Source of the DNA: a virus
Lineage: Duplodnaviria > Caudoviricetes
Direction: 5' to 3' (one strand)
IMG/VR virus record: IMGVR_UViG_3300025401_000648
Length of the DNA: 64,000 nucleotides
Numbering within the stretch: position 1 is the first letter of the stretch; each line of letters starts with the position of its first letter. The position numbers and the translations under genes are program-made. Of this stretch, positions 1-64,000 are shown one piece after another. Under the pieces are notes generated by a model. That model searched no databases and was not told the origin of the DNA. It saw nothing but the letters and a program-made list of their open reading frames with translations.

Positions 1-16
1 TTCTTTTAAAAATGTA

Positions 17-1993
17 ATGATGAACAAGCGTCAAATTATTGAACCAGTTGATTGCTTTATCAGTATGCTAGATGAAAAGAAAAGTTTCGCAAACTTTTTT
101 ATTCAAAAAGCAAAAATAGATAAAGATAAATTTATTACTTTCTTAAACAAAGAATCAATCATCGAGGAAGAAGAAGCCAACGCAGAACATGCGGATCGAT
201 TGGAAAGAATGATTATACAATTCTGCTTAAATTTAAGTGCCCGTGCTAAGGCCAAAAAGATTGATCCAGTGATTGGTCGAGAAAAAGAGATTGAAGAAAT
301 CCAATTAGTGTTAGCCCGACGAACCAAGGCCAATGCTATCTTGATTGGAGATCCAGGCGTAGGTAAAACTGCTATCGCTGAAGGACTAGCCCGTAAAATA
401 CATGAAGGCAAGGTTCCTAAATTTATTCAAAATCATGTGGTCTATAGTTTAGATATCAGTGCCATGCTGGCTGGTAGTAAGTACCGTGGCGATTTTGAAG
501 AAAGACTAAAAACTGTCATCAATGCTCTTGAAAAGAAAGGCAACTGTATTTTGTTCATTGACGAAGCACACATGATGAGTGGTGCTGGAGCAAGTAGTAG
601 CGGCAGTAATGATATGGCCAATATGCTTAAATCAGCATTGGGCAAAGGCGGCATTAAGGTTATTGCTAGTACTACCTGGGATGAATATAGAAAGTATTTT
701 GAAAAGGACCGGGCTTTAATGCGTCGATTCCAACGTGTTACTATCGATGAACCAGATGAAGACACTGCCATTAAAATTATCAAAGGTCTTAGAAAGTATT
801 ACGAAAAACATCACGGTGTTAAAATTACCAACCAGGCTGTAATTGATTCCGTCAAGTATTCTGTCAAATATATCAGTGATAAAAAATTACCTGATAAGGC
901 TATTGATCTGATTGACTGTGCCTGTGCTAGATTCAAGATACGTGATGAAGAAAATGGTGTTGTTGATCATGCTGAGATATTATTTGAAATCAGCAAAATT
1001 TCTAATTTGCCACTGGAGCAAATTACTAATAAAGAAACTGCCAACATGGCCAATTTAGAAAAGAACATGAAGGCCAAAGTTTACGGACAAGAAAAGGCCA
1101 TTGAAAGTCTATTGGATAAAGTCTTTATTGCTCAGGCAGGTCTCAAATCATTAAACAAACCTGTAGGCACGTTCCTATTTGTTGGACCAACTGGTGTAGG
1201 TAAGACCGAAGCCGCTAAACAACTTGCCAGCAACCTAGGAGTCAAACTTGTTCGTTTTGATATGAGTGAATATCAGGAACAACATAGTGTATCTAAATTT
1301 ATTGGGGCTCCTCCAGGATATGTTGGTTTTGAAGATAATGCTGGCCAACTTATCACACAGCTACAGGAAAATCCTAATTGTGTGTTGTTGTTAGATGAAG
1401 TAGAAAAAGCTCACCCCAGTGTGCTTACTGTGTTACTACAGTTAATGGACAATGGGTTTATCACAGGCAGTAATGGTAAGAAGGCCGACGGTCGCAATGC
1501 TATTATTATTATGACCAGTAACCTGGGTGCTAGTGATGCTGAAAAGAATTCAGTAGGATTTGGTAGTTTAGAACGTGATGGTGATCCTAAAGATGCTGTC
1601 AACAAATTCTTTGCTCCAGAGTTCCGCAATCGCCTAGATGGTATCATCCGCTTTGGCAAGTTGGATCACGCTACTATGATTATGATTGTTAAGAAGTTTA
1701 TTGACGAGCTTAACCAATTGGTTGGTGATAAAAACATATTTGTCAAACCTACGGAGCTAGCATTAGACTATCTAGTGAACAAGGGATTTGATAGCAAAAT
1801 GGGTGCTCGTCCGTTACAGCGTACTATCGACGATATGATTAAACGCCCATTAAGTAAAGAAATATTGTTTGGCCGGTTAACCAATGGTGGTATTGTTGAA
1901 ATTGATATTGTCGATGACAAAATAATATTAAACTTTATTGATCCATTACCTATTCCAGATAAGCCTGTTGTAGATAGCGCTGAAACTATCTAA
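17..1993 (+). CDS. clpA: ClpA-type AAA+ unfoldase (5'-partial; frame is open to the window edge)
   Basis: Two AAA modules: GDPGVGKT/LFIDEAH and GPTGVGKT/LLLDEVEKAH; pore loops AGSKYRG and PPGYVGF; VGFG ClpP-docking-type loop; GARPL sensor; no ClpB middle domain; no in-frame stop upstream of 17. Confidence 0.9.
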   Translation: MMNKRQIIEPVDCFISMLDEKKSFANFFIQKAKIDKDKFITFLNKESIIEEEEANAEHADRLERMIIQFCLNLSARAKAKKIDPVIGREKEIEEIQLVLARRTKANAILIGDPGVGKTAIAEGLARKIHEGKVPKFIQNHVVYSLDISAMLAGSKYRGDFEERLKTVINALEKKGNCILFIDEAHMMSGAGASSSGSNDMANMLKSALGKGGIKVIASTTWDEYRKYFEKDRALMRRFQRVTIDEPDEDTAIKIIKGLRKYYEKHHGVKITNQAVIDSVKYSVKYISDKKLPDKAIDLIDCACARFKIRDEENGVVDHAEILFEISKISNLPLEQITNKETANMANLEKNMKAKVYGQEKAIESLLDKVFIAQAGLKSLNKPVGTFLFVGPTGVGKTEAAKQLASNLGVKLVRFDMSEYQEQHSVSKFIGAPPGYVGFEDNAGQLITQLQENPNCVLLLDEVEKAHPSVLTVLLQLMDNGFITGSNGKKADGRNAIIIMTSNLGASDAEKNSVGFGSLERDGDPKDAVNKFFAPEFRNRLDGIIRFGKLDHATMIMIVKKFIDELNQLVGDKNIFVKPTELALDYLVNKGFDSKMGARPLQRTIDDMIKRPLSKEILFGRLTNGGIVEIDIVDDKIILNFIDPLPIPDKPVVDSAETI

Positions 1994-1998
1994 AAGTG

Positions 1999-2033
1999 TC
2001 CTGATTTAGCATAAATACTTGTCTAAATCAGGA
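1999..2033 (+). promoter_or_regulatory. Late promoter ATAAATA (2011-2017) in the loop of an 11-bp inverted repeat whose right arm contains the SD of the 2040 gene
   Basis: TCCTGATTTAG (1999-2009) / CTAAATCAGGA (2023-2033) are exact reverse complements; AGGA 2030-2033 lies 6 nt before ATG 2040. Confidence 0.7.
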
Positions 2034-2039
2034 ACCTAT

Positions 2040-2447
2040 ATGTCAGCCCTAAGTCAAAGTTTAACATTTCCTATATACAATAGCACTTCAAGTGTACAGG
2101 TTGTATATCCAAATTCAGCCACTAATACTATGAACTATATTAGTTATCAAGTGGAAGGGGATGGCTACTATGGCGCTAGTGATGGATTACATACTGTGAT
2201 GTATACAACCACAGACAACTTTGTTGGCACAGTGACCATGCAGGCCAGTTTGGCCACTGTTCCTGCTGATAGTGATTGGTTTACAGTTAATGGTACTACT
2301 TTTGTTGTTAGTACCAGCACATATTACGATAATATTTCAAGTTCTAGCACAGTAAATTGCTACAATTTCACCGGTAACTTTGTATGGGTCCGCGGAGTCG
2401 TAGCCATCAATAATGGTACTGTCGAGTCCATACTCTATAATCACTAA
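2040..2447 (+). CDS. Hypothetical S/T/N-rich beta protein, probably virion-associated
   Basis: ORF 2019..2447; start moved to ATG 2040 (SD AGGA, late promoter upstream); composition resembles the tail proteins in this window. Confidence 0.7.
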   Translation: MSALSQSLTFPIYNSTSSVQVVYPNSATNTMNYISYQVEGDGYYGASDGLHTVMYTTTDNFVGTVTMQASLATVPADSDWFTVNGTTFVVSTSTYYDNISSSSTVNCYNFTGNFVWVRGVVAINNGTVESILYNH

Positions 2448-2469
2448 ATTTCTATTTGGTAAAAGTTGA

Positions 2470-2476
2470 ATAAATA
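2470..2476 (+). promoter_or_regulatory. T4-like late promoter ATAAATA
   Basis: Intergenic ATAAATA heading the 2521-10752 operon; same motif recurs before other late/structural genes. Confidence 0.55.
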
Positions 2477-2520
2477 GTTTATATGTTGAGCTACGGCCAA
2501 CAATTTTAAAGTAGACTACT

Positions 2521-2895
2521 ATGAAACTAATGGAATTTTTCGGCAAGCCCGTCGATATCAACAAAGAAATGTCCAAGGATCGTGAAGATTCTAAAATAGG
2601 TGATGATTTATTCTGGTTCATTGTCGATCATGATCGACTACACAAGGATTTCTTTCATCCTATTGCTGTAAAAATTCACCGAGCACAAAAATCTAATAAA
2701 CTAGATAAAGAAGAAATTGTCAAAGATTTTATGCCCATGGTTATTAAAGGGTGTAAAGAGTTTTTTAGAAAACATAAAATGCTAGGCAACATTAAAGAAA
2801 CTTTCCCCAAAGAACTACGCAAAGATGTTTGCGAAAAACTATTTGATCATTATCGTGAAGATATTATCAAAGGCAAATATAAGATAGGAATTTAA
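2521..2895 (+). CDS. Hypothetical protein with capsid-targeting-like N-terminus (MKLMEFF)
   Basis: 124-aa ORF directly upstream of 2897; N-terminus resembles those of neighbours. Confidence 0.7.
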   Translation: MKLMEFFGKPVDINKEMSKDREDSKIGDDLFWFIVDHDRLHKDFFHPIAVKIHRAQKSNKLDKEEIVKDFMPMVIKGCKEFFRKHKMLGNIKETFPKELRKDVCEKLFDHYREDIIKGKYKIGI

Positions 2896-2896
2896 T

Positions 2897-5800
2897 ATGT
2901 TTCTAAGAGATATTTTTAAACGTATAGTTGTTGAAGGTGGCAATTTAGAATTACCTAATCCTCAAAACGCCAACGAACCACATCGTGCTGATGAAATAGA
3001 TCTACAGGTTCACAACCGTAGTTTTATAGTTCCAATATTAGATAAACTATTAAAAGACATCAACAATTCATTTAAGGCCAAATATAAAACTCCTATTTGG
3101 AGTCAAGACCTTTTGACCAGCAAACAATTTTTAGGCGGCAGTAGTTTACATTTCTTCAATACCAAAGGCATCAACGATCAACAATTTACTGCCAAGAAGC
3201 CCAAGGTAGGTGATATCGATACGCAGTGCAATAAAGAACAAGAAGAACAAATAAAAGAATTTTTAACTGTTTATACAAATAAACAAATTGGTGACACAAC
3301 GTTATTGGGATTTAGCGCAGGCAATGAACAATTCAATGCCCTGTTTCAATTCCAAGATCCGCCAATGAAAATACAGGTTGATTTTGAGTTTGGCCGATAT
3401 AATCCAGAAACAAACACACCAGATGAGTGGTTTAGATTCAGTCATAATAGTGAATGGAATGATATTGATGCCGGTATCAAGGGAGTGTTCCACAAATATC
3501 TTTATAGATCTTTAAGTGGTATATCGTCACGTAGAGCATATATTGCCAAACTGGCAGGACGTGGTAAAGCACGTGCCATACAAATTTCTGATGAACCAGA
3601 AGAAGTTAACTTAATCTCTTTTGCTGTGGCAAGCAAACAAGGTGGTGGTGTTAGTCAAAAATATAAACCCTATATTGATCCAAATACCAATAAGCCCATG
3701 GTGAAAGATAATTTACCAGTATTGGAGCCAGTAGCGCCTGCTGATAGACAATATGAACAAAGATTAAGCAAACAATTTGAAATGTTTTTTGGCCGTGTTC
3801 CTACTCCTGAAGATTCTAAACTACAACAAAGTTTTTTAGGCACATTAGACTTAATTAACAGATATGTTGAAAATTCTAAAAAGGCAGGAATAGTTGAAGA
3901 TTTCTTAGATATTTGTTTTGAACAAGGTAGTCAAATGATTACCCGAGACGATCCTAAACGTGATGCTGAAACTAAATTTATAGCCATAGATGTAATGCTA
4001 GAAAAATTAGGCATGCGATCCATGCGCCCCAAGGCCATTGAAATGGCCAAGGCCTATGAGCAAGATTATAATGATGTCGAAGCATTTAAGAAAGCCAATC
4101 CAGGTGTATCACAACCACGTGCCGCGATGAAAAAAATGGCTGTTCGAGAAGCTGAAGGTGATGCCCCGGCAGTTAAAGCACAACTACGCAAAGGTATGCC
4201 TCACCTTCGTGATCTAAAACCTGCGGACTTTTTAGATCTAATCGATGAGTTACATGATGGCAATGGTAATTTTAAATTACAAAATATTCCATTAAATGTC
4301 AAAATAGATGGATTTGGTGGACGCTTTGGTAAAAACGCAGATGGTAAACCATTCATGGGCACTAGCCGTACTGAGCCACGTTACGAGCCAGGTTTTCTAA
4401 AGTATCATCAAGAAAAAGGCACAACTGATCCAGAAATATTGGGTCGCGCTCAATCTTTTGACAAGTTGTTTGATGAAATGATGAACGCTATTAAAGTAGT
4501 TGATAGTACTTTAGGTCCAGATTTTCTAAAAGATAGACAGGTCACCTGCGAGGTATTATTTTTACCATTTGCCACACAAACTGAAGAAGGCAAATTAAAA
4601 TTTGTAGGTATTGAATATGATCAACTGCCAAAAGGTGTTAATCTTGTGCTGGTACCTTTTCGCATTGTAGAAGGTAGTACAGGTGAGGACATACCTGACA
4701 GTGACAGAGTTATTCAAGAATTATCAAACTTAGGACAGAATGGTAGTGTGGCATTCATGAGCAACAGGCTGGTACAAAAACAAGGCTTGGATGTTACAGA
4801 AATTATCAACCCGTTAGACAACATTGAAGAATTAAAACAAATTGTCAGCGGAGCCGCAGGTAAACGAGACAAAGCCAGTTTACAACTGCGTAGAGAAGTT
4901 GAGGAAAAGTTAAAGCCTATACAAATAGCATTAGAAAAAGCCATTGATGAAGATCCTAACATTATTGGCAAAGACATGTTGGGGCAAGACTACGAGGGTA
5001 TTGTTATCAATAGTCGATTGGGACCAATCAAGGTCACAAGTCAACGCCAAAAAGATATTATCACCGCTAAGAATGCCGCTAAGAAAAATGCCCGTACAGA
5101 ACGCCCACGCAGTGAAAACAAAACAGCAGTAGTGGCCATTGGCAGTTTTGTTGGACATAAAGGCCATCAACAATTATTTGATTACACAATTAAGAAGGCC
5201 AAGGAATTGAATGGCGACCCGTATTTGTTTATGGGCAATGCTGTAGGAAAAGATGATCCAATTCCAGTCGCTGATAAAATTAAAACTTGGCAAATGCTGT
5301 ATCCACAATATGCCAACAATATCAGTGCTGTAACAATGGAAGGTGGAACACTCATGCAGAAAATCAAACATGAGTTAATCAATCCATTGCCAGGTAAACT
5401 GCCACGCTATGATAACATTATTATTATGGTTGGGGAAGATCAGGCCAAGATGCCAATAGCAGGCGCATTGATGAAAGCAGTTAATAAATTTCCAGGCTAT
5501 GAGAATGTCAAAGTTCATTTAGAAGTTACCCCGCGTGGAACTGGAATGAGTTTTACCAAATTACGTGATATTTTAAAAACAGGTAATCCTGATCAAGCAT
5601 TTCAATTATGGAATGATGCGTTTAACGGTGGTCAGTTTGGTGCCAAACAACTACCACCAGAATGGATACGACACCTAATGGATGTAACAAGGAACGGTAT
5701 GGGAATCAAAGAGCCACAAAAACAACAACCTGTTGCTGAACAGAGGTTGTTTAATTCGTTGTTGCGCCCACAAGTAAAGAAAGAAAAGCAAGGTGTGGCG

Positions 5801-6298
5801 GAGACTACAGGAGATAAACCGTTTGATAACATGATGAAAACTATTAAAACGGGTACAAAAAAACAAGCCACCGCAGATAGACGAGAACAAAAAAAGCAAG
5901 ATCAAGAAAGAACAAGAGCCGCTATTAGCAATATGTTTGGCAATAGTATGGATCACTTAAAAAATTTAAAAATTAAAGAGCGAAGTGTGGCAGAAAAGAT
6001 GATGCCTGCCGGTAATTTTTCTAGCACACCCAAAAACAAACTAGGCCCAGCAGGACAGCTAAAGGGCAAGATGAAGCGTCCAGCACGGGCAGGTGATCTA
6101 GTGGGTGGTGCTGAAGAAAGTTATGACGGCGGTAGTTATACCTCACACAAACCAGGATTTGGTGGACAAGGTAGATACACTGATTCTGTGAGAACACAGT
6201 TTAATATTGGTGAAAACAAACTAGTGCCTATTGGTGAAGATCTAGAATTAAAAATGGCCGAAGCTGTGTTAAAACTGATGGAAAATACCTTAAAATGA
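2897..6298 (+). CDS. Multidomain nucleotidyltransferase: Pol-beta-like NTase + ATP-dependent ligase-like adenylation domain + HIGH (cytidylyltransferase-like) domain
   Basis: GGSS...GDID...QVD (Pol-beta type); KIDG, TCEVLF, VPFRIV, YEGIVI, PIKV (ligase motifs I, III, IIIa, IV, V); GHKGH and SFTKLR (HIGH superfamily); basic tail with QGVAE. Confidence 0.65.
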   Translation: MFLRDIFKRIVVEGGNLELPNPQNANEPHRADEIDLQVHNRSFIVPILDKLLKDINNSFKAKYKTPIWSQDLLTSKQFLGGSSLHFFNTKGINDQQFTAKKPKVGDIDTQCNKEQEEQIKEFLTVYTNKQIGDTTLLGFSAGNEQFNALFQFQDPPMKIQVDFEFGRYNPETNTPDEWFRFSHNSEWNDIDAGIKGVFHKYLYRSLSGISSRRAYIAKLAGRGKARAIQISDEPEEVNLISFAVASKQGGGVSQKYKPYIDPNTNKPMVKDNLPVLEPVAPADRQYEQRLSKQFEMFFGRVPTPEDSKLQQSFLGTLDLINRYVENSKKAGIVEDFLDICFEQGSQMITRDDPKRDAETKFIAIDVMLEKLGMRSMRPKAIEMAKAYEQDYNDVEAFKKANPGVSQPRAAMKKMAVREAEGDAPAVKAQLRKGMPHLRDLKPADFLDLIDELHDGNGNFKLQNIPLNVKIDGFGGRFGKNADGKPFMGTSRTEPRYEPGFLKYHQEKGTTDPEILGRAQSFDKLFDEMMNAIKVVDSTLGPDFLKDRQVTCEVLFLPFATQTEEGKLKFVGIEYDQLPKGVNLVLVPFRIVEGSTGEDIPDSDRVIQELSNLGQNGSVAFMSNRLVQKQGLDVTEIINPLDNIEELKQIVSGAAGKRDKASLQLRREVEEKLKPIQIALEKAIDEDPNIIGKDMLGQDYEGIVINSRLGPIKVTSQRQKDIITAKNAAKKNARTERPRSENKTAVVAIGSFVGHKGHQQLFDYTIKKAKELNGDPYLFMGNAVGKDDPIPVADKIKTWQMLYPQYANNISAVTMEGGTLMQKIKHELINPLPGKLPRYDNIIIMVGEDQAKMPIAGALMKAVNKFPGYENVKVHLEVTPRGTGMSFTKLRDILKTGNPDQAFQLWNDAFNGGQFGAKQLPPEWIRHLMDVTRNGMGIKEPQKQQPVAEQRLFNSLLRPQVKKEKQGVAETTGDKPFDNMMKTIKTGTKKQATADRREQKKQDQERTRAAISNMFGNSMDHLKNLKIKERSVAEKMMPAGNFSSTPKNKLGPAGQLKGKMKRPARAGDLVGGAEESYDGGSYTSHKPGFGGQGRYTDSVRTQFNIGENKLVPIGEDLELKMAEAVLKLMENTLK

Positions 6299-6606
6299 AG
6301 CAATTTAGGATTACTTCAGAAAATAGCCAACCCATAGACAGTAGTGAAGATTGTGTACTACCTCCAGACGACTATGCTCACGAGCTAAAGCGTTTACAGT
6401 ATTTGGGCGGTTTAGGTGGAGAGGCAAGGCTTCAAGAATACCGTGCTCATCAAAATGCGGTAAATAAAGGAAGCAATGTCAGTGTTACAGGTACTGAAAA
6501 GGCTCAACTGATGAAGCAGAATAATATTAAACCAGGAACTCCAGAATGGTTTCAACTTTGGTTTAGTAGACCGTATCTAACACATGAGAAACCAGTAGGA
6601 AAATAA
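6295..6606 (+). CDS. Hypothetical protein
   Basis: 103-aa ORF, ATGA-coupled to upstream gene; PGTPEWFQLWF motif. Confidence 0.75.
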   Translation: MKQFRITSENSQPIDSSEDCVLPPDDYAHELKRLQYLGGLGGEARLQEYRAHQNAVNKGSNVSVTGTEKAQLMKQNNIKPGTPEWFQLWFSRPYLTHEKPVGK

Positions 6607-6607
6607 T

Positions 6608-6973
6608 ATGAGAGCAAAAGAATTTATCCGTGAATCATTAGGGTCACAAAACATGGCCAAGGATCAAGTGACTAGTATTCCTAATGCTCACTATTTTCCT
6701 GATTTGGATAACAGTAGTGGTTATGAAGCATATCGTTGGGGTGTGGCTTTGGCAGGTATGCCAGATTACCCAATGCCGCAAGATGGCACTACAGGACAAA
6801 AATTAGTTACAATTGGCTATACTGAAGCAGATGATTTAATTATAGACAGCACCAGTAAATTATTTGGTGCTAGAAAAGTAAGATTGACCCCACGCGGTAG
6901 TACAGAGTTGAAAGACACAAACAAAACTAGCCCCGTGGCTAATTGGATGGGAAAAGAGAAAAACAATGACTAA
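6608..6973 (+). CDS. Putative internal head protein (MRAKEFIRE leader)
   Basis: N-terminus resembles the T4 capsid-targeting sequence MKTYQEFIAE. Confidence 0.65.
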   Translation: MRAKEFIRESLGSQNMAKDQVTSIPNAHYFPDLDNSSGYEAYRWGVALAGMPDYPMPQDGTTGQKLVTIGYTEADDLIIDSTSKLFGARKVRLTPRGSTELKDTNKTSPVANWMGKEKNND

Positions 6974-9287
6974 CGAATTTAAAAAAATCTCCAAGGGTAC
7001 AGAAACCCGTTATATTCTAGAAAGCGAAACTGCTGGTGCCACTGGCAGTGGATCTATTGCCACTGTGCCAGGTGGTATGGGTGGTGTTCGTAAACGTGGC
7101 GGAAACTTGTTAGCTCAGGAAGGCAATAAAGAAAAAGTTCCTGCTACTAAGCCAAGAAACTTTGTGGCCAAGAATGCCAAGATGGGCGGTGCTGGCGCAC
7201 ACAAGGATAAGAAGAAGGCTGAGAAGCAGGGTGATGTAAAACATCGTAAACCATTTGCCGAACAAGGTGTGGCGGAAGGCTCCGGAGGCAATTGGTATAT
7301 TCGGGTCAACGGTAAAATCCTCAATGACACCAAGTATAAGCCAGAGATTTTCTCATCTGAGGACGAGGCAAGAAGTCACGCAATGAAACTTGCTGATAAG
7401 AAACGCATACCGTTGTCACAAATTAAATTAACAAAAAGTTGGATGGATGCTCCTGAGCAAGGTGTGGCGGAAGGCAGTATATCTGACTTATTGAATAAAG
7501 ATTCAGCATCACCAAAATTCAATGACCATCCAGCACCACTCAAAACAAAACATTCTGGTAGCATTCCAACGCCCTACGAAAAAGGTAGATTAGATGCTCA
7601 TAGAAAAAAGCCATATAACAATATCCACAAAGACAAGCAAGATGCGGAAGATTATAAAACTGGTTATGGGCACGTTAAATCTAAGCAAGGTGTGGCGGAA
7701 GGCTCGGGAAAGAATGTAGTCAAGTCAGTCAAGGTAGGAAACTTTAGACACGATTTGGTCAATACTGGAATGGGTTGGCAGGTTCGTATCTATAACGGTG
7801 ATGAACTTTATGATACTGGGTTGAGCAAGAACTCTGAAGAAAAAGGTTTAGCCGCATTGGATAACTCAGTGGCATACACTAAAAAGCAACTAAACATTAA
7901 AGAGCAAGGTGTGGCGGAAGGCGCTCCAGAACTATTGAAGAAAGAAATGCCACTACATCGTCATGCTGAAAAATTATTAGCACAAAATGGCGTCAGTAAA
8001 GATGATCCAGATTATCGCCATCATCTTGGTAACACGATAAAACATCTTCGTCAGTTTGGTAATATTGATTTGATTAACAAGAGTGACGAGCAAGGTGTGG
8101 CGGAAGAGTGGAGTCAAAAATATAAATCTAGTATCAACTGCTCACATCCAAAAGGTTTCTCACAAAAGGCTCACTGTGCAGGCAAGAAAAAGCACACGGA
8201 AAGTATGATGACAATGGAAGCAGTATGTCCTGATTGTGGTATGTGCCAAACACACGGCAACTTGAATGAGATCAAGAAAGGTGCTAAAGACAGTAATGGA
8301 TTTACCAAATGCTGGCCTGGACATCATGCGGCAGGTACTAAGAAAGGTAAGAACGGTGGACAAGTTCGTAACTGTGTGCCTAATGAAAGTTTGTCAGAAG
8401 GTTGGGGTATGGGCGGTTATGAAACTGCCAAGGTACAGCCAATTGAACCAGGCAAAGGCATTGATAAAGAAATAGGTGAAAATCCAGATTGGTACAATGA
8501 CGAAGCAAATAGCATGAGCACTGCTCAACTAAAGAGTTTGGTCAAACATGCTACTAAGCTCCGCCATGCTGTCAAACAAATGCAAGCACAAGGCGATACA
8601 TTAGAACCTTGGCAACAAAGCAAAGTTACCAAAGCCGCAGATTATTTAGATGCTGTATTCAATGCTGTAGATGACGAACATGACATGGACGAAGAGGAAG
8701 GAGCAGGCGGAATGTTAAGCCCTATATCAGAAGCTCCAATTGATATGGATCCGTCCGAACCAATGAATCCAATGATATACGGACATCAAGGTGTTAATCC
8801 TGCTAAACTAAAAGATCGAATGATGAGGGCCGCTGGTCAATTAAAAGATCTAGCACAAAGAGCAGAATCAGGAAGTGCGTTAGGCTGGGAAAGTATCACT
8901 CGTCACTTTGAAGAATTGGCAATGAACATTGAACAAATACGTCATGCTTTAGAAGAGCTGGCTAACAAACGTAAGAAAGGTGGCATTGGTTCAAGAGGTA
9001 TTGATCCACACATTGGCGAAAGTGATCATCCTGATGAAAAAGAAGATAAAGCACTTATTCGTAAAATGGTCAAGGCACAAGCATTGAAACAAGAAGACAG
9101 TTATATGGCTGAGCTACAGGCCAAACTAGCTGAAAAGATTCCCAAGAATGCTCCTGTAGATGTTTATATCAAAGATTTTGAAAAATCCAATGCTCCACAG
9201 TTCCGTGGTAAGACAAAGGAAAAACGTCGTCAAATGGCCATTGCCGCCAGTTACGGTGCTAAAAATCCTAGCAAGAAGAAAAAATGA
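6966..9287 (+). CDS. Modular Lys-rich putative internal head polyprotein with five QGVAE(G/E) repeats
   Basis: 773 aa; unrelated 56-70-aa modules separated by QGVAEG; further [ILV]-x-E sites (LNE, LSE, ISE, IGE) between later modules; CPDCGMCQTH putative metal site. Confidence 0.7.
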   Translation: MTNEFKKISKGTETRYILESETAGATGSGSIATVPGGMGGVRKRGGNLLAQEGNKEKVPATKPRNFVAKNAKMGGAGAHKDKKKAEKQGDVKHRKPFAEQGVAEGSGGNWYIRVNGKILNDTKYKPEIFSSEDEARSHAMKLADKKRIPLSQIKLTKSWMDAPEQGVAEGSISDLLNKDSASPKFNDHPAPLKTKHSGSIPTPYEKGRLDAHRKKPYNNIHKDKQDAEDYKTGYGHVKSKQGVAEGSGKNVVKSVKVGNFRHDLVNTGMGWQVRIYNGDELYDTGLSKNSEEKGLAALDNSVAYTKKQLNIKEQGVAEGAPELLKKEMPLHRHAEKLLAQNGVSKDDPDYRHHLGNTIKHLRQFGNIDLINKSDEQGVAEEWSQKYKSSINCSHPKGFSQKAHCAGKKKHTESMMTMEAVCPDCGMCQTHGNLNEIKKGAKDSNGFTKCWPGHHAAGTKKGKNGGQVRNCVPNESLSEGWGMGGYETAKVQPIEPGKGIDKEIGENPDWYNDEANSMSTAQLKSLVKHATKLRHAVKQMQAQGDTLEPWQQSKVTKAADYLDAVFNAVDDEHDMDEEEGAGGMLSPISEAPIDMDPSEPMNPMIYGHQGVNPAKLKDRMMRAAGQLKDLAQRAESGSALGWESITRHFEELAMNIEQIRHALEELANKRKKGGIGSRGIDPHIGESDHPDEKEDKALIRKMVKAQALKQEDSYMAELQAKLAEKIPKNAPVDVYIKDFEKSNAPQFRGKTKEKRRQMAIAASYGAKNPSKKKK

Positions 9288-9568
9288 AAATTGTAGAGTT
9301 GATCAATGAGAGTGATGACAATTGGGATGAGTTATCTCAAAAAGTATCAAAAAAATCAGCTGATCAAGCAATCAAACATCTTCAAAAGGATTTAAAAGAT
9401 CCTATTGGATATGAAGCAGTGGACCATATGATGACCAGTATAGCTAAAAAATACAATATGACTCCTCATGACCTACATTTATTATTTGTAGAAAAAGTTG
9501 GCACTACACCAGATGTTTGGATTAGAAAAATCGGTCCAAGTTTAGACAAGTGGATTAACAAAAAATGA
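9284..9568 (+). CDS. Putative internal head protein (MKIVELINE leader)
   Basis: ATGA-coupled; paralogous to the N-terminal domain of the 9565 protein. Confidence 0.7.
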   Translation: MKIVELINESDDNWDELSQKVSKKSADQAIKHLQKDLKDPIGYEAVDHMMTSIAKKYNMTPHDLHLLFVEKVGTTPDVWIRKIGPSLDKWINKK

Positions 9569-10002
9569 AAATCCGTGAACTAGTTGAGGCTATGAAGCCG
9601 GAACATGTGTCAGGTAAGGAAAAACCTGGTGCCGTAGATGCATTAGAAAAAAGATTATTGGCTGCTAAAAAATCTGGTACAAAATTCAACTACGACGTCA
9701 TTGATCAAATGATGCAAAAAATCTGTAGAGAATTTAATCTCACAGGCGATAAACTTCATAATGATTTTGTAAAGAAACATAATCTTGTTCCAGACAATTG
9801 GATTAAGAAAGATCTTAACGTAGAAGAAAACTTTGCTGATGGTAAGCATCCAGGACGTAAAGGATTAGCCAAACGCAGTGGTGTAAATACAAAAGCCAGT
9901 GTTAGTAGCCTACGCAAAACTGCCAAACACAGCACAGGTGAAAAACAACGTATGGCACATTGGTTGGCCAATATGAAAGCAGGGAGAGCCAAGAAAAAAT
10001 GA
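9565..10002 (+). CDS. Putative internal head protein (MKIRELVE leader), two modules
   Basis: ATGA-coupled; shares DxMMxxI...LHxxFVxK...PDxWIxK with the 9284 protein; second basic module after NVEE. Confidence 0.7.
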   Translation: MKIRELVEAMKPEHVSGKEKPGAVDALEKRLLAAKKSGTKFNYDVIDQMMQKICREFNLTGDKLHNDFVKKHNLVPDNWIKKDLNVEENFADGKHPGRKGLAKRSGVNTKASVSSLRKTAKHSTGEKQRMAHWLANMKAGRAKKK

Positions 10003-10418
10003 GAGCATCAGAATTCATAATTGAAACAGCCGCTTGGCAAAAATCATCAGGTAAAAATAAAAATGGTGGTTTAAACAAAAAAGGTGTGGCCAGTTATCGT
10101 AGAGAGCATCCTGGATCAAAATTACAAACTGCTGTGACCACTAAGCCCAGCAAGTTGAAAAAAGGTAGCAAAGCCAGTAAACGTCGAGCAAGTTTTTGTG
10201 CTCGTATGAAAGGTATGAAAAAACATCGTACAGGAGCCTCCACCAAGAGAGATCCAAACAGTCGCATAAACAAAAGTCTACGCAAGTGGCATTGTGAAAG
10301 TGTTGAGCAATTATACGGCGTGTTACAAGCATTGAGAGAAGCAGCCAATCCAGCACAGCAGGCTGCTATTGCTATCAATATGAAGAAGAATCATAAAAAG
10401 CCTAAGAATACAAAATAA
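9999..10418 (+). CDS. Putative very basic internal head protein (MRASEFIIE leader)
   Basis: Start moved from 9960 to ATG 9999 (ATGA overlap with upstream stop); K/R-rich. Confidence 0.7.
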   Translation: MRASEFIIETAAWQKSSGKNKNGGLNKKGVASYRREHPGSKLQTAVTTKPSKLKKGSKASKRRASFCARMKGMKKHRTGASTKRDPNSRINKSLRKWHCESVEQLYGVLQALREAANPAQQAAIAINMKKNHKKPKNTK

Positions 10419-10422
10419 AAAT

Positions 10423-10752
10423 ATGTCAAATAACTATAATTGGATTATTTCAAAATTAGATTGTATTCCCAATGCCAATGGTTTGGAAAATGTGATTCAA
10501 TCAATACATTGGAGATTTGGTGGTACTGACGGCACTAACTATGCCGATGTATTTGGGGAAGTTATACTGGATAGTCCGGATCCTGATTCATTCATATTAT
10601 ATAAAGATTTGAGTGAAGAGCAAATTATAAACTGGATCACCGCATCATTAGGTGAAGAAGCAATAATATCTTTTAAGAAAACAATAGATGCCAAAATTTC
10701 CGCAATAGTCAACCCACCCGTGGTAAATCCTGCGTTTCCTTGGGTTATTTAA
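10423..10752 (+). CDS. Hypothetical protein
   Basis: 109-aa ORF at the end of the late operon. Confidence 0.7.
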   Translation: MSNNYNWIISKLDCIPNANGLENVIQSIHWRFGGTDGTNYADVFGEVILDSPDPDSFILYKDLSEEQIINWITASLGEEAIISFKKTIDAKISAIVNPPVVNPAFPWVI

Positions 10753-10778
10753 ATTAATATCTAAAAATTCCAAAACAC

Positions 10779-10807
10779 TTGATCTCCTGACTTCACTAGC
10801 GTATAGT
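10779..10807 (+). promoter_or_regulatory. Sigma70-type early promoter
   Basis: TTGATC-N17-TATAGT upstream of SD AAGGAG and ATG 10830. Confidence 0.65.
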
Positions 10808-10829
10808 AAGTGAATAAGGAGATTTTTTT

Positions 10830-11102
10830 ATGAGTAAAGCGTTCGGCGCCCCAGAACAGGCAAAGATTAAACAGATTGTAGCAGAAGGTATGACTGTGAT
10901 GCAGGAAATTCAAGACCTTACTGAGGGGTTGAATGATACAATTAAAGCAGTAGCCGAAGAATTGGAAGTCAAACCCAGTGTTATTAAGCGGGCCATTAAA
11001 ATTGCCCAAAAAGATCAATGGGATCAAGTATTCCGTGAATTTGATGATTTGGAAACTATCGTTGATATTGCCGGACACGCAAATCGTCGACAAGACGTTT
11101 GA
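10830..11102 (+). CDS. Small dsDNA-binding protein, T4 DsbA/GapR-like
   Basis: 90-aa helical protein; IKAVAEELEVKPSVIKRAIKIAQK resembles the T4 DsbA pattern. Confidence 0.55.
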   Translation: MSKAFGAPEQAKIKQIVAEGMTVMQEIQDLTEGLNDTIKAVAEELEVKPSVIKRAIKIAQKDQWDQVFREFDDLETIVDIAGHANRRQDV

Positions 11103-11134
11103 TAAAAGTACTTGATATTAATTAACCAATTTAC

Positions 11135-11163
11135 TTGATCTATCTTACACAGATCTGTAATAT
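11135..11163 (+). promoter_or_regulatory. Possible sigma70-type promoter
   Basis: TTGATC-N17-TAATAT; same -35 as the 10779 promoter. Confidence 0.4.
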
Positions 11164-11208
11164 AACTAATAACTGATGTATATCAGCATACAACAAAAGG
11201 AAATAAAG

Positions 11209-11481
11209 ATGAAAACAATTAGTCAAGAAACAAAAACATACAAGCTATTGACCGCATTAAAGAGCGGCGAAAAGTTTACAGCATCACAAGCTGAAAAGCG
11301 TTTTGGTATCAAGAACATCAGCGCAGAAGCAAGTCGTCTTCGTCAAGCTGGACACGCTATCTATGCTCGTAGCCGTAAAGCTGGCAACGGTGTTAATGTA
11401 ACTGAGTATCACTTGGATCGTCCAACCCGCAAGATGGTTGCTTTGGCATACAAGGCACAAAGCCTAGGCATTACACTGTAA
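11209..11481 (+). CDS. Winged-helix/HTH DNA-binding protein
   Basis: Start moved to 11209 (SD AAGGA); LLTALKSGEKFTASQAEKRFGIKNISAEASRLRQAG has an HTH pattern. Confidence 0.6.
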   Translation: MKTISQETKTYKLLTALKSGEKFTASQAEKRFGIKNISAEASRLRQAGHAIYARSRKAGNGVNVTEYHLDRPTRKMVALAYKAQSLGITL

Positions 11482-11501
11482 TTTGAGCTTGCTCAGTAAT
11501 C

Positions 11502-11523
11502 AACCCGCTTAGGCGGGTTTTTT
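11502..11523 (+). terminator. Rho-independent terminator between convergent genes
   Basis: AACCCGC-TTAG-GCGGGTT followed by a T run. Confidence 0.85.
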
Positions 11524-12583
11524 ATTGACTTTTGTAGTCTCGGTATCGTTGTCCGGACACTTCGCCTGAGAATAATTTTTTAACATATTCCAGACCTTTG
11601 GTCAATGCGTCTCTATCTTTGACAGCGCGGGCTTGACTGGCATCTGTACTAGCCTTGTCACGTTTGGGCGCAGTGATAGCATGTTGCGATTTTTCTACAT
11701 AGTGATTGGCAAATTGATTAATAAAGTCATCGGCAGAACTGAATCGTTCCAAATCACCCTTACCAAACATTCCATTTAATTCACAGCTACGAGCAAACCC
11801 CTTAACACCATTAACCAAACGTTCTACATTAACATTCATTGTGTCAACACCAGGATTGGCCTTTAGTAGTGGATCAATCTTGGGATTTTCTATTCCAAGT
11901 TCTTCTGCCTCATGTAGGAATATGTCTAATACCCAGCGTTTGATATCTTGCCCTACTGTGTGTAGGTTGTAATTCTTAAGCGTCTTGCCATAATTAACTT
12001 TTTTTCCATTTACAGTTTTGTATTGGATGCCCTTGTGCTGCAGGTTAACTGGAATCAATTCGCTCATTGTGGCAAAGATATTACCGTTTAGTAAACCTTT
12101 TAATCCATGTTCTCCTGTGGCACGATAACGGCCCCATTCGGCAGTCTTTTCTGGATGCGGCATAATATCTACTTGTACCTTACTACCATCACCCAATATG
12201 AACATGGGCTGTGCTCCTCGACTTTCAGCTTTATCAATATAGGATAAATTTGAATCTTGAATAAATTTATTGATTAATGTGCCCCAGCGACCCTGAACTT
12301 GCCCACTGGTCATATCATCATATTCTGGTAAATCTGGAATAATAACCTGTAGATCCATGTCACCATATATGGTGTTTTCTGGATCATCGAGTTCATGATA
12401 AGCGGCGGATCCTGTGGGATGACCAACTTTCATAGGTCCAAGCCCCTGTTGTTTTAACCAAGGATTGAAATCTTTAAGGAAATTATCTACTGCAACAATT
12501 CCCTGTTTTACCACTTTGGCTTTGATGCCAGGATTATCTCCGGTGGTCCACCCGCCTTCAACAATTAATTCTCTAATTTTCAT
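11522..12583 (-). CDS. Pol-beta-superfamily nucleotidyltransferase with capsid-targeting-like leader
   Basis: Start at ATG 12583 (MKIRELIVEGG); TGS...GDMD...QVD motifs; paralogous to the N-domain of the 2897 protein. Confidence 0.65.
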   Translation of the reverse strand: MKIRELIVEGGWTTGDNPGIKAKVVKQGIVAVDNFLKDFNPWLKQQGLGPMKVGHPTGSAAYHELDDPENTIYGDMDLQVIIPDLPEYDDMTSGQVQGRWGTLINKFIQDSNLSYIDKAESRGAQPMFILGDGSKVQVDIMPHPEKTAEWGRYRATGEHGLKGLLNGNIFATMSELIPVNLQHKGIQYKTVNGKKVNYGKTLKNYNLHTVGQDIKRWVLDIFLHEAEELGIENPKIDPLLKANPGVDTMNVNVERLVNGVKGFARSCELNGMFGKGDLERFSSADDFINQFANHYVEKSQHAITAPKRDKASTDASQARAVKDRDALTKGLEYVKKLFSGEVSGQRYRDYKSQ

Positions 12584-12590
12584 AGTAAAG

Positions 12591-12597
12591 TATTTAT
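12591..12597 (-). promoter_or_regulatory. T4-like late promoter ATAAATA
   Basis: 7 nt upstream of ATG 12583 on the minus strand. Confidence 0.6.
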
Positions 12598-12606
12598 TCA
12601 AAACAG

Positions 12607-12635
12607 TTGTGTCAAATTGCTATAGCTGTTATACT
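12607..12635 (+). promoter_or_regulatory. Sigma70-type promoter
   Basis: TTGTGT-N17-TATACT immediately upstream of ATG 12641. Confidence 0.5.
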
Positions 12636-12640
12636 TGTTT

Positions 12641-12937
12641 ATGAATGAATTATTTAGACCCACCTTAGAATGGATACGCGATGATTATCGAAGTAACCCT
12701 TTTCGTTTTTTTGTTGAGCTTGTTGCTTGGGCGATTAGTATTGGCTGTAGTATCACAATGGCCTTTACTGTTCCCAATCCACCTCTCATTATTCTTTATC
12801 CTATTTGGATTAGTGGCTGTGCCATGTATGCTTGGTCTGCTTATACTAGGCAATCATTTGGCATGCTGGCTAACTACATCTTGCTAGTAAGCATAGATTC
12901 TGTTGGCTTAATTAGAATGTTAGCTAAATATTTGTGA
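12641..12937 (+). CDS. Small integral membrane protein (about 3 TM helices)
   Basis: Hydrophobic stretches FFVELVAWAISIGCSITMAF, LIILYPIWISGCAMYAW, FGMLANYILLVSI. Confidence 0.7.
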   Translation: MNELFRPTLEWIRDDYRSNPFRFFVELVAWAISIGCSITMAFTVPNPPLIILYPIWISGCAMYAWSAYTRQSFGMLANYILLVSIDSVGLIRMLAKYL

Positions 12938-12947
12938 GAAAGGTACA

Positions 12948-12997
12948 GCGAGCCATAAATCGCATCATGGTATTTGAGAGCCGTAAATCTCAAGGAG
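12948..12997 (+). promoter_or_regulatory. Tandem hairpins with GCCRTAAA loops abutting the DNA polymerase SD (candidate translational operator)
   Basis: GCGA-GCCATAAA-TCGC (12948-12963) and TTGAGA-GCCGTAAA-TCTCAA (12974-12993), then GGAG. Confidence 0.55.
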
Positions 12998-13006
12998 AAA
13001 AATAAT

Positions 13007-15676
13007 ATGAGTTATGTTGATGCCATTTGGGATCGCGAAAAAGACATTGTCAAAGTCATTGAGCGTGATCCAAAACAGGGTAGACTCTATCAAGAGTACA
13101 ATGCCCGCTATCTATTTTATTATCCAGACCAACGAGGAAAATTCAAAAGCATCTTTGGAGAAAACTTATCCAAAGTAACTGCTCGTAGCTGGAAAGAATT
13201 CATTAAAGAACAAAAAATCCATTCTTCTCATAAACTATATGAGAGCGATATCAATCCTGTATTCCGTTGTTTAGAAGAAAACTATCTTGGCAAAGATGCT
13301 CCAAAATTAAATGTAGCATTTTTTGATATTGAGGTGGACTTTGATCCAGAACGTGGCTACGCAAGTCCAGACGATGCGTTTATGCCAATTACTGCGATTG
13401 CTGTCCACCTACAATGGATGGATACTCTAGTATGCCTTGCTGTTCCTCCAAAGACTTTAACCATGGAACAAGCACAAGATCAAGTTAAAGAATTTCCCAA
13501 CACTATACTGTTTGAAACAGAATACGAAATGTTGGATACATTCTTAAATCTAATTGAAGATGCTGATGTGCTAAGTGGATGGAACAGTGAAGGGTTTGAT
13601 ATTCCCTATACTGTTAATCGTGTTACAAAAGTTCTAAGTAAAGAAGATACCCGTAGATTTTGTCTTTGGGGAGCCATGCCAAAGAAACGTGAATTTGAAA
13701 AATATGGAAAAACTGCTGTTACCTATGACCTTGTTGGTCGTGTTCACCTTGATAGTCTCGAGTTGTACAGAAAATATACCTATGAAGAACGCCACACATA
13801 TCGACTGGATGCAATTGGAGAGATGGAAATAGGCGAAAGCAAGACTGTTTACGAAGGTACGTTGGACCAGTTATACAATAATGATTTCCGTAAATTTATT
13901 GAATATAATAGACAAGACTGTGCCTTGCTTGATAAGTTGGATAAAAAGTTAAAATTCATTGACCTTGCTAATACTGTTGCTCACGAAAATACTGTGTTAC
14001 TACAAACTACAATGGGTGCTGTGGCTGTTACAGAACAGGCTATTGTAAATGAAGCACATCACAGAGGTATGATGGTACCAAGTCGCCCCAAACGAGATGA
14101 TACCGTAAGTAATCAGGCGGCAGGTGCGTATGTTGCTTATCCAAAAAAAGGCATCCATGACTACATTGGATCAATGGATATTAACAGTTTGTACCCGTCT
14201 GTGATTCGTGCGCTGAACATGGGTCCAGAAACGATTGTGGGTCAGTTACGCCAAGATTATACTAAAGAAGAAATTGAAAACAAAATGGCCAAGAAAGAAA
14301 GTTTCGCTGGCGCATGGGAAGGTAAGTTTGGCAGTAATGAATATGAATTTGTTATGAACCGAGATCGAAGTCATGATATTATCATTGATTGGGAGAATGG
14401 CGAAACCACTATTATGAGTGGTGCTCAAATTTATGAACTTATCTTTGAAAGTAATAATCCATGGATGCTAAGTGCCAATGGTACTATCTTTACCTATGAA
14501 AAAGAAGGTATCATTCCTGGTTTACTAAAACGTTGGTATAGTGAACGTAAAGAAATGCAGGCCAAGCTCAAAGAAGCAATTAAAGCGGAGAATAAAATTG
14601 AAGAAGAATACTGGGACAAAAGACAACTGGTTAAAAAAATTAACCTCAATAGCCTATATGGTGCTATTCTTAACGCTGGTTGTAGGTTCTTTGATAATCG
14701 TATTGGACAATCCACAACTCTTTCCGGACGTGGTATCGCCCGCCATATGGCCGCAAAGATAAATGAAGTTATCACTGGAGAGTACAACCATATTGGTAAA
14801 AGCATTATCTATGGTGATACTGACTCTGCCTACTTTAGTGCTTATTCATCTTTAAAGAACGAAATTGCCAAAGGTGAAATTCCTTGGAACAAGGACACAG
14901 TGGTTCAACTATATGATACCATTGCTGAAGAAGTAAATTCAACATTCCCAGATTTCATGCTAGAAGCACATCACTGTCCTCGCAGCCGTGGCGATGTTAT
15001 CCGTGCTGGTCGTGAAATTGTTGCTATCAAAGGCCTGTTTATTACCAAGAAGCGTTATGCCGTACTGTATTATGACAAGGAAGGCAAACGCAGTGACGTA
15101 GATGGCAAGCCAGGTAAGATCAAGGCCATGGGCTTGGATTTGAAACGCAGTGACACTCCTGAATTTATGCAGAAGTTTTTGGAAGAAGTTCTTACCAAAG
15201 TACTCAATGGTAGTGAAGAAAAAGAAATTCTAGAGATGATCAGTGAATTCCGTACAGAATTTAAAGCCCGACCAGGTTGGGAGAAAGGAAGTCCAAAACG
15301 TGCCAACAACATTACAGAATATCAAGAAAAAGAGAAGAAATTTGGCAAGGCTAATATGCCTGGTCATGTTAGAGCAAGTATTAATTGGAATACGCTCAAA
15401 AGAATGAATGGTGACAAATACAGTCAGCAAATTGTTGATGGTATGAAAGTTATCGTTTGTAAACTAAAGGGTAACCCCTTGGGATATACATCAGTAGCAT
15501 ATCCTGTGGACGAACTACGGTTGCCTAAATGGTTTCAAGAACTTCCGTTTGATCATGAAGAAATGGAAGCTACCATTATTAACAATAAGATTGAAAACCT
15601 TATTGGCGTATTAGAATGGGACTTGAGCAGTACTACTGAGACTAATACGTTTGGCAACTTGTTTTCGTTTGATTAA
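13007..15676 (+). CDS. gp43: Family B DNA polymerase (T4 gp43-like)
   Basis: Exonuclease FFDIE, WNSEGFD, YNRQD; polymerase DINSLYPS, KINLNSLYG, YGDTDS, KKRY; start at ATG 13007 after AAGGAG. Confidence 0.97.
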   Translation: MSYVDAIWDREKDIVKVIERDPKQGRLYQEYNARYLFYYPDQRGKFKSIFGENLSKVTARSWKEFIKEQKIHSSHKLYESDINPVFRCLEENYLGKDAPKLNVAFFDIEVDFDPERGYASPDDAFMPITAIAVHLQWMDTLVCLAVPPKTLTMEQAQDQVKEFPNTILFETEYEMLDTFLNLIEDADVLSGWNSEGFDIPYTVNRVTKVLSKEDTRRFCLWGAMPKKREFEKYGKTAVTYDLVGRVHLDSLELYRKYTYEERHTYRLDAIGEMEIGESKTVYEGTLDQLYNNDFRKFIEYNRQDCALLDKLDKKLKFIDLANTVAHENTVLLQTTMGAVAVTEQAIVNEAHHRGMMVPSRPKRDDTVSNQAAGAYVAYPKKGIHDYIGSMDINSLYPSVIRALNMGPETIVGQLRQDYTKEEIENKMAKKESFAGAWEGKFGSNEYEFVMNRDRSHDIIIDWENGETTIMSGAQIYELIFESNNPWMLSANGTIFTYEKEGIIPGLLKRWYSERKEMQAKLKEAIKAENKIEEEYWDKRQLVKKINLNSLYGAILNAGCRFFDNRIGQSTTLSGRGIARHMAAKINEVITGEYNHIGKSIIYGDTDSAYFSAYSSLKNEIAKGEIPWNKDTVVQLYDTIAEEVNSTFPDFMLEAHHCPRSRGDVIRAGREIVAIKGLFITKKRYAVLYYDKEGKRSDVDGKPGKIKAMGLDLKRSDTPEFMQKFLEEVLTKVLNGSEEKEILEMISEFRTEFKARPGWEKGSPKRANNITEYQEKEKKFGKANMPGHVRASINWNTLKRMNGDKYSQQIVDGMKVIVCKLKGNPLGYTSVAYPVDELRLPKWFQELPFDHEEMEATIINNKIENLIGVLEWDLSSTTETNTFGNLFSFD

Positions 15677-15684
15677 TTTAATCA

Positions 15685-15713
15685 TTGACTTTTTCGCTTG
15701 ACCTAAATAAACT
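15685..15713 (+). promoter_or_regulatory. Sigma70-type promoter overlapping a late-type CTAAATA (15703-15709)
   Basis: TTGACT-N17-TAAACT upstream of SD AAGGA. Confidence 0.5.
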
Positions 15714-15731
15714 TATATAAAGGAAAATATT

Positions 15732-16466
15732 ATGCAAGACTTACTTAAAGATATCGTGTCGCACACAAATAAACTGGGATTTCTTAACATTGTTAAGATC
15801 ACAGGCACTGATGAAGAAACATTAATCGACAGCATGGCTGAAGACCGTACTGTTGTTATGTACGCAAAAACTGCCAATCCTTATCCACAATTAATTGGTA
15901 GTTTTGGTATGCCACAACTTGAAAAATTACGCTACTTGTTAGAAGGTAAAGAATATCAAGAAGATGCCAAGATTGATTTGGTAACTGCTACCCGTAACAA
16001 TGAAACAATTCCGGTTGGACTTCACTTTGAAAACAAAGATGGCGATTTCAAAAATGATTATCGTTTCATGAACAAGGAAGTCATTGACGAAAAATTGAAA
16101 ACAGTTAAATTCAAAGGTGTCAATTGGAATGTCACAGTTAGCCCAAGTGTTAATTCAACACAACGTTTCCAATTCCAGTCAGGTGCTAATACAGAACATA
16201 CACACTTCTTGGCTAAAACAGATGGCGATAAATTGATTTTCTCATTCGGTGATGTAGCAAGTCACGCTGGTGAGTTTGTGTTTGCCACAGGCGTTACAGG
16301 TAAAATTAGCAAGTCCTGGACATATCCAGTTGTGCCTGTACTGAGCATTTTGAAAATTGCCGATGCTAACAATACAAAAATGAGTTTTAGTGATGGTGGT
16401 GCTCTACGTCTTGAATTAGACAGCGGCATTGCTACTTATGAATACATTGTTCCAGCCAAGGTATGA
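15732..16466 (+). CDS. Probable sliding clamp (gp45/PCNA-like)
   Basis: 244 aa, directly after the polymerase; C-terminal LRLELDSGIATYEYIVPAK resembles the PCNA-type last strands. Confidence 0.55.
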   Translation: MQDLLKDIVSHTNKLGFLNIVKITGTDEETLIDSMAEDRTVVMYAKTANPYPQLIGSFGMPQLEKLRYLLEGKEYQEDAKIDLVTATRNNETIPVGLHFENKDGDFKNDYRFMNKEVIDEKLKTVKFKGVNWNVTVSPSVNSTQRFQFQSGANTEHTHFLAKTDGDKLIFSFGDVASHAGEFVFATGVTGKISKSWTYPVVPVLSILKIADANNTKMSFSDGGALRLELDSGIATYEYIVPAKV

Positions 16467-16837
16467 TAAAGGGTATAAATCAGGGCGGGAGATATATTAG
16501 TGTTACCGGCGGAATGCCGGGCAGTAATTATATTAACAATTACTCTGGCGCACAAGGTATCGGTAACATGCGATTCAATACTTCTACACAAAATGTGGAA
16601 GTATGGGATGGCAATAATTGGATGACCTTACAAACATCTTATGCTACAGTTCAATTAGATAGTGAAGCAACAAGTCTACTAGATTGGGCTAAAGAAAAAC
16701 GTGATGAAGAATGGAAGATGCAGGAGTTGATTAAAACCAATCCTGCTGTTAAAATAGCGTATGACAATGTTTTGAAAGCACAAGAACAATTAAAGATAAC
16801 AACTATATTGAGTACAGATGAAAAAACCACCAGTTAA
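16463..16837 (+). CDS. Hypothetical protein
   Basis: 124-aa ATGA-coupled ORF. Confidence 0.7.
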   Translation: MIKGINQGGRYISVTGGMPGSNYINNYSGAQGIGNMRFNTSTQNVEVWDGNNWMTLQTSYATVQLDSEATSLLDWAKEKRDEEWKMQELIKTNPAVKIAYDNVLKAQEQLKITTILSTDEKTTS

Positions 16838-18356
16838 TTTGACACCATTACAAATGGATTATGCTGTATATTTGCCAGCCATTAGTAGTTTTTATGGCAC
16901 ATATATTGCTAAACAGAGATTAGAAGAATTTATTCCTAAGGATCGTATACCCACTGGGTTTGATCGAGGCATTGAAGGAATGAATTTCTTAAATGAAGAA
17001 GATGGGTACTTTACTTACAAATATGGTCTTTATTCAGCAGGTCACGCAACTCTAGACCTAAATAAGACTATGACAAAAGAAAGTATGATTCAACAACGTG
17101 ATAGAAATAAAACTCTAATACTTGGCGATTCAGGCGGATTCCAAATTGGTAAGGGCGTACTTAAATTTGATTGGTTAAATTTTGAAGGTCCTTCAGCTAC
17201 CAAGGTACGTCAAAGTATTTTAGAATGGCTAGAAGTAACTGCTGATTGGAGTATGATGTTGGACGTTCCTACGTGGGCGTGTGATCATAATCATACAGCC
17301 AAGACTGGACTAAAAACATTTGAAGATTGTTTGGATAAAACAAAATACAATAACAAATATTTCCTAGACAACCGCTTAGGTCAGACCAAGTTCCTAAACG
17401 TGCTACAAGGTGGCGACTGGGATCGTGCTGAACAATGGTATAATGGTGTTAAAGAATTTAGCGATCCTAAGATATGGGGCGACAAAGCCGCTGAAGGCTG
17501 GGCCATGGGCGGTGCTAATATGAGCATGATGGATGTTACTCTTAAACGTCTAATGACAATGAGAGACGACGGCATGCTAGTGGGTAAAGACTGGATGCAC
17601 TTTTTGGGTACAGCACAATTAGATTGGGCCTGCTACTTAACTTTGATTCAACGACAAATTAGGAAACATATCAATGAAAACTTCACCATCTCTTTTGATT
17701 GCGCCTCACCGTTTATCGCAACAGCACACGGACTTGTCTACACAAACCCACAGTTCTCGCCAAAACGGTGGAGTACTATTATGGAAAAAGCCACAGACAA
17801 CAAGGCACTCGCAACAAGCAAGACTCCTTTCCCCTGGGAAAGTGAAATTGGAAGCCGCTTGACAATGGGTGATATCTGCTGGTATCAGCCAGGCATGTTA
17901 AACAAGATTGGCAAAGAAGGCAAAACATCATGGGATAGTTTTAGCTATGCTCTTATGATGGCACATAATGTTAACAGTCACATTTCCAGTGTACAACGTG
18001 CTAATCATTTAGTAGATATCGAATGTACAAGATATCAGCCAAATTGGAAGTTATGGGGAATTGAAGGTAAGAAAGAAAAAGAATACAGTGACTGGGTTCC
18101 ACGTAGGATTTTATACTTTAGCCGTTTTATCAAAGAGCTGTTTGAAACAACATCAAAACAAGAAGCATTTGATATGATTGAAGAAGGTATTGGATTTTTA
18201 CGTAGCCTAGAAGGCACACGTAGCCAAGATGGTATGGCACGTAATACATTCTTTAATTTATTTGAAGAAGAAGCTAAAGATGAAAATGATTTAGACTTGT
18301 CTAATCCCGACGATGACGAATTACGTGCTTTAGAAGAAAGTGTTGACAGTGAATAA
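16818..18356 (+). CDS. tRNA-guanine-transglycosylase-fold protein, probably a DpdA-like deazapurine DNA transglycosylase
   Basis: DSGGFQ, MLDVPT, VLQGG, GWAMGG, HFLG, SFDCASP, MAHNV; the three TGT catalytic/binding Asp equivalents are present; QueE and QueD-like genes nearby. Confidence 0.8.
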   Translation: MKKPPVNLTPLQMDYAVYLPAISSFYGTYIAKQRLEEFIPKDRIPTGFDRGIEGMNFLNEEDGYFTYKYGLYSAGHATLDLNKTMTKESMIQQRDRNKTLILGDSGGFQIGKGVLKFDWLNFEGPSATKVRQSILEWLEVTADWSMMLDVPTWACDHNHTAKTGLKTFEDCLDKTKYNNKYFLDNRLGQTKFLNVLQGGDWDRAEQWYNGVKEFSDPKIWGDKAAEGWAMGGANMSMMDVTLKRLMTMRDDGMLVGKDWMHFLGTAQLDWACYLTLIQRQIRKHINENFTISFDCASPFIATAHGLVYTNPQFSPKRWSTIMEKATDNKALATSKTPFPWESEIGSRLTMGDICWYQPGMLNKIGKEGKTSWDSFSYALMMAHNVNSHISSVQRANHLVDIECTRYQPNWKLWGIEGKKEKEYSDWVPRRILYFSRFIKELFETTSKQEAFDMIEEGIGFLRSLEGTRSQDGMARNTFFNLFEEEAKDENDLDLSNPDDDELRALEESVDSE

Positions 18357-18825
18357 ATTTACAGATTTTCCAGAACAACCTAGAGTAATGCGTGACGCAG
18401 AGGGCGAAGCATATTTTAGTATTATGCTGGCCCAAATTGCAGATTTCAATCCTAACGAAATCATTGCTGTGGCACGTAGCGGATTTAGTTATGCTATGTG
18501 GGTAGCGCAAATGCTTAAATTACCATTAGGTGCTTATTGGGCAGAGCGAGGTGAACTGGTCACCGGCAGTGATCCAGAACGTATTGTATTTGTAGATGAC
18601 AATATTGTATCTGGTAGTACATATAAAGATACAAAACTTTTTATGGAACGGTATTATCCCAATACTGAATGGCGTTGGGCTGTATTATTTACTGACTGGC
18701 ATACTCCGAAAGAAATATGCGATGAAGTCATTCAAGGTGTAAAACTTCCTTACTTTGCTGAAGAGCCAATGTGGGGTAGCAAAAAAATTAGTCAAGATTA
18801 TGGCATAAGGTACAGAGATGAATAA
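18340..18825 (+). CDS. Type I phosphoribosyltransferase-like protein
   Basis: IIAVARSG and IVFVDDNIVSGSTY (PRPP-binding loop). Confidence 0.75.
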   Translation: MLTVNKFTDFPEQPRVMRDAEGEAYFSIMLAQIADFNPNEIIAVARSGFSYAMWVAQMLKLPLGAYWAERGELVTGSDPERIVFVDDNIVSGSTYKDTKLFMERYYPNTEWRWAVLFTDWHTPKEICDEVIQGVKLPYFAEEPMWGSKKISQDYGIRYRDE

Positions 18826-19234
18826 TATTAGAATCGCATTTGATATGGACGGGGTATTACTACCCGATTTTCATAAAATTCCTCAGTTAAATGATGATGA
18901 ATTTTTCGAGCATACATTATATGCTAGGCCCATGTTTTCGCCAGTTGGTGTTTTTGATGTGGTCACTGCCCGTACAGAAGATCGTCGGCCAGTTACACTA
19001 GAATGGCTCAAACAGTTATCCACTCCGCCACAAAATTTGTTTATGAAGCCTGTGAATAGTGATGAAACTCCAGCTGAATACAAATATCGTAAGTGTATTG
19101 AAGAAGGTTATAAAATTTTTGTAGAAAGCGAACCCAGTATTGTTTTAGAAATGCGTGAAATGGCATTGATTGATAACACAGACTTAATGGTTATTCATTT
19201 TTCTGGTTTCGTTTCAAGAGGATTTGAATTGTGA
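18818..19234 (+). CDS. Cap-less HAD-superfamily phosphatase
   Basis: IAFDMDGVL (DxD motif I), VVTAR (motif II), YK (motif III). Confidence 0.8.
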   Translation: MNNIRIAFDMDGVLLPDFHKIPQLNDDEFFEHTLYARPMFSPVGVFDVVTARTEDRRPVTLEWLKQLSTPPQNLFMKPVNSDETPAEYKYRKCIEEGYKIFVESEPSIVLEMREMALIDNTDLMVIHFSGFVSRGFEL

Positions 19235-20112
19235 AAAGTCTAATCGTAGGTATGGGGATTGGCAATCTCTACAAAGCAGTATTAACTAATTTAGGACACG
19301 AAGTTGTTACTGTGGATATCAATCCATCAGCAAATGCTGACTATCCCACAATTGGAGACGCTTGCCTTAAGCACAAACATTTTGATACCGCACACATTTG
19401 TACTCCAAATTATCTACATAATATTCATGCTAGGTCTGCGGCCAATTGTGCTAAAATTATATTTGTGGAAAAACCAGGTGTTGCTAATGCCAAAGATTGG
19501 TTGGAGTTAGTCAGCTATTTTCCTAAAACAAGATTCATGATGGTTAAAAATAACCAATGGCGAGATAATATTGAACGTATGCGTGAATTGATGATTGACT
19601 CAGATTCAATATCAATTGATTGGTTAAATCAAGATCGTGTGCCCAATCCTGGAACATGGTTTACCACAAAACACTTGGCATATGGCGGAGTTAGTAGAGA
19701 TTTAATGCCTCACTTGTTGAGCTTGTTTATGGCTTTAGACCCAGAATACATGACATCACGTGAATTAGAAAGATCGATTGACCGTAAATGGAAATTGTGT
19801 GATCTCACAAAGACAGATTATGGCAGAGTTAACGAACATGGCACATATGATGTCGATGACTACTTTAAATTAAATTTCATGTGTAATGATCGAGCTTGGA
19901 GTTTGACCGCAGACTGGCGTACTCTAAAAGAAGATCGTAGAGCTATTACATTTAATTTAAAAGATGGCGGTGCTGAAGTTATTGAATTAGGATTATGTCC
20001 AGAAGAAGCATACCAAGTCATGATCAAAGATGCTATTGATAATTTAGAAAATAATTTATTTTGGAATAACCAATTACTACAGGATTACTGGATTCACAGT
20101 AAGATAGAATGA
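19231..20112 (+). CDS. Gfo/Idh/MocA-family NAD(P) oxidoreductase
   Basis: LIVGMGIG Rossmann motif, ICTPNYLH, FVEKP. Confidence 0.85.
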   Translation: MKSLIVGMGIGNLYKAVLTNLGHEVVTVDINPSANADYPTIGDACLKHKHFDTAHICTPNYLHNIHARSAANCAKIIFVEKPGVANAKDWLELVSYFPKTRFMMVKNNQWRDNIERMRELMIDSDSISIDWLNQDRVPNPGTWFTTKHLAYGGVSRDLMPHLLSLFMALDPEYMTSRELERSIDRKWKLCDLTKTDYGRVNEHGTYDVDDYFKLNFMCNDRAWSLTADWRTLKEDRRAITFNLKDGGAEVIELGLCPEEAYQVMIKDAIDNLENNLFWNNQLLQDYWIHSKIE

Positions 20113-21002
20113 ACGTAAGACTACTACATACTACCGGAAACGGAATATTTGAAGAAACCATTTGGGAAAAGCCTGAACCTTCTGATAACGAAATTGAAGT
20201 ACGTGCTGTTATGACAGGTGTTTGCCGAAGCGACATCGACATGATGATGGGCAATTTTGGGCCACTACCATTACACATGCAGGGGCATGAAGGATTGGGC
20301 ATAGTAACCAAAGTTGGTAGTGATATCACTGATATTGCCATTGGAAATTTTGTTGCTACACGCGGTGAACCCGCTTATGCAGATTTTTATAATGTACGCA
20401 ACACTGAATACACATGGGTTCCTGAACTACACCCTCGCTATATTATTGAGCCAGTAGCCTGCGGTATCAATATTATAGATCAAGCATGGCAACAAATTAG
20501 AGAAAGATCTAATGGAAAAATACTAATCATAGGCAGTGGATTCCTTGCCTGGGTGGCGTTTAATAGATTAAAATCACAACGATCAAATGCCAGTGTTGAT
20601 GTATTAGGATCAAGTAATTTAGAATTATGGGGAGATCAACTGCTGTTAGGAACCAGTGAAAGTTATGATGTGGTCATTGACCTAACTGGAAAATATGCGT
20701 TAGGCTTAGACATTAAACTAAACAACAACGCAATAATTATAGACGGCGTTGGCAAAGCAATTAGTAGAGAGGAAGCACAGCAACAACTTTGGAAAGCCTG
20801 TACTACAATTCGTCCAAGTCCTCGAAATCCAAAATTTCATCAATGTATGAAAGAAGCAGTTTGGATGATTGAAAATTATCATTTAGCTATTGACAATTTC
20901 TGGACTAAAGCGTATAATAGAGATACAGAATGGCAACAAGCGTTTGCGGATGGTAAGGATCGTCCAAACGGTTATAGCCGAGGTTACATTGTATGGGATT
21001 GA
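20109..21002 (+). CDS. Zn-dependent medium-chain dehydrogenase
   Basis: TGVCRSD, GHEGLG, IEPVACG, IIGSG; lacks the four-Cys structural zinc lobe. Confidence 0.85.
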   Translation: MNVRLLHTTGNGIFEETIWEKPEPSDNEIEVRAVMTGVCRSDIDMMMGNFGPLPLHMQGHEGLGIVTKVGSDITDIAIGNFVATRGEPAYADFYNVRNTEYTWVPELHPRYIIEPVACGINIIDQAWQQIRERSNGKILIIGSGFLAWVAFNRLKSQRSNASVDVLGSSNLELWGDQLLLGTSESYDVVIDLTGKYALGLDIKLNNNAIIIDGVGKAISREEAQQQLWKACTTIRPSPRNPKFHQCMKEAVWMIENYHLAIDNFWTKAYNRDTEWQQAFADGKDRPNGYSRGYIVWD

Positions 21003-21532
21003 ATACTGAAGAACGACAAGGAGTCGTTTACTTTACAGGTTATGAAGTAGAACATACTATTTGTCATGGTATGTATACATTGTTTGTTGTAGGCACACCT
21101 CCTGTAGAAGATATCCTACGTATTGCCAACGACTCACAAGCAATGTTAGACGAGTCTAAACGTATCAAACATATCTACTTTGGTACTAGCCAAAGTTTTA
21201 ATCCTCAAGGTATTACATTTCAAGAATACCGGGCATGGGACGATGTCATTCTTCCATGTTTAAAAGCAGACTACTGGGTGACATTAGACTTTGATGTCAA
21301 ACACGCCGAAGGAGTGCTCGAATCTGGATATTCTGAATATCCTAGATTTGTTCCGATGATTAGTGTTAAGCTACCTTACATTAATCAATTTAACTATAAC
21401 GCCACACTTAAACTGGACGACCTCACATGGGGTAAGACTAATCCGGGTGTGTGGACTCATCAACTACATGATCTAATGAGTAAAGACAAATATACTTACT
21501 GGGATCAATATACACAGGACACAGAACTATGA
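20993..21532 (+). CDS. Hypothetical protein; possible QueE-like partial barrel lacking Fe-S cysteines
   Basis: 179 aa; ordered motif resemblance to the 25242 QueE (see findings). Confidence 0.5.
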   Translation: MGLNTEERQGVVYFTGYEVEHTICHGMYTLFVVGTPPVEDILRIANDSQAMLDESKRIKHIYFGTSQSFNPQGITFQEYRAWDDVILPCLKADYWVTLDFDVKHAEGVLESGYSEYPRFVPMISVKLPYINQFNYNATLKLDDLTWGKTNPGVWTHQLHDLMSKDKYTYWDQYTQDTEL

Positions 21533-21894
21533 CAACAAATACATATATCAAAATTCGCACAGAATTTGAAGGTTTTCATTTTTACCCCGACGCAGGTAAA
21601 ATTGATCCACGCATTGAATTTTTAGAACACGAACATCGCCATATGTTCAAGGTCGAAGTTAAAATCTCTGTCACGCATTTGGATCGTGAACTAGAGTTCT
21701 TCCTTGTCAAATGGGCACTACAAGATTTTATCCGAGCAGGCGACCAAAATCATAAGTCCTGCGAAATGATAGCAACAGATATTTTGCAGGACCATTTAAT
21801 TCCTCTTTACGGACCAAATCGATCTTATGAGATCGTAGTATCCGAAGATGGGGAATCAGATGGTATTGTGGAATATACTCCGTCTTTTCATTAA
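21529..21894 (+). CDS. T-fold QueD/PTPS-like protein
   Basis: FEGFH, EHEHRH (HxH metal site), SCEMIA; the canonical QueD Cys is absent. Confidence 0.65.
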   Translation: MTTNTYIKIRTEFEGFHFYPDAGKIDPRIEFLEHEHRHMFKVEVKISVTHLDRELEFFLVKWALQDFIRAGDQNHKSCEMIATDILQDHLIPLYGPNRSYEIVVSEDGESDGIVEYTPSFH

Positions 21895-21920
21895 CTCCTA
21901 TTTTAACAGGAAAATTTAAA

Positions 21921-22184
21921 ATGGCATTGCCAAACTATATTACAAAAACTCTTCAACTGAAGCCCGAAGTCAACAAGATCTTTAATGATCTAGATCGTTG
22001 GTTGGATCACTGTAGGATTAACCTACTGCCCTATAACCCTGCGGACTTGTATCGTAGTCCAGAGTATAGGAAGTTCCAACAGGAGCAAGAGTACTTAGAA
22101 CGTAAAGCACGTCGTGAACGTGAAGGACGTCCAGAGCCAGTTAAACAACGCGAATTCCGCGGCAACTTCAAGCCACGGTATTGA
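21921..22184 (+). CDS. Hypothetical protein
   Basis: 87-aa ORF with SD AGGA. Confidence 0.65.
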   Translation: MALPNYITKTLQLKPEVNKIFNDLDRWLDHCRINLLPYNPADLYRSPEYRKFQQEQEYLERKARREREGRPEPVKQREFRGNFKPRY

Positions 22185-22185
22185 T

Positions 22186-23253
22186 ATGGCAAATATCTTT
22201 CTAATCGATTTAGAAAGTGTAGAAACTAGGTACACGGGGCAATGGAAGTCCCATGTACCTAATATCTTACGAAAGGCAGGACACGATGTTAGAGTTATTT
22301 CCGGACCTGGAGATATTCCTCCAGCAACTACGCCAGGAGCTTTTCTTAACTTTGGTGGCACCAATATATACAAGGCTAATCAAGTTGAACAGATTAGTCG
22401 TTTGTTTTGCTCCGGAGCAGTCAAGCCTGGCGATCATTTTTTGTTCACAGATGCTTGGCATCCCGGAATCATAAATTTAAAATACATGAGTGAACTACTG
22501 GGAATCCCAGTAACTACACACGGCTTATGGCATGCTGGCAGTTATGATCCTCAAGATTTTCTTGGACGTCTTGTAGGAGATAAGCCATGGGTAAGACATG
22601 CTGAGAAAAGTTTTTATGAAGCATTTGATCATAACTACTTTGCCACACAGTTCCATATTGATATGTTCTGTGAAAATTTGTTAGATCGTAAATCTGATAT
22701 CACCATCTATTTTGCCAAAGATAAAATTGTTCGCACAGGTTGGCCCATGGAGTATATGGATGAATTATTGGGCGGAGGAGGCCCGTATGCCAAAGACAAC
22801 CTAATTGTATTCCCGCACCGTATTGCTCCAGAGAAGCAGGTAGAAATTTTTAGAGATTTGGCTAATCATTTACCAGAATATGAATTTGTTGTTTGCCAGG
22901 ATCAATCACTGACTAAGAATGAATACCATACCTTGTTGAAACGTGCTAAGATTGTGTTCAGTGCTAACCTACAGGAAACACTAGGTATCAGTTGCTACGA
23001 AGGTGCTATGGTAGATACTATTCCCATGGTGCCTGATAGATTAAGCTACACAGAAATGTATTATGATACTTTCAAATATCCAAGCAAATGGACTGAAAGT
23101 TTTGAAGCATATCAATCATATCGTCCGCAACTTTGCTATAAATTGGTCAATTACTTAAAAAATTACGAAAAGTTTTTACCACAACTACACAAACAAACTC
23201 AAGACTTAACAGAAAGATTTTTCTCATGTCAAAACTTGCTGACAAAATTTTAA
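22186..23253 (+). CDS. GT-B fold glycosyltransferase (GT4-like)
   Basis: Start moved to ATG 22186; FPHRIAPEK and ETLGISCYEGA donor-binding signatures. Confidence 0.8.
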   Translation: MANIFLIDLESVETRYTGQWKSHVPNILRKAGHDVRVISGPGDIPPATTPGAFLNFGGTNIYKANQVEQISRLFCSGAVKPGDHFLFTDAWHPGIINLKYMSELLGIPVTTHGLWHAGSYDPQDFLGRLVGDKPWVRHAEKSFYEAFDHNYFATQFHIDMFCENLLDRKSDITIYFAKDKIVRTGWPMEYMDELLGGGGPYAKDNLIVFPHRIAPEKQVEIFRDLANHLPEYEFVVCQDQSLTKNEYHTLLKRAKIVFSANLQETLGISCYEGAMVDTIPMVPDRLSYTEMYYDTFKYPSKWTESFEAYQSYRPQLCYKLVNYLKNYEKFLPQLHKQTQDLTERFFSCQNLLTKF

Positions 23254-23705
23254 ATTTGCTCGACCAAATGGGTCGTAAACGTGTTGTACTAGATCGAGAA
23301 GGAAATGAACCTTATCTTATACGCTATTATGTCTTTCTCAAAGACCGAAAGTTATTTCCATTTAATGTGTTTTTACACAAGTTTCTTAAGTCAGACCCCG
23401 ATGATGTGCATGATCATCCTTGGCCTTACGCTACACTAATTTTACGAGGTGGATATTACGAATGGATTCCAAAATTTAATGACAAAAAAGAAATGATTGG
23501 TGAAATTCGTAAATGGAGAGGCCCTGGTCATTTTCGTATATCTCGACCATCAAGCTATCATCGTATTGAATTACAAGAAGGAGTTACTCCTTGGACTCTG
23601 TTTATGCCTGGACCACAACAGCGTGAATGGGGATTTTTAGTTAATAATCAGTGGATACATAATGAACAATATTTGAAGGAAAGAAATGAACAAGCTCATA
23701 CTTAA
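23226..23705 (+). CDS. Cupin-fold protein
   Basis: HDHPW...GGYYE...HRIEL metal-binding cupin pattern. Confidence 0.65.
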   Translation: MSKLADKILNLLDQMGRKRVVLDREGNEPYLIRYYVFLKDRKLFPFNVFLHKFLKSDPDDVHDHPWPYATLILRGGYYEWIPKFNDKKEMIGEIRKWRGPGHFRISRPSSYHRIELQEGVTPWTLFMPGPQQREWGFLVNNQWIHNEQYLKERNEQAHT

Positions 23706-24186
23706 TGATCAGGAGTACAAAGGCCTTGTTGGCAAAATATGTCGGGATATCGCCGTTAGCGGTTGGCGCCCGGATTATATTGTAGGCATCGGTCGTGGTG
23801 GGTTGTTGCCTGCTGTCATGATCAGTCAATATTTTGGTATCAAAATGTGTAGTTTAGATATCAGTCTGCGTGATGGTGGCGATACTGTTAGTAATTTTAG
23901 TATGAGTGAAGATGCGTTTAGCGGCAAAAAAATTCTAATCGTCGACGACATCAACGATACAGGAGCTACAATTAACTGGCTAATGAATGACTGGCGTAGC
24001 TCATGCCAACCCGAGCATCAGGTATGGGACGAAGGTGTGTGGAATGACAATGTTAAATTTGCTGTGGTTGTGGATAACTGGAGTAGCGCATGTCAAGTCA
24101 CTATGGATTTCACAGGGATGGAAGTAAACAAATCAGAACAAGACGTATGGATTGAATTTCCTTACGAGGAATGGTGGACCAAATGA
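23686..24186 (+). CDS. Purine (Gpt/Hpt-like) phosphoribosyltransferase
   Basis: IVGIGRGGLLPA and ILIVDDINDTGAT. Confidence 0.85.
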   Translation: MNKLILNDQEYKGLVGKICRDIAVSGWRPDYIVGIGRGGLLPAVMISQYFGIKMCSLDISLRDGGDTVSNFSMSEDAFSGKKILIVDDINDTGATINWLMNDWRSSCQPEHQVWDEGVWNDNVKFAVVVDNWSSACQVTMDFTGMEVNKSEQDVWIEFPYEEWWTK

Positions 24187-24593
24187 AAAAGACTGTACAG
24201 GATAAAATCTTTGATGGGCCGGATCATATCGATTGGGCTGATACCCCATGGACTGACTTAGAACGTGATGATTTTCATGTGGCTATCTACAGAGACAAAT
24301 ACCCCTGTACACCCGGACATTTATTGTTTGTGCCTAAATACAATACCATAGGAGTACTAAATGATGCGTTTGAAGATGCTGTTAGATACGGCAAAAAAAT
24401 GGTGGAAACCGGAGAATGGGACGGTTACAATATTGGACTTAATATGGGCCAGGCTGCTGGACAAACTATCAACTGGCCTCATGTCCATCTTATACCACGT
24501 AGGCGAGGTGACGTCGACGATCCGACGGGCGGCGTCAGAAATACAATACCAGGCAAAGGCAATTATAAATCGCCGGACTTTAGAGCAGATTAA
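24183..24593 (+). CDS. HIT-family nucleotide hydrolase
   Basis: YPCTPGHLLFVPK, GYNIGLNMGQAAGQTINWPHVHLIPR; ATGA-coupled start 24183. Confidence 0.9.
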   Translation: MKKTVQDKIFDGPDHIDWADTPWTDLERDDFHVAIYRDKYPCTPGHLLFVPKYNTIGVLNDAFEDAVRYGKKMVETGEWDGYNIGLNMGQAAGQTINWPHVHLIPRRRGDVDDPTGGVRNTIPGKGNYKSPDFRAD

Positions 24594-24636
24594 TCCTATT
24601 GAGTATGAATGGAGCTCTAATAACCATACAGGATTT

Positions 24637-25029
24637 ATGGCGCAAACTATTGGACCAGCCTATGGATATTATAATACAGCAGTTGGTAGTCAAGCAGGTC
24701 ATAGTTATCAACCTAATAATGTACAGTTTAATTCCAGTGGGCCTAAGACTGTGTTAACCATTACCGGAGACGGTGATGTTATTTGGACAGGAAAACCCAG
24801 TGAGGCCGCAGACATTCTAGTACGTAGTTTTCAAATGTCTGTAGAAGATGCCAAGGGTGTTACTAAAGCCGCTCGTCGCAGATATTATGCTCTAGCCTGT
24901 CGCAATATTTTGAGCAAAGCAGAAGATATGGAATATGAAGAGTTCCTTGCTTTCCTAAATAGAGAAGTGTATAATAGAGAACGTAAGGTCATTTTAGATT
25001 CATTAAAAGGAGAAGACAATGCTACATGA
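24637..25029 (+). CDS. Hypothetical protein
   Basis: Start moved to ATG 24637 (SD AGGA); the upstream extension overlaps the HIT gene. Confidence 0.6.
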   Translation: MAQTIGPAYGYYNTAVGSQAGHSYQPNNVQFNSSGPKTVLTITGDGDVIWTGKPSEAADILVRSFQMSVEDAKGVTKAARRRYYALACRNILSKAEDMEYEEFLAFLNREVYNRERKVILDSLKGEDNAT

Positions 25030-25249
25030 TTCAATTAAAAATACATATAAAGAAATGGTCATTAAAGAAGATTCAGGATTTCGACTGGTGTTGAAGAAAC
25101 ATGAAGTGTTGAGTCCTAAAGGTCTTTTTAGTGTTAATTTAGAACAACAAAATTTACGAGATGGTGAAATCTCAGATGTTTCAACATATAACTTCTTTAT
25201 GACCAAAGAAGAAATTCAAGCACTAGCACATGGATTAACACATGAGTAA
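25019..25249 (+). CDS. Hypothetical protein
   Basis: 76-aa ORF with SD AAGGAG. Confidence 0.65.
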   Translation: MLHDSIKNTYKEMVIKEDSGFRLVLKKHEVLSPKGLFSVNLEQQNLRDGEISDVSTYNFFMTKEEIQALAHGLTHE

Positions 25250-26093
25250 GATTAAAATAGCAGAACTATTTTATAGTATACAGGGAGAAGGACGTTATAT
25301 GGGCGTACCAAGTATCTTCTTAAGGACTTTCGGCTGCAATTTCCGCTGTGCAGGATTTGGTATGCCTAAAGGGCAATTGAGCGCAGAAGCAGAAGACATT
25401 GCCACCGTAGTGCATTTATATAACAAATATGAAGATTTGCCGCTAGTATCAACTGGTTGTGATAGTTATGCTAGTTGGCATCCTGATTTTAAAAACCTAA
25501 GTCCTATGTTGACTACGGATGCTATTGTTGAACGCATCATGGAGATATTGCCCTTCAATGAGTGGCGCAATGAACATCTTGTTATCACAGGTGGTGAACC
25601 GCTATTAGGTTGGCAACGTGCTTATCCTGACCTGTTGGATCATCCTAAAATGTCTAAACTAAAAGAAATTACATTTGAAACAAATGGTACTCAAAAGTTA
25701 ACACAAGATTTTAAAAATTATCTTGGAGTATGGAATGGCTTACCTAGGCAAAAACGAGAAATTACATTCAGTGTAAGTGCTAAGTTGCCAGCAAGTGGTG
25801 AAAAGTGGGAAGAAGCTATTCTTCCAGAAGTTGTTTGTGAATATGAAGAAGTAGGCACAGCATATCTTAAATTTGTGGTAGCCACAGAAGAGGACGTTAA
25901 AGATGCAGAACAAGCAATTGAACAATATAGAGCGGCTGGCTTTAAAGGTCACATATATCTTATGCCTGTTGGCGGTGTTGAGTCTGTTTACAATCTCAAT
26001 GCTAAATCCGTTGCCCTTGCCGCAATGAAACGCGGCCTACGTTATAGTGATCGACTACAAGTGCCCTTGTTCAAGAACGAGTGGGGCACTTGA
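25242..26093 (+). CDS. queE: 7-carboxy-7-deazaguanine synthase (radical SAM)
   Basis: ELFYSIQGEG, FLRTFGCNFRC...GCDS, ITGGEP, FETNGT, SDRLQ; Cys motif is CX3CX36C. Confidence 0.85.
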   Translation: MSKIKIAELFYSIQGEGRYMGVPSIFLRTFGCNFRCAGFGMPKGQLSAEAEDIATVVHLYNKYEDLPLVSTGCDSYASWHPDFKNLSPMLTTDAIVERIMEILPFNEWRNEHLVITGGEPLLGWQRAYPDLLDHPKMSKLKEITFETNGTQKLTQDFKNYLGVWNGLPRQKREITFSVSAKLPASGEKWEEAILPEVVCEYEEVGTAYLKFVVATEEDVKDAEQAIEQYRAAGFKGHIYLMPVGGVESVYNLNAKSVALAAMKRGLRYSDRLQVPLFKNEWGT

Positions 26094-26380
26094 TGATGGG
26101 AGTAGGATACTACGGAAAAAAGGCTATGTCACATGATCGCCGGGGTGATGAAGTACAACAATCACCACCATCTGAAGACTGGGGATTACGCAGAGCACAA
26201 TATTGGAAACTTAAACTATGTTGGCTTCCAAAAAAGTGTTTTCTAACAAATAAGCCTCTTTGGGGTAAACTTGCGTATCACGGTGAAAACTGGATTACTG
26301 GTCCAGGTGATCCTGTTGTTAATCACTACTGGATAGAAAAAAATGAATTCTTAATGTGGAATTTGAGAGGAAGAAGATGA
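26093..26380 (+). CDS. Hypothetical protein
   Basis: TGATG-coupled to queE; W-rich. Confidence 0.6.
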   Translation: MMGVGYYGKKAMSHDRRGDEVQQSPPSEDWGLRRAQYWKLKLCWLPKKCFLTNKPLWGKLAYHGENWITGPGDPVVNHYWIEKNEFLMWNLRGRR

Positions 26381-26802
26381 ACAATTTATGGAAAAAGTTG
26401 ACAGGCATTGACAAGATTGAAAAAGAACGTGCTGATGCTGAAGCAGTACGGGAAGCCGCAAAACAGGCCGCGGCTGAAGCATTAGAAGCCGCTCGCATTG
26501 CCAAATTAACGCCAAAAGAAATTGCCACGGAGAAAAAAGAACCATGGGTCGCTGTATTAGACACGCATGTCAATATGGAAAATCTTAGAAACGGTTTCTT
26601 TGAACTTGACTGGAATGAGTACTTTGTAGTACAATTAAGAAGCGCTGGTTACGTAGGTGAAACAGACGAAGCAGTGGTTGATTCCTGGTTTACTGAATTA
26701 TGTCGTAATTTAGGATCAGAAGAAGGTGTTGATATGAGCCGTAGAGGATCAGGTTATATCAATATAAACAATTTAGGTGGCGGAAGATCGGAAATTTCTT
26801 AA
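26377..26802 (+). CDS. Hypothetical protein
   Basis: ATGA-coupled; Ala/Glu-rich helix then FFELDWNEYF. Confidence 0.7.
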   Translation: MNNLWKKLTGIDKIEKERADAEAVREAAKQAAAEALEAARIAKLTPKEIATEKKEPWVAVLDTHVNMENLRNGFFELDWNEYFVVQLRSAGYVGETDEAVVDSWFTELCRNLGSEEGVDMSRRGSGYININNLGGGRSEIS

Positions 26803-27794
26803 TGACAAAAACATATATTCTTGTAGATACAGCTAACACATTCTTCCGTGCTAGACACGTGATTAGGGGTGACCTTAACGATAAAATTGGTATGAGTATT
26901 CATACTGTGTTAGGCAGTGTACGCAAAGCATGGCGTGATTTCAAAGGCGATCATGTGGTGTTCTGCCTTGAGGGTCGAAGCTGGCGCAAAGACTATTATG
27001 CTCCCTACAAACGCCAACGTGCTGAAGGACGTGCAGCGATGAGTCCCAGCGAGCAAGAAGAAGAAAGAGTATTTTGGGAAACCTTTGATAATTTCAAAGA
27101 CTTTATTATCAACAAGACCAACACCACCGTGCTTCAACATCCACAACTTGAAGCAGATGATTTAATTGCTGGTTTTATTCAAGCCCACCCCAATGACCAT
27201 CATGTGATTATTTCAACAGATGGTGATTTTGCACAATTGATTGCGCCTAACGTAAAACAATATAATGGGGTAATGGAAATTACGACTACACATGAAGGAT
27301 ACTTTGATGCCAAGGGTAAACGTGTCGTTGATAAGAAAACTAAACAAGACAAGCCCGCGCCGGATCCGTCCTGGTTACTATTTGAGAAGTGTATGCGTGG
27401 CGACACCTCCGACAATGTCTTTAGTGCTTATCCAGGAGTTCGTACTAAAGGGACAAAGAATAAAGTTGGTCTCCAGGAGGCCTATGCCGACAGAAACACA
27501 CGGGGATTCAATTGGAACAACATGATGTTGCAACGCTGGGTTGACCATAATGGTGAAGAACATCGTGTGTTGGATGACTATAATCGAAATGTCACACTGT
27601 GCGACTTGACAGCACAACCTGAAAATATTAAAGTTTTAATTAAAGAAACAATCACAACGGCAACTACCGCAGATAAAGATATTCCGCAGGTTGGTGTTAG
27701 ATTGTTGAAATTCTGTGCTGAATATGACATGCAGAAAATCAGTGAGCAGGTTCAGAGTTACGCAGAACCATTAAACGCAAGGTATGTAAAATAA
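26802..27794 (+). CDS. rnh: T4-type RNase H / 5'-3' flap exonuclease
   Basis: LVDTAN, EADDLI, STDGDFAQL, GDTSDNV. Confidence 0.9.
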   Translation: MTKTYILVDTANTFFRARHVIRGDLNDKIGMSIHTVLGSVRKAWRDFKGDHVVFCLEGRSWRKDYYAPYKRQRAEGRAAMSPSEQEEERVFWETFDNFKDFIINKTNTTVLQHPQLEADDLIAGFIQAHPNDHHVIISTDGDFAQLIAPNVKQYNGVMEITTTHEGYFDAKGKRVVDKKTKQDKPAPDPSWLLFEKCMRGDTSDNVFSAYPGVRTKGTKNKVGLQEAYADRNTRGFNWNNMMLQRWVDHNGEEHRVLDDYNRNVTLCDLTAQPENIKVLIKETITTATTADKDIPQVGVRLLKFCAEYDMQKISEQVQSYAEPLNARYVK

Positions 27795-28285
27795 TGATAA
27801 CAAATGCCAAAATATTGATTCCAGAAAAAGAATGGTTAATTAAAAATGGTGACGAAAAATTAGGTAGCATTAGCAAAGTTAAAAAAGGTTACCTAGTTCT
27901 ACATCAAGGACAGGCTATCCCCTTTAAAGATCTATCTGAGATAAAAGCCAAACTTGGTATAGCATTGTTTGAAGAAAGTATTAAGAAAGCCAAAAAAGAT
28001 CTTGGTGAACCTATATCATACAGTATCTACGATTTTCCTTGTAAAAGTAAACCCTACGAACCCGTATACAATGTTCAAAAGAAACTGCCATTATATACCA
28101 AGCGTTCTAAAAGCAAAAGCCAGCATTGCGCTGGGCACTATATTATTAAATTCCGTAAAGGATGGGTCAAAAGTTTTTGCCCTAAGTTGATCACTTTGGA
28201 AAGATACCCCTACAAAGGTCCTTGGAAAACTGAAGAAGAATCAAAAATAGAACTAAGGAAAGCCAATCATAATGAAACAACTTAA
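27794..28285 (+). CDS. Hypothetical protein
   Basis: 163-aa TAATG-coupled ORF. Confidence 0.7.
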   Translation: MITNAKILIPEKEWLIKNGDEKLGSISKVKKGYLVLHQGQAIPFKDLSEIKAKLGIALFEESIKKAKKDLGEPISYSIYDFPCKSKPYEPVYNVQKKLPLYTKRSKSKSQHCAGHYIIKFRKGWVKSFCPKLITLERYPYKGPWKTEEESKIELRKANHNETT

Positions 28286-28502
28286 TACATTACCTATTGA
28301 AGATTTTTTGGATCGTGCTAGAGTAGCAATTAAGACCAATCAAAAAAATGTCACGTTAACCATTAAAGAAGCCACTGATTTACAAAATAGTTTGGCAGTG
28401 GTAATGACCAGATTATCTGGTGAGTTGGATCAGCTTGTATCTTCTGCTGGTACAGCACAATCAGATACTATTCAAGTAAAAATGGACGGCGGAACTTTTT
28501 AA
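28272..28502 (+). CDS. Hypothetical protein
   Basis: 76-aa ORF. Confidence 0.65.
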   Translation: MKQLNTLPIEDFLDRARVAIKTNQKNVTLTIKEATDLQNSLAVVMTRLSGELDQLVSSAGTAQSDTIQVKMDGGTF

Positions 28503-28510
28503 CATTCTGG

Positions 28511-28544
28511 ATAAATATATATACGCATATTTGGAGCGTATATA
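28511..28544 (+). promoter_or_regulatory. Late promoter ATAAATA (28511-28517) with adjacent 9-bp hairpin touching the SD
   Basis: TATATACGC (28518-28526) / GCGTATATA (28536-28544); GGAG at 28533-28536; GTG start at 28547. Confidence 0.6.
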
Positions 28545-28546
28545 AA

Positions 28547-28846
28547 GTGAGCAGACCTAAACCAACCGTTTTGTTAGAAATAACTAATAAAAAGACTTAT
28601 AAAACTGAACAGGTTTTAGAAGCAGAGGCGATTTGGGCCGTATTTTATAAAGATCTCCCAATTAATCTAAAAATTACCAGTTTGGTGGTACAACAATTAG
28701 GCCCAAAATATAAAAAAGTTAGTTTTAGTAATGCCGGACATGCCCTTAATCTTGCTAAAAAACTCAACAAACTATTTGGATGCCAGGACTTCTCTGTTTT
28801 TAAATTAACCACAGGTGAGAAGTTAATTGATGATTCAAAAAATTGA
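28547..28846 (+). CDS. Hypothetical basic protein
   Basis: 99-aa GTG-start ORF with SD GGAG. Confidence 0.7.
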   Translation: MSRPKPTVLLEITNKKTYKTEQVLEAEAIWAVFYKDLPINLKITSLVVQQLGPKYKKVSFSNAGHALNLAKKLNKLFGCQDFSVFKLTTGEKLIDDSKN

Positions 28847-29222
28847 AATAACCAAATACATCGCAGATCAATATAAGCTGGCTAGTGATGAAAAATCACT
28901 GAGAAAACTAGTGTCATTATGGTGGGTAAATCCTAGGAAAAAAGCCAAAGGTGGCTTGAGATTGACTGATGAAGGATTTGCTCGATTATCAGCACATATC
29001 AAATTCCATAAAGTTAAATTTACCGAAGGTCCTATTGAGTATAACAATCAGTTAATACTTCAATTAGATAATTTTATCAACTGCCCTTGGTATACGACCA
29101 AAAAAGAAATATTTGTGACCAATGACAAGATGGCTGTACAGTTGGTGTTGTTTTCTGGTAACATTGCTCGATTTAGTCATGCCAAGGCAAAAAGCATTAA
29201 AAATCATTTGACAGAACCCTAA
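28827..29222 (+). CDS. Hypothetical protein
   Basis: 131-aa ORF. Confidence 0.65.
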   Translation: MMIQKIEITKYIADQYKLASDEKSLRKLVSLWWVNPRKKAKGGLRLTDEGFARLSAHIKFHKVKFTEGPIEYNNQLILQLDNFINCPWYTTKKEIFVTNDKMAVQLVLFSGNIARFSHAKAKSIKNHLTEP

Positions 29223-29236
29223 AATCCCTGTATAAT
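29208..29236 (+). promoter_or_regulatory. Perfect-consensus sigma70 promoter
   Basis: TTGACA-N17-TATAAT. Confidence 0.85.
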
Positions 29237-29297
29237 TACTATATATTGAAACACTAATGCACTTCAATATTTTTTCAACTTTATAGAAAGAGATTTT

Positions 29298-30380
29298 ATG
29301 GCAGAGCAAATTAGCACTAATCGCACAGTTACGCCAAATGATGCTAAACGTAGCATTCGTAAGTGTATCAAAATCCAGCGCCCTGTATTCATGTGGGGGC
29401 CTCCGGGTATTGGTAAATCCGATATTGTTAAACAAATTGGCGACGAACAAGGACGTGAAGTCATTGACGTTCGTTTGAGTCTTTGGGAACCTACTGACAT
29501 CAAAGGTATCCCCTATTACAACAGTAATTCAAATACCATGACTTGGGCGCCGCCTGCCGAATTGCCCACAGATCCAGAATCAACTGCTATTTTGTTCCTA
29601 GACGAACTTAATTCCGCGGCTCCTGCTACGCAAGCCGCGGCTTTCCAATTGGTATTGAATCGCCGTGTTGGTACATATCAATTGCCTAAAGGTGTTAGTA
29701 TTGTTGCCGCAGGTAACCGTGAAACTGACAAGGGTGTTACTTATCGTATGCCTGCTCCATTGGCCAATCGTTTTGTACACTTGGAACTCAAGAGCGATTA
29801 CGATGACTGGTTGGAATGGGCTGTTAACAACAAGGTTCACGAACAAGTTGTTGGCTATGTTGGCTTTGCTAAACAGGATTTGTACGACTTTGATCCTAAG
29901 AGTGCAAGTCGTGCGTTTGCTACTCCACGTAGCTGGAGTTTTGTCAGTGACCTGCTTAAAGATGACGACCTTTCAGAAGGCACATTGACCGATTTGGTTG
30001 CTGGTGCTATTGGTGAAGGTCTTGCTGTTAAGTTTATGGCTCATCGTCGTGTTGCCAAACAGATGCCCAAACCAGAAGATATTTTGACAGGCAAAATTAC
30101 TAAGTGTGATATCAAAGAAATCTCAGCAATGTATTCTTTGACTGTGTCCATGTGCTATGAGCTCCAATCCTCTGACCAAAAGAAGGTCAAGAATTGGGAT
30201 AATATGGCAGATAACTTCTTTGCGTTCATGATGGATAACTTCCCAACTGAATTGGTTGTTATGGGTGCTAAGGTAGCATTGACCAGCTATAACTTGCCGT
30301 TTGATGCTAGTAAATTGAAGCATTTTGATCGCTTCCATGAGAAGTACGGCAAATATATTATCCAAGCAATGGAGAATTGA
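29298..30380 (+). CDS. MoxR/CbbQ-like AAA+ ATPase
   Basis: GPPGIGKS, LFLDELN, AAGNR, LANRF, TPRSW. Confidence 0.9.
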   Translation: MAEQISTNRTVTPNDAKRSIRKCIKIQRPVFMWGPPGIGKSDIVKQIGDEQGREVIDVRLSLWEPTDIKGIPYYNSNSNTMTWAPPAELPTDPESTAILFLDELNSAAPATQAAAFQLVLNRRVGTYQLPKGVSIVAAGNRETDKGVTYRMPAPLANRFVHLELKSDYDDWLEWAVNNKVHEQVVGYVGFAKQDLYDFDPKSASRAFATPRSWSFVSDLLKDDDLSEGTLTDLVAGAIGEGLAVKFMAHRRVAKQMPKPEDILTGKITKCDIKEISAMYSLTVSMCYELQSSDQKKVKNWDNMADNFFAFMMDNFPTELVVMGAKVALTSYNLPFDASKLKHFDRFHEKYGKYIIQAMEN

Positions 30381-30381
30381 T

Positions 30382-30403
30382 AAAAAGCCCCTAGGGGCTT
30401 TTT
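30382..30403. terminator. Bidirectional Rho-independent terminator
   Basis: Perfect palindrome AAAAAGCCCCTAGGGGCTTTTT. Confidence 0.85.
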
Positions 30404-30405
30404 AT

Positions 30406-30434
30406 TTGACTTTCAGGATAAATTCATGTATAAT
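30406..30434 (+). promoter_or_regulatory. Sigma70 promoter
   Basis: TTGACT-N17-TATAAT. Confidence 0.8.
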
Positions 30435-30454
30435 AGTATTTTAGAAGGGTAAAA

Positions 30455-31708
30455 ATGTCAAACACTACAGCAAACAAAAAATTTAAACTTCCTGAAAAGC
30501 GGGAATTCACACAATCAGAAAAAAACAAGATTGTTGAAAAACTAATCACTGCTCGTGTGGGCTTGTTATTGCGCCATCCATTTTTTGGTAATATGGCCAC
30601 ACGTTTGAAATTGGTTGATGCTAGTGATTGGTGTAGCACACTGGCCACAGATGGTCGTACATTTTATTACAGCAACGATTTTGTAAACATGCTGACTCCA
30701 AAACAGTGCGAGTTTGGCTTCGCTCACGAAGTTCTACATAATGTGTTTGATCACTTGAGCCGACGTGAAAATCGAGATAGAAACCTCAGTAACATTGCCG
30801 CAGACTATGCTGTTAATCAAATCTTAAAAGATGAACGCATCGGTGAAGTTCCTAGCATGATTCAAATTTTCCAAGATAACAAATATCGAGGAATGAGCTA
30901 TGAACAAATTTATGACGATTTGGAACAAAAAGCTATCAAAATCAATATCAATGATCTAGGCGAGTTGCTCGACGATCACTTGGATGGCGACGATGAAGGC
31001 GGTGGTGGAGACGGCGAGCAAGTTGACGGAAATGGTAAAGGCCGTCCTAAACTTACCGCAGAAGAAAAGAAACAGATTCGAGACGAAATTAAAGAAGCTA
31101 TGGTTGCAGCCGCACAGGCCGCAGGAGCAGGACGTGTACCAGCTGGCGTGTCAAGAATGATTCAAATCTTTACAGAGCCAAAAATGGACTGGCGCCAAAT
31201 GTTGCGTATGAATATCCAAAGTATTCTAAAAAGCAACTTCAGTTTCAGCCGTCCAAATCGTAAAAGTCAACATTGCGGTGCTGTACTTCCAGGTATGATG
31301 AACGAAGAAACCATTGATGTCAGTGTAGCAATTGACATGTCAGGTAGTATTAGTGATAAAATGGCCATGGACTTCCTAAGCGAAGTCAAAGGTATCATGG
31401 AAGAATACAAAGACTTTAAGTTAGATTTGTTCTGCTTTGATACCGAAGTGTATAACTACGCACAATTTACTGGCGATAACGCAGATGATATCATGAGCTA
31501 CGAATGCAAAGGTGGCGGTGGCACCGACTTTGATGCCTGCTATAACTTTATGAAAGAAAATAGTATTGAGCCAAAGCGGTTCATTATGTTTACAGACGGA
31601 TATCCATGCGGTAGCTGGGGCGATGAGAATTATTGCGATACGCTGTTCATTGTACATGGCAACGATAGCATTGAAGCTCCATTTGGGCAAACTGCCCATT
31701 ATAAATAA
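30455..31708 (+). CDS. Metallopeptidase-like (HExxH) + VWA domain protein, MoxR partner
   Basis: AHEVLH; acidic/Gly linker; VAIDMSGS MIDAS, GGGTDF, MFTDG. Confidence 0.85.
   Translation: MSNTTANKKFKLPEKREFTQSEKNKIVEKLITARVGLLLRHPFFGNMATRLKLVDASDWCSTLATDGRTFYYSNDFVNMLTPKQCEFGFAHEVLHNVFDHLSRRENRDRNLSNIAADYAVNQILKDERIGEVPSMIQIFQDNKYRGMSYEQIYDDLEQKAIKININDLGELLDDHLDGDDEGGGGDGEQVDGNGKGRPKLTAEEKKQIRDEIKEAMVAAAQAAGAGRVPAGVSRMIQIFTEPKMDWRQMLRMNIQSILKSNFSFSRPNRKSQHCGAVLPGMMNEETIDVSVAIDMSGSISDKMAMDFLSEVKGIMEEYKDFKLDLFCFDTEVYNYAQFTGDNADDIMSYECKGGGGTDFDACYNFMKENSIEPKRFIMFTDGYPCGSWGDENYCDTLFIVHGNDSIEAPFGQTAHYK
31700..31707 (+). promoter_or_regulatory. T4 late promoter TATAAATA
   Basis: Exact T4 consensus overlapping the VWA stop, 12 nt before ATG 31720. 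Confidence 0.6.
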
Positions 31709-31719
31709 GTGAGTAGTTA

Positions 31720-32004
31720 ATGGCATTAAGTAGAGGTGAACTCAATCCGCTAAGTGTTTTAAAATTGAGGAAGTTATCCTTTATACCCAATCACTTTGCC
31801 CGAATCACTATCAAAATACCAGAAACTGATACCAAGATATTAGATCAGTGGATTAACTACAACTTAAATAGTAGGTACGCTATAAAGAAAACGTTCACCT
31901 TAGATAACTCAAATAAAATGATTGAGGTATTAGAAGTTGGAATGGAAGATCCCAAAGAGATTACCATGTTTTCTTTAGGGTGTCCTTATATACATAAACA
32001 ATAA
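31720..32004 (+). CDS. Hypothetical protein
   Basis: 94-aa ORF. Confidence 0.7.
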   Translation: MALSRGELNPLSVLKLRKLSFIPNHFARITIKIPETDTKILDQWINYNLNSRYAIKKTFTLDNSNKMIEVLEVGMEDPKEITMFSLGCPYIHKQ

Positions 32005-32015
32005 AAGGAAATAAA

Positions 32016-32255
32016 ATGAGTGAAGATAACACAGCACAAGTCGCAAGTACAGCAGTTGGCGGAGATGCTACTGCCGTTCCAGAACAACCACAATTGAGTA
32101 TCACTGACCTACAAAACCTACGTGCTATTGTAGATGTATCAGTTAAGCGTGGGGCATTTGGCGCATCAGAAATCAGCGCAGTTGGAGCAACGTTTGACAA
32201 GCTAAACGCATTTTTAAATGCTGTAGCACCTCAAACTGACGCACCAACAGCTTAA
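32016..32255 (+). CDS. Hypothetical protein
   Basis: 79-aa ORF with SD AAGGA. Confidence 0.7.
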   Translation: MSEDNTAQVASTAVGGDATAVPEQPQLSITDLQNLRAIVDVSVKRGAFGASEISAVGATFDKLNAFLNAVAPQTDAPTA

Positions 32256-32267
32256 TAGGAGAACACA

Positions 32268-32909
32268 ATGAAACATACCGGCAAAATGAGTAATAACGGC
32301 GCTAAAGTCGTTATCGCTTACAGAACATTACCTGGAGATTCAAATAGTGCGTTAGTAATTGGCACCAATAATCTAGGTGACACATATCATGACGCAATTA
32401 TGAATTTACTACAAGATGTTAGCGGGCAACAAGCCAACGAATTTGCCGATATTCTTGCTGTTCGTAAATTCCCAGATGGCGCTGGAATGTTAGAATGGCT
32501 ACATACTCGTGGCCATCTAAAGAAGGTTCCAACCAAAATGGTCATTGTAACACCTAACAATCAAACATCTATTCCATTAAATGAACTAAATGAATTGATT
32601 GCTCAACAAAAGGGTATCAGTGTAGACGAACTAGCAATCACTGATGGCAAAACTCCAAACAAGAAAACTGCGCCCAAAGACGATCCAACTAAGACCACAA
32701 GTGCTACTGTAAACGCTGGCGAAGAAGATGTTACTACTGATCCAACTCCAGTGGCAGCAAAAGCAGTGGTGGAAGATATTAGTGACCTAACACCAACCCA
32801 ATTGCGTTCACGTGCTGATAAATTATTTAAAGAAGCACAGACATTGCGTAAGCAAGCTGACGCAATTGATCCTCCTAAAAAACGAACCAAGACTGTTGAA
32901 ACTGTTTAA
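32268..32909 (+). CDS. Hypothetical protein
   Basis: 213-aa ORF with SD AGGAG. Confidence 0.75.
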   Translation: MKHTGKMSNNGAKVVIAYRTLPGDSNSALVIGTNNLGDTYHDAIMNLLQDVSGQQANEFADILAVRKFPDGAGMLEWLHTRGHLKKVPTKMVIVTPNNQTSIPLNELNELIAQQKGISVDELAITDGKTPNKKTAPKDDPTKTTSATVNAGEEDVTTDPTPVAAKAVVEDISDLTPTQLRSRADKLFKEAQTLRKQADAIDPPKKRTKTVETV

Positions 32910-33793
32910 TGAGTAATTCTGAAAAAGTATATCTAAACGCATTACGAGACATTTTAGAAAACGGCGATGACCGACCTGATCGTACAGGGGTAGGTACACG
33001 CAGTATCTTTGGTCTCCAAATGCGTTTTGATTTAAGCGAAGGATTCCCTGCCATCACCACCAAAAAACTAGCATGGAAGGCCTGTGTTAGTGAATTACTT
33101 TGGTTTATTGAAGGTTCGGGTGATGAACGAAGACTTGCTGAAATTTTACATGGTACACGTAACCCAAATATGAAAACTATTTGGACTGACAATGTTACCG
33201 CAGATTATTGGATTAAAAAACGTCACCAACGAAATGCCGCAGATTTAGGCCGTGTTTACGGGGTACAATGGCGTCGTTGGCGTAAACCGTTAATACGCAT
33301 TAATAAAGTTGTTCTTCAAAATCATGATCAGTTACTGGAATTGATTGCAGGTATTAAAGATGATCCATATGGACGTAGACATATTATATCAGCTTGGAAT
33401 CCTGGAGAACTTGATTTAATGGCATTACCACCATGTCATATGATGGCACAATTTTATGTCAGCAATGGTAGATTGAGTTGTCATATGTATCAACGTAGTG
33501 CTGATTTTGGATTAGGTGTTCCATTCAACATTGCTTCTTATGCCTTGTTTACTCATATGTTAGCACAAGTATGTTATTTAGAAGTAGGTGATTTAATTAT
33601 CTCTTTTGGTGACGCACATATCTACAGCAATCACATCGAACAGATCAAAGAACAGTTAAAACGAGAACCACTGCCATTGCCCCAATTAAAGTTGAACCCA
33701 GATATTAGGGTTATTACCGATTTTGAAATGGAAGATATTGAATTAGTTGGATATGAAAGTCATCCCGCTATTACAATGCCAATGGCAGTATAA
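32909..33793 (+). CDS. thyA: Thymidylate synthase
   Basis: DRTGVGT, LPPCH, YQRSAD, GVPFNIASY, DAHIYSNH. Confidence 0.97.
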   Translation: MSNSEKVYLNALRDILENGDDRPDRTGVGTRSIFGLQMRFDLSEGFPAITTKKLAWKACVSELLWFIEGSGDERRLAEILHGTRNPNMKTIWTDNVTADYWIKKRHQRNAADLGRVYGVQWRRWRKPLIRINKVVLQNHDQLLELIAGIKDDPYGRRHIISAWNPGELDLMALPPCHMMAQFYVSNGRLSCHMYQRSADFGLGVPFNIASYALFTHMLAQVCYLEVGDLIISFGDAHIYSNHIEQIKEQLKREPLPLPQLKLNPDIRVITDFEMEDIELVGYESHPAITMPMAV

Positions 33794-33809
33794 TAATTAA
33801 TGAATTAAC

Positions 33810-35021
33810 TTAAAGAACTAAAACTTCAATAACCGCAGGACCATACGCATTAGTGCCTATGGCTTTGGCAAATACTGCGTTAAGTTCATCACCCCCAGAA
33901 ATATATGCTTCTGCGTATCCTGGCATCCAGCTAGTAACTAACAAGTCACCTTTATTAATTGGCCCTAAAACCTGGCATGGAACACGGCCTTTTAGGGCAA
34001 TAGCGGGGTGAGTTTCGTCATTTCCAGCGTCTTTATTCATTAAATAGGCCGGATTTGTAGACACTATACCTATTACTGTGGTATCAGCATGATTATTAGT
34101 AACAGTAACTTCGTTAGATCCACCTAAACATAAAACAGTACCCGGAGCATAAACAGCATCTGCCCAATAACGTTCTGCTAGGTCAGCATATTGTGCCGCT
34201 GTGGCTGTTGCGTTTAATACCTGTGTAGATACATTGTAATTAAATGTGCTGGTAGATAATATTGTCTGGGATCCAGTGGCCTGCACTAATGGAACATTCA
34301 GCACACCAGATGAAGTTGTAGATACCGTTACCTGAGATGCTAGATTGGCTGTAAGTGCTTCGGCGGCAGTTCCCCAAAGATAAAATCCACTGGCCTGTGT
34401 TGATCCAGAACCGTTGGCATCTTTCAAGGTTATACCAGCTACTACGCCATTAACAAAGTTTGAATATAAGTCTGAAGTTGTTTTTGGTTCAAAAGACGAA
34501 TTAGATATCACTGCCACTGGGTTTGACCCAATGTAGCCTTTTAAAATATTATAGGTATTTCCATCTGCTCCAATTTCAGCAACAGGTTGCCAGGATGCCA
34601 CTGACTCAACTGAGTTATATGGTCCAATAGTAATCCATCTACCGTATTCTGAGCTCCAAGAATTTAATTGTACTGATTGAGTATTCCACCAAAGATCACC
34701 ATCCAATGGTGTAGCAGTGATAGCCGGGTCCGTACTTTGGCTGGTGATATTGGCCAAAGGTTTAAAATTTATACCGTCGTAGCATACATTTAAATTACGT
34801 TCATTGGTGTTATTATTGAACCAGAGTTGACCTTGGACAGGCTTACTTGGAGCTGTACTATTGGCAAAACTTTCCAACAAGTATATAAAATTTTGGTTTT
34901 GTATTTGGCCATATCCGCTGTAATTACGACCAACAAACGATAGGCTGGTAGATTCGTCGACTGATCCGTCATCAACAGTGACTAATTTGCTTCCATTTGA
35001 ATTGTATAATATGTATGGCAT
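33810..35021 (-). CDS. Tail fibre/baseplate protein (paralog 4) with C-terminal intramolecular-chaperone/peptidase-like domain
   Basis: Shared N-domain (SLSFVGRNYSGYG...NFIYLLESF...GQLWF); C-terminal YADLAERY...IALKGRVPCQV. Confidence 0.7.
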   Translation of the reverse strand: MPYILYNSNGSKLVTVDDGSVDESTSLSFVGRNYSGYGQIQNQNFIYLLESFANSTAPSKPVQGQLWFNNNTNERNLNVCYDGINFKPLANITSQSTDPAITATPLDGDLWWNTQSVQLNSWSSEYGRWITIGPYNSVESVASWQPVAEIGADGNTYNILKGYIGSNPVAVISNSSFEPKTTSDLYSNFVNGVVAGITLKDANGSGSTQASGFYLWGTAAEALTANLASQVTVSTTSSGVLNVPLVQATGSQTILSTSTFNYNVSTQVLNATATAAQYADLAERYWADAVYAPGTVLCLGGSNEVTVTNNHADTTVIGIVSTNPAYLMNKDAGNDETHPAIALKGRVPCQVLGPINKGDLLVTSWMPGYAEAYISGGDELNAVFAKAIGTNAYGPAVIEVLVL

Positions 35022-35031
35022 TTCTAAATCC

Positions 35032-36678
35032 TTAAGTTTTAATTATTCCGTAGAGGGCGATATTTTTTGGACGTGTTTCACCAACATCCGCAATAGGATT
35101 ACCAGCTGCATCTTCAGCATTGCCAGTTAACCACATCTGTGCTCCGCCACCGTAACTGGATCTAGCATCATAATTAAATGGACCAACTGATGTGCCTGGC
35201 CAGTTGCTTGATCCAGCGGCACCTGTCAATTGATCATCGCCCGGAAATACATGGTAGTGCGATTTTATAACAGCATTGTCTGATTGTATAGTTGAGTACA
35301 ACCTACCAGGATCTCTGCCAGCACCATGATCGGCACCCCGTACAAAATAACCTCGAAGATCTGGTAGAGTAAAACTTGCGCCGTTGGCCCCGTAAGGGCT
35401 GGTAGCACCGCCCAAAGCAATATATAAATTGTAATATTGATCAACGCCTACAGATGAACCGTCTGCTAATAGGAATCCTGCTGGCACAGTTCCACCAGCA
35501 ATGTACATGATCGTTCCTGGTGGTATTGGTGTATACCCAGCTGCCAATGATGAAATTTGTAATTGTAAAGTTGCTATAGTTGCCGACAAGGTTGCCGCGA
35601 CTGTATCAACATAAGTCTTTGTGGCTTTTTGTGTTGCTAGATTTCCGTCCGAATCTGCTGATAAAGTACCGTCTGTATCAAATTTACTAATTGTTTGATT
35701 GTTACTGGCCGATATTAAATTGGTAAATGTTGCCGATGATAATATGACACCATTAACATTTAAACTATTTGAAGAAATATTTTGTGAATGAACGCTGTTG
35801 GTCCAAACTGTGCCCCATGTTAGACTTTGGGATCCTAAATTTACAGCATTAGTAGTTGATGGAGTAATTGAAGTATCAGCGAACCAAGATCCAGCCAAAA
35901 TACCAGCATTATTAAAACTAGTTAGTTTAGATGCGGTCAAACCGTTGACCGAAGTATTTCCTGATGAATTTCTTTGTACAATTGATGCGCCTGCCGATAT
36001 AGATGATGCTGTGAGATAGGTCGACTGAGTTTCATCTAATAAAGCGTTTGAAGACCCGCTAGTTTGAGAGTATCCAAAAAGTTCCACATCACTGCTGGCA
36101 TAATTTTTAAATGTAATGCCTCTATTCAATGAAGGGAATCCGTCCACAGCATTTACATAGGAAATGTTAAAAGCATCTCGGCTTATAATGGCAATTACTT
36201 CGCCGTTTATTACACATTCAATAACAGCATGGGCAACATTGTTAGTGTCCATTAATTCCACTGAACTAAACTTTGTTGTACTAAATCCAGAAACACCTTC
36301 TGGACCAATATTGATAAACCCGGTGCCTGTATTAATTTTTAAAATTTGATTGCTAGTATCAAACCAAAGATTGCCTTGTATTGATACAATGGGCGGAATT
36401 GCGTCATAGGTAATAACACCCAAAGTTTGCCAACCATTATTATAAACATTTAAAGAATTATTAGTAGTATCAAACCATAATTGCCCAACTAATGGACTAA
36501 CTGGTGGCACTCCGTAGGCAAAATTTTCCAACATATGGATAAAATCAGAATTTTGAGCTTGGCCGAACCCAACAACATTTTTGCCAATAAGAGAAATACT
36601 AGACGATATACTGTCAATTGTACCATCAGCTATTTCAGTTAATACAGTTCCGTCAGATTTTAAAATTTGATATGACAT
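35032..36678 (-). CDS. Tail fibre protein (paralog 3) with tail-collar domain
   Basis: PPGTIMYIAG...PAGFLLADG...LPDLRGYFVRG...ETRPKNIAL. Confidence 0.8.
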   Translation of the reverse strand: MSYQILKSDGTVLTEIADGTIDSISSSISLIGKNVVGFGQAQNSDFIHMLENFAYGVPPVSPLVGQLWFDTTNNSLNVYNNGWQTLGVITYDAIPPIVSIQGNLWFDTSNQILKINTGTGFINIGPEGVSGFSTTKFSSVELMDTNNVAHAVIECVINGEVIAIISRDAFNISYVNAVDGFPSLNRGITFKNYASSDVELFGYSQTSGSSNALLDETQSTYLTASSISAGASIVQRNSSGNTSVNGLTASKLTSFNNAGILAGSWFADTSITPSTTNAVNLGSQSLTWGTVWTNSVHSQNISSNSLNVNGVILSSATFTNLISASNNQTISKFDTDGTLSADSDGNLATQKATKTYVDTVAATLSATIATLQLQISSLAAGYTPIPPGTIMYIAGGTVPAGFLLADGSSVGVDQYYNLYIALGGATSPYGANGASFTLPDLRGYFVRGADHGAGRDPGRLYSTIQSDNAVIKSHYHVFPGDDQLTGAAGSSNWPGTSVGPFNYDARSSYGGGAQMWLTGNAEDAAGNPIADVGETRPKNIALYGIIKT

Positions 36679-36687
36679 TACTTTTCC

Positions 36688-37701
36688 TTACATTACCACG
36701 TTGACCGTAGCAGTTGTTATTACACTGTAATATTTTGTTCCTGTAGAATAAATTTCAACTGGTTGCCAGCTAATACCTTGTAGGCTATTATTTTGAATTT
36801 GGAATCTACGAACTTGTGTACCAACACCGCTGTTACCAGTTGCTCCTGATTTACTAAATGAGCAAATTACTCTGGCTTCAGATCCTAAAGGAATTCCAAC
36901 CTCATTGGTTGATGTGGAAACAGATACTGGATACATTAGTTTTAAGACACTGGTAATTGCTTGATTTTGTAATTGGTAGGACACATATAATGATACATTA
37001 TGTGAATCACTAGTTGTTAATACTGATGGATCTAAAGAATCAATGCTAACTGATGCCGATAAGTATCTATTAAATACCTGTCCCGATACCTTTAGGTCAC
37101 CGTTAATTGTCAAACCGGCAACTACTGTAGCAGTACTGGTACTAAAATATGTTTGGGCGGCTGCTGGAGTCATTGAAAAAGCAGAGTTGCTTAATACCCC
37201 AACTGTTGTTCCATAGTTGTTTAATAATGTAACCTGTTGCGTCGCCAATGTAGTAGCATCAACCAATGTGGCAGCAGGTAATACCCATCCGTTACTGCCC
37301 ACTGATTGTGGGAATACAGGACCAACAGTGTATAATACATTATCATTGAATAATTTTAATTGACTATTTGTACTATCCCACCAAAATGCTCCAGAATTTA
37401 AAATACCAGGCTGTGTTCCAGAGACAATAGCACCGCTAACTGGGTTAAAACCATTATCATAAACATATAATCGTTGAGCAGTAGTATTATACCATAATTG
37501 TCCAGTTACTGGATTTGCTGGGGGATTTCCATAGGTACTGGAAAAACTTTCTAATAATTTTACAAAGTTATTGTTGATATACTGTCCATAATTACTGACA
37601 TTTTTACCAACTAAAGAAAGGCTAGTTGTAACATTGTCTACTGAATTATCTGACAATAATAATAGCGTGGTTCCGTCTGAATTTAAAATTGTATATGCCA
37701 T
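36688..37701 (-). CDS. Tail fibre/baseplate protein (paralog 2)
   Basis: Shared N-domain SLSLVGKNVSNYG...NFVKLLESF...GQLWY. Confidence 0.7.
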   Translation of the reverse strand: MAYTILNSDGTTLLLLSDNSVDNVTTSLSLVGKNVSNYGQYINNNFVKLLESFSSTYGNPPANPVTGQLWYNTTAQRLYVYDNGFNPVSGAIVSGTQPGILNSGAFWWDSTNSQLKLFNDNVLYTVGPVFPQSVGSNGWVLPAATLVDATTLATQQVTLLNNYGTTVGVLSNSAFSMTPAAAQTYFSTSTATVVAGLTINGDLKVSGQVFNRYLSASVSIDSLDPSVLTTSDSHNVSLYVSYQLQNQAITSVLKLMYPVSVSTSTNEVGIPLGSEARVICSFSKSGATGNSGVGTQVRRFQIQNNSLQGISWQPVEIYSTGTKYYSVITTATVNVVM

Positions 37702-37702
37702 T

Positions 37703-39514
37703 TTAGTACTTTATTATATAGTTGACGTAGCCGGTCTCAGTACCGGGTACTTTGTATACTGCTGTTGCTGTTCTTAAATCAGGAACATTAAAATTAGGAA
37801 CAACTCCTCCATAGATAAAATTACCAGCACCTTGATATTGTAGCGCGGCAGCTAGATTAGGGTATGATGATATAGCATGACTTGATCCGTCACACAATAA
37901 CCAACCTGCTGGGGGAATATTATTTCCATGCATGATTATCATTCCTGCAGAGTAAAATCCTTGATTTAACTGATTTATACTAATTTTTTGAAGGCCTGTG
38001 TAACTAGCATTAGTAGATGTATCAACCACCATTAATGTCATGTTATTTGATGTATATGTTGCAGTATGCTGGGCTGTAATTGCGCTAGCAGTCAATGTTG
38101 TATTAAATGTTGCCGTTGAACCATTTCCATAAAACACAACATTAGTGGCGGTTACCTGTCCTTGTATTTTAAAATTAGTACCATAAGCCAATGCGGTAGC
38201 CGGGCCATTGAATACCCCAAATACCTGTGTACTAGTAGTACCAATTGCGTTGGCATAAATTCTGTTAAACTGTGCTGATGCGGATCCTATGTCATAAGTA
38301 CTAGTCACTGATGGTAAAATTCCGGCACCAGCTTGCGGATTACCATTTCCATCTAACCAATTTACATAAATTTGTCCGTCAACTGTTATATCATCGCCAA
38401 ATACTGATGTGCCACCAACACTTAATGTGCCAGATGTGGCAACATTGCCAGTTATTGTAGTAGAACCGCCTACACTAAGGCCAAGAGACACACTGGCCGG
38501 TCCATTAACTACTAAACTAGGATTATTAATGGATGTTGTTGTATTGATTGTAACGACCCCATCAGCAACTACCACTGTGTTGTTTGGCAAACTACTGATG
38601 CCATTAGTTGTTTTAATGACAATGTTACCACCGGCAGTGTTGTTTAGCAACACAGCATCGTTAATGTATTTGTATAATTGTATATAGTTGCTACTATTAG
38701 ATCCAGCTATATTAATAACTACCCCGTCGCGCCCTTGTGATCCAGATTGATTATTAGCATTGGGTGTTGAAAATAGTAGTCGACCTGTGATTACTTGACC
38801 GTTTACTGAATTATCATTTTTTCTTAAAAAACTACCGGCACTATATAACGAATTATTAACAGTTAAATTGGCCGCACTAACTGATACGCCATTTAAAAAT
38901 GATCCTGAAACAACATTAACTCCAGGATATATTCCGGTAAAACCAGAAATTATTGGATTTGGAATAAAAGTTTCATTTGCTAGTATCGTTACTCGAGATC
39001 CGTTGACATAAGTAGATGTGATTTGATGATTAGTGCCTGTAGTATCTACTACAGTTTCAACAACAGGGCCATTCAATTCGCCAGTTCCAGCATTTCCAAC
39101 AGCAATCCAACTACCAGCATTGTAAATGTTAAGCTGGCTTAATTGAGTGTTAACCCAAATATCTCCAGATTTTAATGTAGTGGTTAATGATGGATCAGTG
39201 GCCTGCTGATAAATTCCGTTTGCGCTGGCCCAATTAACAGCACCAGCTGTGCCATCCATTATGCGTAATACTTTATTACCAGGATTGCTGGTGTCGTACC
39301 ATAACTGACCTTCAATAGGATTGGCAGGCGGTAACGAACTAGAAAAGTTTTCTAAAAGACTTAGGAAATTTTGATCAATTGCTTGTCCAAAATTTGGGTA
39401 TCCTTTTCCAACCAAAGTTAAACTAGTATCAACAGTATTAACACCTGGAGGCATATCTGGAACTGTAATAGCAGTAATTTTACTTGGGTCTGAAAAATTA
39501 AGTGTATATGGCAT
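37703..39514 (-). CDS. Tail fibre protein (paralog 1) with minimal collar domain
   Basis: Shared N-domain; beta-helix-like GxLxV repeats; AGMIIMH...PPAGWLLCDG...VPDLR. Confidence 0.75.
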   Translation of the reverse strand: MPYTLNFSDPSKITAITVPDMPPGVNTVDTSLTLVGKGYPNFGQAIDQNFLSLLENFSSSLPPANPIEGQLWYDTSNPGNKVLRIMDGTAGAVNWASANGIYQQATDPSLTTTLKSGDIWVNTQLSQLNIYNAGSWIAVGNAGTGELNGPVVETVVDTTGTNHQITSTYVNGSRVTILANETFIPNPIISGFTGIYPGVNVVSGSFLNGVSVSAANLTVNNSLYSAGSFLRKNDNSVNGQVITGRLLFSTPNANNQSGSQGRDGVVINIAGSNSSNYIQLYKYINDAVLLNNTAGGNIVIKTTNGISSLPNNTVVVADGVVTINTTTSINNPSLVVNGPASVSLGLSVGGSTTITGNVATSGTLSVGGTSVFGDDITVDGQIYVNWLDGNGNPQAGAGILPSVTSTYDIGSASAQFNRIYANAIGTTSTQVFGVFNGPATALAYGTNFKIQGQVTATNVVFYGNGSTATFNTTLTASAITAQHTATYTSNNMTLMVVDTSTNASYTGLQKISINQLNQGFYSAGMIIMHGNNIPPAGWLLCDGSSHAISSYPNLAAALQYQGAGNFIYGGVVPNFNVPDLRTATAVYKVPGTETGYVNYIIKY

Positions 39515-39516
39515 GA

Positions 39517-40164
39517 TTAATTCCCGCTGTTGCTAAGACTTTGAACCCTAACTGTATAATCAATTTGAATCATTCTATTCAATGATTTTTGTACTGGATG
39601 GAATATGACATGTGTTAATAACATTCCTGTGCCCGGTCCATTTGGACTATAACTTAATAAACCTAATTCATCAAATACATAAGTTCCATTAGAATTAGTA
39701 GCATTGTCAAATGCTGTTTGACCGTTGGGTTCGCCAAAATCTAATAGACAGCTTACTAAAATATCGCTATAAGCAGTACCAGTAATATGACGTACCTGCA
39801 TGTAGTTATTTGTGGGATTTAAATCAGTAGTTTGCTGTGCGTCTACGGTTTTATAATAAGTTTGATTGTACAAACTAGCGCTGGTGCCAATTGTATTTGG
39901 AGTTAGATATGTAATAATTCCAGTATCATCAACTCGTGTGCCGCCATTGCCAAACGCCATTTCATAGATAGTACCATATCCTTGATTACTCAAACTCTGC
40001 GCCATAGCAAGACTAAAATTTTCGTAATGGATCGCATTCTTTTTATCAATGAACACTTCTTTAGTATTAGGGTCAAATATCTTAATATGCCCTTGTACTC
40101 GCATATTGCCCTGTTCATTGGGCTTTTGTTGTGGGTAGTTTGTCATTGTTGAGCTCTGTTTCAT
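39517..40164 (-). CDS. Virion structural protein
   Basis: Within the tail operon, after a late promoter; alternative start at 40146. Confidence 0.65.
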   Translation of the reverse strand: MKQSSTMTNYPQQKPNEQGNMRVQGHIKIFDPNTKEVFIDKKNAIHYENFSLAMAQSLSNQGYGTIYEMAFGNGGTRVDDTGIITYLTPNTIGTSASLYNQTYYKTVDAQQTTDLNPTNNYMQVRHITGTAYSDILVSCLLDFGEPNGQTAFDNATNSNGTYVFDELGLLSYSPNGPGTGMLLTHVIFHPVQKSLNRMIQIDYTVRVQSLSNSGN

Positions 40165-40168
40165 ATGA

Positions 40169-40175
40169 TATTTAT
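40169..40175 (-). promoter_or_regulatory. Late promoter ATAAATA
   Basis: Intergenic, immediately upstream of the 40164 gene. Confidence 0.55.
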
Positions 40176-40187
40176 CTATGTATTTTC

Positions 40188-41465
40188 TTAGTGTTTAAAT
40201 CGTGTATTGGATCTCGGAAATGTCTGCCCTTGATTAGGTCGAATACTAGACTGTCTTGGAAATGTCATACCTTGGTTTGATCGAAGACTTTGAATAAGAC
40301 TCAGTAAAGAATACCCGTTTGGCGCTCCCATACCTGTAACAGGATCCCAACCAACTCGTGATGCGTATCCTTGGGCTATGGCTGTGGCATTGGTACCTGT
40401 AGTGATATCGTAAAATGCAGTTGGATTGGCATAAAACAGTTGATTGTATGCTACTGATCCCAATGCTTTACCAGTTAATGCCTTGATTCTAGCTATCATG
40501 CCTGCCATAACAGGAGTGGATGCGCTAGTACCACCAACACCGCTTAGAGTTCCGCTAGTATAAAACGCATAGGCGTTGGCCATTGGACCAGAAATGTCTG
40601 GAATACCCCTCGCAGTCACAGATGTTAATGCTCCGGTAACGTGAGTCGAACTATTATATGTTTGATATTGTAGCCCACTTTGCCAGCTAGGAGCTGAAAA
40701 TATTGAACTAAATCCGCCGCCACTACCAAAAGTACTACCAAAAGTAGAGTCGTCTTGTTCGGTTGTTTCTGTTAAACGAGTATTGGTTCCTGTGTTTATG
40801 GTAAGATGAGTCCCACCAACAGCAATCATATAGGGACTAGACGGCGGATAGTTGACTGCCAATACATTTCCCGAATCAGAACCAAGGTCTCCCGAACTGT
40901 TTACAAAAGCAATATTATTGGAATTAGCTGATTGTAGCTGTGATGATAAAAAATCTCCACCAGATTCACTGAATGTCCAACTCATTGATATTACATCACA
41001 CCCATCAGAAACAGCTCTAGCAATAGTACTTCGAACATTAGCCACTGTAGTAGAACTGGTGTTTATGTAAATGGTAATATTGGCCTGAGGGACTAATGTG
41101 GCAATACATGTGATATCTAATATATTTTCTCCGTCAGCATTGCTGTCACTAGTGCCAGTTGCGCCATTTAACAATACCTGCGTTATAGTTGGTGCTGATA
41201 CTGATGCTGGAAGAATACCCCTTGTTTTATAATCTGAAAATGTTGAATTAAGATCGCTTTGAAGGAAAGTTCCACCAAAACTAATAATTCCAACCTTAAT
41301 ACCTGCTCCAGAATGATACGGCATATTATATGCTGTAGCAATTTGAGGGGGTGTAAGATATACATAATTACCACTATAATAGTAGCCAGTATTTGTGTGT
41401 ACTGATTCATCAATTGGCGTTACAGTTAAATCCGCAAGCTGGGCGACTATTTGTTCATCAGACAT
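40188..41465 (-). CDS. Sedolisin/kumamolisin-family (S53) serine-carboxyl peptidase, catalytic domain only
   Basis: ENILD (Glu/Asp pair), SSGDLG (oxyanion Asp), AVGGT, RGIPDI, GGTSASTP (Ser), GWDPVTGMG (Ca site). Confidence 0.9.
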   Translation of the reverse strand: MSDEQIVAQLADLTVTPIDESVHTNTGYYYSGNYVYLTPPQIATAYNMPYHSGAGIKVGIISFGGTFLQSDLNSTFSDYKTRGILPASVSAPTITQVLLNGATGTSDSNADGENILDITCIATLVPQANITIYINTSSTTVANVRSTIARAVSDGCDVISMSWTFSESGGDFLSSQLQSANSNNIAFVNSSGDLGSDSGNVLAVNYPPSSPYMIAVGGTHLTINTGTNTRLTETTEQDDSTFGSTFGSGGGFSSIFSAPSWQSGLQYQTYNSSTHVTGALTSVTARGIPDISGPMANAYAFYTSGTLSGVGGTSASTPVMAGMIARIKALTGKALGSVAYNQLFYANPTAFYDITTGTNATAIAQGYASRVGWDPVTGMGAPNGYSLLSLIQSLRSNQGMTFPRQSSIRPNQGQTFPRSNTRFKH

Positions 41466-44400
41466 TATTGTTCTAATCCTAATAGTGTTAATGTTACATT
41501 AACTGCTGACGAACTTCCAGAGTTATTTGTAACTGCCAGATAGACTGTACTATTTGTTATAGTATCATTATTAAATCCAACAACTCCTGGGGTAATTAAT
41601 TGTGTTAACGATCCAGAAGTTGTAATAACATCTGCTATCACTCCAGATCCTGCTGTAGGATCAGTACTTTGATTTCTAGAACTGTCATTGGATAAACTAG
41701 TTGCGTCAGTATAGATTCTAACCCATGCTGGCTGATCAGTTACAACTTTTGACAACACATAAGATTTGTATCCTAATACGATAGTTGTAGCAGTAGTTCC
41801 TGCCGCTAAAACGCTGGTTGCTGTTGTAACTGTTACTCTAGTACCTGCTCCTGCTGATCCAGAATAACCTACTGGTCCAACACTACCAGCATAGCCTATT
41901 GGACCACTGACTGTGCTTGCTGATCCAGTATAACCTGTTGCTCCAGCGCTGCCAGCGTAGCCTAAGCCACTTGATCCAGTATAACCTGTAGTCCCAATGC
42001 TTCCAGTGTATCCACCTGGGTCACCTTTGCTACCTGTAAATCCAATAGAAGCATAAGCACCCTGAGATCCAGAATAACCACGTGGTCCTTGTACCGTACT
42101 TGCTGATCCAGTATATCCACCAGCATCGCCTTTACTTCCAGCAAACCCCTGTGTACCAAAACTACCAGTAAATCCTGTTATACCTTGACTACCAGCATAA
42201 CCAACTGATCCCCAATAGCCAACGCTGCCAGCGTAACCTTGACTACCAGAATACCCCAATCCGCCAATTGATCCTGAATAGCCCTGTGGTCCAATACTTC
42301 CAGCATAGCCAGTACTGCCAGCATAGCCATTTTTGCCAACTACCCCGCTTAATATAAATTGCCAACTTGTAAATGTTCCAGATCCGTAGACTGAATAAAC
42401 TTGGGTAGTTACTGTTGTTCCAGTAATACTGGTAATGATACTTGAAATATAATTAGCAGGATTAACTACTCCGCCTGGAGAGGACAATAATACTATAGAT
42501 TGACTTGTGGTATACGCTGATAATGCAATGTTGGTAGCAGTAAAGCTGAATGTGGTTCCAGGAGAAACAAGAGCAATATTAGTTGCCGTACTTGTTGCTG
42601 TGGTAACAAGGAATCCTAATCCTATACTGCCAGTATATCCCACTGATCCAGAATATCCTTGGCTACCAGTAAAACCAGTAACGCCAAAGCTGCCAGTAAA
42701 ACCGGTAATGCCTTGGCTACCTGTGTAGCCAACACTTCCCCAATAACCAGCACTTCCCCAATAGCCAACGCTACCAGTGTAACCTTGACTACCAGTATAT
42801 CCACCTGGATTACCTTGAGCACCAACACTACCAGTATACCCGATTTGGCTTGCCGCACCAATTGACCCAGAGAATCCTCTACTACCCGTAAATCCATTAG
42901 GACCCTGTGGGCCACTTACGTTACTAGCAGAGCCAGTATAACCAACACTACCAGTATACCCTAAGCTACCGCTGTATCCCAATGGACCGCTTACGCTACT
43001 AGCGGATCCAGTATAACCTTGCGGACCTTGCGGACCAAAACTGCCTGTAAAGCCAGTTGATCCTGAATAGCCTGTTGGGCCAATTACATTACTAGCAGAT
43101 CCAGTATAACCTTGTGGGCCCACACTGCCAGTAAAACCAACTGATCCAGTATAGCCCAACGGTCCACTCACACTACTAGCAGACCCAGTAAAACCCTGTG
43201 GACCAATGCTACCTGTATAGCCCAAGCTACCAGCATATCCTTGACTACCAGCATATCCCTGTGGTCCTTGCGGGCCTACAGAACCAGTATATCCGCCAGC
43301 ATCACCTTTACTTCCACTAAACCCTTGGAAACCCTGTGGTCCAGATACAGTACTTGCTGATCCAGTATAGCCAATACTTCCGCTGTAGCCTAAACTACCT
43401 GTATAGCCCTGTGGTCCTTGAGCCCCAACCGAACCAGTATAACCTCCTGGTGGTCCTTGTGGGCCAGTTGGTCCAGGTACTTCACTGACACTACCTGTAA
43501 ATCCAGTTTTACCAATATTACCAACACTACCTGTGTATCCTCTAGGACCTTGCGGACCGCTTACATTACTGGCTGAACCAGTATAGCCGCCTGGAGGTCC
43601 TTGCGGGCCTGGAACAGAACTTGCTGATCCAGTAAAACCAATAGATCCAACACTGCCTGTATACCCTAAATTTCCAATACTACCACTGTAGCCAATACGA
43701 CCAACACTACCAGTATATCCGGAGGCACCTATACTGCCTGTATAACCACCCGGAGTTCCTGGAGCACCAGCACTGCCTGTATAGCCGCCTGGGTCACCTT
43801 TACTACCCGTGTAGCCAATTCCCACATTAGAAATGTTGATTACACCGTTCATGCTAGGCAAATTATTAGTTTGATATGCTAGAGTATCAGGAGCGTTCAT
43901 TGGCACACTAAATGTTACTGTACCAACCGTTGCTCCATTATTTGTTACTCCAGTAGTGTATGGGGCACTATTATTGTCAGTATAATGGTCAACTATGTAA
44001 AAACCATGACTTGGGCTATTAACAGTAAAATAATAAGTGAATCCACGGGCTAGATTAATAATGTTGGTATTAAGGCCATTGATTAAAAAACTGCCCAATC
44101 CACTATCTGTTATAGAAATATAAAGTCCTGCTAATTGCCCGGCACTACCAGTGTATCCTTTACTGCCAGTAAATCCAAAACTACCGTTATATCCAATAAC
44201 TCCTGCGCTACCAGCATATCCTGTACTGCCAGTATATCCCTTGCTACCAGCAAAACCATTTGATCCAGCACTACCAGCATACCCGGTGCTACCAAAATAA
44301 CCAATTGCCCCACTACTTCCAGTATATCCAACAGGACCTTGTGGTCCCACGCTTCCTGCAAATCCAACACTGGCACTGCCTGCGTACCCTTGAGATCCTG

Positions 44401-44527
44401 CGTAGCCAGTAAAACTATTTGGTAAATTACCAAAATTGAATCTCTTGGTAATTTGATTGTCAACTACTACAAAATAAGTTTCGTTTGTGGCAGTTGTCAA
44501 TAATGGTAATGTGGTAATTTGTGGCAT
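41465..44527 (-). CDS. Collagen-like Gly-X-Y fibre protein with G[YF][TAS]GSx hexads
   Basis: Start at ATG 44527 (SD AAGGA); long Gly-X-Y runs interrupted by two beta-rich inserts; S/T/V-rich C-domain. Confidence 0.8.
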   Translation of the reverse strand: MPQITTLPLLTTATNETYFVVVDNQITKRFNFGNLPNSFTGYAGSQGYAGSASVGFAGSVGPQGPVGYTGSSGAIGYFGSTGYAGSAGSNGFAGSKGYTGSTGYAGSAGVIGYNGSFGFTGSKGYTGSAGQLAGLYISITDSGLGSFLINGLNTNIINLARGFTYYFTVNSPSHGFYIVDHYTDNNSAPYTTGVTNNGATVGTVTFSVPMNAPDTLAYQTNNLPSMNGVINISNVGIGYTGSKGDPGGYTGSAGAPGTPGGYTGSIGASGYTGSVGRIGYSGSIGNLGYTGSVGSIGFTGSASSVPGPQGPPGGYTGSASNVSGPQGPRGYTGSVGNIGKTGFTGSVSEVPGPTGPQGPPGGYTGSVGAQGPQGYTGSLGYSGSIGYTGSASTVSGPQGFQGFSGSKGDAGGYTGSVGPQGPQGYAGSQGYAGSLGYTGSIGPQGFTGSASSVSGPLGYTGSVGFTGSVGPQGYTGSASNVIGPTGYSGSTGFTGSFGPQGPQGYTGSASSVSGPLGYSGSLGYTGSVGYTGSASNVSGPQGPNGFTGSRGFSGSIGAASQIGYTGSVGAQGNPGGYTGSQGYTGSVGYWGSAGYWGSVGYTGSQGITGFTGSFGVTGFTGSQGYSGSVGYTGSIGLGFLVTTATSTATNIALVSPGTTFSFTATNIALSAYTTSQSIVLLSSPGGVVNPANYISSIITSITGTTVTTQVYSVYGSGTFTSWQFILSGVVGKNGYAGSTGYAGSIGPQGYSGSIGGLGYSGSQGYAGSVGYWGSVGYAGSQGITGFTGSFGTQGFAGSKGDAGGYTGSASTVQGPRGYSGSQGAYASIGFTGSKGDPGGYTGSIGTTGYTGSSGLGYAGSAGATGYTGSASTVSGPIGYAGSVGPVGYSGSAGAGTRVTVTTATSVLAAGTTATTIVLGYKSYVLSKVVTDQPAWVRIYTDATSLSNDSSRNQSTDPTAGSGVIADVITTSGSLTQLITPGVVGFNNDTITNSTVYLAVTNNSGSSSAVNVTLTLLGLEQ
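41845..44415 (-). repeat. Degenerate 18-bp (hexapeptide) coding repeats
   Basis: Dozens of GYTGS/GFTGS/GYAGS units and recurring GPQG and GGYTGS blocks; coordinates approximate. Confidence 0.9.
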
Positions 44528-44528
44528 T

Positions 44529-47500
44529 TTATAATCCTTCAATCGGGTTATTATTTTGATCTGTTAAGACAAATCCTGTTTCAGTTGTTATATCAGGATC
44601 TCCACCGCTGTAGTAGCTATTTGGCAATACAGCTGGTCGAGCTTGTATAAATTTAGCCTGTTCAGTAGTACTATCCAATAATGAAACGCCATTGTTCCAT
44701 AATGTGGTATCCGAGAATTCTTTCTTAATAATAACCAATTTAATGTTGTCCCCTACTCCTTGTAGTGTATTTAACGTAATTTGTTGACTGACTGGACTTA
44801 CAAAGGTCAAGGGCCAAGCTATGGTGGCTGCCTGAGCAAGTCCAAATCCCCATCCATTAAATAGACTGTTATGCCCTGCCGAAATAATGGGATACTTGGC
44901 GCCGTTAGCATCAATCAATGTCCATCCTGCAGCTATCTGCTGAGTGGAGGTGTTTTGAGACAACACCCACCCTGAACCATTAGGTGGTTGGGCACCAAGT
45001 ACATCTACTGCGATAGCCCCAACGGTTATCTGCGTAGCAGTGATACTGAACTCAGGCGGCAAATAGTTTAAACCAGTATAGACATACCCGTTTACAGCAT
45101 CGGCTGCTATTGAATTTGTATAAATCCAGACTTTGTTAGTAGATGTAACAATATATGCTGTGTTTATTACTGTAGTTGAAGGCAACAATGATTCTGTAGA
45201 AACAGATCCAGTAATTTTAAATGTTGGACTATCATATGATAAAGTTGTATCTTGATAATATGTACCAACTTTATTCAACTGATATCCGCCATAATAAACT
45301 TGTACTTGATCCATAGCTGGTATTCCTGAAGATAAAGTTATACCATCCCCAGTCGCCGTACTAGCAGTGGTCAAAATAGTATATGTGGCAGTTGTACTGG
45401 TTGTATATAATGTTTGTGTATAAATGCTTTCATTAAATGGTATTGTTTGACTTGGACTTTGATCAATAACTGTGGTATAAATGTCTGAATAAGTCTTAGG
45501 ACTTGTGCCCAATGTTGATCTACGCAACTGACTTAATACATTTCCAGTGATTGTAAAGAACTCAATGCGCTCACCAGCAATCATTACAACTCCTGGAATT
45601 TTCTTGGATGGTATAGCAGGAGTCAGCACACTAGTATCATTAACATGAATTTCAGTATCTGTTAAGTTTAACGGTTGAGTTAGGTATGTGGAATTTTTAG
45701 CAGATATACGTTTGAATGAAGTTCTATTGAATATATCATTAAAAATTCTGTAACCCAACACAGTGGATGCCAATGTGTGATTGGCAATATATGTTATCAC
45801 AATCGTATTAGCCACACCAATCAAATACTTGTCGCTGATTTGTATTGTAACTCCATCACTCAAAATTTGATAGTCTACATTATTAACTAGCGGCACTCCA
45901 TCTAACACCAACCACAAATAGTTTGTGTTTAAAGGAGGAGCAGTGATCTTAAATTGGTTGGATATTGTGCCCTTAAATCGTTCTGTTCTCAACAACATTC
46001 CATCTTGATCAGTGTATGTTATAACTCTAATAGTAGTTCCAAGTGTGGGACTTGACAATATTAAATTAGATCCTTCAATATTAAAATCGTATCCATCCCC
46101 CGGTTGTTGATACAAATCAACCACCGCAACCACATCACCGTCTGAAACACCACTATAGCTAATGGTTATTGTATTGACTAAATTGTCAACTATGAAATCA
46201 AATCCACCACTTAGTTTAATGCCGTTGACGTAGACTTCTACACTGTTATTGGCTATGGCATATACCCCAGTTGGTCTTGGTCTACTGTTATTAATTTTAA
46301 ATGTTAAATTACCGTTGGTCACTGTGTAATAACTTACATAAGGTCCTACCAATTGTCTTGAATTTTGTTGAACTATGACATTTGACACTGCTGGTCCAAT
46401 ATTTCCAGGAGCTGGATTTAACGCATAGGTATTTACGGCGCCATCTGTAATTGTAATGAATTGATCTGTTATTTCATTGAAATAGTTGTGAGCAGATGTA
46501 AAGAACCATGCCTGAATAGTATTTGTCCCTGGAGGTAAATTGTAAACGGTCACTGCCGCACGAGTATCAGCCCCGTCAACAACTGGCCCTAATACATAAC
46601 CATAACCTGTAGAAGTAGTTTGTAGGGACACTGATGATCCATTAACTGTGACAAATGCGCTGTTGATAGATCCAAATTCAAAATTACAATATACTTGAGC
46701 ATTAGATACATCTGTTACTGTAACAGAATTATATGCCACAACCCCAGCATCATTACCACTTCCGCCGCCTACACTGATAATTGTATATCCAATTATTGCA
46801 CTATAATTTACGTATACACTTAATTGACTGGTTGCCCAATCAATGCTAAATTGTCCAGGTGTTAAATTAGTAGATGTGGTATATGAGTATACTTGCTGGA
46901 ATCCGTCAGTGACCGTTATACTTGCTGTTGTAGTTGGTAAAATAGGCAAGGTAATTGTACCGGTAGTACCACCAACAATATTAAAATTTCCACTGACAAC
47001 TATTGGAGCACCTGACGGTGTTTTGGTATAAACATTAATCCCAAGACTATCACTCGACCCACCTGCTACCAATTCTTCCGGAGCATAGCTATCATCAGGA
47101 TTTAAAAAGCCACTACCAACTCTCGCAGTGCTGGTAGATCCGCCATCAATAATAATGTCACTTGGATTGACACCTAATGCGCCAGTTAGTATAGCCGCGT
47201 TTGTCCCAGTCCAAGTTCCGCCATCAATTGATGTATCAAGTAGGGCGGAATTAGAACCCACATTCCAAAATTCAATAACTGTTCCAGGTGGGATCGCCGA
47301 AGTTAATGTGCTACTAAATGTCACCACTGTGCCTGTGACTGCTGTCACTGTTACATCAGTTGAATAAAACACATTAGTAATTGTACTAATAATATTTGCG
47401 TATTGCCCAACTAATGTAGCCGATGCTGAGTACAATGAAATATTATTTGTTCCTGCAGTTGCTGTGGAGGTTGATGTAGTCTTGCTATAGTATTCAATGT

Positions 47501-50500
47501 CGTTGCCCCATGGTGTTGTACCAAAAGGCACATTGCTTTCATCCCATCCTGTTGTGGCATTAAACGCCAATGTTTGAAGTTGTGTTCTGGGATAGTCAAC
47601 ACCCAACATTAGTTGCCCTAGATCTAATCCAGGCATACCCGAAGTAGCTGTATAATAATTTAAAATTCTATCTGCAGCGGATTGGATACTGACGTCTTTA
47701 ACATAGGTAATTTTTAATAACTGCCCGATACCAGGAACAGCATTTAAAAATTTAATCTGACAATATTTTTTTGAATATCCATTGTATTCTTCTGTGAAGT
47801 ATTCAATAGTATAATCAGAGTATAACACACGTAGCCCATCCAATGTCATAATAATCAAAGATTTATTAGGTACAGCGAGCCACCTTAACACAAATGAAGT
47901 TGCAGATCCATTACATATGAATTGGTCAGTAGTAGTTGTATTTCCAATTTGTCCACTGGCTGAAATTCTATCAAATTTCATTGTAATGTCAAAATTACGT
48001 ATTGGATCTAGAGCAGATGTTGAATCTTCAAAATCTGAGGTATAAGTAGCAGTTGGTTCTACAACAGAATATTGTTCTGTAAAATTCCTAATTTGTGTAT
48101 GATAAGGTTTTACTTCTTCAATATAGTTTTCAAAGTTTGTGCTACTGGTTACCAAATATACTGAAGGCTGTGCCAGCACGCCTGCTTCATTAGTAATACT
48201 GATAAATGATGTTTTGAATGCCCAGTCTAATAATTTTTGTTCTGTGAACGCATACTTAACTGCCTTAAAGAAGAATAAATTCCAATTTACTCGTAATTCG
48301 TTGATAAAAATATTATCACGTAATGCCGTTAAAATATAATTCAACTCTAAATCAGGAGTTTGATCGTATAGTGTTTGATCATACGCACTGATTTCATCAT
48401 AGGCTAGGCTATTATTTTGTGTATTCCAAATATTGTCAGAAATTTGTATTGTGCCGTTCTGTGAATAAACAATGTTAAAGTGATTGCTGAATGTTCCTAC
48501 ATTACTATCAGTATACTCTAAAATAATATAGTTGCCTAATCCGTTATTTTTAACCTTAACATAATCACCGTTGTTTAAAACTAAAGAATCAATTTGATAG
48601 ACATAGTTTACAGTTGTGGTGTAGTCCTTGTGTTTATTAAAGTCGCTACTTGACCAGTCAGTATAATTCCAATATAATGTAGTATTATACGATTGAGTAC
48701 GAGCTCTTACCCACGTTTTATTTTCAATATCACGTACAAATATTGCCCATTTGCCATTGTAAGTACTATCCGATACCACTACTACTGAATAGGGTCGAAC
48801 TGTTAATATAGGTGTTGCTACATAGCCTTGACCTGCGTTAGATATTATAGCATTTATAACTCTACCATTTGAATCAATCTCTGTCTTGATCACTGCTCCA
48901 GTACCTATACCATCAACAGTCACTGTTGGCGCAGTTAGATATCCAAGACCAGGGTTAGTTATAGATACTGATCTTACTTTCCCATCATATACTGTACAGG
49001 TTAGTTCAGCGGTTACAAATAACGATGTGTCAATTGTATCAAGTTCATTAGTATCCTCGAGTGTATAATCGTATAGGTTAGAAGATACAGGCGGTATTTC
49101 TTCCTGAGCATTTAAATTAATAAAATTATAACTGCCTGTAATAATATTGTTAATTAAGATGTCATTAGCAAATTCAATTAAATTTCGTAAGGCGTTTAAT
49201 CTGTTGACAAACATTGTTTGTCTTGGTCTAATACCTATGCCATATCGTGTTCTAGAAGTTAATGCTGGATCGGGAACTAAATTGCCCACACTATCATGGC
49301 CTAATAAGCTATCAAATAATTTCTTTTCAAGTAGAGCATTAGGTAATGAAGTCTCATTACCTTCCTGTAGCAACAACCATTCTGTGTGTTTAGGAATAAT
49401 GTTATCGGTAGTATCAATAGAAATATTTAAATCAATATTACTCTTTATTAGTTCTCCACCAACATTAGCAACTATCACGGCATGTGGAGAAATTATGGAC
49501 GCATATTGTAAGCCATACCCTGTTGGGTCTTTTATAACTCGTGCCACATCATATGCGCTGACTCGTCTATTTGGAACATTAGGTACTATAACTGAATTTT
49601 TAACCCAATAATAATATCTGTAGTTATTAAACGTTTGTGTTACTGTGTCATAGGACTGTACTAGAGAATAAACGGTATTATCTGGATTTTTTGGCTGTCC
49701 ACTAACACCCAAAGTTAAACCAGCAGGAGTATCAGCCAACGCACTCCACTCAGTAGGTGATAGATTAGACCCGACCCACTCATAAACATCTATACTTGAA
49801 CCTGGAAATACTTGTCCCCAAGTATTTTTTCTAAATGTATCTTCGCCCTGTTCGTACCATTGGTATTTTACAGTACTCAAATCCCACCACAATTCGCCAA
49901 CATGATTGTCAGCCCAATTTGTCAATGTATTAATGGCATTGGCAGTAGTTCCAATAGAATAAGTAGCAGGATCTGAAATCATTTTGTACGTCAATTCTTG
50001 ATCTGCCATACCTGCGATACGACCTTTTAGCGGATCGATTACATCAAGGTAATTTACAATTTCTTCAGTTGATGTATTAATCAATCTTACTCGTTGAATA
50101 GTGTCAGTAGCAACAAGATCATTTTGACTTCTTAGCAATTTCCATCCATTGGTACTAGTATCAATCTTACTAAACAGATACACAGAACTTGCTATGGTTG
50201 AATTATCAATTGCTGGAGCACCAACTAGCGCAGTATCAGAATCAATAGTAACAGCCTTACCATAATTAGTACCGTCTGCTGTTGATACTGGTGAAAGTTC
50301 TTCAGAGAATACAAATCTACTTGCCAATCTAGTATAGATATATGCTGTGCCAGAATTATTAATTACATCATAAAATTTTGTAGAATCTGCGTCAAATGTA
50401 GTATTCCCGCCAAATTTTGATGTAGCATCAAAAGTTGTTGCCCCATGTACCCCCGATCCGACACTAGAAATTATCAACGAATTGTTTGTTGAATTGATAT

Positions 50501-53500
50501 CTATATCAGTACCAAAATGTACTCCAATAACTCCAGATGGATTTGTTAATACCTGCGACTCATAGAATGTGCCATTAATATTTTCAAAAACATACACACT
50601 ACCATAACTTCGATCAAAGTTTTCACAATAAGGAGCGCTAACAAACAAATAAGTTCCATCTGGTGATAATAGAACTTTTTGTCCAAATCCAGAACCAGCA
50701 GGCAAAGATACAGTAACCTCCTGATTAGCAACAGCGTAGCCATTAGAATTTGAAAAAATACTAACAAATGCTGGTGTATTGGTATTACCCAAAACACTGA
50801 CAGCTATCAACGATGCGTCATCTGTACCGCTAATACTATAGCCAAATTGGCTACCAACACTAAGAGGAGCCGCAAGTCGGTAGAAAAGAGTAGCAGACAC
50901 CGTACTACCACTGATGGATAAATTATAGAAATTCAGAGTTCCTGTACCTGTATTGACTGTGCCCGGAGCAGTCACAACCATTACTTTATTTGTTGTTGTA
51001 GAAGTTCTTTGTACATATATTCCTGAACCAAACAAATCGTAGTTTGAAGGGGAAGGATTATTAATGACCAGTTGCTGAACTTCTTCAAGACTTACAGAAT
51101 TTATACTGCTGATCTTTACTAGACCAGAATCAACAACACCATTAGTAGTCTGTGCGGTTGGAGCTCCAGCAAATACCAATCCATAGATTGATGATCCAAA
51201 AGCATTATCATCATAGACTACAGTTTGTCCAAAACCTGTGTCATTGTTTAATGAGTTGGCTGCGCCGCTTAACTCATTTAGGTAATAGTCTAATTTTCTA
51301 GTTAGTCCGCCATTATTATTTGTTGTATATACTGTGACACGCCCGTAATTTCCGCTTTGTACAAATCCAGGAGCGCCAACAACCACAACATTAGATCCCT
51401 TACGTTTACTGATGCTATAGCCCAATTGTTGATTATAAACATTACCAAGACTGTTTGCTGAAGACACTGAGTAGTTGTTTATTTTTTCATAAACACCCCA
51501 CTGCCCGTTGTTGGCATTGTCAATCCATACTTTGGTGCCTTCAGGTAATTTTAATAATTTTTTATCATTTGATAAATTATCAAATGTGTTAAATCTAAAA
51601 CTATCAAATTTAAATAAAAGCCCCACAGTGGTTGTAGAGGCAGAATTAGCAACATACGTAGCAGTCGATGCTATCAAGAATGAGGTTGGATTAGGCACCG
51701 CAGTTACCAAATATACACCATTCACAGTAGGATCAAATTCAGTAATGGAAACTAGTTCTCCTGAATTTAATCCATGATATCCATTGGTAGTAACTAATAC
51801 ATCAACCCCTGGAACATTGATTCCAACTGAAGCAATTTGACCATCTGATTCAGTATAACGTAATACGTCCCAATCATTATCCTGTTTGAATCCCAACCAA
51901 ACAATATCGCCTTCTTTGAATACACTAGTGCTACTAGAAACAACAGCGCTCAAAGTATCTAAATTTAAAGTTGTGTAGGATACATCATCAGCTCGCACAT
52001 ACCCAGCAGTGGTTAATTCAAAAGCATTATTAGTTAACGTTCCAGAATTTACCGCAAAGGTCATGGAACTTACATAATTTGGTGGAGTAATTTGCCAGTC
52101 AGTGGCAGTACTGTAGACTTTTAAGTCATATGCTGACACGGGTGGATTAGTTGCTGTGAACACAATCACTTGTGGATTGTCGATAAATGTTCCTTCAACC
52201 AAAGGCACTTCTAATTCATTATATGAAGAATATGATCCGTATTGTCCAACTCTAAATGCCCATTCTTCGTTATAGGTAAAATTACCTTGAAGATTTTGTA
52301 TACTGGCCTTGGCCAATTTAGCAATGGCATTGTACGTACCTTTCTCTTTAATGTATCCTTGATAAAATTTGTATTGAGCAATCGGATCAATGATAATATT
52401 TGTCAGATAAGGTCTAGGTGTATAACCAGTTAGATACTGAGCGGATTTTTGTTGACCAGAATCAAAATTATCTATATCTAAACTGTAGAAGTCTTGGAAC
52501 TGGCTAATTTTATAATCAAGATTAGGTAATAATCCTGCTGTAGGTTTTTTAGGTAGTACTTGCCATTTAGTAAAATCAAACTTTTGAGCACCGTCAATAT
52601 TGTTAATTGCCGAATAATAATTTCCAGAATAGTAAACAGCATCGCCCGCGTTATAATCTTTGTATTGTGTCCAGTCGCCTACCTTGGCAGTATCGTAAAC
52701 AAAGCCTGGACTGAAATAATCACCGTTCCAATTAGCAGTTCTAAAACCACTTAATTTCATACGCTGTTGATAAAATCCAGTTTCAATACTATATGCTGTA
52801 TTATCAAAAATTGTGGTATTGTTAAACACCATACCGTGTTCTTTTTGTACATTTCTAAATATAGCAAAATATATGCCATCATTAGAGTTTAGGGTAGTTA
52901 TTGTACAAACACCATCCTGTCGAGTAATGTTTATTCTATTTTTTGGTATCAATGTACCATTCGCAGACATCACATTGTAGGAATAAAAAGGATCAAAAAT
53001 ATCATCAACTACAGAATTAGCAGAAGTAAATTGTACTTTTTCAGCAAATGGGCTTAATGCTATTACACTATTATCTGCCCAATTTTGCGTCGACCAATAT
53101 AAAAATTCCTTTGCTGTAAAATTCCAATCAATATTAGTTCCAAAATCTGAACTGTATAAATCAAAAACAAATCTTTGATCAGTTAGCCATGCGCCGTAGC
53201 CAATAATAAAGTCGTAAACTTCTTGTATTGTATTGAACGTAGTACCATAAGAAATCTGTTTAATAGTTTTATTAAAGGTTGTAGCAATTTGAACAGTTGC
53301 GCCACCAGTCACTGGCAATGCTGAAATTTCTTGATATAATGATGGATTAAATGTACTTTCTGATTGATGTGATACAGTTACAATGTAAAAATTACTACCG
53401 TATTGTACATATTGACCTTTCTGATAAAACTTTCCAGTTGGAGAAGTATTAGCTGTAGTTGTTTGGTCAGCAGTAAGTCCTGTTTCACCGTAGCTAGTGG

Positions 53501-56500
53501 TGTTGGACCATGTAACAAACGGAGCTGTTACCCCGCCAACATTTATTGTTGGTGTTGCGGAATTTCTAACTGGAGTATAAACATTAAAATAAGGATTAGT
53601 CTGATCATATCCTTTGACTACAAATGCACCATTAACTTTTTGTAAAATAATTCCAGAAATACTAGAGTAACTGATAGGATCGCTGACATTTAAAATTAAC
53701 GAATAATCCTGTGGCGCCAATAATGCTCCAGGACTAGTAGCAGTTGGATCAATAGCATTTATAGTCACTTGAAGGGTGTTTTGACTTACAAACCCACCAA
53801 CTTTATGAAATAAGTTATAACTCAAATAATTAATATCAGACTGTAATTCTGAATTATAATTTTGTGTGCGTTGACGACCAATTTCGCTAATATAGACACT
53901 GTATCCCGCTGTTAGGGCATTATTGACACCTTGTAGTGTAATATTTTTAAGGCTTAAAAATGAATAGTCTAAATTTACACCATAAGCCCATTGGCCAGCA
54001 ATATTTTTTTGAATACGACTTGTGTCATACATTAAAGATGAATAAGCGGCAGGATATGTCAATGCCAGTAATTTTTGAACCGCAAACGGAAAATAACTAC
54101 TTCTACGCCATGCGGCTTCTGCTGGGCCTTGATCTCCAAATACCCAATTTTTTTGTTCACCTTCTGGAGTATAGTTCACTAGTAAGTTAACTGTAGGGTC
54201 TAATAAATTGCCATACTCATCTACAGGCAATATATTTGACAACCCAGGACGGGAATATAAACTGTTAATGGTATCGGTATGGGCGTTGCGTCCGTATTCT
54301 AAATCTTGCCATAACAAAGTGTTTCCAGATGTATAAGGTGCCGGTCCGTACTGAGCAGTCCACCATGATGGCTGTTCACTAAATCCCAACATCTCCCACG
54401 GGCATGTGTGAGGACGATCAGTGCCGTAAAAATATTTGTAAATTCCTCTCCAATTGCCATTTACTGGGATTCCTAATAGTTCATTATAAGATCCTGAATA
54501 GTTCCAAGTAAATTTTTCATCTTGATTAAAACTCACATTCTCAGTATAATCAACACCATATGCTCCTGCCCATTTAATAAAATCTCGAGATAATATAGTA
54601 TTAACTTCATTTAAAGAATAATCGTTGGTATTGAAGGCTCCAGGAATTACTGTGTTAATATCAAATAGGTCTGATCTATATTGAGTCTTGATATTATTAT
54701 AAATTCGTTTTTCAAATTCTAAAACAATGGCATCTCGATAATCATTATATGCCACCATGATGCTGCCATCATGCCCTTGAATAACTTTTACTGGTCCATC
54801 GGCATAGGTGTTATCTAAATAAATTGAAGGAGTAAATTTAGGATATAGTCCTAATTTAGTAGGAGTCGGTGGCACATAGCTACCCGATGTATCTGGATAT
54901 TGATTTACTGTTAAAACATCTCCAGGAGTTAATTTTGTTAATAATGTAATACTTGAGTCAGCAACATTAAATTCATAATCAACATTTAGTAATAACTGTT
55001 CGTTGTTTATGTAAACTAACATGGCTGTTAGACTTAGTACTGAAGGATCAAAATCAAAACTTAATGGATACGTTACATTTCTTGAATCTGTTACTGTCCA
55101 GGTTCTAGAATTTACATCAGTACCGTAAGGAATCATGTCAGATAGATAATACGGGCTTAGAATATTCATAGAACTATTCATAGCGGCCAAGGCCTGATCA
55201 ACTGCCAGTATTGGATTTGATTGATTGCCTAATATTAAAATCTGTTTCAAAAATCCTAATTTATACTGATTGTACTGATCGGCAGCTTTAGTAAGAGCAT
55301 TGATAACACTATGTTCCTTTTTCCCAATAAACATTTGAGCAAAAGGTATTGGGTTGACATTAGAAATTAAACGACGGCCATATTGTTCAATGCCAGCGAT
55401 ATCTCGCAAATTACCAAGTCCTGGAAATTTTCCTAAGAATTCGGGAGATCCTTCTGCCATTGTTTGTACATGATCCTGTAGATCAGTCAATGTTATGGAA
55501 GTAAGTAAACCATTTAATGGATTATTTGTAAGCCCAAGAGGAGGTTCATAATATCCCGTATCGTTAGACAGGGGAGTCTTTGAATATAGTTTAAACAATA
55601 CATTTGTACCAGTAGCTAATGGCTCGGCAAATGAAACAACAGTTTTTTCTAAAGATTTTAATAAAGTAAATTCGTTACTATGTAATTTTGAAAAATTAAC
55701 ATATACTTCAATATCATCATTGTTTGAAAAATTATCTAAGGCAGTTATAGCAATAGTTGATGTAGTCGATGTTGTTGCTTGAAATTGTAGTATAGGTATC
55801 TTATATCCGTTAGATAAGGACCACACATTTGTGTAAACATTGCCAGTACTTTCTGAAAATTTACAATAGGTAACAGCAGTCGACACTGCTAGGCTAGTTT
55901 GTCCTTGAGAAACATTGATAACATCAGAATTAAAATAGTTGGTAAACAAATAACTACCAACACTAATACTATTTTGATATTTTATTGAAAATCCTAGCAC
56001 TGAATCATATACGTCGCCAGGAGTGTAGCCAAAAATTTGATTACCTTTGAAATCTGATATGTAATGATTGGTATCACTATAACTATTTCCAACATCGTCA
56101 AATAAATCAAATAGTGGTGGCTGATTTAATTTAGTATGTTGTTGAGCATAGACCCAGTCTGTACCATTATACCACCAACTTGATCCAGCATATTTTGAAC
56201 CGTTTACAATACTAACACAGTTGCCAGTTACCGGAGTGTGATCTGGTGCTGGAATAAGTGCCAATTGTCGTGTATTACCAACTCCTGGAATATTATAAGT
56301 AACTATCCATATTTTATCTTTTACCAAAGGATCTGGGTCGTTGGTAAAAATAACACGATCACCTTGTCCCAATAATCTTGGATTGGTATTGTCATAATCA
56401 ACAAAATATCCCCACGAACCTTCAACTGATTTAAAAACATTTGTTGTTTCGGTGTCAATCCAATCAACGTTGGCAATAGCTGAATCACCAAAATTATAAA

Positions 56501-57419
56501 GTTGTAGATTGGCTTTAAATTCAATAATAGGGCGAGTTGCTCTTTGTTGCGCAGGGTATACTGCCTGTACTCCATTTGCTAGAGCGCTAGCCGCAATCAC
56601 ATCTTGATGTACCCAACGATTATAACGTGTCCAAGCATTTAAATCTTTACTAGCTCGATTAATTGTTATATAGTCAGGACTAATAGGTAAGGATTTATTT
56701 CCATCAAAAGGAAAATCATCAAATCCATCACCATCAAAACTTTCATTATAGATTGTGGAAATTTTTCCAGCAGTTACTAATGAATTGTAGTCAATTAATA
56801 CTACGGAAGAGCCTACACCTTCGACAAAGAATTTTTTATTCAGATAATCAGAAGTTATATTTTTACCAACAAACTCAATCAGCATACCATTAGATAATGC
56901 GATAGTGGCAGTGCCTATCAATGTAGTAAATCCAGATTTGCCTACAATATCTGCTTCCACATCTAGTACATCATTTGTAATAGTTATGATCTCTGGACCA
57001 GTTACTAGCCAATAATATTCTTGATAGTTAACTAGTTTGTCCCAATCGATATGCGGATTATATGAATAAAATTCACTTCTAAATAAACGGTCAAGATTGT
57101 TAGTAATGCCGCCATTGACATTTACTTGGTTGATCAAATCGTCGTAGGCTATAACTTCTTTAATATTTGAATTGATATCATTAATAACTAGAGCTGGCTC
57201 TAAATTATATGCCGCACGTATTGGCGAAAAGTTTGAAATATAATTATCAGTGGTTGAAACATAGTTAGGAGTAACCTTACTACCAATATACCCATCAATG
57301 CGTTCTAATTGAGCAGGACGAATTAATTGATCGATAGTACTAGATAAAAATTTTGCGTTTTTATCTGTTTGAAAGTATGAGGGAAGTAAATTAACTGATT
57401 GAAAAGTTGATGTACTCAT
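44529..57419 (-). CDS. Giant (4296 aa) virion structural protein, baseplate wedge/fibre-like, with FG-GAP-type beta-propeller
   Basis: Uninterrupted ORF between gp6-like and fibre genes; repeated FG.(S/T)[VI]...[VL]GAP blades around 50200-51430; SITNPGLGYLTAPTVTV-type repeats. Confidence 0.75.
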   Translation of the reverse strand: MSTSTFQSVNLLPSYFQTDKNAKFLSSTIDQLIRPAQLERIDGYIGSKVTPNYVSTTDNYISNFSPIRAAYNLEPALVINDINSNIKEVIAYDDLINQVNVNGGITNNLDRLFRSEFYSYNPHIDWDKLVNYQEYYWLVTGPEIITITNDVLDVEADIVGKSGFTTLIGTATIALSNGMLIEFVGKNITSDYLNKKFFVEGVGSSVVLIDYNSLVTAGKISTIYNESFDGDGFDDFPFDGNKSLPISPDYITINRASKDLNAWTRYNRWVHQDVIAASALANGVQAVYPAQQRATRPIIEFKANLQLYNFGDSAIANVDWIDTETTNVFKSVEGSWGYFVDYDNTNPRLLGQGDRVIFTNDPDPLVKDKIWIVTYNIPGVGNTRQLALIPAPDHTPVTGNCVSIVNGSKYAGSSWWYNGTDWVYAQQHTKLNQPPLFDLFDDVGNSYSDTNHYISDFKGNQIFGYTPGDVYDSVLGFSIKYQNSISVGSYLFTNYFNSDVINVSQGQTSLAVSTAVTYCKFSESTGNVYTNVWSLSNGYKIPILQFQATTSTTSTIAITALDNFSNNDDIEVYVNFSKLHSNEFTLLKSLEKTVVSFAEPLATGTNVLFKLYSKTPLSNDTGYYEPPLGLTNNPLNGLLTSITLTDLQDHVQTMAEGSPEFLGKFPGLGNLRDIAGIEQYGRRLISNVNPIPFAQMFIGKKEHSVINALTKAADQYNQYKLGFLKQILILGNQSNPILAVDQALAAMNSSMNILSPYYLSDMIPYGTDVNSRTWTVTDSRNVTYPLSFDFDPSVLSLTAMLVYINNEQLLLNVDYEFNVADSSITLLTKLTPGDVLTVNQYPDTSGSYVPPTPTKLGLYPKFTPSIYLDNTYADGPVKVIQGHDGSIMVAYNDYRDAIVLEFEKRIYNNIKTQYRSDLFDINTVIPGAFNTNDYSLNEVNTILSRDFIKWAGAYGVDYTENVSFNQDEKFTWNYSGSYNELLGIPVNGNWRGIYKYFYGTDRPHTCPWEMLGFSEQPSWWTAQYGPAPYTSGNTLLWQDLEYGRNAHTDTINSLYSRPGLSNILPVDEYGNLLDPTVNLLVNYTPEGEQKNWVFGDQGPAEAAWRRSSYFPFAVQKLLALTYPAAYSSLMYDTSRIQKNIAGQWAYGVNLDYSFLSLKNITLQGVNNALTAGYSVYISEIGRQRTQNYNSELQSDINYLSYNLFHKVGGFVSQNTLQVTINAIDPTATSPGALLAPQDYSLILNVSDPISYSSISGIILQKVNGAFVVKGYDQTNPYFNVYTPVRNSATPTINVGGVTAPFVTWSNTTSYGETGLTADQTTTANTSPTGKFYQKGQYVQYGSNFYIVTVSHQSESTFNPSLYQEISALPVTGGATVQIATTFNKTIKQISYGTTFNTIQEVYDFIIGYGAWLTDQRFVFDLYSSDFGTNIDWNFTAKEFLYWSTQNWADNSVIALSPFAEKVQFTSANSVVDDIFDPFYSYNVMSANGTLIPKNRINITRQDGVCTITTLNSNDGIYFAIFRNVQKEHGMVFNNTTIFDNTAYSIETGFYQQRMKLSGFRTANWNGDYFSPGFVYDTAKVGDWTQYKDYNAGDAVYYSGNYYSAINNIDGAQKFDFTKWQVLPKKPTAGLLPNLDYKISQFQDFYSLDIDNFDSGQQKSAQYLTGYTPRPYLTNIIIDPIAQYKFYQGYIKEKGTYNAIAKLAKASIQNLQGNFTYNEEWAFRVGQYGSYSSYNELEVPLVEGTFIDNPQVIVFTATNPPVSAYDLKVYSTATDWQITPPNYVSSMTFAVNSGTLTNNAFELTTAGYVRADDVSYTTLNLDTLSAVVSSSTSVFKEGDIVWLGFKQDNDWDVLRYTESDGQIASVGINVPGVDVLVTTNGYHGLNSGELVSITEFDPTVNGVYLVTAVPNPTSFLIASTATYVANSASTTTVGLLFKFDSFRFNTFDNLSNDKKLLKLPEGTKVWIDNANNGQWGVYEKINNYSVSSANSLGNVYNQQLGYSISKRKGSNVVVVGAPGFVQSGNYGRVTVYTTNNNGGLTRKLDYYLNELSGAANSLNNDTGFGQTVVYDDNAFGSSIYGLVFAGAPTAQTTNGVVDSGLVKISSINSVSLEEVQQLVINNPSPSNYDLFGSGIYVQRTSTTTNKVMVVTAPGTVNTGTGTLNFYNLSISGSTVSATLFYRLAAPLSVGSQFGYSISGTDDASLIAVSVLGNTNTPAFVSIFSNSNGYAVANQEVTVSLPAGSGFGQKVLLSPDGTYLFVSAPYCENFDRSYGSVYVFENINGTFYESQVLTNPSGVIGVHFGTDIDINSTNNSLIISSVGSGVHGATTFDATSKFGGNTTFDADSTKFYDVINNSGTAYIYTRLASRFVFSEELSPVSTADGTNYGKAVTIDSDTALVGAPAIDNSTIASSVYLFSKIDTSTNGWKLLRSQNDLVATDTIQRVRLINTSTEEIVNYLDVIDPLKGRIAGMADQELTYKMISDPATYSIGTTANAINTLTNWADNHVGELWWDLSTVKYQWYEQGEDTFRKNTWGQVFPGSSIDVYEWVGSNLSPTEWSALADTPAGLTLGVSGQPKNPDNTVYSLVQSYDTVTQTFNNYRYYYWVKNSVIVPNVPNRRVSAYDVARVIKDPTGYGLQYASIISPHAVIVANVGGELIKSNIDLNISIDTTDNIIPKHTEWLLLQEGNETSLPNALLEKKLFDSLLGHDSVGNLVPDPALTSRTRYGIGIRPRQTMFVNRLNALRNLIEFANDILINNIITGSYNFINLNAQEEIPPVSSNLYDYTLEDTNELDTIDTSLFVTAELTCTVYDGKVRSVSITNPGLGYLTAPTVTVDGIGTGAVIKTEIDSNGRVINAIISNAGQGYVATPILTVRPYSVVVVSDSTYNGKWAIFVRDIENKTWVRARTQSYNTTLYWNYTDWSSSDFNKHKDYTTTVNYVYQIDSLVLNNGDYVKVKNNGLGNYIILEYTDSNVGTFSNHFNIVYSQNGTIQISDNIWNTQNNSLAYDEISAYDQTLYDQTPDLELNYILTALRDNIFINELRVNWNLFFFKAVKYAFTEQKLLDWAFKTSFISITNEAGVLAQPSVYLVTSSTNFENYIEEVKPYHTQIRNFTEQYSVVEPTATYTSDFEDSTSALDPIRNFDITMKFDRISASGQIGNTTTTDQFICNGSATSFVLRWLAVPNKSLIIMTLDGLRVLYSDYTIEYFTEEYNGYSKKYCQIKFLNAVPGIGQLLKITYVKDVSIQSAADRILNYYTATSGMPGLDLGQLMLGVDYPRTQLQTLAFNATTGWDESNVPFGTTPWGNDIEYYSKTTSTSTATAGTNNISLYSASATLVGQYANIISTITNVFYSTDVTVTAVTGTVVTFSSTLTSAIPPGTVIEFWNVGSNSALLDTSIDGGTWTGTNAAILTGALGVNPSDIIIDGGSTSTARVGSGFLNPDDSYAPEELVAGGSSDSLGINVYTKTPSGAPIVVSGNFNIVGGTTGTITLPILPTTTASITVTDGFQQVYSYTTSTNLTPGQFSIDWATSQLSVYVNYSAIIGYTIISVGGGSGNDAGVVAYNSVTVTDVSNAQVYCNFEFGSINSAFVTVNGSSVSLQTTSTGYGYVLGPVVDGADTRAAVTVYNLPPGTNTIQAWFFTSAHNYFNEITDQFITITDGAVNTYALNPAPGNIGPAVSNVIVQQNSRQLVGPYVSYYTVTNGNLTFKINNSRPRPTGVYAIANNSVEVYVNGIKLSGGFDFIVDNLVNTITISYSGVSDGDVVAVVDLYQQPGDGYDFNIEGSNLILSSPTLGTTIRVITYTDQDGMLLRTERFKGTISNQFKITAPPLNTNYLWLVLDGVPLVNNVDYQILSDGVTIQISDKYLIGVANTIVITYIANHTLASTVLGYRIFNDIFNRTSFKRISAKNSTYLTQPLNLTDTEIHVNDTSVLTPAIPSKKIPGVVMIAGERIEFFTITGNVLSQLRRSTLGTSPKTYSDIYTTVIDQSPSQTIPFNESIYTQTLYTTSTTATYTILTTASTATGDGITLSSGIPAMDQVQVYYGGYQLNKVGTYYQDTTLSYDSPTFKITGSVSTESLLPSTTVINTAYIVTSTNKVWIYTNSIAADAVNGYVYTGLNYLPPEFSITATQITVGAIAVDVLGAQPPNGSGWVLSQNTSTQQIAAGWTLIDANGAKYPIISAGHNSLFNGWGFGLAQAATIAWPLTFVSPVSQQITLNTLQGVGDNIKLVIIKKEFSDTTLWNNGVSLLDSTTEQAKFIQARPAVLPNSYYSGGDPDITTETGFVLTDQNNNPIEGL

Positions 57420-57421
57420 AG

Positions 57422-60400
57422 TTAATTCCCAGCACTAGTTATAATTGATTTTGTATCTAATTGACTCGCCGTGATAGCTGATATCACTTGAATATTTGCC
57501 GCAGTTGCCCCGCTTACAAAAATTTCATTATTTTGACATGCTACCTCATATAGGCTACCAAAGTTATTATTTGGATTTACAGGAACAATAACAAAGTTTG
57601 TTATGTCTGGTGTTAATAAATTCATCACGTATGTACTCAATTCACTGAAGTGGAAACTCTGACCAAAATCCCAATTTTCTAAGGCAAAGAATTTATTGAT
57701 TGCTGCCAATATTTGTGATTTAATATTATTAACACTCAATGTGCTAGTTGGACTTTGTACTGCTTTAAATGTTGCTTGTAGATTTAGATCAGCAAATGCT
57801 CCAAACAATACCTTGTATTTTACAGGCTGATATATGATCTGATCACTAATTGTTTTAATAGGTTCTAAACTAGAAGAATAATTATTTTCTAATGCCACGC
57901 TGGTTGGAGGTAAGGGCTCAGTGCCGTTACCAGTTAATAACCAATTTCTAAAAGCAATATCATAATCGCTAGTCAACATGTAGATATCAATAATATTACT
58001 CTTACTAGGATCAATTCTAGTATCCTGTCCAGTATTATGAACATATTGGAATTTAATTCCACTGCGACCCGGATAAGCTATGTAGGTTGATGCGGTGGTA
58101 TCATACAACCAAGGATTATTAATATTAGCTGTGCTTGTACTATAACTGTTGATTACGTTATAATCTGAATCATAAAAATAAAATAAATCACCTGTGGAAG
58201 GTGTAATAGTACCACTGTTGATAGCAACTATTGCGGCAGCTGGGTTAGGATAGGCAGTGAACATACTGCTATCAACTAATTCATATGTTAGGCCGTCTGA
58301 TTGAAGTTTAAAATAGACAAATTTATCTTCCCACCCAGTAATTTCATTTGTACTAGTAGTGGCTACTATTTTTTCAAAAGCATCAGGATCAACAATTTGT
58401 CCTGAATTGTTATAATCGTAAAAACTAACAACTACCTGTCTAGGTTCCACATAGCCGTCTGACTGTGTAATTGTACCATCAACCTGCCACAAATAATCTG
58501 TGCCCAAAGCCACTGAACTTGTGGTGTTTAATGTGTTGACTGACAACACTGTAATTTTATCTTTGATAACAGTATTTGTGGTAAAGTCATAGTTAATATT
58601 ATTTGAATCAATAAAGAATCCTGTTTGTTGAGCACTTTCAAACACATAGTCAGTTTGTCTGTATTGAACTGTATAACTTGTGCCGTTCCAAGAAAATGCC
58701 ACTAACCAACTGGAGTCTAAATTAGCATTACTAATATTATTTTGATATTCTAAACTAAATGGACTTACTAAATTTAGATTACTGTCAGCAATAATGTTCC
58801 AAACTCTATTGATAGAATCAAAAGATAATCCAAAATTTCTTTGAATTAGACAGAGATTTACAATTTCAGTAATAAACGAATTTGAAAAAGAATTTACAAA
58901 CACTGGAATTATTTCAACAGGAGTAGCAGTACTTGGTACCACGTTGTTCATTGTTATCGGGCCAACACCTGTACTTAATGCGCCAGTTCCGTTATTAGAA
59001 CCATCACCTATAACCTGAGATACTAAAGACCAAATATAATCTACAGTGGTAGAAGTTTTTTTGTTGATTAATGTGCCGTTAGGTAAAAAATATTGGCCAG
59101 CTGGAGGAACAAATTTAATTAATGCTCCTGACACGATATAGGCAAGATTACTATTAGAAAATCCGCCAACCGCTGTGGCAACATAAGTTGATGTATTTGT
59201 AAAATAACCTGTACTTTGTCCAGAAGATTTAGTAACCTGTACCCAACTAACTCCAGATTGTGTGAGATCAGGTCTTGGATATTGATCAAGATAAAAAGAT
59301 CTCATGGTAGAGGAGGCAATAATTGGTGTTAATCGATTTTGTATAATTGTGTAGATATCATTTTGACTATTAAATGTAAAGTCAAAACTGTTTTGTGTTA
59401 GATTTTTATATAAAATGCCGTCATCAGCAAATATGTTTGTACTAGAATATTTTCCGCTAACATCACTTAATTCAAAATACTTGCTAACGCCACTGGTTAC
59501 TCTAGCAACACTTTTAACTTTAAGTATTTCACTGCTGACATTCAAAGGAGCGATATTGTAATCCTCCCCAGTTACCATACGGTTTTGTGTGTAGTACGTT
59601 TGTGGAGCATTAGTTTGTATACTAGCGTTGGATTCAGTTCCTTGACTGTTTGACACAGTATATTCTAAAGAATATGTGATAGTCAATGTTTGACTTTGAC
59701 CTGCTTGATTTACATAAGGAATTCTAACGCTTACACCAGTCATTTGACTAGGACTAATTGTATAAGTTAGGCCATTACTTTGGCGATAAAACAAACCAAA
59801 ATCACCTGTGGGAAGATTACCAAAACTTCCATCTGAAAAGTTTAAATCAATTTGGTCACCGTTTCTAGTACTTACACTATAAAAATTTCTTGTACTGGCA
59901 TTTAAACTGTTGTATATAACATTGTTACCTGTTAGAGCAGGAACTTGTGTCCACAAAGTCTGGTATTGGCCGTTAAGCCCTTTTTGCCACAACCAAACGT
60001 CTGTGTTATTGATGTCTGTGATATTAACACCAATGATTTCATTTGGAACAGGAGCAGTTATACTGAAATTACTTGAGCTTAATGACCCTTGTCTAAAATG
60101 ACTGAAAAATCCTGTATTAGCACTGGCATTGCCCTGGTTATCATTTTGATAGATAATTGAGAAACTATTTCCTGGCTCAGGCGGTTCTTCATATATGTAG
60201 GTCTTACCAGAGAATGTAGTGCTTACGATTTCAAAAATCATAGGAGTGCCATTGATATTCTGTGTAAAACTAAACACTGGTACATCTTGATTAGAGCTAT
60301 TAATTGTATATTGTTGTACTAAAATTCCGCCAATAGTGTTTTGATCTGAAGGAGTTCCAAACCCATGTGGCGCATTAAAACTATTGTTTAATATTGTTAT

Positions 60401-60868
60401 AAATTGGTTATACCAATTTGAATTTGTGGAATCATTCCAGCCTATAGTAATATTGCTGAGATTATTGCCCAACGCATCAAACACACTGTCTGTGGTAGAA
60501 ATAGCAGACATTTTTAGTAAACCATTAGCTGGTACATTCCTAGTTGGTACGTAGCTGATCAATTGAGCCAGTCTTAAAATACTGTCTCTACGTGTCGCAG
60601 TTTCTAAAAAGTTTTCACGGGCATTTAGGTCAATACGGAAACTTAGATTTTGACCTAGGTAAGCAATTAAATCCACTAGGGCAATGTATTCACTACTATC
60701 AATGAAGTCGTTGAAGTCTTCAGGAAAATTTTCTTGAAGATACGCAATCATTATTCTACGCAGTGTTTCAAAATCATAGCTTTGGAACTCTGCGTTAGGG
60801 AAAGATTGATAGATTTTTTTCCAATCTTCTGTAACTAGATACTGTGAATTAGTTGCTGGAATTGTCAT
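57422..60868 (-). CDS. gp6: Baseplate wedge protein, T4 gp6-like
   Basis: DFETLR...LIAYLGQNLSFRIDLNARENFLETATRRDSILRLAQLISY; VTGEDY. Confidence 0.8.
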   Translation of the reverse strand: MTIPATNSQYLVTEDWKKIYQSFPNAEFQSYDFETLRRIMIAYLQENFPEDFNDFIDSSEYIALVDLIAYLGQNLSFRIDLNARENFLETATRRDSILRLAQLISYVPTRNVPANGLLKMSAISTTDSVFDALGNNLSNITIGWNDSTNSNWYNQFITILNNSFNAPHGFGTPSDQNTIGGILVQQYTINSSNQDVPVFSFTQNINGTPMIFEIVSTTFSGKTYIYEEPPEPGNSFSIIYQNDNQGNASANTGFFSHFRQGSLSSSNFSITAPVPNEIIGVNITDINNTDVWLWQKGLNGQYQTLWTQVPALTGNNVIYNSLNASTRNFYSVSTRNGDQIDLNFSDGSFGNLPTGDFGLFYRQSNGLTYTISPSQMTGVSVRIPYVNQAGQSQTLTITYSLEYTVSNSQGTESNASIQTNAPQTYYTQNRMVTGEDYNIAPLNVSSEILKVKSVARVTSGVSKYFELSDVSGKYSSTNIFADDGILYKNLTQNSFDFTFNSQNDIYTIIQNRLTPIIASSTMRSFYLDQYPRPDLTQSGVSWVQVTKSSGQSTGYFTNTSTYVATAVGGFSNSNLAYIVSGALIKFVPPAGQYFLPNGTLINKKTSTTVDYIWSLVSQVIGDGSNNGTGALSTGVGPITMNNVVPSTATPVEIIPVFVNSFSNSFITEIVNLCLIQRNFGLSFDSINRVWNIIADSNLNLVSPFSLEYQNNISNANLDSSWLVAFSWNGTSYTVQYRQTDYVFESAQQTGFFIDSNNINYDFTTNTVIKDKITVLSVNTLNTTSSVALGTDYLWQVDGTITQSDGYVEPRQVVVSFYDYNNSGQIVDPDAFEKIVATTSTNEITGWEDKFVYFKLQSDGLTYELVDSSMFTAYPNPAAAIVAINSGTITPSTGDLFYFYDSDYNVINSYSTSTANINNPWLYDTTASTYIAYPGRSGIKFQYVHNTGQDTRIDPSKSNIIDIYMLTSDYDIAFRNWLLTGNGTEPLPPTSVALENNYSSSLEPIKTISDQIIYQPVKYKVLFGAFADLNLQATFKAVQSPTSTLSVNNIKSQILAAINKFFALENWDFGQSFHFSELSTYVMNLLTPDITNFVIVPVNPNNNFGSLYEVACQNNEIFVSGATAANIQVISAITASQLDTKSIITSAGN

Positions 60869-60885
60869 ATTTTTTGCCTATACCG

Positions 60886-60892
60886 TATTTAT
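60886..60892 (-). promoter_or_regulatory. Late promoter ATAAATA
   Basis: Intergenic, 17 nt upstream of the gp6-like ATG. Confidence 0.55.
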
Positions 60893-60913
60893 TGCGGCAA
60901 TTAACCACATATA

Positions 60914-61357
60914 TTATTGTTGCTGGGCCACTAGCCCGACCTGCTGATCAAATGCCAATGCCAAATTCACAGATTGATTATTGTAATTCAGTATCAAGGT
61001 CATTTCAATCAAATATCCTTGAGGGTATTCTGAAATATCAATTTGGGTTGGATAGATCCTAGGATCGCTTTCACAGATGCTGATCACATCTTCCTTTATT
61101 TGCTCTTGTATGTCTGGAGTCAATGGTTCAAACAATAAATCCCATATGATACTACCGTATGTAGGGTTCATCACACGTTCACCGCGTCTTGTATTAAAAT
61201 GATTGATTAAATCTTGTTTAATCAAATCATAATCATATAGTTTACTACCAGTGTTAGCATTATCTAATGTGCTAAATCCTACATAGAATTGATTAGATTG
61301 CGGAGCCTGACTTTCTATAGGGTTGGAACTAGGAATTGTAAAATTTTTATATGGCAT
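60914..61357 (-). CDS. gp25: Baseplate wedge protein, T4 gp25-like
   Basis: IKQDLINHFNTRRGERVMNPTYGS...LFEP; DPRI. Confidence 0.9.
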   Translation of the reverse strand: MPYKNFTIPSSNPIESQAPQSNQFYVGFSTLDNANTGSKLYDYDLIKQDLINHFNTRRGERVMNPTYGSIIWDLLFEPLTPDIQEQIKEDVISICESDPRIYPTQIDISEYPQGYLIEMTLILNYNNQSVNLALAFDQQVGLVAQQQ

Positions 61358-61365
61358 AATGTCAA

Positions 61366-61372
61366 TATTTAT
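61366..61372 (-). promoter_or_regulatory. Late promoter ATAAATA
   Basis: Overlaps the gp5-like stop, 8 nt before the gp25-like ATG. Confidence 0.5.
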
Positions 61373-63528
61373 TACTGTGTAATCGGGCTAAAATCAGGAT
61401 TCTTACCTGCCTTACGCAATATTGCTATAGCTTCTGCTTTTTTCTGATTACCAATATTGGACATCATGCCTATGGTTATATAGCCCAAGCCAGATGGATC
61501 AAAATATGGAGCATTTGGTGTATAGTTCCATGGTTCAAAAGTTTTAGAAACTAAAATTGTATTAACATCCAATGTGTGAGCCCTGGCTGGAATGAATATT
61601 GTAGAATAAACATGCCCTATTGAAGGACTAGGAATCTTTGGATCTGGCCAGTGCCATAAATCATGGAAATATCTATAGACATAGTCCATTTGCTGTACAC
61701 GACTTAGTTGTGCTAATTGTCCAGTAGTAGTCCCTAAGCTCGCAGCCGTAGATGATATAAATTGAATTAAACCAGTAGCACTACTACGAGGATTCTTAAT
61801 TGAAGGATCCATTGTATAAGCAGTTTCAGAAAGCATACAGGCAATTAAATCAATAGGTTGGAACGTCAATGATCGAGCCACTTGAGTAACCTTTGCAAGG
61901 AAGGCATCATCCATGGCCCAAGGGGTATATGCCCCGCGAACTGTGCCTCGATCTGATGTAGGACCTGCTTTTCCTTGAAACGGTTGACTAGCTGATTGAA
62001 CACTAGTAGATCCGCTTGATGCTGTAATGTTTGAATCAGTATAGTTAAAAGAAAATAACGCAGGGTTATTATTTTCATGACCGTCCCATGGTTCATGACT
62101 TGGTACTCGTTGCATAATAGATTGAATACCATCAGATTTGTAATGAGACCCAGCCCATGTGCTGGCTGTTGAGTTAGCAGTTACGCTGAATAAATTTAGT
62201 AGAGCAGGAGTTGTTGGGTTAGCTGCAGTAGGCGGTGTGGCTTTTGGCCCATTCTGATTGATTACCCCAGCAGTCATTGTGATTGAAGATTTACCAGTCA
62301 TAGACAAATCACTGCCTGCCCCAAGAGCAAGTAGTCCGTTTGATTTTAAACTTAGATTTCCGCTGGCTGTATGATTTGATACACCTCCAACAGATGTATT
62401 ATAATCTTTGGCCACTGTTAGATTAAATCCACCAACAGCTTGGATGTACATGTCATTGCCAATTATATTAGAACTACCTTGGGCGCTGAGTGTGACGTTA
62501 CCGCCAGCTTGTCCAAAAGAAGATCCCAGAGCCGCTATGTTAACGTTTCTGCCAGCTTCTAAATTTACATCTCGATCAGCTCGGAAATTAAAATCTCCTT
62601 GTGAATGAATACTAATACTATCAGCGGCATAGATATCAATTTTTCCAGCACTGGTGAATTCCATCCATGCGGTGCCTTTACTGTTGGCTATGTAGATTAG
62701 ATCTTCTGAATTATGTAATAATATTTGATGCCCAGTTCTAGTTCTGATACGAACCAGTTCGTTGTTACCATTTAGGTCACCGTCATCCATAACAAATGTT
62801 GTACCGCCTAGTCGACTCACCGGAGCCATGACACCTTTACCAAAGGAAATATCTCCTCGCTGTGCGCCATTACTGGTATCTAACGGTCCAGGCGTACTTA
62901 TACCAAATACTTGACTAGGTACTTCTCTACGTGCGCCACTTGATGTAATACCCCTAACAGTATCTGCTAATAATCCTTGTTCTAACAATCTATAGGCAAA
63001 GGGGTGAAGTGGTCTTCCTACTGAATCTGGGTTAGGTACTTTTCCGTTATAAACTTTTTTATTATATTCTGCTACTGGCAAACTTGTTATATCTGATCCA
63101 AATTTACTGCGTTGTGCTGGCGTAAGTTCAACATGTGAACTGGCTGCAATACCTGGTACCATGTGATTTTCAAACTTATCTTCACTTGGTACACACCCTA
63201 TCCAATAGCCTTGATCAGTCTGCCCATTAATGAATATAACCATGACCTTGCTGCCAATATCTGGCGGTATCATCCACATTCCATAGGATTTTTGTGTATG
63301 ATTGAAATTAGCACTGTCGTTGCCAAGGAAACGAGCCGATGTCACTCCATAAAAAGGAGACATATATTGAACAGGCAATGCGTTTGATGGATCATTCACA
63401 AAACCTGGGACATCGGTTGTTAATACAACTTTTAATGCTCCCATAAAAGATGTATCTAGGTGATTTACTACCTCGGCAATGTAAGGGCCCGGACTAGGTA
63501 AACTTTTCGTCTGTTTATCTACTGACAT
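61372..63528 (-). CDS. gp5: Baseplate hub/spike, gp5-like: OB-fold + beta-helix + C-terminal lytic transglycosylase-like domain
   Basis: GMWMIPPDIGSKVMVIF...YWIG (OB-fold); GKIDIYAADSISIHSQGDFNF repeats; LSET...SATGLIQF...QQMDYVYRYF (SLT-like). Confidence 0.8.
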   Translation of the reverse strand: MSVDKQTKSLPSPGPYIAEVVNHLDTSFMGALKVVLTTDVPGFVNDPSNALPVQYMSPFYGVTSARFLGNDSANFNHTQKSYGMWMIPPDIGSKVMVIFINGQTDQGYWIGCVPSEDKFENHMVPGIAASSHVELTPAQRSKFGSDITSLPVAEYNKKVYNGKVPNPDSVGRPLHPFAYRLLEQGLLADTVRGITSSGARREVPSQVFGISTPGPLDTSNGAQRGDISFGKGVMAPVSRLGGTTFVMDDGDLNGNNELVRIRTRTGHQILLHNSEDLIYIANSKGTAWMEFTSAGKIDIYAADSISIHSQGDFNFRADRDVNLEAGRNVNIAALGSSFGQAGGNVTLSAQGSSNIIGNDMYIQAVGGFNLTVAKDYNTSVGGVSNHTASGNLSLKSNGLLALGAGSDLSMTGKSSITMTAGVINQNGPKATPPTAANPTTPALLNLFSVTANSTASTWAGSHYKSDGIQSIMQRVPSHEPWDGHENNNPALFSFNYTDSNITASSGSTSVQSASQPFQGKAGPTSDRGTVRGAYTPWAMDDAFLAKVTQVARSLTFQPIDLIACMLSETAYTMDPSIKNPRSSATGLIQFISSTAASLGTTTGQLAQLSRVQQMDYVYRYFHDLWHWPDPKIPSPSIGHVYSTIFIPARAHTLDVNTILVSKTFEPWNYTPNAPYFDPSGLGYITIGMMSNIGNQKKAEAIAILRKAGKNPDFSPITQ

Positions 63529-63540
63529 GTTAGATCCTTA

Positions 63541-63999
63541 TCATTTGTTTACAATTTTGGTAACCGGCGATTGTGCCTGTTGAGCCAGCTGTTTAGAATA
63601 TGCTTCAGCATTTGCCCTTACCTGATCCAGAATTATCGTTCTGGCATTAGGATCAAGTCCTGGCGTATTTGCCTTTTGAGTAAGGAACCGCTGTGTTTCA
63701 GAATATGACTGGGCTGTCTGTGTCGCAGGCTGTGTAGCAGTTTTATTAGCATCCTGAGATAATTGGGCTTCTGGATTAGGTTTATTAACAAACCCTTCAG
63801 GTTCTGTTCCCGATTTGACTGGATTGACACCTGTAGTATCTGTCTGTGGCGGACGTCTTATACCCATTCTCTGTTTGAAAACCCCATTTTTAAAACTACT
63901 TACTAGTATTGTTGGCACATATACTCCACTGAAAGGAACTTGCTCTGGTATAAAAATAGCCATACCACCATCACCTGTTGTGGTTACTGCTTGAAAATC
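63541..63999 (-). CDS. C-terminal part of a baseplate hub-type protein (5' end outside window)
   Basis: Frame is open from the window edge; FSGVYVPTILVSSFKNGVFKQ resembles gp27-like hub C-termini; directly upstream of gp5-like. Confidence 0.5.
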   Translation of the reverse strand, partial: DFQAVTTTGDGGMAIFIPEQVPFSGVYVPTILVSSFKNGVFKQRMGIRRPPQTDTTGVNPVKSGTEPEGFVNKPNPEAQLSQDANKTATQPATQTAQSYSETQRFLTQKANTPGLDPNARTIILDQVRANAEAYSKQLAQQAQSPVTKIVNK

Positions 64000-64000
64000 T

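Follow-up and report, generated by a model that had tools for sequence, protein, structure and literature searches.

Introduction

The injected proteins IPI and Alt of bacteriophage T4 are textbook cases of cargo delivered from the phage head, but examples are few. Packaged enzymes of this kind act ahead of any phage gene expression. In ASFV, PolX and a ligase act together in base-excision repair. The T4 capsid-targeting sequence (CTS) and its processing by gp21 have been described (PMC9026906). Phage polyvalent proteins, as surveyed by Iyer et al. (2017; PMC5512222), combine several unrelated enzymatic domains in a single chain for which packaging and injection are predicted, and their terminal modules vary. 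In RNA repair, RlaP adds one or two NMP to damaged RNA 3' ends ahead of ligation (PMC12776372; PMC7824862), and the coupling of an RNA ligase to a nucleotidyltransferase of the Pol-beta type, as with RlaP, is a known arrangement in such repair (PMC7824862; PMC12776372).

Three nucleotidyltransferase folds in a single reading frame

The window, which is the whole stretch of 64,000 nucleotides analysed here, derives from a large, uncultured, freshwater, T4-related phage. ORF 2897-6298 on its plus strand is a single uninterrupted frame of 1133 aa, and the encoded protein, P0001, combines PolX-like (N), RNA-ligase-like (M) and HxGH adenylyltransferase-like (C) enzymes behind a T4-style head-loading tag. 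P0001 is probably a ready-made nucleic-acid end-repair kit that is injected along with the DNA.

2897..6298, plus strand: P0001, whole ORF, a predicted polyprotein precursor (ORF call and homologue searches)
2936..4150, plus strand: N domain, aa 14-418, a predicted Pol-beta superfamily nucleotidyltransferase with PolX-like palm and thumb (AlphaFold, structural alignment)
4151..5092, plus strand: M domain, aa 419-732, a predicted covalent lysyl-AMP-type adenylyltransferase of the RNA-ligase kind (alignment, VIA, Foldseek)
5093..5737, plus strand: C domain, aa 733-947, a predicted HIGH nucleotidyltransferase with G753-H-K-G-H757 and S885-F-T-K-L-R890 (VIA, phrog match)

The first-pass annotation had read three nucleotidyl-transfer folds in this frame from short motifs and had proposed structure prediction as a check. 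AlphaFold models with pLDDT of 94.5 (N domain) and 89.3, together with structural matches, bear out all three folds. Every quoted motif lies at the quoted residue of P0001: GGSS at 80-83, GDID at 105-108 and QVD at 160-162 in the N domain; KIDG at 469-472, TCEVLF at 550, PFRIV at 587, EGIVI at 700 and PIK at 710-712 in the M domain; HKGH at 754-757 and SFTKLR at 885-890 in the C domain. Chance does not account for these motifs: across alignments of distant homologues the catalytic residues never vary. The whole strings TCEVLF and PFRIV do vary, E552 (motif III) being the sole invariant residue of TCEVLF.

Homologues of P0001 are numerous, with 661 word-index matches and 1034 representative clusters (50% identity) at E<=1e-3, 178 at E<=1e-30. 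None of the N, M and C domains has a Pfam family above threshold, and a sequence-only search of the PDB with the whole of P0001 and three domain profiles gave nothing usable, the sole match being the RibF HxGH at E 1e-3. Against cultured phages, megablast gave no match to the gene and tblastn found partial, split relatives only; the gene was not found in the nearest related record (G001, 27% complete). The literature and databases searched hold no characterised counterpart of the P0001 architecture, as the first reading had supposed, and no mention of DUF6267 was found in the literature searched.

The N domain and its PolX-like fold

An alignment of 53 N-domain sequences with 27-53% identity has G81, S82, D106, D108, Q160, D162, E164, K195 and K200 as invariant residues. 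In VIA, the N model matches Pol mu with a Z score of 8.1 over 178 aligned residues, pol beta, TdT, pol lambda and ASFV PolX with Z scores of 6.6-7.5, and TUT7 and TUT1 with Z scores of about 7.4. The palm and thumb align with family-X over 164-182 residues with Z scores of 6.6-8.1, a range that the tool grades as 'middling'. In the Atlas, minimal PolX gives TM 0.62-0.66 by row, and minimal viral PolX is almost fully covered. The motifs, the third carboxylate and the top structural matches all place the N domain, as modelled, in the Pol-beta nucleotidyltransferase superfamily, and the modelled fold is about equally near to family-X DNA polymerases and to RNA-specific TUTases. The N domain also matches phrog_19290 at 7e-24 and has neither the 8-kDa lyase domain nor the HhH domain. 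A fold resembling N is present in a ParB/Srx polyvalent protein. In an hmmscan of the 53 members against Pfam (E<=1), the top-ranked family matched just 2/53 members, and PF10127, PolyA_pol/CCA and PolX (PF14792, PF14791) were not among the 25 listed of the 36 matched families. The likeness to CCA-adding enzymes suggested by the first-pass annotation is not sustained: structurally the domain comes nearest to PolX and TUTases, and those 25 families include no CCA-adding enzyme and no RlaP.

Like ASFV PolX and the NCLDV ligase-PolX fusions, the N domain has a palm-plus-thumb topology with GS/DxD/D as its catalytic set, and those fusions likewise pair such a fold with a ligase in a virus. Unlike them, it lacks sequence-level membership and has an extra beta-rich subdomain and a C-terminal helical bundle, and the ligase with which it is paired is of the RNA-ligase type, without an OB domain. 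RlaP (PF10127) plus RNA ligase modules of bacteria and jumbo phages show the same coupling of a Pol-beta nucleotidyltransferase to an ATP-type RNA-ligase fold. Unlike RlaP, the N domain is not in PF10127 as judged from the 25 listed of 36 families, and its PolX-like fold has a thumb; moreover, the set always includes a HIGH nucleotidyltransferase as a third member, carries capsid tags, and has an M domain outside PF09414 and PF09511.

A second gene of this type lies at a distance in the window.

11522..12583 (or to 12601), minus strand: stand-alone Pol-beta-type gene, with the leader MKIRELIVE directly before GG and the motifs GDMD and VQVD

Its motifs make it a candidate N-domain paralogue; hhalign against the N profile gives a weak match (E 0.078).

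The ligase-like M domain and the HIGH-type C domain

The M domain carries motif I (K469-I-D-G), motif III (E552), motif IV (E700-G701) and motif V (K712), and K469, D471, G472, E552, F569/Y574, E700, G701, K712 and T714 are invariant in an alignment of 22 sequences. VIA matches the M model to NgrRnl (5cot) with a Z score of 10.6 (191 residues), REL1 with 10.0 (204) and T4 Rnl2 with 9.2; DNA ligases follow with Z scores of 8-9.4, about 1-2 Z units under the RNA ligases, and Foldseek also matches the M domain to RNA ligases. Among 22 members scanned against Pfam, PF09414 was matched in 1/22 at E 0.073 and PF09511 in 0/22. On the order of motifs I, III, IIIa, IV and V and the modelled ligase fold, the M domain is a covalent nucleotidyltransferase. 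Behind motif V the model has a single helix that leads into the Rossmann fold of the C domain; ligase structural alignments stop near model residue 300. The modelled M domain thus lacks the OB fold typical of DNA ligases and mRNA capping enzymes. To our knowledge, DNA ligases and capping enzymes all carry an OB domain.

The M domain shares its fold (Z 9.2-10.6 over 180-204 residues) and motifs I, III, IV and V with NgrRnl (Rnl5, Naegleria), T. brucei REL1 and T4 Rnl2, with an identity of 12-13%. However, it has neither the N-terminal OB-like domain of NgrRnl nor the C-terminal domain of Rnl2. Compared with nick-sealing RNA ligases, its motifs IIIa and IV are set apart by an insertion of about 120 residues, motif V contains just one Lys, and a HIGH domain stands at the C-terminal side instead.

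In an alignment of 14 C-domain sequences, G753, H754, G756, H757, D848 and R890 are invariant and T887-x-x-R890 is conserved. The C model gives VIA Z scores of 13.2 with PPAT (151/161 residues aligned), 12.3 with NadM, 11.6 with NMNAT and 11.5 with NadD, and the domain matches phrog_3041 at 2.5e-11. In Pfam (14 members, E<=1), PF01467 was not matched, and FAD_syn was sub-threshold in 14/14 members. As modelled, the C domain is a HIGH-superfamily Rossmann nucleotidyltransferase for which PPAT, NMNAT and FMNAT are structurally tied. The earlier assignment as an NMNAT gives way to this tie; in addition, related phages have separate NadV and NMNAT-like genes, namely NadV with an adjoining 340-aa PF01467 protein, plus 1-2 further HIGH nucleotidyltransferases.

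Leader, internal sites and tail

2897..2935, plus strand: leader, aa 1-13, MFLRDIFKRIVVE, ending V-V-E directly before GGN, a putative capsid-targeting propeptide
4142..4150, plus strand: N/M linker, V416-R-E418 (VRE before AEG), a conserved protease-like site with predicted cleavage
5726..5803, plus strand: post-C linker, aa 944-969, PVAE947 | QRLFNSLLRPQVKKEKQGVAE969 | TTG, with two h-x-E sites, the second within QGVAE
5804..6295, plus strand: variable basic tail, aa 970-1133, 18 kDa, pI 9.8, of shuffled small modules, ending in LVPIGEDLELKMAEAVLKLMENTLK

A short h-x-E leader precedes GGN in 172/221 homologues and a long extension with the same end in 15/221 (187/221 together). Because a further 27/221 homologues begin at M-GGN, the leader appears to be dispensable for the fold, as an optional add-on. 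On the metagenomic contig L083, three adjacent genes encoding unrelated folds are all tagged at the start (MLSFKDFLALSE, MLTFKTFLGE and MNSFKQYLQE), with the consensus MxSFKxFLxE. Several neighbouring ORFs in the window share MK..E[FL]..E leaders, and a gp21-type protease (PF03420) is found in 3/5 related phage records. The cultured relatives BUDD, Ps15 and Vibrio Va1 have no leader. Gene 1-56 of Campylobacter phage IBB_35 is among the virion proteins detected by ESI-MS/MS, with 17% coverage (PMC3322345 supplement). It is a stand-alone N homologue (hhalign probability 100%, E 1e-58, 25% identity) with the leader MKLSELMFILE directly before GGN. The packaging of P0001 in the head, proposed earlier, is supported by the comparative leader pattern, the L083 tags and this tagged homologue, the virion detection being that of IBB_35 gene 1-56 and not of P0001 itself or its M-C part.

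T4 IPI-III and Alt have the same short N-terminal h-x-E leader, which is optional across P0001 homologues; on the P0001 side, a gp21-type protease occurs in the lineage, neighbours share the tag and a tagged homologue is found in virions. Alt, like P0001, is enzymatic cargo. In contrast, P0001 is a predicted 1133-aa polyprotein of three nucleotidyltransferases, whereas the T4 cargo consists of small basic proteins or an ADP-ribosyltransferase, and P0001 also has sites in its internal linkers and a tail of shuffled modules, with cleavage and ejection as predictions.

The tripeptide [LIV]xE is common (21 in P0001), and only its position-specific conservation carries weight.

The N/M linker has [LIVM]xE in 157/158 fused homologues, compared with about 50% in control windows, and stand-alone M and MC proteins start at the predicted N/M cut. 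These comparisons suggest that P0001 is probably a polyprotein and not a three-headed mature enzyme. Because the N/M site is so conserved but the M/C linker has such a site in just 1/158, the likely mature products are the N domain alone and a ligase-HIGH two-domain enzyme. After the C domain, P[VIL][AS]E is found in 55/158 homologues, a sub-clade feature, and the second post-C site (QGVAE) is common to a neighbouring cassette gene. The tails differ among homologues and reuse modules; the last 107 aa of P0001 also occur as a stand-alone protein, P0203, and the C-terminal helix motif is found in 27/158 homologues, in a sub-clade only. Pfam scans of 8 tails and 2 N-terminal extensions gave HD_4 (SpoT-type hydrolase), Amidoligase_2 and DUF6934 above threshold and NTP_transf_2 and ParB_N below it; in P0001 and the same tails and extensions, MuF, portal, zincin MPTase and ArdC-N were not matched, the sub-threshold ParB_N being in one tail. 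P0001 resembles phage polyvalent proteins (PMC5512222) in being multi-enzyme with variable ends. It differs from them, as far as the sections of that survey drawn on here describe them, in that no hub domains are seen and the three core domains are fixed and co-inherited, not freely combined; nor are these core domains among those listed there (PMC5512222).

Conservation of the triad and its genomic setting

Among 268 proteins (the query and retrieved homologues), 154 are N-M-C fusions. Xanthomonas phage BUDD and Stenotrophomonas phage Ps15 have N, M and HIGH as separate adjacent genes in the same order, as does L083, where the genes overlap by 1 nt, so that three independent split loci keep the order N, M, HIGH with overlapping stop and start codons. 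Because of these 154 fusions and three independent phages with adjacent genes in the same order, the triad is, on gene organization, a real functional unit. The intervening ORF that BUDD and Ps15 each have after N and before M was rejected as a fourth component; it has no family, and the two are mutually unrelated. In L083, 1.2 kb separates the split triad from a HAD_SAK_2 RNA-repair phosphatase (86.7 bits). In five related IMG/VR records (46-65% complete), Rnl2, Rnl1, KptA/Tpt1 and HAD_SAK_2 were not found, with controls silent for two families, and polynucleotide kinase/phosphatase, KptA and HAD_SAK_2 were found neither near the fused gene nor in these records; in records so fragmentary, such blanks do not speak for absence. 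An AAA_33 kinase is present in 2/5 and NAMPT in 2/5 of the records; neither adjoins the gene.

2470..2476, plus strand: ATAAATA, a late-promoter-like motif with a putative promoter role, 44 nt upstream of the unit 2521-2895 plus 2897-6298
2521..2895, plus strand: upstream 124-aa ORF, whose N-terminus MKLMEFFGK resembles a CTS, ending 1 nt before the start at 2897

The window contains 8 copies of ATAAATA, where 32 +/- 6 would be expected, and every copy stands 4-44 nt ahead of an ORF start and is correctly oriented to it; the ORFs include the baseplate genes at 60886 and 61366. This upstream-only placement is seen for the 7-mer alone; TATAAATA, the exact T4 late promoter, shows no enrichment (1 copy, 8.5 expected). 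The 124-aa ORF has no family match. The gene neighbours are a ClpB-like gene, replication genes, a DNA polymerase and a deazaguanine operon, not head genes, and the phage DNA is probably modified with 7-deazaguanine.

Possible roles of P0001

The explanation that we prefer, though tentatively, is that P0001 is a late-made, capsid-targeted polyprotein acting as an injected end-repair kit. The 13-residue T4-type leader would load the polyprotein into the prohead core, and a gp21-type protease would remove it after E13 and cut after E418 and behind the C domain (E947 and/or E969). This would yield a 46-kDa PolX-like Pol-beta nucleotidyltransferase, a ligase-HIGH enzyme of about 59-61 kDa and small basic tail modules, all of which would leave the head and enter the cell together with the DNA. 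The N enzyme would extend damaged 3'-OH ends with nucleotides, and the ligase domain would join 3'-OH to 5'-phosphate ends at breaks by way of a K469-AMP intermediate. RNA, notably tRNA, would be the likeliest substrate, and such a pre-made kit would allow the phage to survive tRNA-cutting host defences that act before phage protein synthesis. A role against PrrC/RloC- or SIR2-type defences in particular, as the first-pass annotation proposed, would be conjecture. The HIGH domain probably serves ligation, because it is never parted from the ligase, and might make or recycle a cofactor or intermediate in adenylylated form. For the activity, our best guess is end repair of RNA or tRNA: the modelled M domain resembles nick-sealing RNA ligases most and has no OB domain behind it, a Pol-beta enzyme paired with an RNA ligase recalls RlaP, the L083 triad has a HAD_SAK_2 phosphatase nearby, and some homologue tails carry HD_4.

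A kit for DNA repair of the incoming genome, with N as a PolX-like filler of short gaps and the ligase closing nicks in the injected DNA, would suit the longest N alignments, which are with Pol mu, beta, lambda, TdT and ASFV PolX (164-182 residues, Z 6.6-8.1), the nearly full coverage of minimal viral PolX (TM 0.62-0.66), the ligase-PolX fusions of giant viruses, the DNA-ligase matches of M (Z 8-9.4) and the nearby DNA polymerase and deazaguanine operon. This seems unlikely to us, as M has no OB domain and matches RNA ligases best, N has no 8-kDa lyase or HhH domain and no PolX Pfam model among the 25 listed of 36 families, and the obligatory HIGH partner does not fit. We know of no place for a HIGH partner in known DNA repair. 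About as unlikely is a set of independent injected effectors sharing no common pathway, in which N nucleotidylates a host protein or small molecule, HIGH restores NAD+, FAD or CoA-type cofactors in answer to defences that deplete them and the ligase acts separately. The unrelated modules in homologue tails (HD_4, Amidoligase_2 and DUF6934; sub-threshold NTP_transf_2 and ParB_N) recall injected polyvalent proteins (PMC5512222), the C fold ties with NMNAT (Z 11.5-12.3), and a ParB/Srx polyvalent protein has an N-like fold; however, both the fusions and the three independent split loci, whose stop and start codons overlap, keep N, M and HIGH side by side in one order, the M/HIGH linker has a protease-like site in just 1/158, and the need for an extra NMNAT is not obvious in phages whose relatives have NadV, the 340-aa PF01467 protein and 1-2 more HIGH enzymes.

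It is more improbable still that P0001 is not packaged at all but is an ordinary cytoplasmic multi-domain enzyme with E-GGN as part of the fold. Such an enzyme would be in keeping with the ClpB-like and replication gene neighbours, the leaderless proteins of BUDD, Ps15 and Vibrio Va1 and virion mass spectrometry that concerns a homologue only, but the 27 homologues starting at M-GGN argue that Glu and the leader are not needed for the fold, a common tag stands on three L083 genes of unrelated fold, the IBB_35 homologue found in virions is tagged as well, and several neighbouring ORFs of the window share leaders with each other.

If the enzymes of the preferred end-repair kit do repair RNA or DNA ends, these phages would carry ready-made repair against translation-blocking defences, sidestepping the inability to translate a repair enzyme once tRNAs are cut. 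Uncultured freshwater jumbo phages related to T4, a very widespread family, thus appear to fill their heads with three nucleotidyl-transfer enzymes, none of which is in a curated family, and the fixed ligase-HIGH pairing points to undescribed enzymology. The 5'-5' adenylyl pyrophosphate on RNA is formed by the same chemistry as NAD+ from NMN. In a reading that we offer as the longest shot here, the ligase-HIGH enzyme would have a new division of labour: HIGH would make AppRNA on a 5'-phosphate end, or regenerate NAD+ from NMN for an NAD+-using ligase, and the OB-less domain would seal, which together with the PolX-like extender would amount to tRNA repair that is pre-loaded, independent of translation and injected from the capsid, countering anticodon-nuclease and NADase abortive infection in general in abundant freshwater jumbo phages. 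The cultured split-gene relatives, Xanthomonas phages BUDD and X1, Stenotrophomonas phages Ps15 and YB07 and Campylobacter Firehammervirus, make the ligase-HIGH question testable.

Domain composition of the 1133-residue protein

The gene at 2897–6298 (+) is a single unbroken ORF of 1133 codons in the window. A word-index search has found 661 relatives of its product, many of them 55–93% identical across more than 80% of the length, and searching 50%-identity representatives exhaustively has yielded 1034 clusters with E ≤ 1e-3 and 178 with E ≤ 1e-30. Many freshwater and lake metagenomes hold DNA nearly identical to the gene, and no N–M–C fusion is present among the cultured phages of INPHARED. 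The gene is no assembly oddity, and the motifs quoted in the first-pass annotation are all found at the residues given when checked on the translation. The protein was cut as follows, and diverged homologues were aligned for each domain.

Domains of the 1133-residue protein
Residues 1–420: N, Pol-beta-type domain
Residues 425–732: M, RNA-ligase-type domain
Residues 733–950: C, HIGH-type domain
Residues 951–1133: tail

Pfam scans of N, M and C give no model at threshold for any domain, and the PHROGs matches of the whole protein are phrog_19290 and phrog_12709, both of unknown function, and phrog_3041 ("cytidyltransferase"). The invariant columns of N include G81, S82, D106, D108, Q160, D162 and E164, which make up the signature of Pol-beta enzymes, and its AlphaFold2 model (pLDDT 94.5, pTM 0.90), searched against 48,161 PDB representatives, has solely Pol-beta-superfamily enzymes in the top rows. 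N matches Pol mu with a Z of 8.1 over 178 residues and Pol beta, TdT, pol lambda and ASFV PolX with Z values of 6.6–7.5 over 164–182 residues; for TUT7, TUT1 and Trf4, Z is about 7 over 99–113 residues. The tool rates Z values in this range as middling. An ESM-Atlas shape search agrees: beyond its own family, N has DUF6267 as its neighbour, followed by PolX proteins with palm and thumb (TM 0.62–0.66 by row), the PolX-type ones including giant-virus ligase–PolX fusions. Since fold and catalytic residues agree, N is securely placed in the Pol-beta superfamily even with middling Z values; its family within the superfamily is not secure.

The invariant columns of M (K469, D471, G472, E552, E700, G701, K712 and T714) correspond to ligase motifs I, III, IV and V. 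The best structural matches of M are nick-sealing RNA ligases, namely NgrRnl (Z 10.6, 191 residues), REL1 (Z 10.0, 204 residues) and T4 Rnl2 (Z 9.2), followed by DNA ligases with Z values of 8–9.4. The AlphaFold2 model of M plus C (pLDDT 89.3) contains no OB domain after motif V, which argues against a DNA ligase or a capping enzyme.

The invariant columns of C (G753, H754, G756, H757, D848 and R890) represent the HxGH and SxTxxR pair of HIGH nucleotidyltransferases. C covers nearly all of PPAT (Z 13.2, 151 of 161 residues) and also matches NMNAT, NadM and NadD (Z 11.5–12.3) and the FMNAT module of FAD synthetase (Foldseek E 6e-5). The three nucleotidyl-transfer folds are shown by these columns and models. 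The fold matches of C do not single out its second substrate. The resupply of NAD+ suggested for this domain has become less attractive, because related phages already encode NadV beside a 340-residue PF01467 protein, together with one or two further HIGH nucleotidyltransferases. The constant joining of M and C suggests a role for the HIGH domain in serving the ligase.

The three domains as a functional unit

In a set of 268 proteins, made up of the query and homologues, N, M and C are joined in a single chain in 154; 55 consist of N only, 8 of N–M and 8 of M–C. The three domains also occur as separate genes. In Xanthomonas phage BUDD, the gene order is N, an unrelated ORF, M and, overlapping the end of the M gene, a HIGH nucleotidyltransferase of PF01467. 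The same order is repeated in Stenotrophomonas phage Ps15, in which the first gene matches the N profile with a probability of 99.6% and the last is annotated as NMNAT. On metagenomic contig L083 (Logan SRR9952630_681655, 4511–6773), N-like, M and HIGH genes lie back to back with 1-nt overlaps. The fusion of the domains and the retention of their gene order in unrelated phages are strong evidence that N, M and C act in one pathway. A QueE-like radical-SAM gene lies near the split genes in BUDD and Ps15, and another at 25242–26093 in the window.

The combination of a Pol-beta-type end-extender with an RNA-ligase fold follows the logic of RlaP–ligase RNA repair (PMC7824862), and RlaP has been shown to extend damaged 3' ends of RNA by one or two nucleotides (PMC12776372). 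An RNA-repair phosphatase (HAD_SAK_2) is encoded 1.2 kb from the split genes of L083, and end-repair enzymes loaded in advance would be useful against defences that stop translation. RNA or tRNA end repair is therefore the favoured role. The PolX-like fold of N would also suit gap filling and sealing of DNA on the incoming genome, a less probable alternative to RNA end repair. L083 encodes another NTP_transf_2 protein too, which, like the phosphatase, is found less than 5 kb downstream of the three genes.

The leader and probable virion packaging

The N domain is preceded by a short leader (residues 1–13) directly before GGN, and several ORFs of the window start with sequences resembling a capsid-targeting sequence (CTS): MKLMEFFGK, MFLRDIFKRIVVE/GG, MRAKEFIRE, MKIVELINE, MKIRELVEA and MKIRELIVE/GG. 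Of the 221 N-domain proteins whose start is intact, 172 carry a leader no longer than 25 residues that ends in [LIVMFT]-x-E exactly before the conserved GGN, 15 have a longer N-terminal module with the same ending, and 27 start with M-GGN. The leader is therefore an add-on, and it ends in the motif cut by the T4 head protease. IPIII of T4 has a CTS of 10 residues, in which positions 8 and 10 determine processing; Alt is processed at both ends (PMC9026906). The three unrelated enzymes of L083 start with MLSFKDFLALSE, MLTFKTFLGE and MNSFKQYLQE, so that one tag of 10–12 residues, MxSFKxFLxE, is found on three folds. Three of five related, incomplete phage records contain a gene for a gp21-type protease (PF03420).

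The most direct support for packaging comes from gene 1-56 of Campylobacter phage vB_CcoM-IBB_35, an N homologue (hhalign probability 100%, E 1e-58, 354 columns) with the leader MKLSELMFILE/GGN, whose product appears in the ESI-MS/MS table of purified-virion proteins (44,446 Da, 17% coverage; PMC3322345, Additional file). The proposal that the protein is packaged gains support from the tag and from one homologue present in virions; its ejection into the host, like its cleavage, its substrates and the defence countered, is inferred. In the Campylobacter Firehammervirus phages CP220 and IBB_35, the gene for this N homologue comes immediately after a radical-SAM gene.

The putative head-cargo genes are immediately preceded by another gene:

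17–1993 (+): ClpB/ClpA-like double-AAA+ ATPase (AAA_2, AAA_lid_9, ClpB_D2-small; phrog_4871, E 2e-236)

Chaperones of this kind may help load proteins into heads (jumbo-phage review, PMC7824862).

Predicted processing and variable tails

Across 158 fusions aligned over their full length, [LIVM]xE is present in the N/M linker of 157 and in the M/C linker of one, compared with 75–79 in control windows of equal length. The N/M site lies at a conserved place (VRE/AEG, GLTE/AEE, QGVTE/AEE), and stand-alone M and M–C proteins start one residue past the predicted cut, some with a leader of their own. C is followed by PVAE947 and then QGVAE969. Since sites occur at N/M and after C and hardly any at M/C, the precursor would mature into N (46 kDa), M–C (59–61 kDa) and basic tail pieces, the M/C border probably not being a cleavage site. 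The picture of three chemistries in one protein holds for the precursor; after maturation they are probably divided one plus two.

In P0003, a homologue, a small cassette flanked by two [LIVM]xE sites is inserted in the N/M linker, and modules appear to be exchanged at such QGVAE-type sites. Many homologues have a related QG[LV]xE/A motif in their N/M linker, and QGVAE, found at residues 965–969 of the 1133-residue protein, also recurs in a nearby gene:

6966–9287 (+): 773-residue ORF of small modules parted by QGVAEG linkers

The tails of homologues vary, containing HD_4, Amidoligase_2, DUF6934, and sub-threshold extra NTP_transf_2 and ParB_N matches. Within the homologue set P0013, P0072 (tails), P0166, P0167 and P0144, some fused proteins end in a SpoT/RelA-type HD_4 hydrolase (64 bits); the additions in others are Amidoligase_2 together with DUF6934, a fourth nucleotidyltransferase of minimal Pol-beta type, or a ParB_N match below threshold.

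A late-promoter-like motif and other genes

ATAAATA is four-fold depleted in the window (8 observed, 32 expected), and one copy of the complete T4 late promoter, TATAAATA, is present where 8.5 are expected.

Copies of ATAAATA in the window
2011 (+)
2470 (+): operon of the gene for the 1133-residue protein
28511 (+)
31701 (+)
12591 (−)
40169 (−)
60886 (−)
61366 (−)

Every copy is correctly oriented and precedes the start of an ORF by 4–44 nt, two of them at baseplate genes, a pattern that fits late expression. Some copies are so near the ATG that a normal leader containing a Shine-Dalgarno sequence would have no room.

Two further genes of the window are as follows.

11522–12601 (−): sole minus-strand gene in the first 33 kb
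44529–57419 (−): ORF of 4296 residues, between a gp6-like baseplate wedge gene (57422–60868) and a collagen-like tail-fibre gene (41465–44542)

The product of the former starts with MKIRELIVE/GG after an annotated TTG extension, contains GDMD, VQVD, EW and GLKG motifs like those of N, and matches the N profile weakly (hhalign E 0.078); ATAAATA lies 7 nt before its ATG. The latter presumably encodes a giant baseplate or fibre protein.

Follow-up and report, generated by a model that had tools for sequence, protein, structure and literature searches.

An in-frame sequence joint bounds exchangeable protein modules in polyproteins of a T4-related jumbo phage

The internal proteins of phage T4 (IPI, IPII, IPIII and Alt) are diverse small cargo behind leaders of the type MKTYQEFIAE, the T4 capsid-targeting sequence, and the gp21 prohead protease cuts after Glu within a hydrophobic-x-Glu motif. 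The canonical P3 residue in T4, as Black et al. are said to have reported in 1994, is Leu or Ile, not Val. The set of cargo proteins varies widely, the targeting and cleavage signal alone being conserved (PMC3012670), and both T4-type and giant-phage proteases cleave after Glu within short motifs (PMC5694885). Here we describe a locus of an uncultured jumbo myovirus, a T4 relative, in which similar leaders likewise precede diverse small cargo and a repeated sequence, the joint, carries what by its translation is a candidate motif of the same kind. Whereas each T4 cargo has a separate gene and its own leader, many modules are here combined in one ORF with an internal site between them, and the site is conserved at the DNA level, a property not described for the T4 sequence.

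In the hyperplastic regions of T4-type phages, promoter-early stem-loop (PeSL) cassettes are associated with short repeated DNA motifs (PMC2839356; PMC4122927). Through recombination between these motifs, small genes come to be added, lost or replaced, and mini-circles can arise from direct repeats that lie close together (Arbiol et al. 2010, PMC2839356; PMC4122927). PeSLs are intergenic, combine a promoter with a terminator and move whole genes, whereas the joint is much shorter, at 15-18 nt, lies within an ORF, preserves the frame and moves protein modules. No intergenic promoter with stem-loop terminator of the PeSL type was found, all joints lying inside ORFs and in frame, and there is no stem-loop at the joints because their flanks are random. 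In the gp38 adhesin of T2/T6-type phages, in-frame glycine-rich motifs separate hypervariable segments that are swapped between phages (Trojet et al. 2011, PMC3157838). Those motifs form the core of a single domain in which all segments are needed, whereas the domains between joints are autonomous, unrelated to one another and also known as single genes; the joints are, moreover, probably cut.

The locus further resembles integrons and shufflons, with arrays of unrelated cassettes that are bounded by a repeated site and undergo gain, loss and reordering. Shufflon repeats lie within a coding region. Unlike in either system, the joint is repeated directly and in frame, and what its copies bound are protein modules, not genes. 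Our best reading, which we hold to be reasonably likely, is that the joint links modules through a protease site and at the same time provides the microhomology for recombination.

Joint copies and polyprotein modules

Within the window, the whole 64,000-nucleotide stretch of DNA that was analysed, the gene at 6966..9287 (+ strand; 773 aa) and the tail of the gene at 2897..6298 (+; 1133 aa) are polyproteins of small, independently folding modules. The 18-mer CAAGGTGTGGCGGAAGGC, encoding QGVAEG, occurs exactly at four + strand sites of the first gene: joint 1 at 7263-7280 (QGVAE/G, the slash marking the module boundary), joint 2 at 7458-7475, joint 3 at 7686-7703 and joint 4 at 7905-7922. Joint 5 (8091-8108, +) matches at 16 of 18 positions and reads QGVAE/E, its sixth codon being part of the downstream module. 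The 14-mer CAAGGTGTGGCGGA is also present at 5789-5806 (+) in the neighbouring ORF, where the product reads QGVAE/T. No further copy of CAAGGTGTGGCGGA exists in the window beyond these six sites on either strand, and none of 100 shuffled sequences held any match to the 18-mer. All six joints are in frame (QGVAEG four times, QGVAEE and QGVAET once each). The spacers between joints measure 177, 210, 201 and 168 bp, each divisible by 3, and comparison among the four cassettes gave no significant similarity at the protein or DNA level. The zero shuffle matches and the unrelated spacers rule out chance and tandem duplication, and the array of in-frame repeats with unrelated spacers that a sequence-only reading had proposed is confirmed.

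Two boundaries depart from the joint sequence. A decayed joint, RSVAE/K, lies at 5981..5998 (+; AGTGTGGCAGAA), a boundary at which locus L150 has an intact EQGVAE/G. The non-canonical boundary ESLSEG at 8385..8402 (+) still keeps hydrophobic-x-Glu, and relatives carry a GVAE-type joint there (NES-QGVAE-G in L079; NE-GVAE-G or NES-VAE-G in L131-L133).

The 773-aa protein begins with a conserved module (6966-7262, +) that matches Pfam DUF7230 weakly, below threshold; it is followed by four cassettes, a Cys-rich module and further modules whose boundaries are non-canonical or decayed. Cassette W1 (59 aa; 7281..7457, +) is modelled as a small strand-plus-helix domain (pLDDT 65-87), and W2 (70 aa; 7476..7685, +) is basic and Pro-rich, its single-sequence model having low confidence throughout. 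W3 (67 aa; 7704..7904, +) yields a confident model of a four-strand sheet plus helix (pLDDT 92), and W4 (56 aa; 7923..8090, +) is helical, with stand-alone forms P0078 and P0150. W1, W3 and W4 are folded in the structure models, and confidence is low at all five joints. The conserved Cys-rich module (8106..8387, +; EWSQKYKSSINCSHPKGFSQKAHC...NCVPNE) occurs in T4-like cyanophages as a small stand-alone gene with a leader, the sequence of Bellamy gp122 reading MKSFKQFQE/SWSNKYKKSIDC....

Searches of Pfam and PHROGs for module function returned matches only to families of unknown function, the Atlas search gave no named relative, and comparison of the W3 model with the PDB gave no match at E<=0.001, the best being MmoD (E 0.03, TM 0.61). 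The T4 late promoter TATAAATA is absent near the locus, its single window copy lying at 31700. The nearest record, G001, does not span this part of the genome.

Leaders and a putative protease site

Leaders of about ten residues ending in hydrophobic-x-Glu open the neighbouring genes as well as the stand-alone cassette forms. The 1133-aa polyprotein at 2897..6298 consists of a leader, a phrog_19290-matching domain, a cytidylyltransferase domain and C-terminal cassettes; in its L150 homologue the same leader is fused straight to the cytidylyltransferase, and W3 is carried as a cassette. Small stand-alone genes at 6608..6973 (+) and 9284..9568 (+) start with MRAKEFIRE/S and MKIVELINE/S, a two-module gene at 9565..10002 (+) with MKIRELVE/A and a DUF6321 gene at 9999..10418 (+) with MRASEFIIE/T. 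The second module of 9565..10002 (ENFADGK...) is stand-alone or fused in other places, and the DUF6321 module is found within polyproteins in L128 and L147. In stand-alone W3 and W4 genes, the module begins directly after the leader Glu (for example MNKSIRDYITLVE/ and MKTFKEYLSE/). A module may stand behind a joint in one protein and behind a leader in another with its first residue unchanged, and N-termini combining leader and joint exist.

The same rule recurs at the non-canonical boundaries of two other modules, where P1 is Glu in 30 of 30 and 17 of 19 cases and P3 is hydrophobic in 23 of 30 and 16 of 19 (p = 2e-8 and 3e-7, respectively). Peptidase_S77 and Gp23 are present in the joint-bearing relatives G004, G006, G008 and G009; G007 (99% complete) had no scoring match, and the window itself contains no head or prohead-protease genes. 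The hydrophobic-x-Glu rule and the equivalence of leaders and joints, together with the S77 protease of relatives and the low model confidence at joints, argue by comparison for the earlier suggestion that the repeat is a prohead-protease site, and we infer that the joint is such a cut site. Its Val at P3, where T4 canonically has Leu or Ile, counts against this reading. At the peptide level, it would be a hydrophobic-x-Glu site of the type cut after Glu by T4-type prohead proteases. Cleavage of the polyprotein would free modules of 56-70 residues, probably within the prohead, by analogy with the T4 internal proteins freed from their capsid-targeting leader.

The joint might instead be a flexible inter-domain linker and nothing else, the polyprotein remaining uncut, or being cut by another protease, and unpackaged, with DNA identity a by-product of exchange. 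Low model confidence at the joints fits this equally well, and the N-terminus of the 773-aa protein (MTNEFKKIS..RYILE/S) bears a loose likeness to the capsid-targeting sequence, weak enough to agree with it. We nevertheless consider it unlikely, since a mere linker would need neither the near invariance of hydrophobic P3 and P1 Glu while P2 and the flanks vary, nor the hydrophobic-x-Glu rule at non-canonical boundaries, nor the first residue shared by joint-preceded and leader-preceded modules.

Exchange at the joint

Comparison of related loci shows that exchange occurs at the joint. Orthologues of 6966..9287 retain the N-terminal module, the EWSQKYKSSINC module and the C-terminal tail, and the cassettes between them differ in set and order, with the proviso that metagenome assembly may mis-pair the sides of a 237-bp repeat, so that individual whole architectures are possibly chimeric while each junction is still supported. 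W1 recurs in L083 with 97.7% nucleotide identity between unrelated flanks, and L147 has an identical W2 (100%) that follows another upstream module and the variant joint EDMAEG. W3 is found in at least 8 different contexts at 94.5-98.5% nucleotide identity, its flanks having identities of 0.21-0.33, and W4 is missing in L149, where W3 abuts the next module directly. Cassette identities of 92-100% thus stand against 0.21-0.35 over the 120 nt beyond the joints, and identity drops to random level just outside each joint. Most of 171 cluster representatives match one module, at an arbitrary position, in proteins of 45-1166 aa, and "empty" terminal joints exist (QGVAE-stop, QGVAEGKK-stop). Homology breaks exactly at a short motif between differing modules, the pattern of conserved-motif modular shuffling in T4-type phages, and it is precisely at the repeat that relatives have gained, lost or reordered cassettes. 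The proposed recombination joint is borne out by these comparisons.

If the joint is a protease-site linker doubling as microhomology, then at the DNA level it would be an in-frame stretch common to every such gene of the phage group. Any pair of joints could then serve for recombination or template switching that deletes, inserts or swaps whole modules with the frame kept, both within one genome and between co-infecting phages, and the enzymology would be that of general phage recombination or replication, with no dedicated integrase. Joints would stay identical through frequent exchange; a mutated joint would leave the exchange pool and its neighbours would be frozen as a fixed fusion, from which the decayed and non-canonical boundaries (RSVAE, SLSE) would follow.

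The shared sequence of 9-15 nt is short for homologous recombination, and near-identical cassettes nonetheless occur in many contexts, so an active mechanism may act. In a rival reading, the joint would serve as the recognition site of a dedicated sequence-specific nuclease, recombinase or template-switch signal that actively excises and inserts in-frame cassettes, which would make the array a genuine counterpart of integrons or shufflons at the protein-coding level. The short (~15 nt), sharp-edged conserved block, the exact joints kept beside anciently diverged modules, the empty terminal joints and the cassettes 98% identical in at least 8 contexts, which indicate rapid movement, are all compatible with such machinery. 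The IntI-type tyrosine recombinase PF00589, positive in 14 of 14 control genomes, is absent, however, from all five joint-bearing genomes searched, of which three are 97-100% complete, as is the resolvase PF00239, and no integrase or Rci-type recombinase was found in the joint-bearing genomes searched. Inverted repeats or hairpins resembling attC were not found at the joints, and a conserved block of ~15-18 nt with random flanks (300 contexts) offers no space for inverted arms. Crossovers fall at varying points inside the joint, as its outer codons go with the module next to them, and homology-driven exchange fits this pattern better than a fixed cut site. A dedicated system that moves effector cassettes in frame among polyprotein genes and co-infecting giant phages, with the head protease freeing each module for delivery alongside the DNA, is on this evidence quite improbable. 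With no tyrosine or serine recombinase in the five genomes and no attC-like structure, the initial description of the array as integron-like is not supported beyond analogy.

Should cut site and recombination joint indeed be one, giant T4-related phages would build and quickly re-assort a kit of small proteins, with one short sequence as both module-freeing cut signal and in-frame splice point. This would explain the fast diversification of internal, ejected proteins in the arms race with host defences. The core GGTGTGGCGGAA, in frame, would become a tag by which candidate cargo modules could be collected from metagenomes by the hundred, and T4-type vectors for multi-cargo packaging could be designed on the same natural principle.

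Silent-site conservation and spread of the joint

The shared junction block is ~15 nt long, AAGGTGTGGCGGAAG, and encodes (Q)GVAE. GC content of the window is 38.3%, and GTG and GCG make up 15.5% of its Val codons and 7.8% of its Ala codons. With the codon usage of the window, a single QGVAEG would be written in exactly this set of six codons with a probability of 7e-4, and agreement of three more copies with the first has a probability of 3e-10. Of 102 xGVAEx sites counted without redundancy, 70 have the core, where codon usage predicts 0.45%; these sites come from 47 loci fetched by protein homology with joint-free peptide seeds, which counters ascertainment bias in the codon test. Among 395 different joints, all in frame, just 3-6% of sites have a change at a silent third position, a rate not above that of first and second positions, and T8, G13 and A14 hardly vary, so that P3 is kept hydrophobic and P1 is kept Glu. 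Uniform conservation across codon positions combined with these near-invariant nucleotides indicates that nucleotide and peptide constraints are superimposed, and homologues of W3 and W4 down to 46-52% amino acid identity still have the exact core on their flanks. The invariance of synonymous positions, first noticed in the window, therefore reflects DNA conserved beyond the needs of the peptide.

A role of the silent positions in mRNA or translation, as a rare-codon GTG-GCG pause during which each module could fold or be cut co-translationally, or as a site bound by a regulator or RNase, would suit the scarcity of both codons here and conservation that is always coding-strand and in frame, but it is highly improbable, as rarity would permit other rare codons (GTC, 9.9%) and yet one sequence dominates, the common codons GGT and GAA are equally fixed, no conserved structure flanks the joint and no consistent start codon follows it, which also rules out an internal ribosome-binding site plus start codon. 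Under our preferred reading of a cut site that is also a recombination joint, exchange would keep copies identical; in L141, the joint between the anciently adjacent W3' and W4' is exact. Turnover alone may be insufficient for exact joints between such modules, and direct selection on the joint nucleotides or RNA is possible.

The exact 18-mer is present in at least 120 IMG/VR viral contigs, always in frame and between unrelated flanks, and the edges of the conserved block are sharp. The reading frame is open on both sides of the joint in 395 of 404 contexts, which, together with the occurrence of the motif at conserved module boundaries, rules out a library adapter or chimera artefact. A 596-Gb prokaryote collection yielded 56 matches, most of them lone copies in genomes of high-GC actinomycetes and other bacteria, together with a few lake MAG contigs, a result that disfavours a bacterial origin or prophage. 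Searches of the literature for the joint peptide and DNA motif found no phage description, and the joint is apparently without a matching description there. In near-complete genomes, joints are limited to one locus and one strand.

Identical in-frame joints between unrelated modules

The 18-mer CAAGGTGTGGCGGAAGGC, encoding QGVAEG and hereafter called the joint or junction, occurs exactly at 7263, 7458, 7686 and 7905 of the window and in 16 of 18 positions at 8091, with 0 matches in 100 dinucleotide-preserving shuffles of the window. The 14-mer CAAGGTGTGGCGGA has a further copy at 5789 and no others on either strand. Every copy is in frame, with five in the 773-aa polyprotein ORF 6966..9287 (four QGVAEG and one QGVAEE) and a single QGVAET in the 1133-aa ORF 2897..6298. 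The spacers of 177, 210, 201 and 168 bp, each divisible by three, correspond to cassettes W1 (7281-7457), W2 (7476-7685), W3 (7704-7904) and W4 (7923-8090), among which no significant similarity was found at the protein or DNA level. The sequence-only reading of identical in-frame repeats separating unrelated peptides is thus confirmed, as is its claim that silent positions are more constant than the peptide requires. GTG accounts for 15.5% of Val codons and GCG for 7.8% of Ala codons in the window's long ORFs, and the probability that three more QGVAEG copies would repeat the six codons of the first by chance is ~3 × 10⁻¹⁰.

AlphaFold gave W3 a confident four-strand-plus-helix fold (pLDDT 92), and a single-sequence model of residues 79-425 had W1, W3 and W4 folded, with low confidence at all five junctions. 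A loose pattern, W-x-[IV]-R-[IV]-x-NG-x-x-L-x-D..., is common to W1 and W3, each of which is predicted to form strands followed by a helix; BLASTP detected no significant similarity between them (E about 8), and they may be very distant paralogues.

Module exchange and conservation of the joint as DNA

Variation in cassette content and order bounded by the repeat, which had been proposed from the sequence, was observed among relatives. W3 recurs at 94.5-98.5% nucleotide identity in at least eight different contexts, with identity falling to a random 0.21-0.33 in the 120 nt past either junction, and W1, W2 and W4 behave alike. In locus L149, W4 is absent exactly from junction to junction, such that W3 is fused straight to what is, in the window, the next module after W4. 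Orthologues of the polyprotein retain the N-terminal module (MTNEFK...PRNFVAKNAKMGGAGAHKDKKK), a Cys-rich EWSQKYKSSINC module and the C-terminal tail, and the cassette sets and orders between these retained parts are entirely different. Searching 1.84 billion cluster representatives with HMMER returned 171 proteins of 45-1166 aa, most of which match a single cassette at an arbitrary position, with alignment ends at the cassette boundaries. Codon 1 of the junction travels with the upstream neighbour and codon 6 with the downstream neighbour, which places the crossovers inside a shared block of ~9-15 nt. 'Empty' joints also occur at the extreme ends of ORFs (e.g. QGVAE-stop and QGVAEGKK-stop), a position with no evident use for a cleavage site. 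At 18 nt, the repeat falls below the k-mer sizes that assemblers typically use and cannot by itself create mis-joins; a cassette with its two joints (237 bp) could have its sides mis-paired in assembly, with every single junction remaining valid.

An exact-match scan located the 18-mer in at least 120 IMG/VR contigs, in frame as QGVAEG wherever readable and with 45 nt on each side unrelated between contigs. A 596-Gb prokaryote collection, searched as a control, gave only 56 matches, mostly single copies in high-GC actinomycete or other bacterial genomes, together with a few lake MAG contigs. The 18-mer occurs once per genome in more than 10 Nonomuraea and several Micromonospora (L173, L177, L178, L185 and others), presumably within one conserved high-GC gene bearing no relation to the phage joint. 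Lake MAG contigs L183, L200 and L226 have one copy each. Contig L218 (CAILDT010000116.1), 8950 bp long and assigned to a lake 'Bacteroidetes' MAG, has three exact copies within 900 bp and probably comes from a phage and was binned with that MAG.

Ascertainment bias was removed by fetching 47 loci through protein homology, using peptide seeds devoid of the junction. The core GGTGTGGCGGAA was present in 70 of the 102 non-redundant xGVAEx sites in these loci, versus 0.45% predicted from local codon usage, and across 300 distinct contexts the information content dropped to background beyond about -6 and +14 relative to the core. Among 395 distinct in-frame junctions with at most 3 mismatches to the 18-mer, third positions of the core codons were changed in only 3-6% of sites, not above first and second positions, and T8, G13 and A14 were almost never changed, which fixes Glu at P1, the residue preceding the presumed cut, and a hydrophobic residue at P3, two positions further N-terminal. 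Because third positions are no more variable than the others and these three bases are near-invariant, the alignment shows two overlaid constraints, one at the nucleotide level on the whole block and one at the peptide level on hydrophobic-x-Glu. The exact core still flanks W3 and W4 homologues whose amino-acid identity is down to 46-52%. Near-complete genomes carry 1-4 copies of the core on one strand, with multiple copies lying within a few kb except in one genome (G006, ~32 kb span); the window, with its six copies, stands at the high end.

The array had also been called integron-like. A cassette array exchanged at a repeat was indeed found, but no tyrosine or serine recombinase was found in five genomes that carry the junction, of which three are 97-100% complete, and no structure flanked the junction in the 300 contexts, so the comparison with integrons holds only as an analogy. 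Both of the nearest precedents come from T4-type phages, namely the PeSL motifs that drive gene shuffling and give mini-circles (PMC2839356) and the gp38 glycine-rich motifs that set apart hypervariable segments exchanged between phages (PMC3157838). We infer that exchange occurs via microhomology-driven recombination or template switching between joints, whose identity would be kept since only intact junctions go on participating. Mutated joints would drop out, freezing their neighbours into fixed fusions, of which the decayed RSVAE (5981) and non-canonical SLSE (8385) may be cases. The homology is very short, and joints stay exact between modules that have been adjacent since ancient times, which leaves room both for an active, sequence-specific exchange mechanism and for direct selection on the joint nucleotides.

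Leaders, module starts and a putative cleavage site

The first 10 residues of T4 IPIII, MKTYQEFIAE, direct internal proteins to the prohead and are removed by gp21, which cuts after Glu; giant-phage proteases also cut after Glu, at short x-x-Glu motifs (PMC5694885). Leaders resembling such capsid-targeting sequences begin several genes across 2521-12601. Near the polyprotein these are MRAKEFIRE/S (gene at 6608; slash, presumed cut or module start), MKIVELINE/S (9284), MKIRELVE/A (9565) and MRASEFIIE/T (9999), and similar leaders are found at 2897 (MFLRDIFKRIVVEGG) and, on the minus strand, 11522 (MKIRELIVEGG), with a weaker fit for MKLMEFFGK at 2521. Adjacent genes show ATGA overlaps at 6295/6298 and 9999/10002. 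Behind the leader MFLR(D/N)IF, two phages carry different first domains: a phrog_19290-matching domain in the window (2897-6298) and, directly, a cytidylyltransferase in L150 (4789-7428). Large enzyme domains thus also seem to be shuffled behind leaders.

Elsewhere, W3 is encoded as a single gene directly after a leader Glu (MNKSIRDYITLVE/NKNIVKSV... and MKTFKEYLSE/KVVKSV...), and W4 likewise forms a single gene behind such a leader, MNKNIRDYINLIE...GVAE/GAPELL.... Among cultured cyanophages, the Cys-rich module constitutes a 51-aa gene in Bellamy (MKSFKQFQE/SWSNKYKK...) and in S-SM2 is second in a two-module gene, after EEFRE/. N-termini combining leader and junction also exist (MRATEFIIEGVAE/G and MKTLRDYINLIESNEQGVAE/A). 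These arrangements show junction and leader as interchangeable ways of preceding a module.

For two further modules, boundaries lacking the canonical junction have Glu immediately before the module in 30/30 and 17/19 cases and a hydrophobic P3 in 23/30 and 16/19, where the background frequency is 27% (p = 2 × 10⁻⁸ and 3 × 10⁻⁷). Junction variants in database proteins (VSE, VTE, VVE and MAE) keep P3 and P1 while P2 varies. Four junction-bearing relatives encode a Peptidase_S77, the T4-type prohead protease family, Gp23 was present in both of those searched for it, and their capsid protein starts ...KEALLE/G. Judged by such sequence comparisons, the joint peptide is best read as a putative protease site. 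Internal proteins that are targeted to the capsid and processed by gp21 are already known, as is modular shuffling mediated by motifs; what is new is one in-frame sequence that would unite both roles, putative cleavage site and exchange point. Full-text literature searches with the joint peptide and DNA motif gave nothing concerning phages, and searches on jumbo-phage polyproteins brought up no description of this concatenated-module arrangement.

The phage behind the window

PHROG and Pfam matches identified a T4 gp43-type DNA polymerase (12974-15676), a baseplate wedge protein and gp5-like hub (57422-63528, minus strand), a ClpB-like double AAA+ ATPase (17-1993), collagen-like tail fibres, an exonuclease and a thymidylate synthase. 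The closest relatives of the polymerase, at 44-52% identity, are the jumbo myoviruses Sinorhizobium phage Phosso, Agrobacterium phage Atu_ph07 and Rak2-like coliphages, and contigs that share the junction are as long as 338-374 kb, with completeness estimated at 97-100%. It follows that the window belongs to an uncultured jumbo phage whose core genes are of T4 type. The ATPase (AAA, AAA_2, ClpB_D2-small) is ClpB/ClpA-like, lacks a protease domain and heads the operon containing the polyproteins. The baseplate wedge gene is separated by a 4296-aa ORF (44529-57419, minus strand) from the gene for a collagen-like tail fibre of 1025 aa, whose collagen-like repeats coincide with a local GC peak (0.465 versus ~0.38) and strong negative GC skew at 42001-44000. 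The T4 late-promoter octamer TATAAATA is strongly avoided, with one copy in the window (31700) versus 8.5 ± 3 in shuffles.

What the first reader, a model, noticed from the sequence alone, without database searches (positions are those of the whole stretch)
16818..26093. Non-canonical 7-deazaguanine plus sugar/redox gene cluster: candidate new DNA hypermodification
Seen: between polymerase/clamp and RNase H lie TGT/DpdA-like, PRTase, HAD, GFO oxidoreductase, Zn dehydrogenase, QueE-like, QueD-like, GT4 glycosyltransferase, cupin, second PRTase, HIT and QueE, mostly with overlapping stops and starts. No FolE, QueC, QueF or archaeosine synthase is recognisable in this window. Established: phage DpdA plus Que enzymes place 7-deazaguanines in DNA to block restriction; known products are small substitutions. 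Inference: the dehydrogenase pair, HAD, cupin and GT build and attach a sugar or polyol, giving a glycosylated deazaguanine in DNA.
Basis: partly seen in the sequence, partly recalled or inferred. Interest (0 to 1): 0.85.

Follow-up and report, generated by a model that had tools for sequence, protein, structure and literature searches.

The report
Deazaguanine DNA-modification cluster with sugar enzymes
A large uncultured freshwater phage carries, beside its DNA polymerase, the genes that swap guanine in DNA for a 7-deazaguanine base. A sugar-transferring enzyme always travels with these genes, so the DNA may carry a sugar-bearing purine, which has not been reported and is not shown here.

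Summary

**What the key genes are**
- The 512-aa protein has no Pfam or PDB sequence match, but it folds as a tRNA-guanine transglycosylase (Z 18.6). All three catalytic aspartates are kept; the zinc site is lost.
- Its disordered tail copies the polymerase's C-terminal clamp-docking peptide. The two peptides change together in four lineages. A predicted complex places the tail on the neighbouring clamp-like protein (0.66 against 0.16 for the best control).
- The "QueD-like" gene is a DpdL-type T-fold protein. It carries the LxxxHRHxF motif and is homologous to phiST DpdL, the proposed 7-carboxy-7-deazaguanine decarboxylase.
- The last gene is a divergent QueE.

**What travels together**
- DpdA-like, DpdL-like, a GT-B glycosyltransferase and QueE-like co-occur in all 27 complete loci. 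They also occur in the cultured phages PA5oct and ACP17.
- The dehydrogenase pair is lineage-specific. PRTase-1 and HAD are seen only in the closest relatives. Other lineages hold different sugar-nucleotide genes in the same place.

**Verdict**
- This is a DpdL-type deazaguanine DNA-modification system.
- A sugar on the base is plausible but unproven.
- This scan already found the glycosyltransferase-in-deazaguanine-operon theme on other genomes.
- New here: the clamp-docking tail and the PRTase-HAD-GFO-ADH unit.

The parts
12974..15676 (+). B-family DNA polymerase (context). Its C-terminus is ...NTFGNLFSFD.
   Evidence: Homologues carry DNA_pol_B_exo1 and DNA_pol_B. C-terminus read.
15732..16466 (+). 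244-aa sliding-clamp-like protein (context). Predicted docking site for the transglycosylase tail.
   Evidence: Lies directly after the polymerase. PHROG family of unknown function and no PDB sequence match. Folds confidently as a trimer (pLDDT about 90) and takes the tail peptide at residues 38-42, 123-130, 196-199, 222-224 and 239-244.
16818..18356 (+). DpdA-like guanine transglycosylase: TGT-fold TIM barrel, a helical C-terminal extension and a disordered acidic tail.
   Evidence: AF2 model pLDDT 91, pTM 0.91. Foldseek finds TGT at E 4e-8, prob 1.0. VIA Z 18.6, rmsd 4.4 A, 301 residues aligned to 2ash. hhalign against E. coli Tgt gives 89.8% and aligns D104, D149 and D294 with the catalytic Asp residues. 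hhalign against the ACP17 424-aa protein gives 96.6%. No conserved Cys for a zinc site.
18243..18263 (+). Clamp-docking-like peptide NTFFNLF (residues 476-482) in the disordered tail of the transglycosylase.
   Evidence: 6 of 7 residues match the polymerase C-terminal NTFGNLF. The two peptides change together in PA5oct, ACP17 and L100. These residues form the predicted interface.
18340..18825 (+). PRTase-1, a type I phosphoribosyltransferase-like protein. Accessory.
   Evidence: Pribosyltran E 6e-5, below cut-off. PRPP loop VFVDDNIVSGST. Homologues found only in L005 and L007.
18818..19234 (+). Small HAD-like phosphatase. Accessory.
   Evidence: phrog_415, E 1e-6. DMDGV motif. Found only in L005 and L007.
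19231..20112 (+). GFO/IDH/MocA NAD(P) oxidoreductase. Accessory.
   Evidence: PF01408 28.7 bits, above cut-off 24. EKP motif. 33% identical to PA5oct EST35_0362.
20109..21002 (+). Zn-dependent MDR-type dehydrogenase. Accessory.
   Evidence: ADH_N, E 2e-10. 39% identical to PA5oct EST35_0363. Absent from the near-complete relatives G002 and G003.
20993..21532 (+). Conserved 179-aa alpha/beta protein of unknown family, with a QueE-like shape and no Fe-S cysteines. Core partner.
   Evidence: Found in 26 of 27 complete loci. Homologues also occur in ACP17 next to its DpdA, and in PA5oct next to GFO-ADH. Model pLDDT 75. Best PDB Z 6.4, with QueE chains at Z 5.9-6.3. Atlas QueE clusters give TM 0.55-0.56. 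hhalign against the QueE-like family gives 0.15%.
21529..21894 (+). DpdL-type T-fold protein. DpdL is the proposed 7-carboxy-7-deazaguanine decarboxylase.
   Evidence: The motif LEHEHRHMF fits LxxxHRHxF. 32% identical to phiST CGPG_00067, which is DpdL, at E 2e-9; 42% to ACP17; 63% to Synechococcus phage BUCT-ZZ01. An Atlas neighbour cluster carries PTPS.
21921..22184 (+). 87-aa conserved small protein, function unknown.
   Evidence: Found in 18 of 27 complete loci, always between the DpdL-like gene and the GT.
22186..23253 (+). GT-B (GT4-like) glycosyltransferase. Core partner.
   Evidence: Invariant EX7E motif, QETLGISCYEG. Weak Glycos_transf_1, Glyco_transf_4 and Glyco_transf_61 matches in family members. 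Found in 27 of 27 loci. 50% identical to Phosso, 42% to PA5oct, 35% to ACP17.
23226..23705 (+). Cupin-like protein with three invariant histidines, a candidate oxygenase.
   Evidence: phrog_4786 'cysteine dioxygenase', E 2e-37. Invariant H62, H64 and H112. Found in 20 of 27 loci. No PDB sequence match.
23686..24186 (+). Purine (6-oxopurine) phosphoribosyltransferase.
   Evidence: Pribosyltran, E 4e-13. Best PDB matches are purine, hypoxanthine-guanine and xanthine-guanine PRTases, e.g. 1vdm at E 1e-8. Found in 12 of 27 loci including PA5oct.
24171..24593 (+). HIT-family nucleotide hydrolase or transferase.
   Evidence: PF01230, E 3e-9. Homologues are detected in many related loci. My ORF filter dropped the window's own copy from the cluster.
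24637..25249 (+). Two small ORFs of unknown function (about 24637-25029 and 25019-25249).
   Evidence: No family match. Patchy homologues in relatives. The start of the first ORF is inferred from the HIT stop codon.
25242..26093 (+). Divergent QueE (7-carboxy-7-deazaguanine synthase, radical SAM).
   Evidence: phrog_2076 'QueE-like', E 2e-52. NCBIfam QueE models down to E 8e-17, all below cut-off. The family profile hits only QueE chains in the PDB, e.g. 6nhl at E 2e-10. Invariant C32, C36 and C73.
26356..27794 (+). Conserved 148-aa protein and the RNase H / 5'-3' exonuclease. This is the downstream boundary and not part of the pathway.
   Evidence: The 148-aa protein is in 27 of 27 loci and matches phrog_13349. 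5_3_exonuc_N, E 8e-20.

Best explanation
This is a DpdL-type 7-deazaguanine DNA-modification system built into the replication module of a T4-related jumbo phage.

Proposed pathway:
1. GTP is turned into 6-carboxy-tetrahydropterin by FolE and QueD. Neither is in this window. They would come from elsewhere in the phage genome or from the host.
2. The divergent QueE (25242-26093) makes 7-carboxy-7-deazaguanine.
3. The DpdL-type T-fold protein (21529-21894) processes that base. The literature proposes decarboxylation to 7-deazaguanine.
4. The DpdA-like transglycosylase (16818-18356) exchanges guanine in DNA for the deaza base. It is held at the replication fork by a tail peptide that copies the polymerase's clamp-docking motif.
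5. The purine PRTase would return the released guanine to the GTP pool.
6. A GT-B glycosyltransferase and a 179-aa protein of unknown family are fixed partners of this core. They most likely tailor the base further, probably with a sugar. The acceptor atom and the order of steps are unknown.
7. PRTase-1, HAD, GFO and Zn-ADH form a lineage-specific accessory unit. It occupies the slot where other lineages carry sugar-nucleotide genes, so it probably makes or alters the group that is added.

Shown: folds, motifs, homologies and gene linkage.
Inferred: every chemical step, the DNA target and the sugar.

My odds: about 0.85 that this is a deazaguanine DNA modification; about 0.45 that the base in DNA carries a sugar or sugar-derived group.
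For: **Transglycosylase**
- TGT fold at Z 18.6 and Foldseek prob 1.0.
- D104, D149 and D294 align with the three catalytic or recognition Asp residues of Tgt.
- Structural neighbours include phage proteins from nt-1 and phiST.

**DNA target**
- The gene sits between the clamp-like gene and the replication genes.
- The tail peptide NTFFNLF matches the polymerase's NTFGNLF.
- The pair changes together across lineages:
  - PA5oct: HFDSLFGW (polymerase) and NSFNSLFDVD (transglycosylase).
  - ACP17: SLDDLFE and TLDELFE, both at the very C-terminus.
  - L100: INSLFDMSVFD and NNFSDLFEET.
- The predicted complex supports binding but does not show it. The score is 0.66 and the best of 3 controls is 0.16. 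That mark was reached by 58 of 80 solved complexes and 2 of 110 mismatched pairs. The runs share at least 60% of contacts and the partner's pLDDT is at least 46. The interface is exactly tail residues 472-485. Clamp-peptide complexes have been solved, so this pass may partly reflect likeness to them.

**Pathway**
- The QueE family profile hits only QueE in the PDB. phrog_2076, E 2e-52.
- DpdL motif and homology to phiST CGPG_00067.
- In relatives, FolE lies inside the cluster and canonical QueD lies elsewhere in the genome.
- There is no convincing QueC.

**Relatives in culture**
- PA5oct DNA resists G-containing restriction sites and is targeted by a nuclease that, in that study, restricted only phages with modified G (PMC12191111).
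- phiST, which has DpdL, has all G replaced by dDG (PMC10516641).

**Sugar link**
- The GT is in 27 of 27 complete loci.
- It is adjacent to DpdL in ACP17, Phosso and PA5oct, and within 3 kb in X1/BUDD and BCSR5.
- Invariant EX7E motif.
- Other lineages hold a GHMP kinase plus a sugar-1-phosphate nucleotidyltransferase beside the GT (L100), or an NAD-dependent epimerase/dehydratase (PA5oct EST35_0320).
Against: - No chemical data exist for this phage or for any relative that carries the GT.
- phiST has DpdL but no detectable GT homologue, and its DNA carries plain dDG. The core can therefore work without a sugar.
- 7-deazaguanine offers no obvious hydroxyl to accept a sugar.
- The cupin, a possible hydroxylase, was found in only 20 of 27 loci, and no homologue was found in the PA5oct or ACP17 clusters.
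- DpdL's decarboxylase activity is only proposed, and heterologous tests failed (PMC10516641).
- The interval between DpdA and RNase H also collects unrelated cargo in relatives, such as a subtilase, an HhH-GPD glycosylase and a GMP reductase. Position alone is therefore weak evidence for the accessory genes.
- GFO-ADH lies 26 kb from the DpdA cluster in PA5oct.
- FolE and QueD were not found in this window, and the rest of the genome could not be searched.
- The transglycosylase lacks the zinc site and fails all TGT and DpdA sequence models.
Confidence: 0.6

Rival explanations
1. This is a plain DpdL-type system that makes unglycosylated 2'-deoxy-7-deazaguanine (or dCDG), as in phiST. The GT-B and the sugar or redox genes serve another target, such as virion protein, the host envelope or another DNA base. 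They sit here only because the interval is a cargo hot spot.
For: - phiST makes dDG with FolE, QueD, QueE, DpdL and DpdA3 and has no GT homologue.
- Relatives carry plainly unrelated genes in the same interval, such as a subtilase and an HhH-GPD glycosylase.
- GFO-ADH is unlinked from DpdA in PA5oct.
- PRTase-1 and HAD occur in only two relatives.
Against: - The GT is kept in 27 of 27 complete loci. It stays next to DpdL even in Phosso, where the DpdA-like gene lies about 170 kb away.
- Independent lineages place different sugar-activating genes beside it.
- Co-expression of ACP17 dpdL and dpdA alone gave no dDG (PMC10516641). That is compatible with missing partners.
Confidence: 0.25
2. This is a nucleotide-level pathway, as in toyocamycin or tubercidin biosynthesis. 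A PRTase joins the deazapurine base to PRPP, then HAD, HIT and oxidoreductases process the nucleotide. The product is either incorporated by the polymerase or acts as a free metabolite, rather than being inserted by base exchange.
For: - The locus holds two PRTases, a HAD phosphatase and a HIT protein.
- The same interval in relatives holds an IMPDH/GMP-reductase-family protein and MazG.
- From my own knowledge of those pathways, not tested here: PRTase, GMP reductase and a HAD phosphatase act on deazapurine bases in Streptomyces.
Against: - A transglycosylase with all three catalytic Asp residues and a clamp-docking tail is the most conserved gene of the locus.
- PRTase-1 and HAD are rare accessories.
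- PRTase-2 is most like guanine-salvage enzymes, which fits recycling of the guanine that base exchange releases.
- Every phage known to carry a deazaguanine base encodes a DpdA, which has been read as insertion after replication (PMC10516641).
Confidence: 0.1
3. The TGT-like enzyme acts on tRNA of the phage or the host, not on DNA. The locus would then be a queuosine- or archaeosine-type tRNA-modification module.
For: - The fold is shared with the tRNA enzymes, and the best structural matches are tRNA-guanine transglycosylases.
Against: - The zinc subdomain is lost.
- The gene sits in the replication module.
- The tail copies the polymerase's clamp peptide and the two change together across lineages.
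- The predicted complex supports docking on the clamp-like protein, 0.66 against 0.16 for the best control.
- PA5oct DNA itself resists enzymes that cut at G-containing sites (PMC12191111).
- QueA, QueG and QueF were not noticed in the loci read here. Only QueF was searched for, and only in this window.
Confidence: 0.05

Closest known systems
DpdL-type dDG system of Cellulophaga phage phiST (FolE, QueD, QueE, MazG-like, DpdL, DpdA3; Cui, Hutinet et al., NAR 2023, PMC10516641)
   Same: - QueE is present, together with a QueD paralogue carrying the LxxxHRHxF motif. The window protein is 32% identical to phiST CGPG_00067 at E 2e-9.
- A TGT-superfamily transglycosylase is present.
- There is no QueC.
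- The cluster lies next to the DNA polymerase.
   Different: - The transglycosylase here is twice as long: 512 aa against 259 aa. It matches phiST DpdA3 only partially (hhalign 73%).
- It carries a helical extension and a clamp-docking tail.
- A GT-B, a 179-aa partner, a cupin, two PRTases, HIT, GFO and Zn-ADH are added.
- FolE, QueD and MazG are not in this window.
Acidovorax phage ACP17 locus (QueD, FolE, 132-aa protein, 424-aa DpdA, 342-aa protein, DpdL, QueE; KY979132)
   Same: - It has the same five-gene core, with homologues of the 179-aa protein, the DpdA (hhalign 96.6%), the GT (35% identical), DpdL (42%) and QueE.
- Its DpdA ends in the same peptide as its polymerase.
   Different: - ACP17 keeps FolE and QueD in the cluster.
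- No cupin, PRTase, HIT, GFO or ADH homologue was found there.
- I found no report on its virion DNA. Cui et al. co-expressed only dpdL and dpdA and saw no dDG.
Pseudomonas jumbo phage PA5oct (Wroclawvirus), genes EST35_0316-0322
   Same: - Polymerase, clamp-like protein, DpdA-like (41% identical), GT (42%), DpdL-like (29%), purine PRTase, QueE-like and RNase H lie in the same order.
- Its DNA resists G-containing restriction sites and is hit by a nuclease that targets phages with modified G (PMC12191111).
   Different: - GFO, ADH and the 179-aa homologue form a separate block 26 kb away.
- An NAD-dependent epimerase/dehydratase-like gene sits inside the cluster.
- No cupin, PRTase-1 or HAD homologue was found.
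- The modified base has not been identified chemically.
T4 alpha- and beta-glucosyltransferases acting on 5-hydroxymethylcytosine
   Same: - A phage GT-B enzyme adds a sugar to an already non-canonical DNA base after replication, to evade restriction. This is the functional analogy proposed here.
   Different: - There the base is a pyrimidine made at the nucleotide level and carries a hydroxyl acceptor.
- Here the base would be a purine analogue inserted by base exchange, with no known acceptor.
- No sequence relation was found.
Glycosylated queuosine in eukaryotic tRNA (mannosyl- and galactosyl-queuosine). Recalled from my own knowledge, not tested here.
   Same: - A 7-deazaguanine derivative carries a sugar added by a glycosyltransferase after a TGT enzyme has inserted the base.
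   Different: - That system acts on tRNA, and the acceptor is the cyclopentenediol of queuosine.
- QueA, QueG and QueF, which build that group, were not noticed in these loci. Only QueF was searched for, and only in this window.

Membership tests
TGT / DpdA transglycosylase superfamily | TGT-type TIM-barrel fold | tested here: met
   Model pLDDT 91. Foldseek finds Z. mobilis TGT at E 4e-8, prob 1.0. VIA Z 18.6, rmsd 4.4 A, 301 residues aligned to 2ash. Archaeal and murine TGT give Z 17.6-17.7.
TGT / DpdA transglycosylase superfamily | Three active-site aspartates: the DSGGFQ Asp, the substrate-recognising Asp and the FDC nucleophile Asp | tested here: met
   D104 and D294 are invariant and D149 nearly so across 56 sequences. 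hhalign pairs them with E. coli Tgt LTDSGGFQ, IFDEC and MFDC.
TGT / DpdA transglycosylase superfamily | Zinc site CxCxxC...H | tested here: not met
No cysteine is invariant or nearly invariant in the 56-sequence alignment.
TGT / DpdA transglycosylase superfamily | Match to the Pfam TGT (PF01702) or DpdA (PF23859) model | tested here: not met
   No Pfam match for the window protein. Only 1 of 56 family members matches TGT, at E 0.0045. The family profile finds no TGT in the PDB. The language-model neighbours do include TGT and DpdA clusters, at 0.94 and 0.89.
TGT / DpdA transglycosylase superfamily | DpdA-specific: acts on DNA and is encoded beside 7-deazaguanine synthesis genes | tested here: inconclusive
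   Linkage is met. QueE and DpdL are in all 27 loci, FolE is in many, and QueF, QueC and FolE lie next to the homologue in Vibrio phage 2.275.O. The DNA target is supported only indirectly, by the clamp-docking tail and by PA5oct restriction data. There is no enzymatic test.
DpdL (QueD paralogue, proposed CDG decarboxylase) | Signature LxxxHRHxF in place of QueD's CxxxHGH | tested here: met
   The window has LEHEHRHMF and the family consensus is LGxPHRHIF. H36 and H38 are invariant. The definition is taken from PMC10516641.
DpdL (QueD paralogue, proposed CDG decarboxylase) | Sequence homology to phiST CGPG_00067 and ACP17 DpdL | tested here: met
   tblastn gives 32% identity at E 2e-9 to NC_020842 46862-47185, which is CGPG_00067, and 42% at E 2e-12 to ACP17.
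DpdL (QueD paralogue, proposed CDG decarboxylase) | T-fold (PTPS-like) structure | tested here: inconclusive
hhalign against five canonical phage PTPS sequences gives 0.4%, and the family profile finds nothing in the PDB. A neighbouring Atlas cluster scores 0.96, and 10% of its members carry PF01242 PTPS.
DpdL (QueD paralogue, proposed CDG decarboxylase) | Occurs with FolE, QueD, QueE and DpdA but without QueC | tested here: met
   The near-complete relatives G002 and G003 have FolE, a canonical PTPS and the QueE-like gene, but no convincing QueC. The window has no QueC by tblastn.
DpdL (QueD paralogue, proposed CDG decarboxylase) | Decarboxylates CDG to 7-deazaguanine | not testable with these tools
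   The activity is only proposed in the literature. Heterologous expression gave no dDG.
QueE (7-carboxy-7-deazaguanine synthase) | N-terminal substrate motif (E-x-F-x-S-x-Q-G-E-G) and overall similarity specific to QueE | tested here: met
   The window has ELFYSIQGEG. The family profile hits only QueE chains: 6nhl at E 2e-10, plus 4njg and 5tgs. phrog_2076 'QueE-like', E 2e-52.
QueE (7-carboxy-7-deazaguanine synthase) | Scores above the curated NCBIfam QueE cut-offs | tested here: not met
   The best score is 61.6 bits against a cut-off of 260 (TIGR03963). Five QueE models match, all below cut-off.
QueE (7-carboxy-7-deazaguanine synthase) | Three-cysteine radical SAM cluster motif | tested here: inconclusive
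   Three invariant Cys exist (C32, C36, C73), but the spacing is C-x3-C-x36-C. This is neither CX3CX2C nor the CX14CX2C that names NCBIfam model TIGR04508. The third Cys follows a long insert.
GT-B glycosyltransferase (GT4-like) | EX7E motif in the C-terminal Rossmann domain | tested here: met
   QETLGISCYEG, with both Glu invariant in 20 sequences that include PA5oct.
GT-B glycosyltransferase (GT4-like) | Pfam Glycos_transf_1 or Glyco_transf_4 above gathering score | tested here: not met
   Window protein: 16.2 bits against 26.4, and 14.8 against 28.5. Five members match Glycos_transf_1, the best at E 0.0011. GenBank annotators call the PAC2 and Phosso homologues glycosyltransferases.
GT-B glycosyltransferase (GT4-like) | Two-Rossmann-domain GT-B fold | not tested
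The family profile finds nothing in the PDB.
Sliding clamp (T4 gp45-like) | Ring-forming clamp that takes C-terminal peptides in the pocket by the interdomain loop | tested here: inconclusive
   No PDB or named PHROG match. In the predicted trimer (pLDDT about 90) the tail peptide sits on residues 123-130 and 239-244. The fold itself was not searched.

The most novel reading that the evidence does not exclude
A very large group of mostly uncultured jumbo phages, plus the cultured PA5oct and ACP17, replace guanine with a 7-deazaguanine that carries a sugar or sugar-derived group. The transglycosylase family spans at least 889 clusters at 50% identity. In this reading the base is made by QueE, DpdL, the 179-aa protein and a GT-B. 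A transglycosylase that rides the sliding clamp at the replication fork inserts it. Lineage-specific cassettes vary the added group: PRTase-HAD-GFO-ADH here, and GHMP kinase with a nucleotidyltransferase, or an epimerase, elsewhere. This would be the first glycosylated purine in DNA and the first replisome-tethered base-exchange enzyme.
Probability: 0.4. Interest if true: 0.9.

Novelty: new variant of a known kind. Interest (0 to 1): 0.68.

Why it matters
- **Chemistry.** The known 7-deazaguanine bases in phage DNA carry only small substituents, and sugars are known only on pyrimidines. A sugar-bearing deazapurine would be a new class of DNA base. It would bear on restriction evasion, on defence nucleases that sense modified DNA, on sequencing artefacts and on enzymology.
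- **Mechanism.** A clamp-docking tail on the transglycosylase would explain how base exchange could reach complete replacement: the enzyme would work at the fork.
- **Abundance.** The family is large. The word search returned about 8,000 hits at its candidate cap, falling into 889 clusters at 50% identity.
- **Testability.** Two cultured phages, PA5oct and ACP17, carry the same core. The prediction can be tested directly by mass spectrometry.

Tried and rejected
**Transglycosylase, by sequence**
- Pfam, PHROG, NCBIfam and PDB searches, with the single sequence and with a 56-sequence profile, found nothing. Only the fold identified it.

**The window's genome**
- The window's own genome is not held.
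- The nearest record, G001, begins inside QueE, so it says nothing about the cluster.
- Megablast against cultured phages found nothing.

**Reading the 121-aa protein as QueD**
- Rejected. The catalytic Cys of CxxxHGH is absent.
- hhalign against canonical phage PTPS gives 0.4%.
- Canonical QueD genes lie elsewhere in relatives' genomes.

**The 179-aa protein**
- Foldseek against the PDB finds nothing at E<=0.001.
- AFDB clusters return only an unnamed relative.
- The best Z of 6.4 is within the noise range.
- hhalign against the QueE-like family gives 0.15%, and against phiST CGPG_00066 gives 0.5%.
- The resemblance to QueE in shape therefore remains a lead only.

**Other negative searches**
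- The GT profile and the cupin profile found nothing in the PDB.
- The clamp-like protein has no PDB sequence match.
- The two genes upstream of GFO in PA5oct, which I suspected to be PRTase and HAD, have no Pfam or BLAST match.
- The Zn-ADH is absent from G002 and G003.
- The supplementary tables of PMC10516641 are not held, so I could not see how ACP17's DpdA was classified.
- I found no paper reporting a glycosylated deazaguanine in DNA.

**GT tail motif**
- A conserved DLTxxFFS motif near the GT's C-terminus looked like a second clamp peptide, but it is absent from the PA5oct, ACP17 and L100 homologues. I dropped it.

Full report

Between the B-family DNA polymerase (12974-15676) and the RNase H / 5'-3' exonuclease (26802-27794) lies one co-oriented run of genes. 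Twelve of its 16 junctions overlap by 4-28 nt.
- GFO_IDH_MocA, the Zn-ADH N-terminal domain, the second PRTase and HIT score above their cut-offs.
- The first PRTase, the HAD-like protein, the GT and the radical SAM protein match weakly.
- The 512-aa 'TGT/DpdA-like' protein, the 179-aa 'QueE-like' protein and the 121-aa 'QueD-like' protein match no named family.

I therefore tested the three key calls by other means.

**2. The 512-aa protein is a TGT-superfamily transglycosylase.**

- The family is very large. The word search returned about 8,000 hits at its candidate cap. An exhaustive search gave 889 clusters at 50% identity.
- A 56-sequence alignment has invariant S73, G75, D104, S105, G107, P151, H261, G264 and D294, and nearly invariant D149.
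- Neither this profile nor its members match TGT or DpdA models or PDB sequences.
- The AlphaFold model is confident, with pLDDT 91 and pTM 0.91.
- Its top 50 Foldseek PDB hits are all tRNA-guanine transglycosylases, at E 4e-8 and prob 1.0.
- VIA-align gives Z 18.6, rmsd 4.4 A, over 301 residues to T. maritima TGT. Archaeal and murine TGT score Z 17.6-17.7.
- Viral structural neighbours include proteins of Vibrio phage nt-1 and Cellulophaga phage phiST.
- hhalign against E. coli Tgt gives 89.8% at E 2e-6. It pairs LGDSGGFQ with LTDSGGFQ, MLDVPT with IFDECT, and SFDC with MFDC. All three active-site aspartates are therefore kept.
- No cysteine is conserved, so the zinc site is gone.
- The protein adds a helical extension (374-463) and a disordered acidic tail.

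**3. It is aimed at DNA, probably at the fork.**

The tail holds NTFFNLF (residues 476-482; window 18243-18263). The polymerase ends in NTFGNLFSFD. Another first-stage note had pointed this out (e1-5407013), and I tested it in two ways.

First, the two peptides change together across divergent lineages:

| Lineage | Polymerase C-terminus | Transglycosylase tail |
|---|---|---|
| This window | NTFGNLFSFD | NTFFNLFEEE |
| PA5oct | HFDSLFGW* | NSFNSLFDVD |
| ACP17 | SLDDLFE* | TLDELFE* |
| L100 | INSLFDMSVFD* | NNFSDLFEET |

In ACP17 both peptides sit at the very C-terminus.

Second, I ran a predicted complex of three copies of the neighbouring 244-aa protein with tail residues 455-512.
- The verdict was that the model supports binding but does not show it.
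- The score was 0.66, and the best of 3 controls was 0.16. That mark was reached by 58 of 80 solved complexes and 2 of 110 mismatched pairs.
- The runs share at least 60% of their contacts, and the partner's pLDDT is at least 46.
- The confident interface is exactly tail residues 472-485. They sit against residues 38-42, 123-130, 196-199, 222-224 and 239-244 of the 244-aa protein. In solved clamp-peptide complexes this is the pocket by the interdomain loop and the C-terminus.
- Because such complexes are solved, the pass may partly be from memory.
- The clamp identity of the 244-aa protein itself rests on its position and on this model, not on sequence.

**4. The 'QueD-like' gene is DpdL.**

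- Earlier follow-ups of this scan on other genomes named the DpdL system of phiST as the closest known.
- I read the source. Cui, Hutinet et al. define DpdL as a QueD paralogue in which CxxxHGH becomes LxxxHRHxF. They propose that it decarboxylates 7-carboxy-7-deazaguanine (CDG) to 7-deazaguanine. phiST DNA has all G replaced by dDG (PMC10516641).
- The window protein reads LEHEHRHMF, and the family consensus is LGxPHRHIF.
- tblastn hits phiST at NC_020842 46862-47185, which is CGPG_00067 (DpdL), at 32% identity and E 2e-9. It hits ACP17's DpdL at 42%.
- Canonical QueD genes, with the Cys, exist elsewhere in the genomes of relatives. None is in this window.

**5. QueE.**

- The 283-aa protein matches phrog_2076 'QueE-like' at E 2e-52.
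- It matches five NCBIfam QueE models, all below cut-off.
- Its family profile hits only QueE chains in the PDB.
- It keeps ELFYSIQGEG and three invariant cysteines, but with the unusual spacing C32-x3-C36-x36-C73.

**6. What travels together.**

I fetched 80 IMG/VR loci and several metagenome contigs. I clustered all ORFs between the transglycosylase and RNase H in 27 complete loci, including PA5oct.

| Gene | Complete loci (of 27) |
|---|---|
| DpdA-like | 27 |
| DpdL-like | 27 |
| GT | 27 |
| QueE-like | 27 |
| 148-aa protein | 27 |
| 179-aa protein | 26 |
| Cupin | 20 |
| 87-aa protein | 18 |
| Purine PRTase | 12 |
| FolE | 11 |
| GFO + ADH | 3 (this window, L005, L030; also four partial loci) |
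| PRTase-1 + HAD | seen only in this window, L005 and L007 |

- HIT homologues are detected in many loci. My ORF filter dropped the window's own HIT from the cluster, so I give no count for it.
- FolE lies inside the cluster, just after the GT, in many relatives.
- QueC is not convincingly present in the 98%- and 93%-complete relatives.
- PA5oct keeps the 179-aa homologue in a separate GFO-ADH-179aa block 26 kb away.
- The ADH is absent from G002 and G003.

**7. The glycosyltransferase link.**

- The GT's true start is 22186. It has an invariant EX7E motif and only weak GT-B Pfam matches.
- Its cultured-phage homologues are in Phosso (50%), the PA5oct group (42%), ACP17 (35%), Xanthomonas X1/BUDD and Burkholderia BCSR5. 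All of these also carry a DpdL homologue, either adjacent or within 3 kb.
- In ACP17 the order is QueD, FolE, 179aa-like, DpdA, GT, DpdL, QueE. Its 424-aa protein aligns to my family at 96.6%.
- In Phosso, GT and DpdL are adjacent although the DpdA-like gene lies about 170 kb away.
- Different lineages place different sugar genes beside the GT:
  - A 42%-identical relative has a GHMP kinase and a sugar-1-phosphate nucleotidyltransferase (L100).
  - PA5oct has an NAD-dependent epimerase/dehydratase-like gene.
  - This window has GFO and Zn-ADH with PRTase-1 and HAD.
- This pattern is what one expects if the GT uses an activated sugar and the lineages vary it.
- The same interval also collects a subtilase, an HhH-GPD glycosylase, MazG, a 2OG-Fe(II) oxygenase and an IMPDH/GMP-reductase-family protein. 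Position alone therefore proves little for the rare accessories.

**8. Mechanism.**

Shown:
- A catalytically intact TGT-fold enzyme with a polymerase-like clamp peptide.
- QueE.
- DpdL.
- A GT-B with its catalytic motif.
- A purine PRTase whose closest solved relatives are guanine/xanthine salvage enzymes.
- The linkage of these genes.

Inferred:
- CPH4 is converted to CDG by QueE.
- CDG is converted to 7-deazaguanine, or a related base, by DpdL.
- The base is exchanged into nascent DNA at the clamp.
- The released guanine is returned to GMP by the purine PRTase.
- The base is further decorated by the GT.

The weakest point is the acceptor. 7-deazaguanine has no hydroxyl. The three-histidine cupin, which might supply one, was found in only 20 of 27 loci, and no homologue was found in the PA5oct or ACP17 clusters. 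The GT and the 179-aa protein may therefore act before insertion, or DpdL may do something other than decarboxylate in GT-bearing phages. Its activity has never been shown.

One ordered reading of the four-gene unit is: PRTase attaches phosphoribose, HAD removes the phosphate, then GFO and ADH oxidise and reduce the sugar. This is my speculation only.

**9. Comparison with what is known, and novelty.**

- The base pathway belongs to the DpdL type (known).
- PA5oct is reported to have a modified G of unknown structure. Its DNA was not analysed by LC-MS in that paper (PMC12191111).
- I found no paper describing a glycosylated deazaguanine in DNA, the GT-DpdL linkage, or a clamp-docking DpdA.
- This scan had already reported the GT-in-deazaguanine-operon theme on other genomes (e1-5364901, e1-5364893, e1-5363942, e1-5363950). 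This window is a further instance.
- What it adds: the clamp-peptide evidence, the PRTase-HAD-GFO-ADH unit, the 179-aa core partner, and the size of the family.

**10. Verdict.**

This is a new variant of a known kind. The sugar is a testable prediction, not a finding.

Noticed in passing
window 25335-25460 (QueE-like residues 32-73): The three invariant cysteines are spaced C-x3-C-x36-C. The third Cys (GCDS) follows a roughly 35-residue insert, instead of the usual CX3CX2C. This would be an unusual radical SAM cluster-binding loop if all three ligate the cluster.
   Followed up: partly
window 21529-21894: The window's DpdL-like gene is a divergent subtype. It is 81-85% identical to those of a few loci (L007, L009, L029, L046) and 63% to that of Synechococcus phage BUCT-ZZ01. 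It is only 36-42% identical to those of most relatives, whose polymerase and DpdA-like genes are 75-89% identical to the window's. This suggests the gene was swapped in horizontally.
   Followed up: no
window 23190-23253 (GT C-terminus): A conserved KQxxDLTxxFFS motif lies near the GT's C-terminus in the close environmental clade and looks like a PIP box. It is absent from the PA5oct, ACP17 and L100 homologues.
   Followed up: partly
related loci L012, L013, L029 (about 339-368 aa); L039 (675 aa); L071 (155 aa): The interval between the transglycosylase and RNase H is a cargo hot spot in relatives. It holds an IMPDH/GMP-reductase-family protein (E 3e-69; six loci), a subtilase (three loci), an HhH-GPD DNA glycosylase-like protein, MazG and 2OG-Fe(II) oxygenases.
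   Followed up: partly
window 26356-26802: A 148-aa protein is conserved in all 27 loci between QueE and RNase H. Its central part matches phrog_13349 'virion structural protein' (E 1e-16). Its role, and whether it belongs to the modification system, are unknown.
   Followed up: no
L003 (PA5oct) 5605-10831: In PA5oct the polymerase gene is annotated in two pieces, split by a putative Hef-like homing endonuclease. The window's polymerase is a single ORF.
   Followed up: no
L102 (contig with P0238, 31% identical, 417 aa): A distant member of the transglycosylase family lies on a bacterial-looking contig next to a phage integrase, FliG and a MarR regulator. The family may therefore also occur in prophages or bacterial islands.
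   Followed up: no
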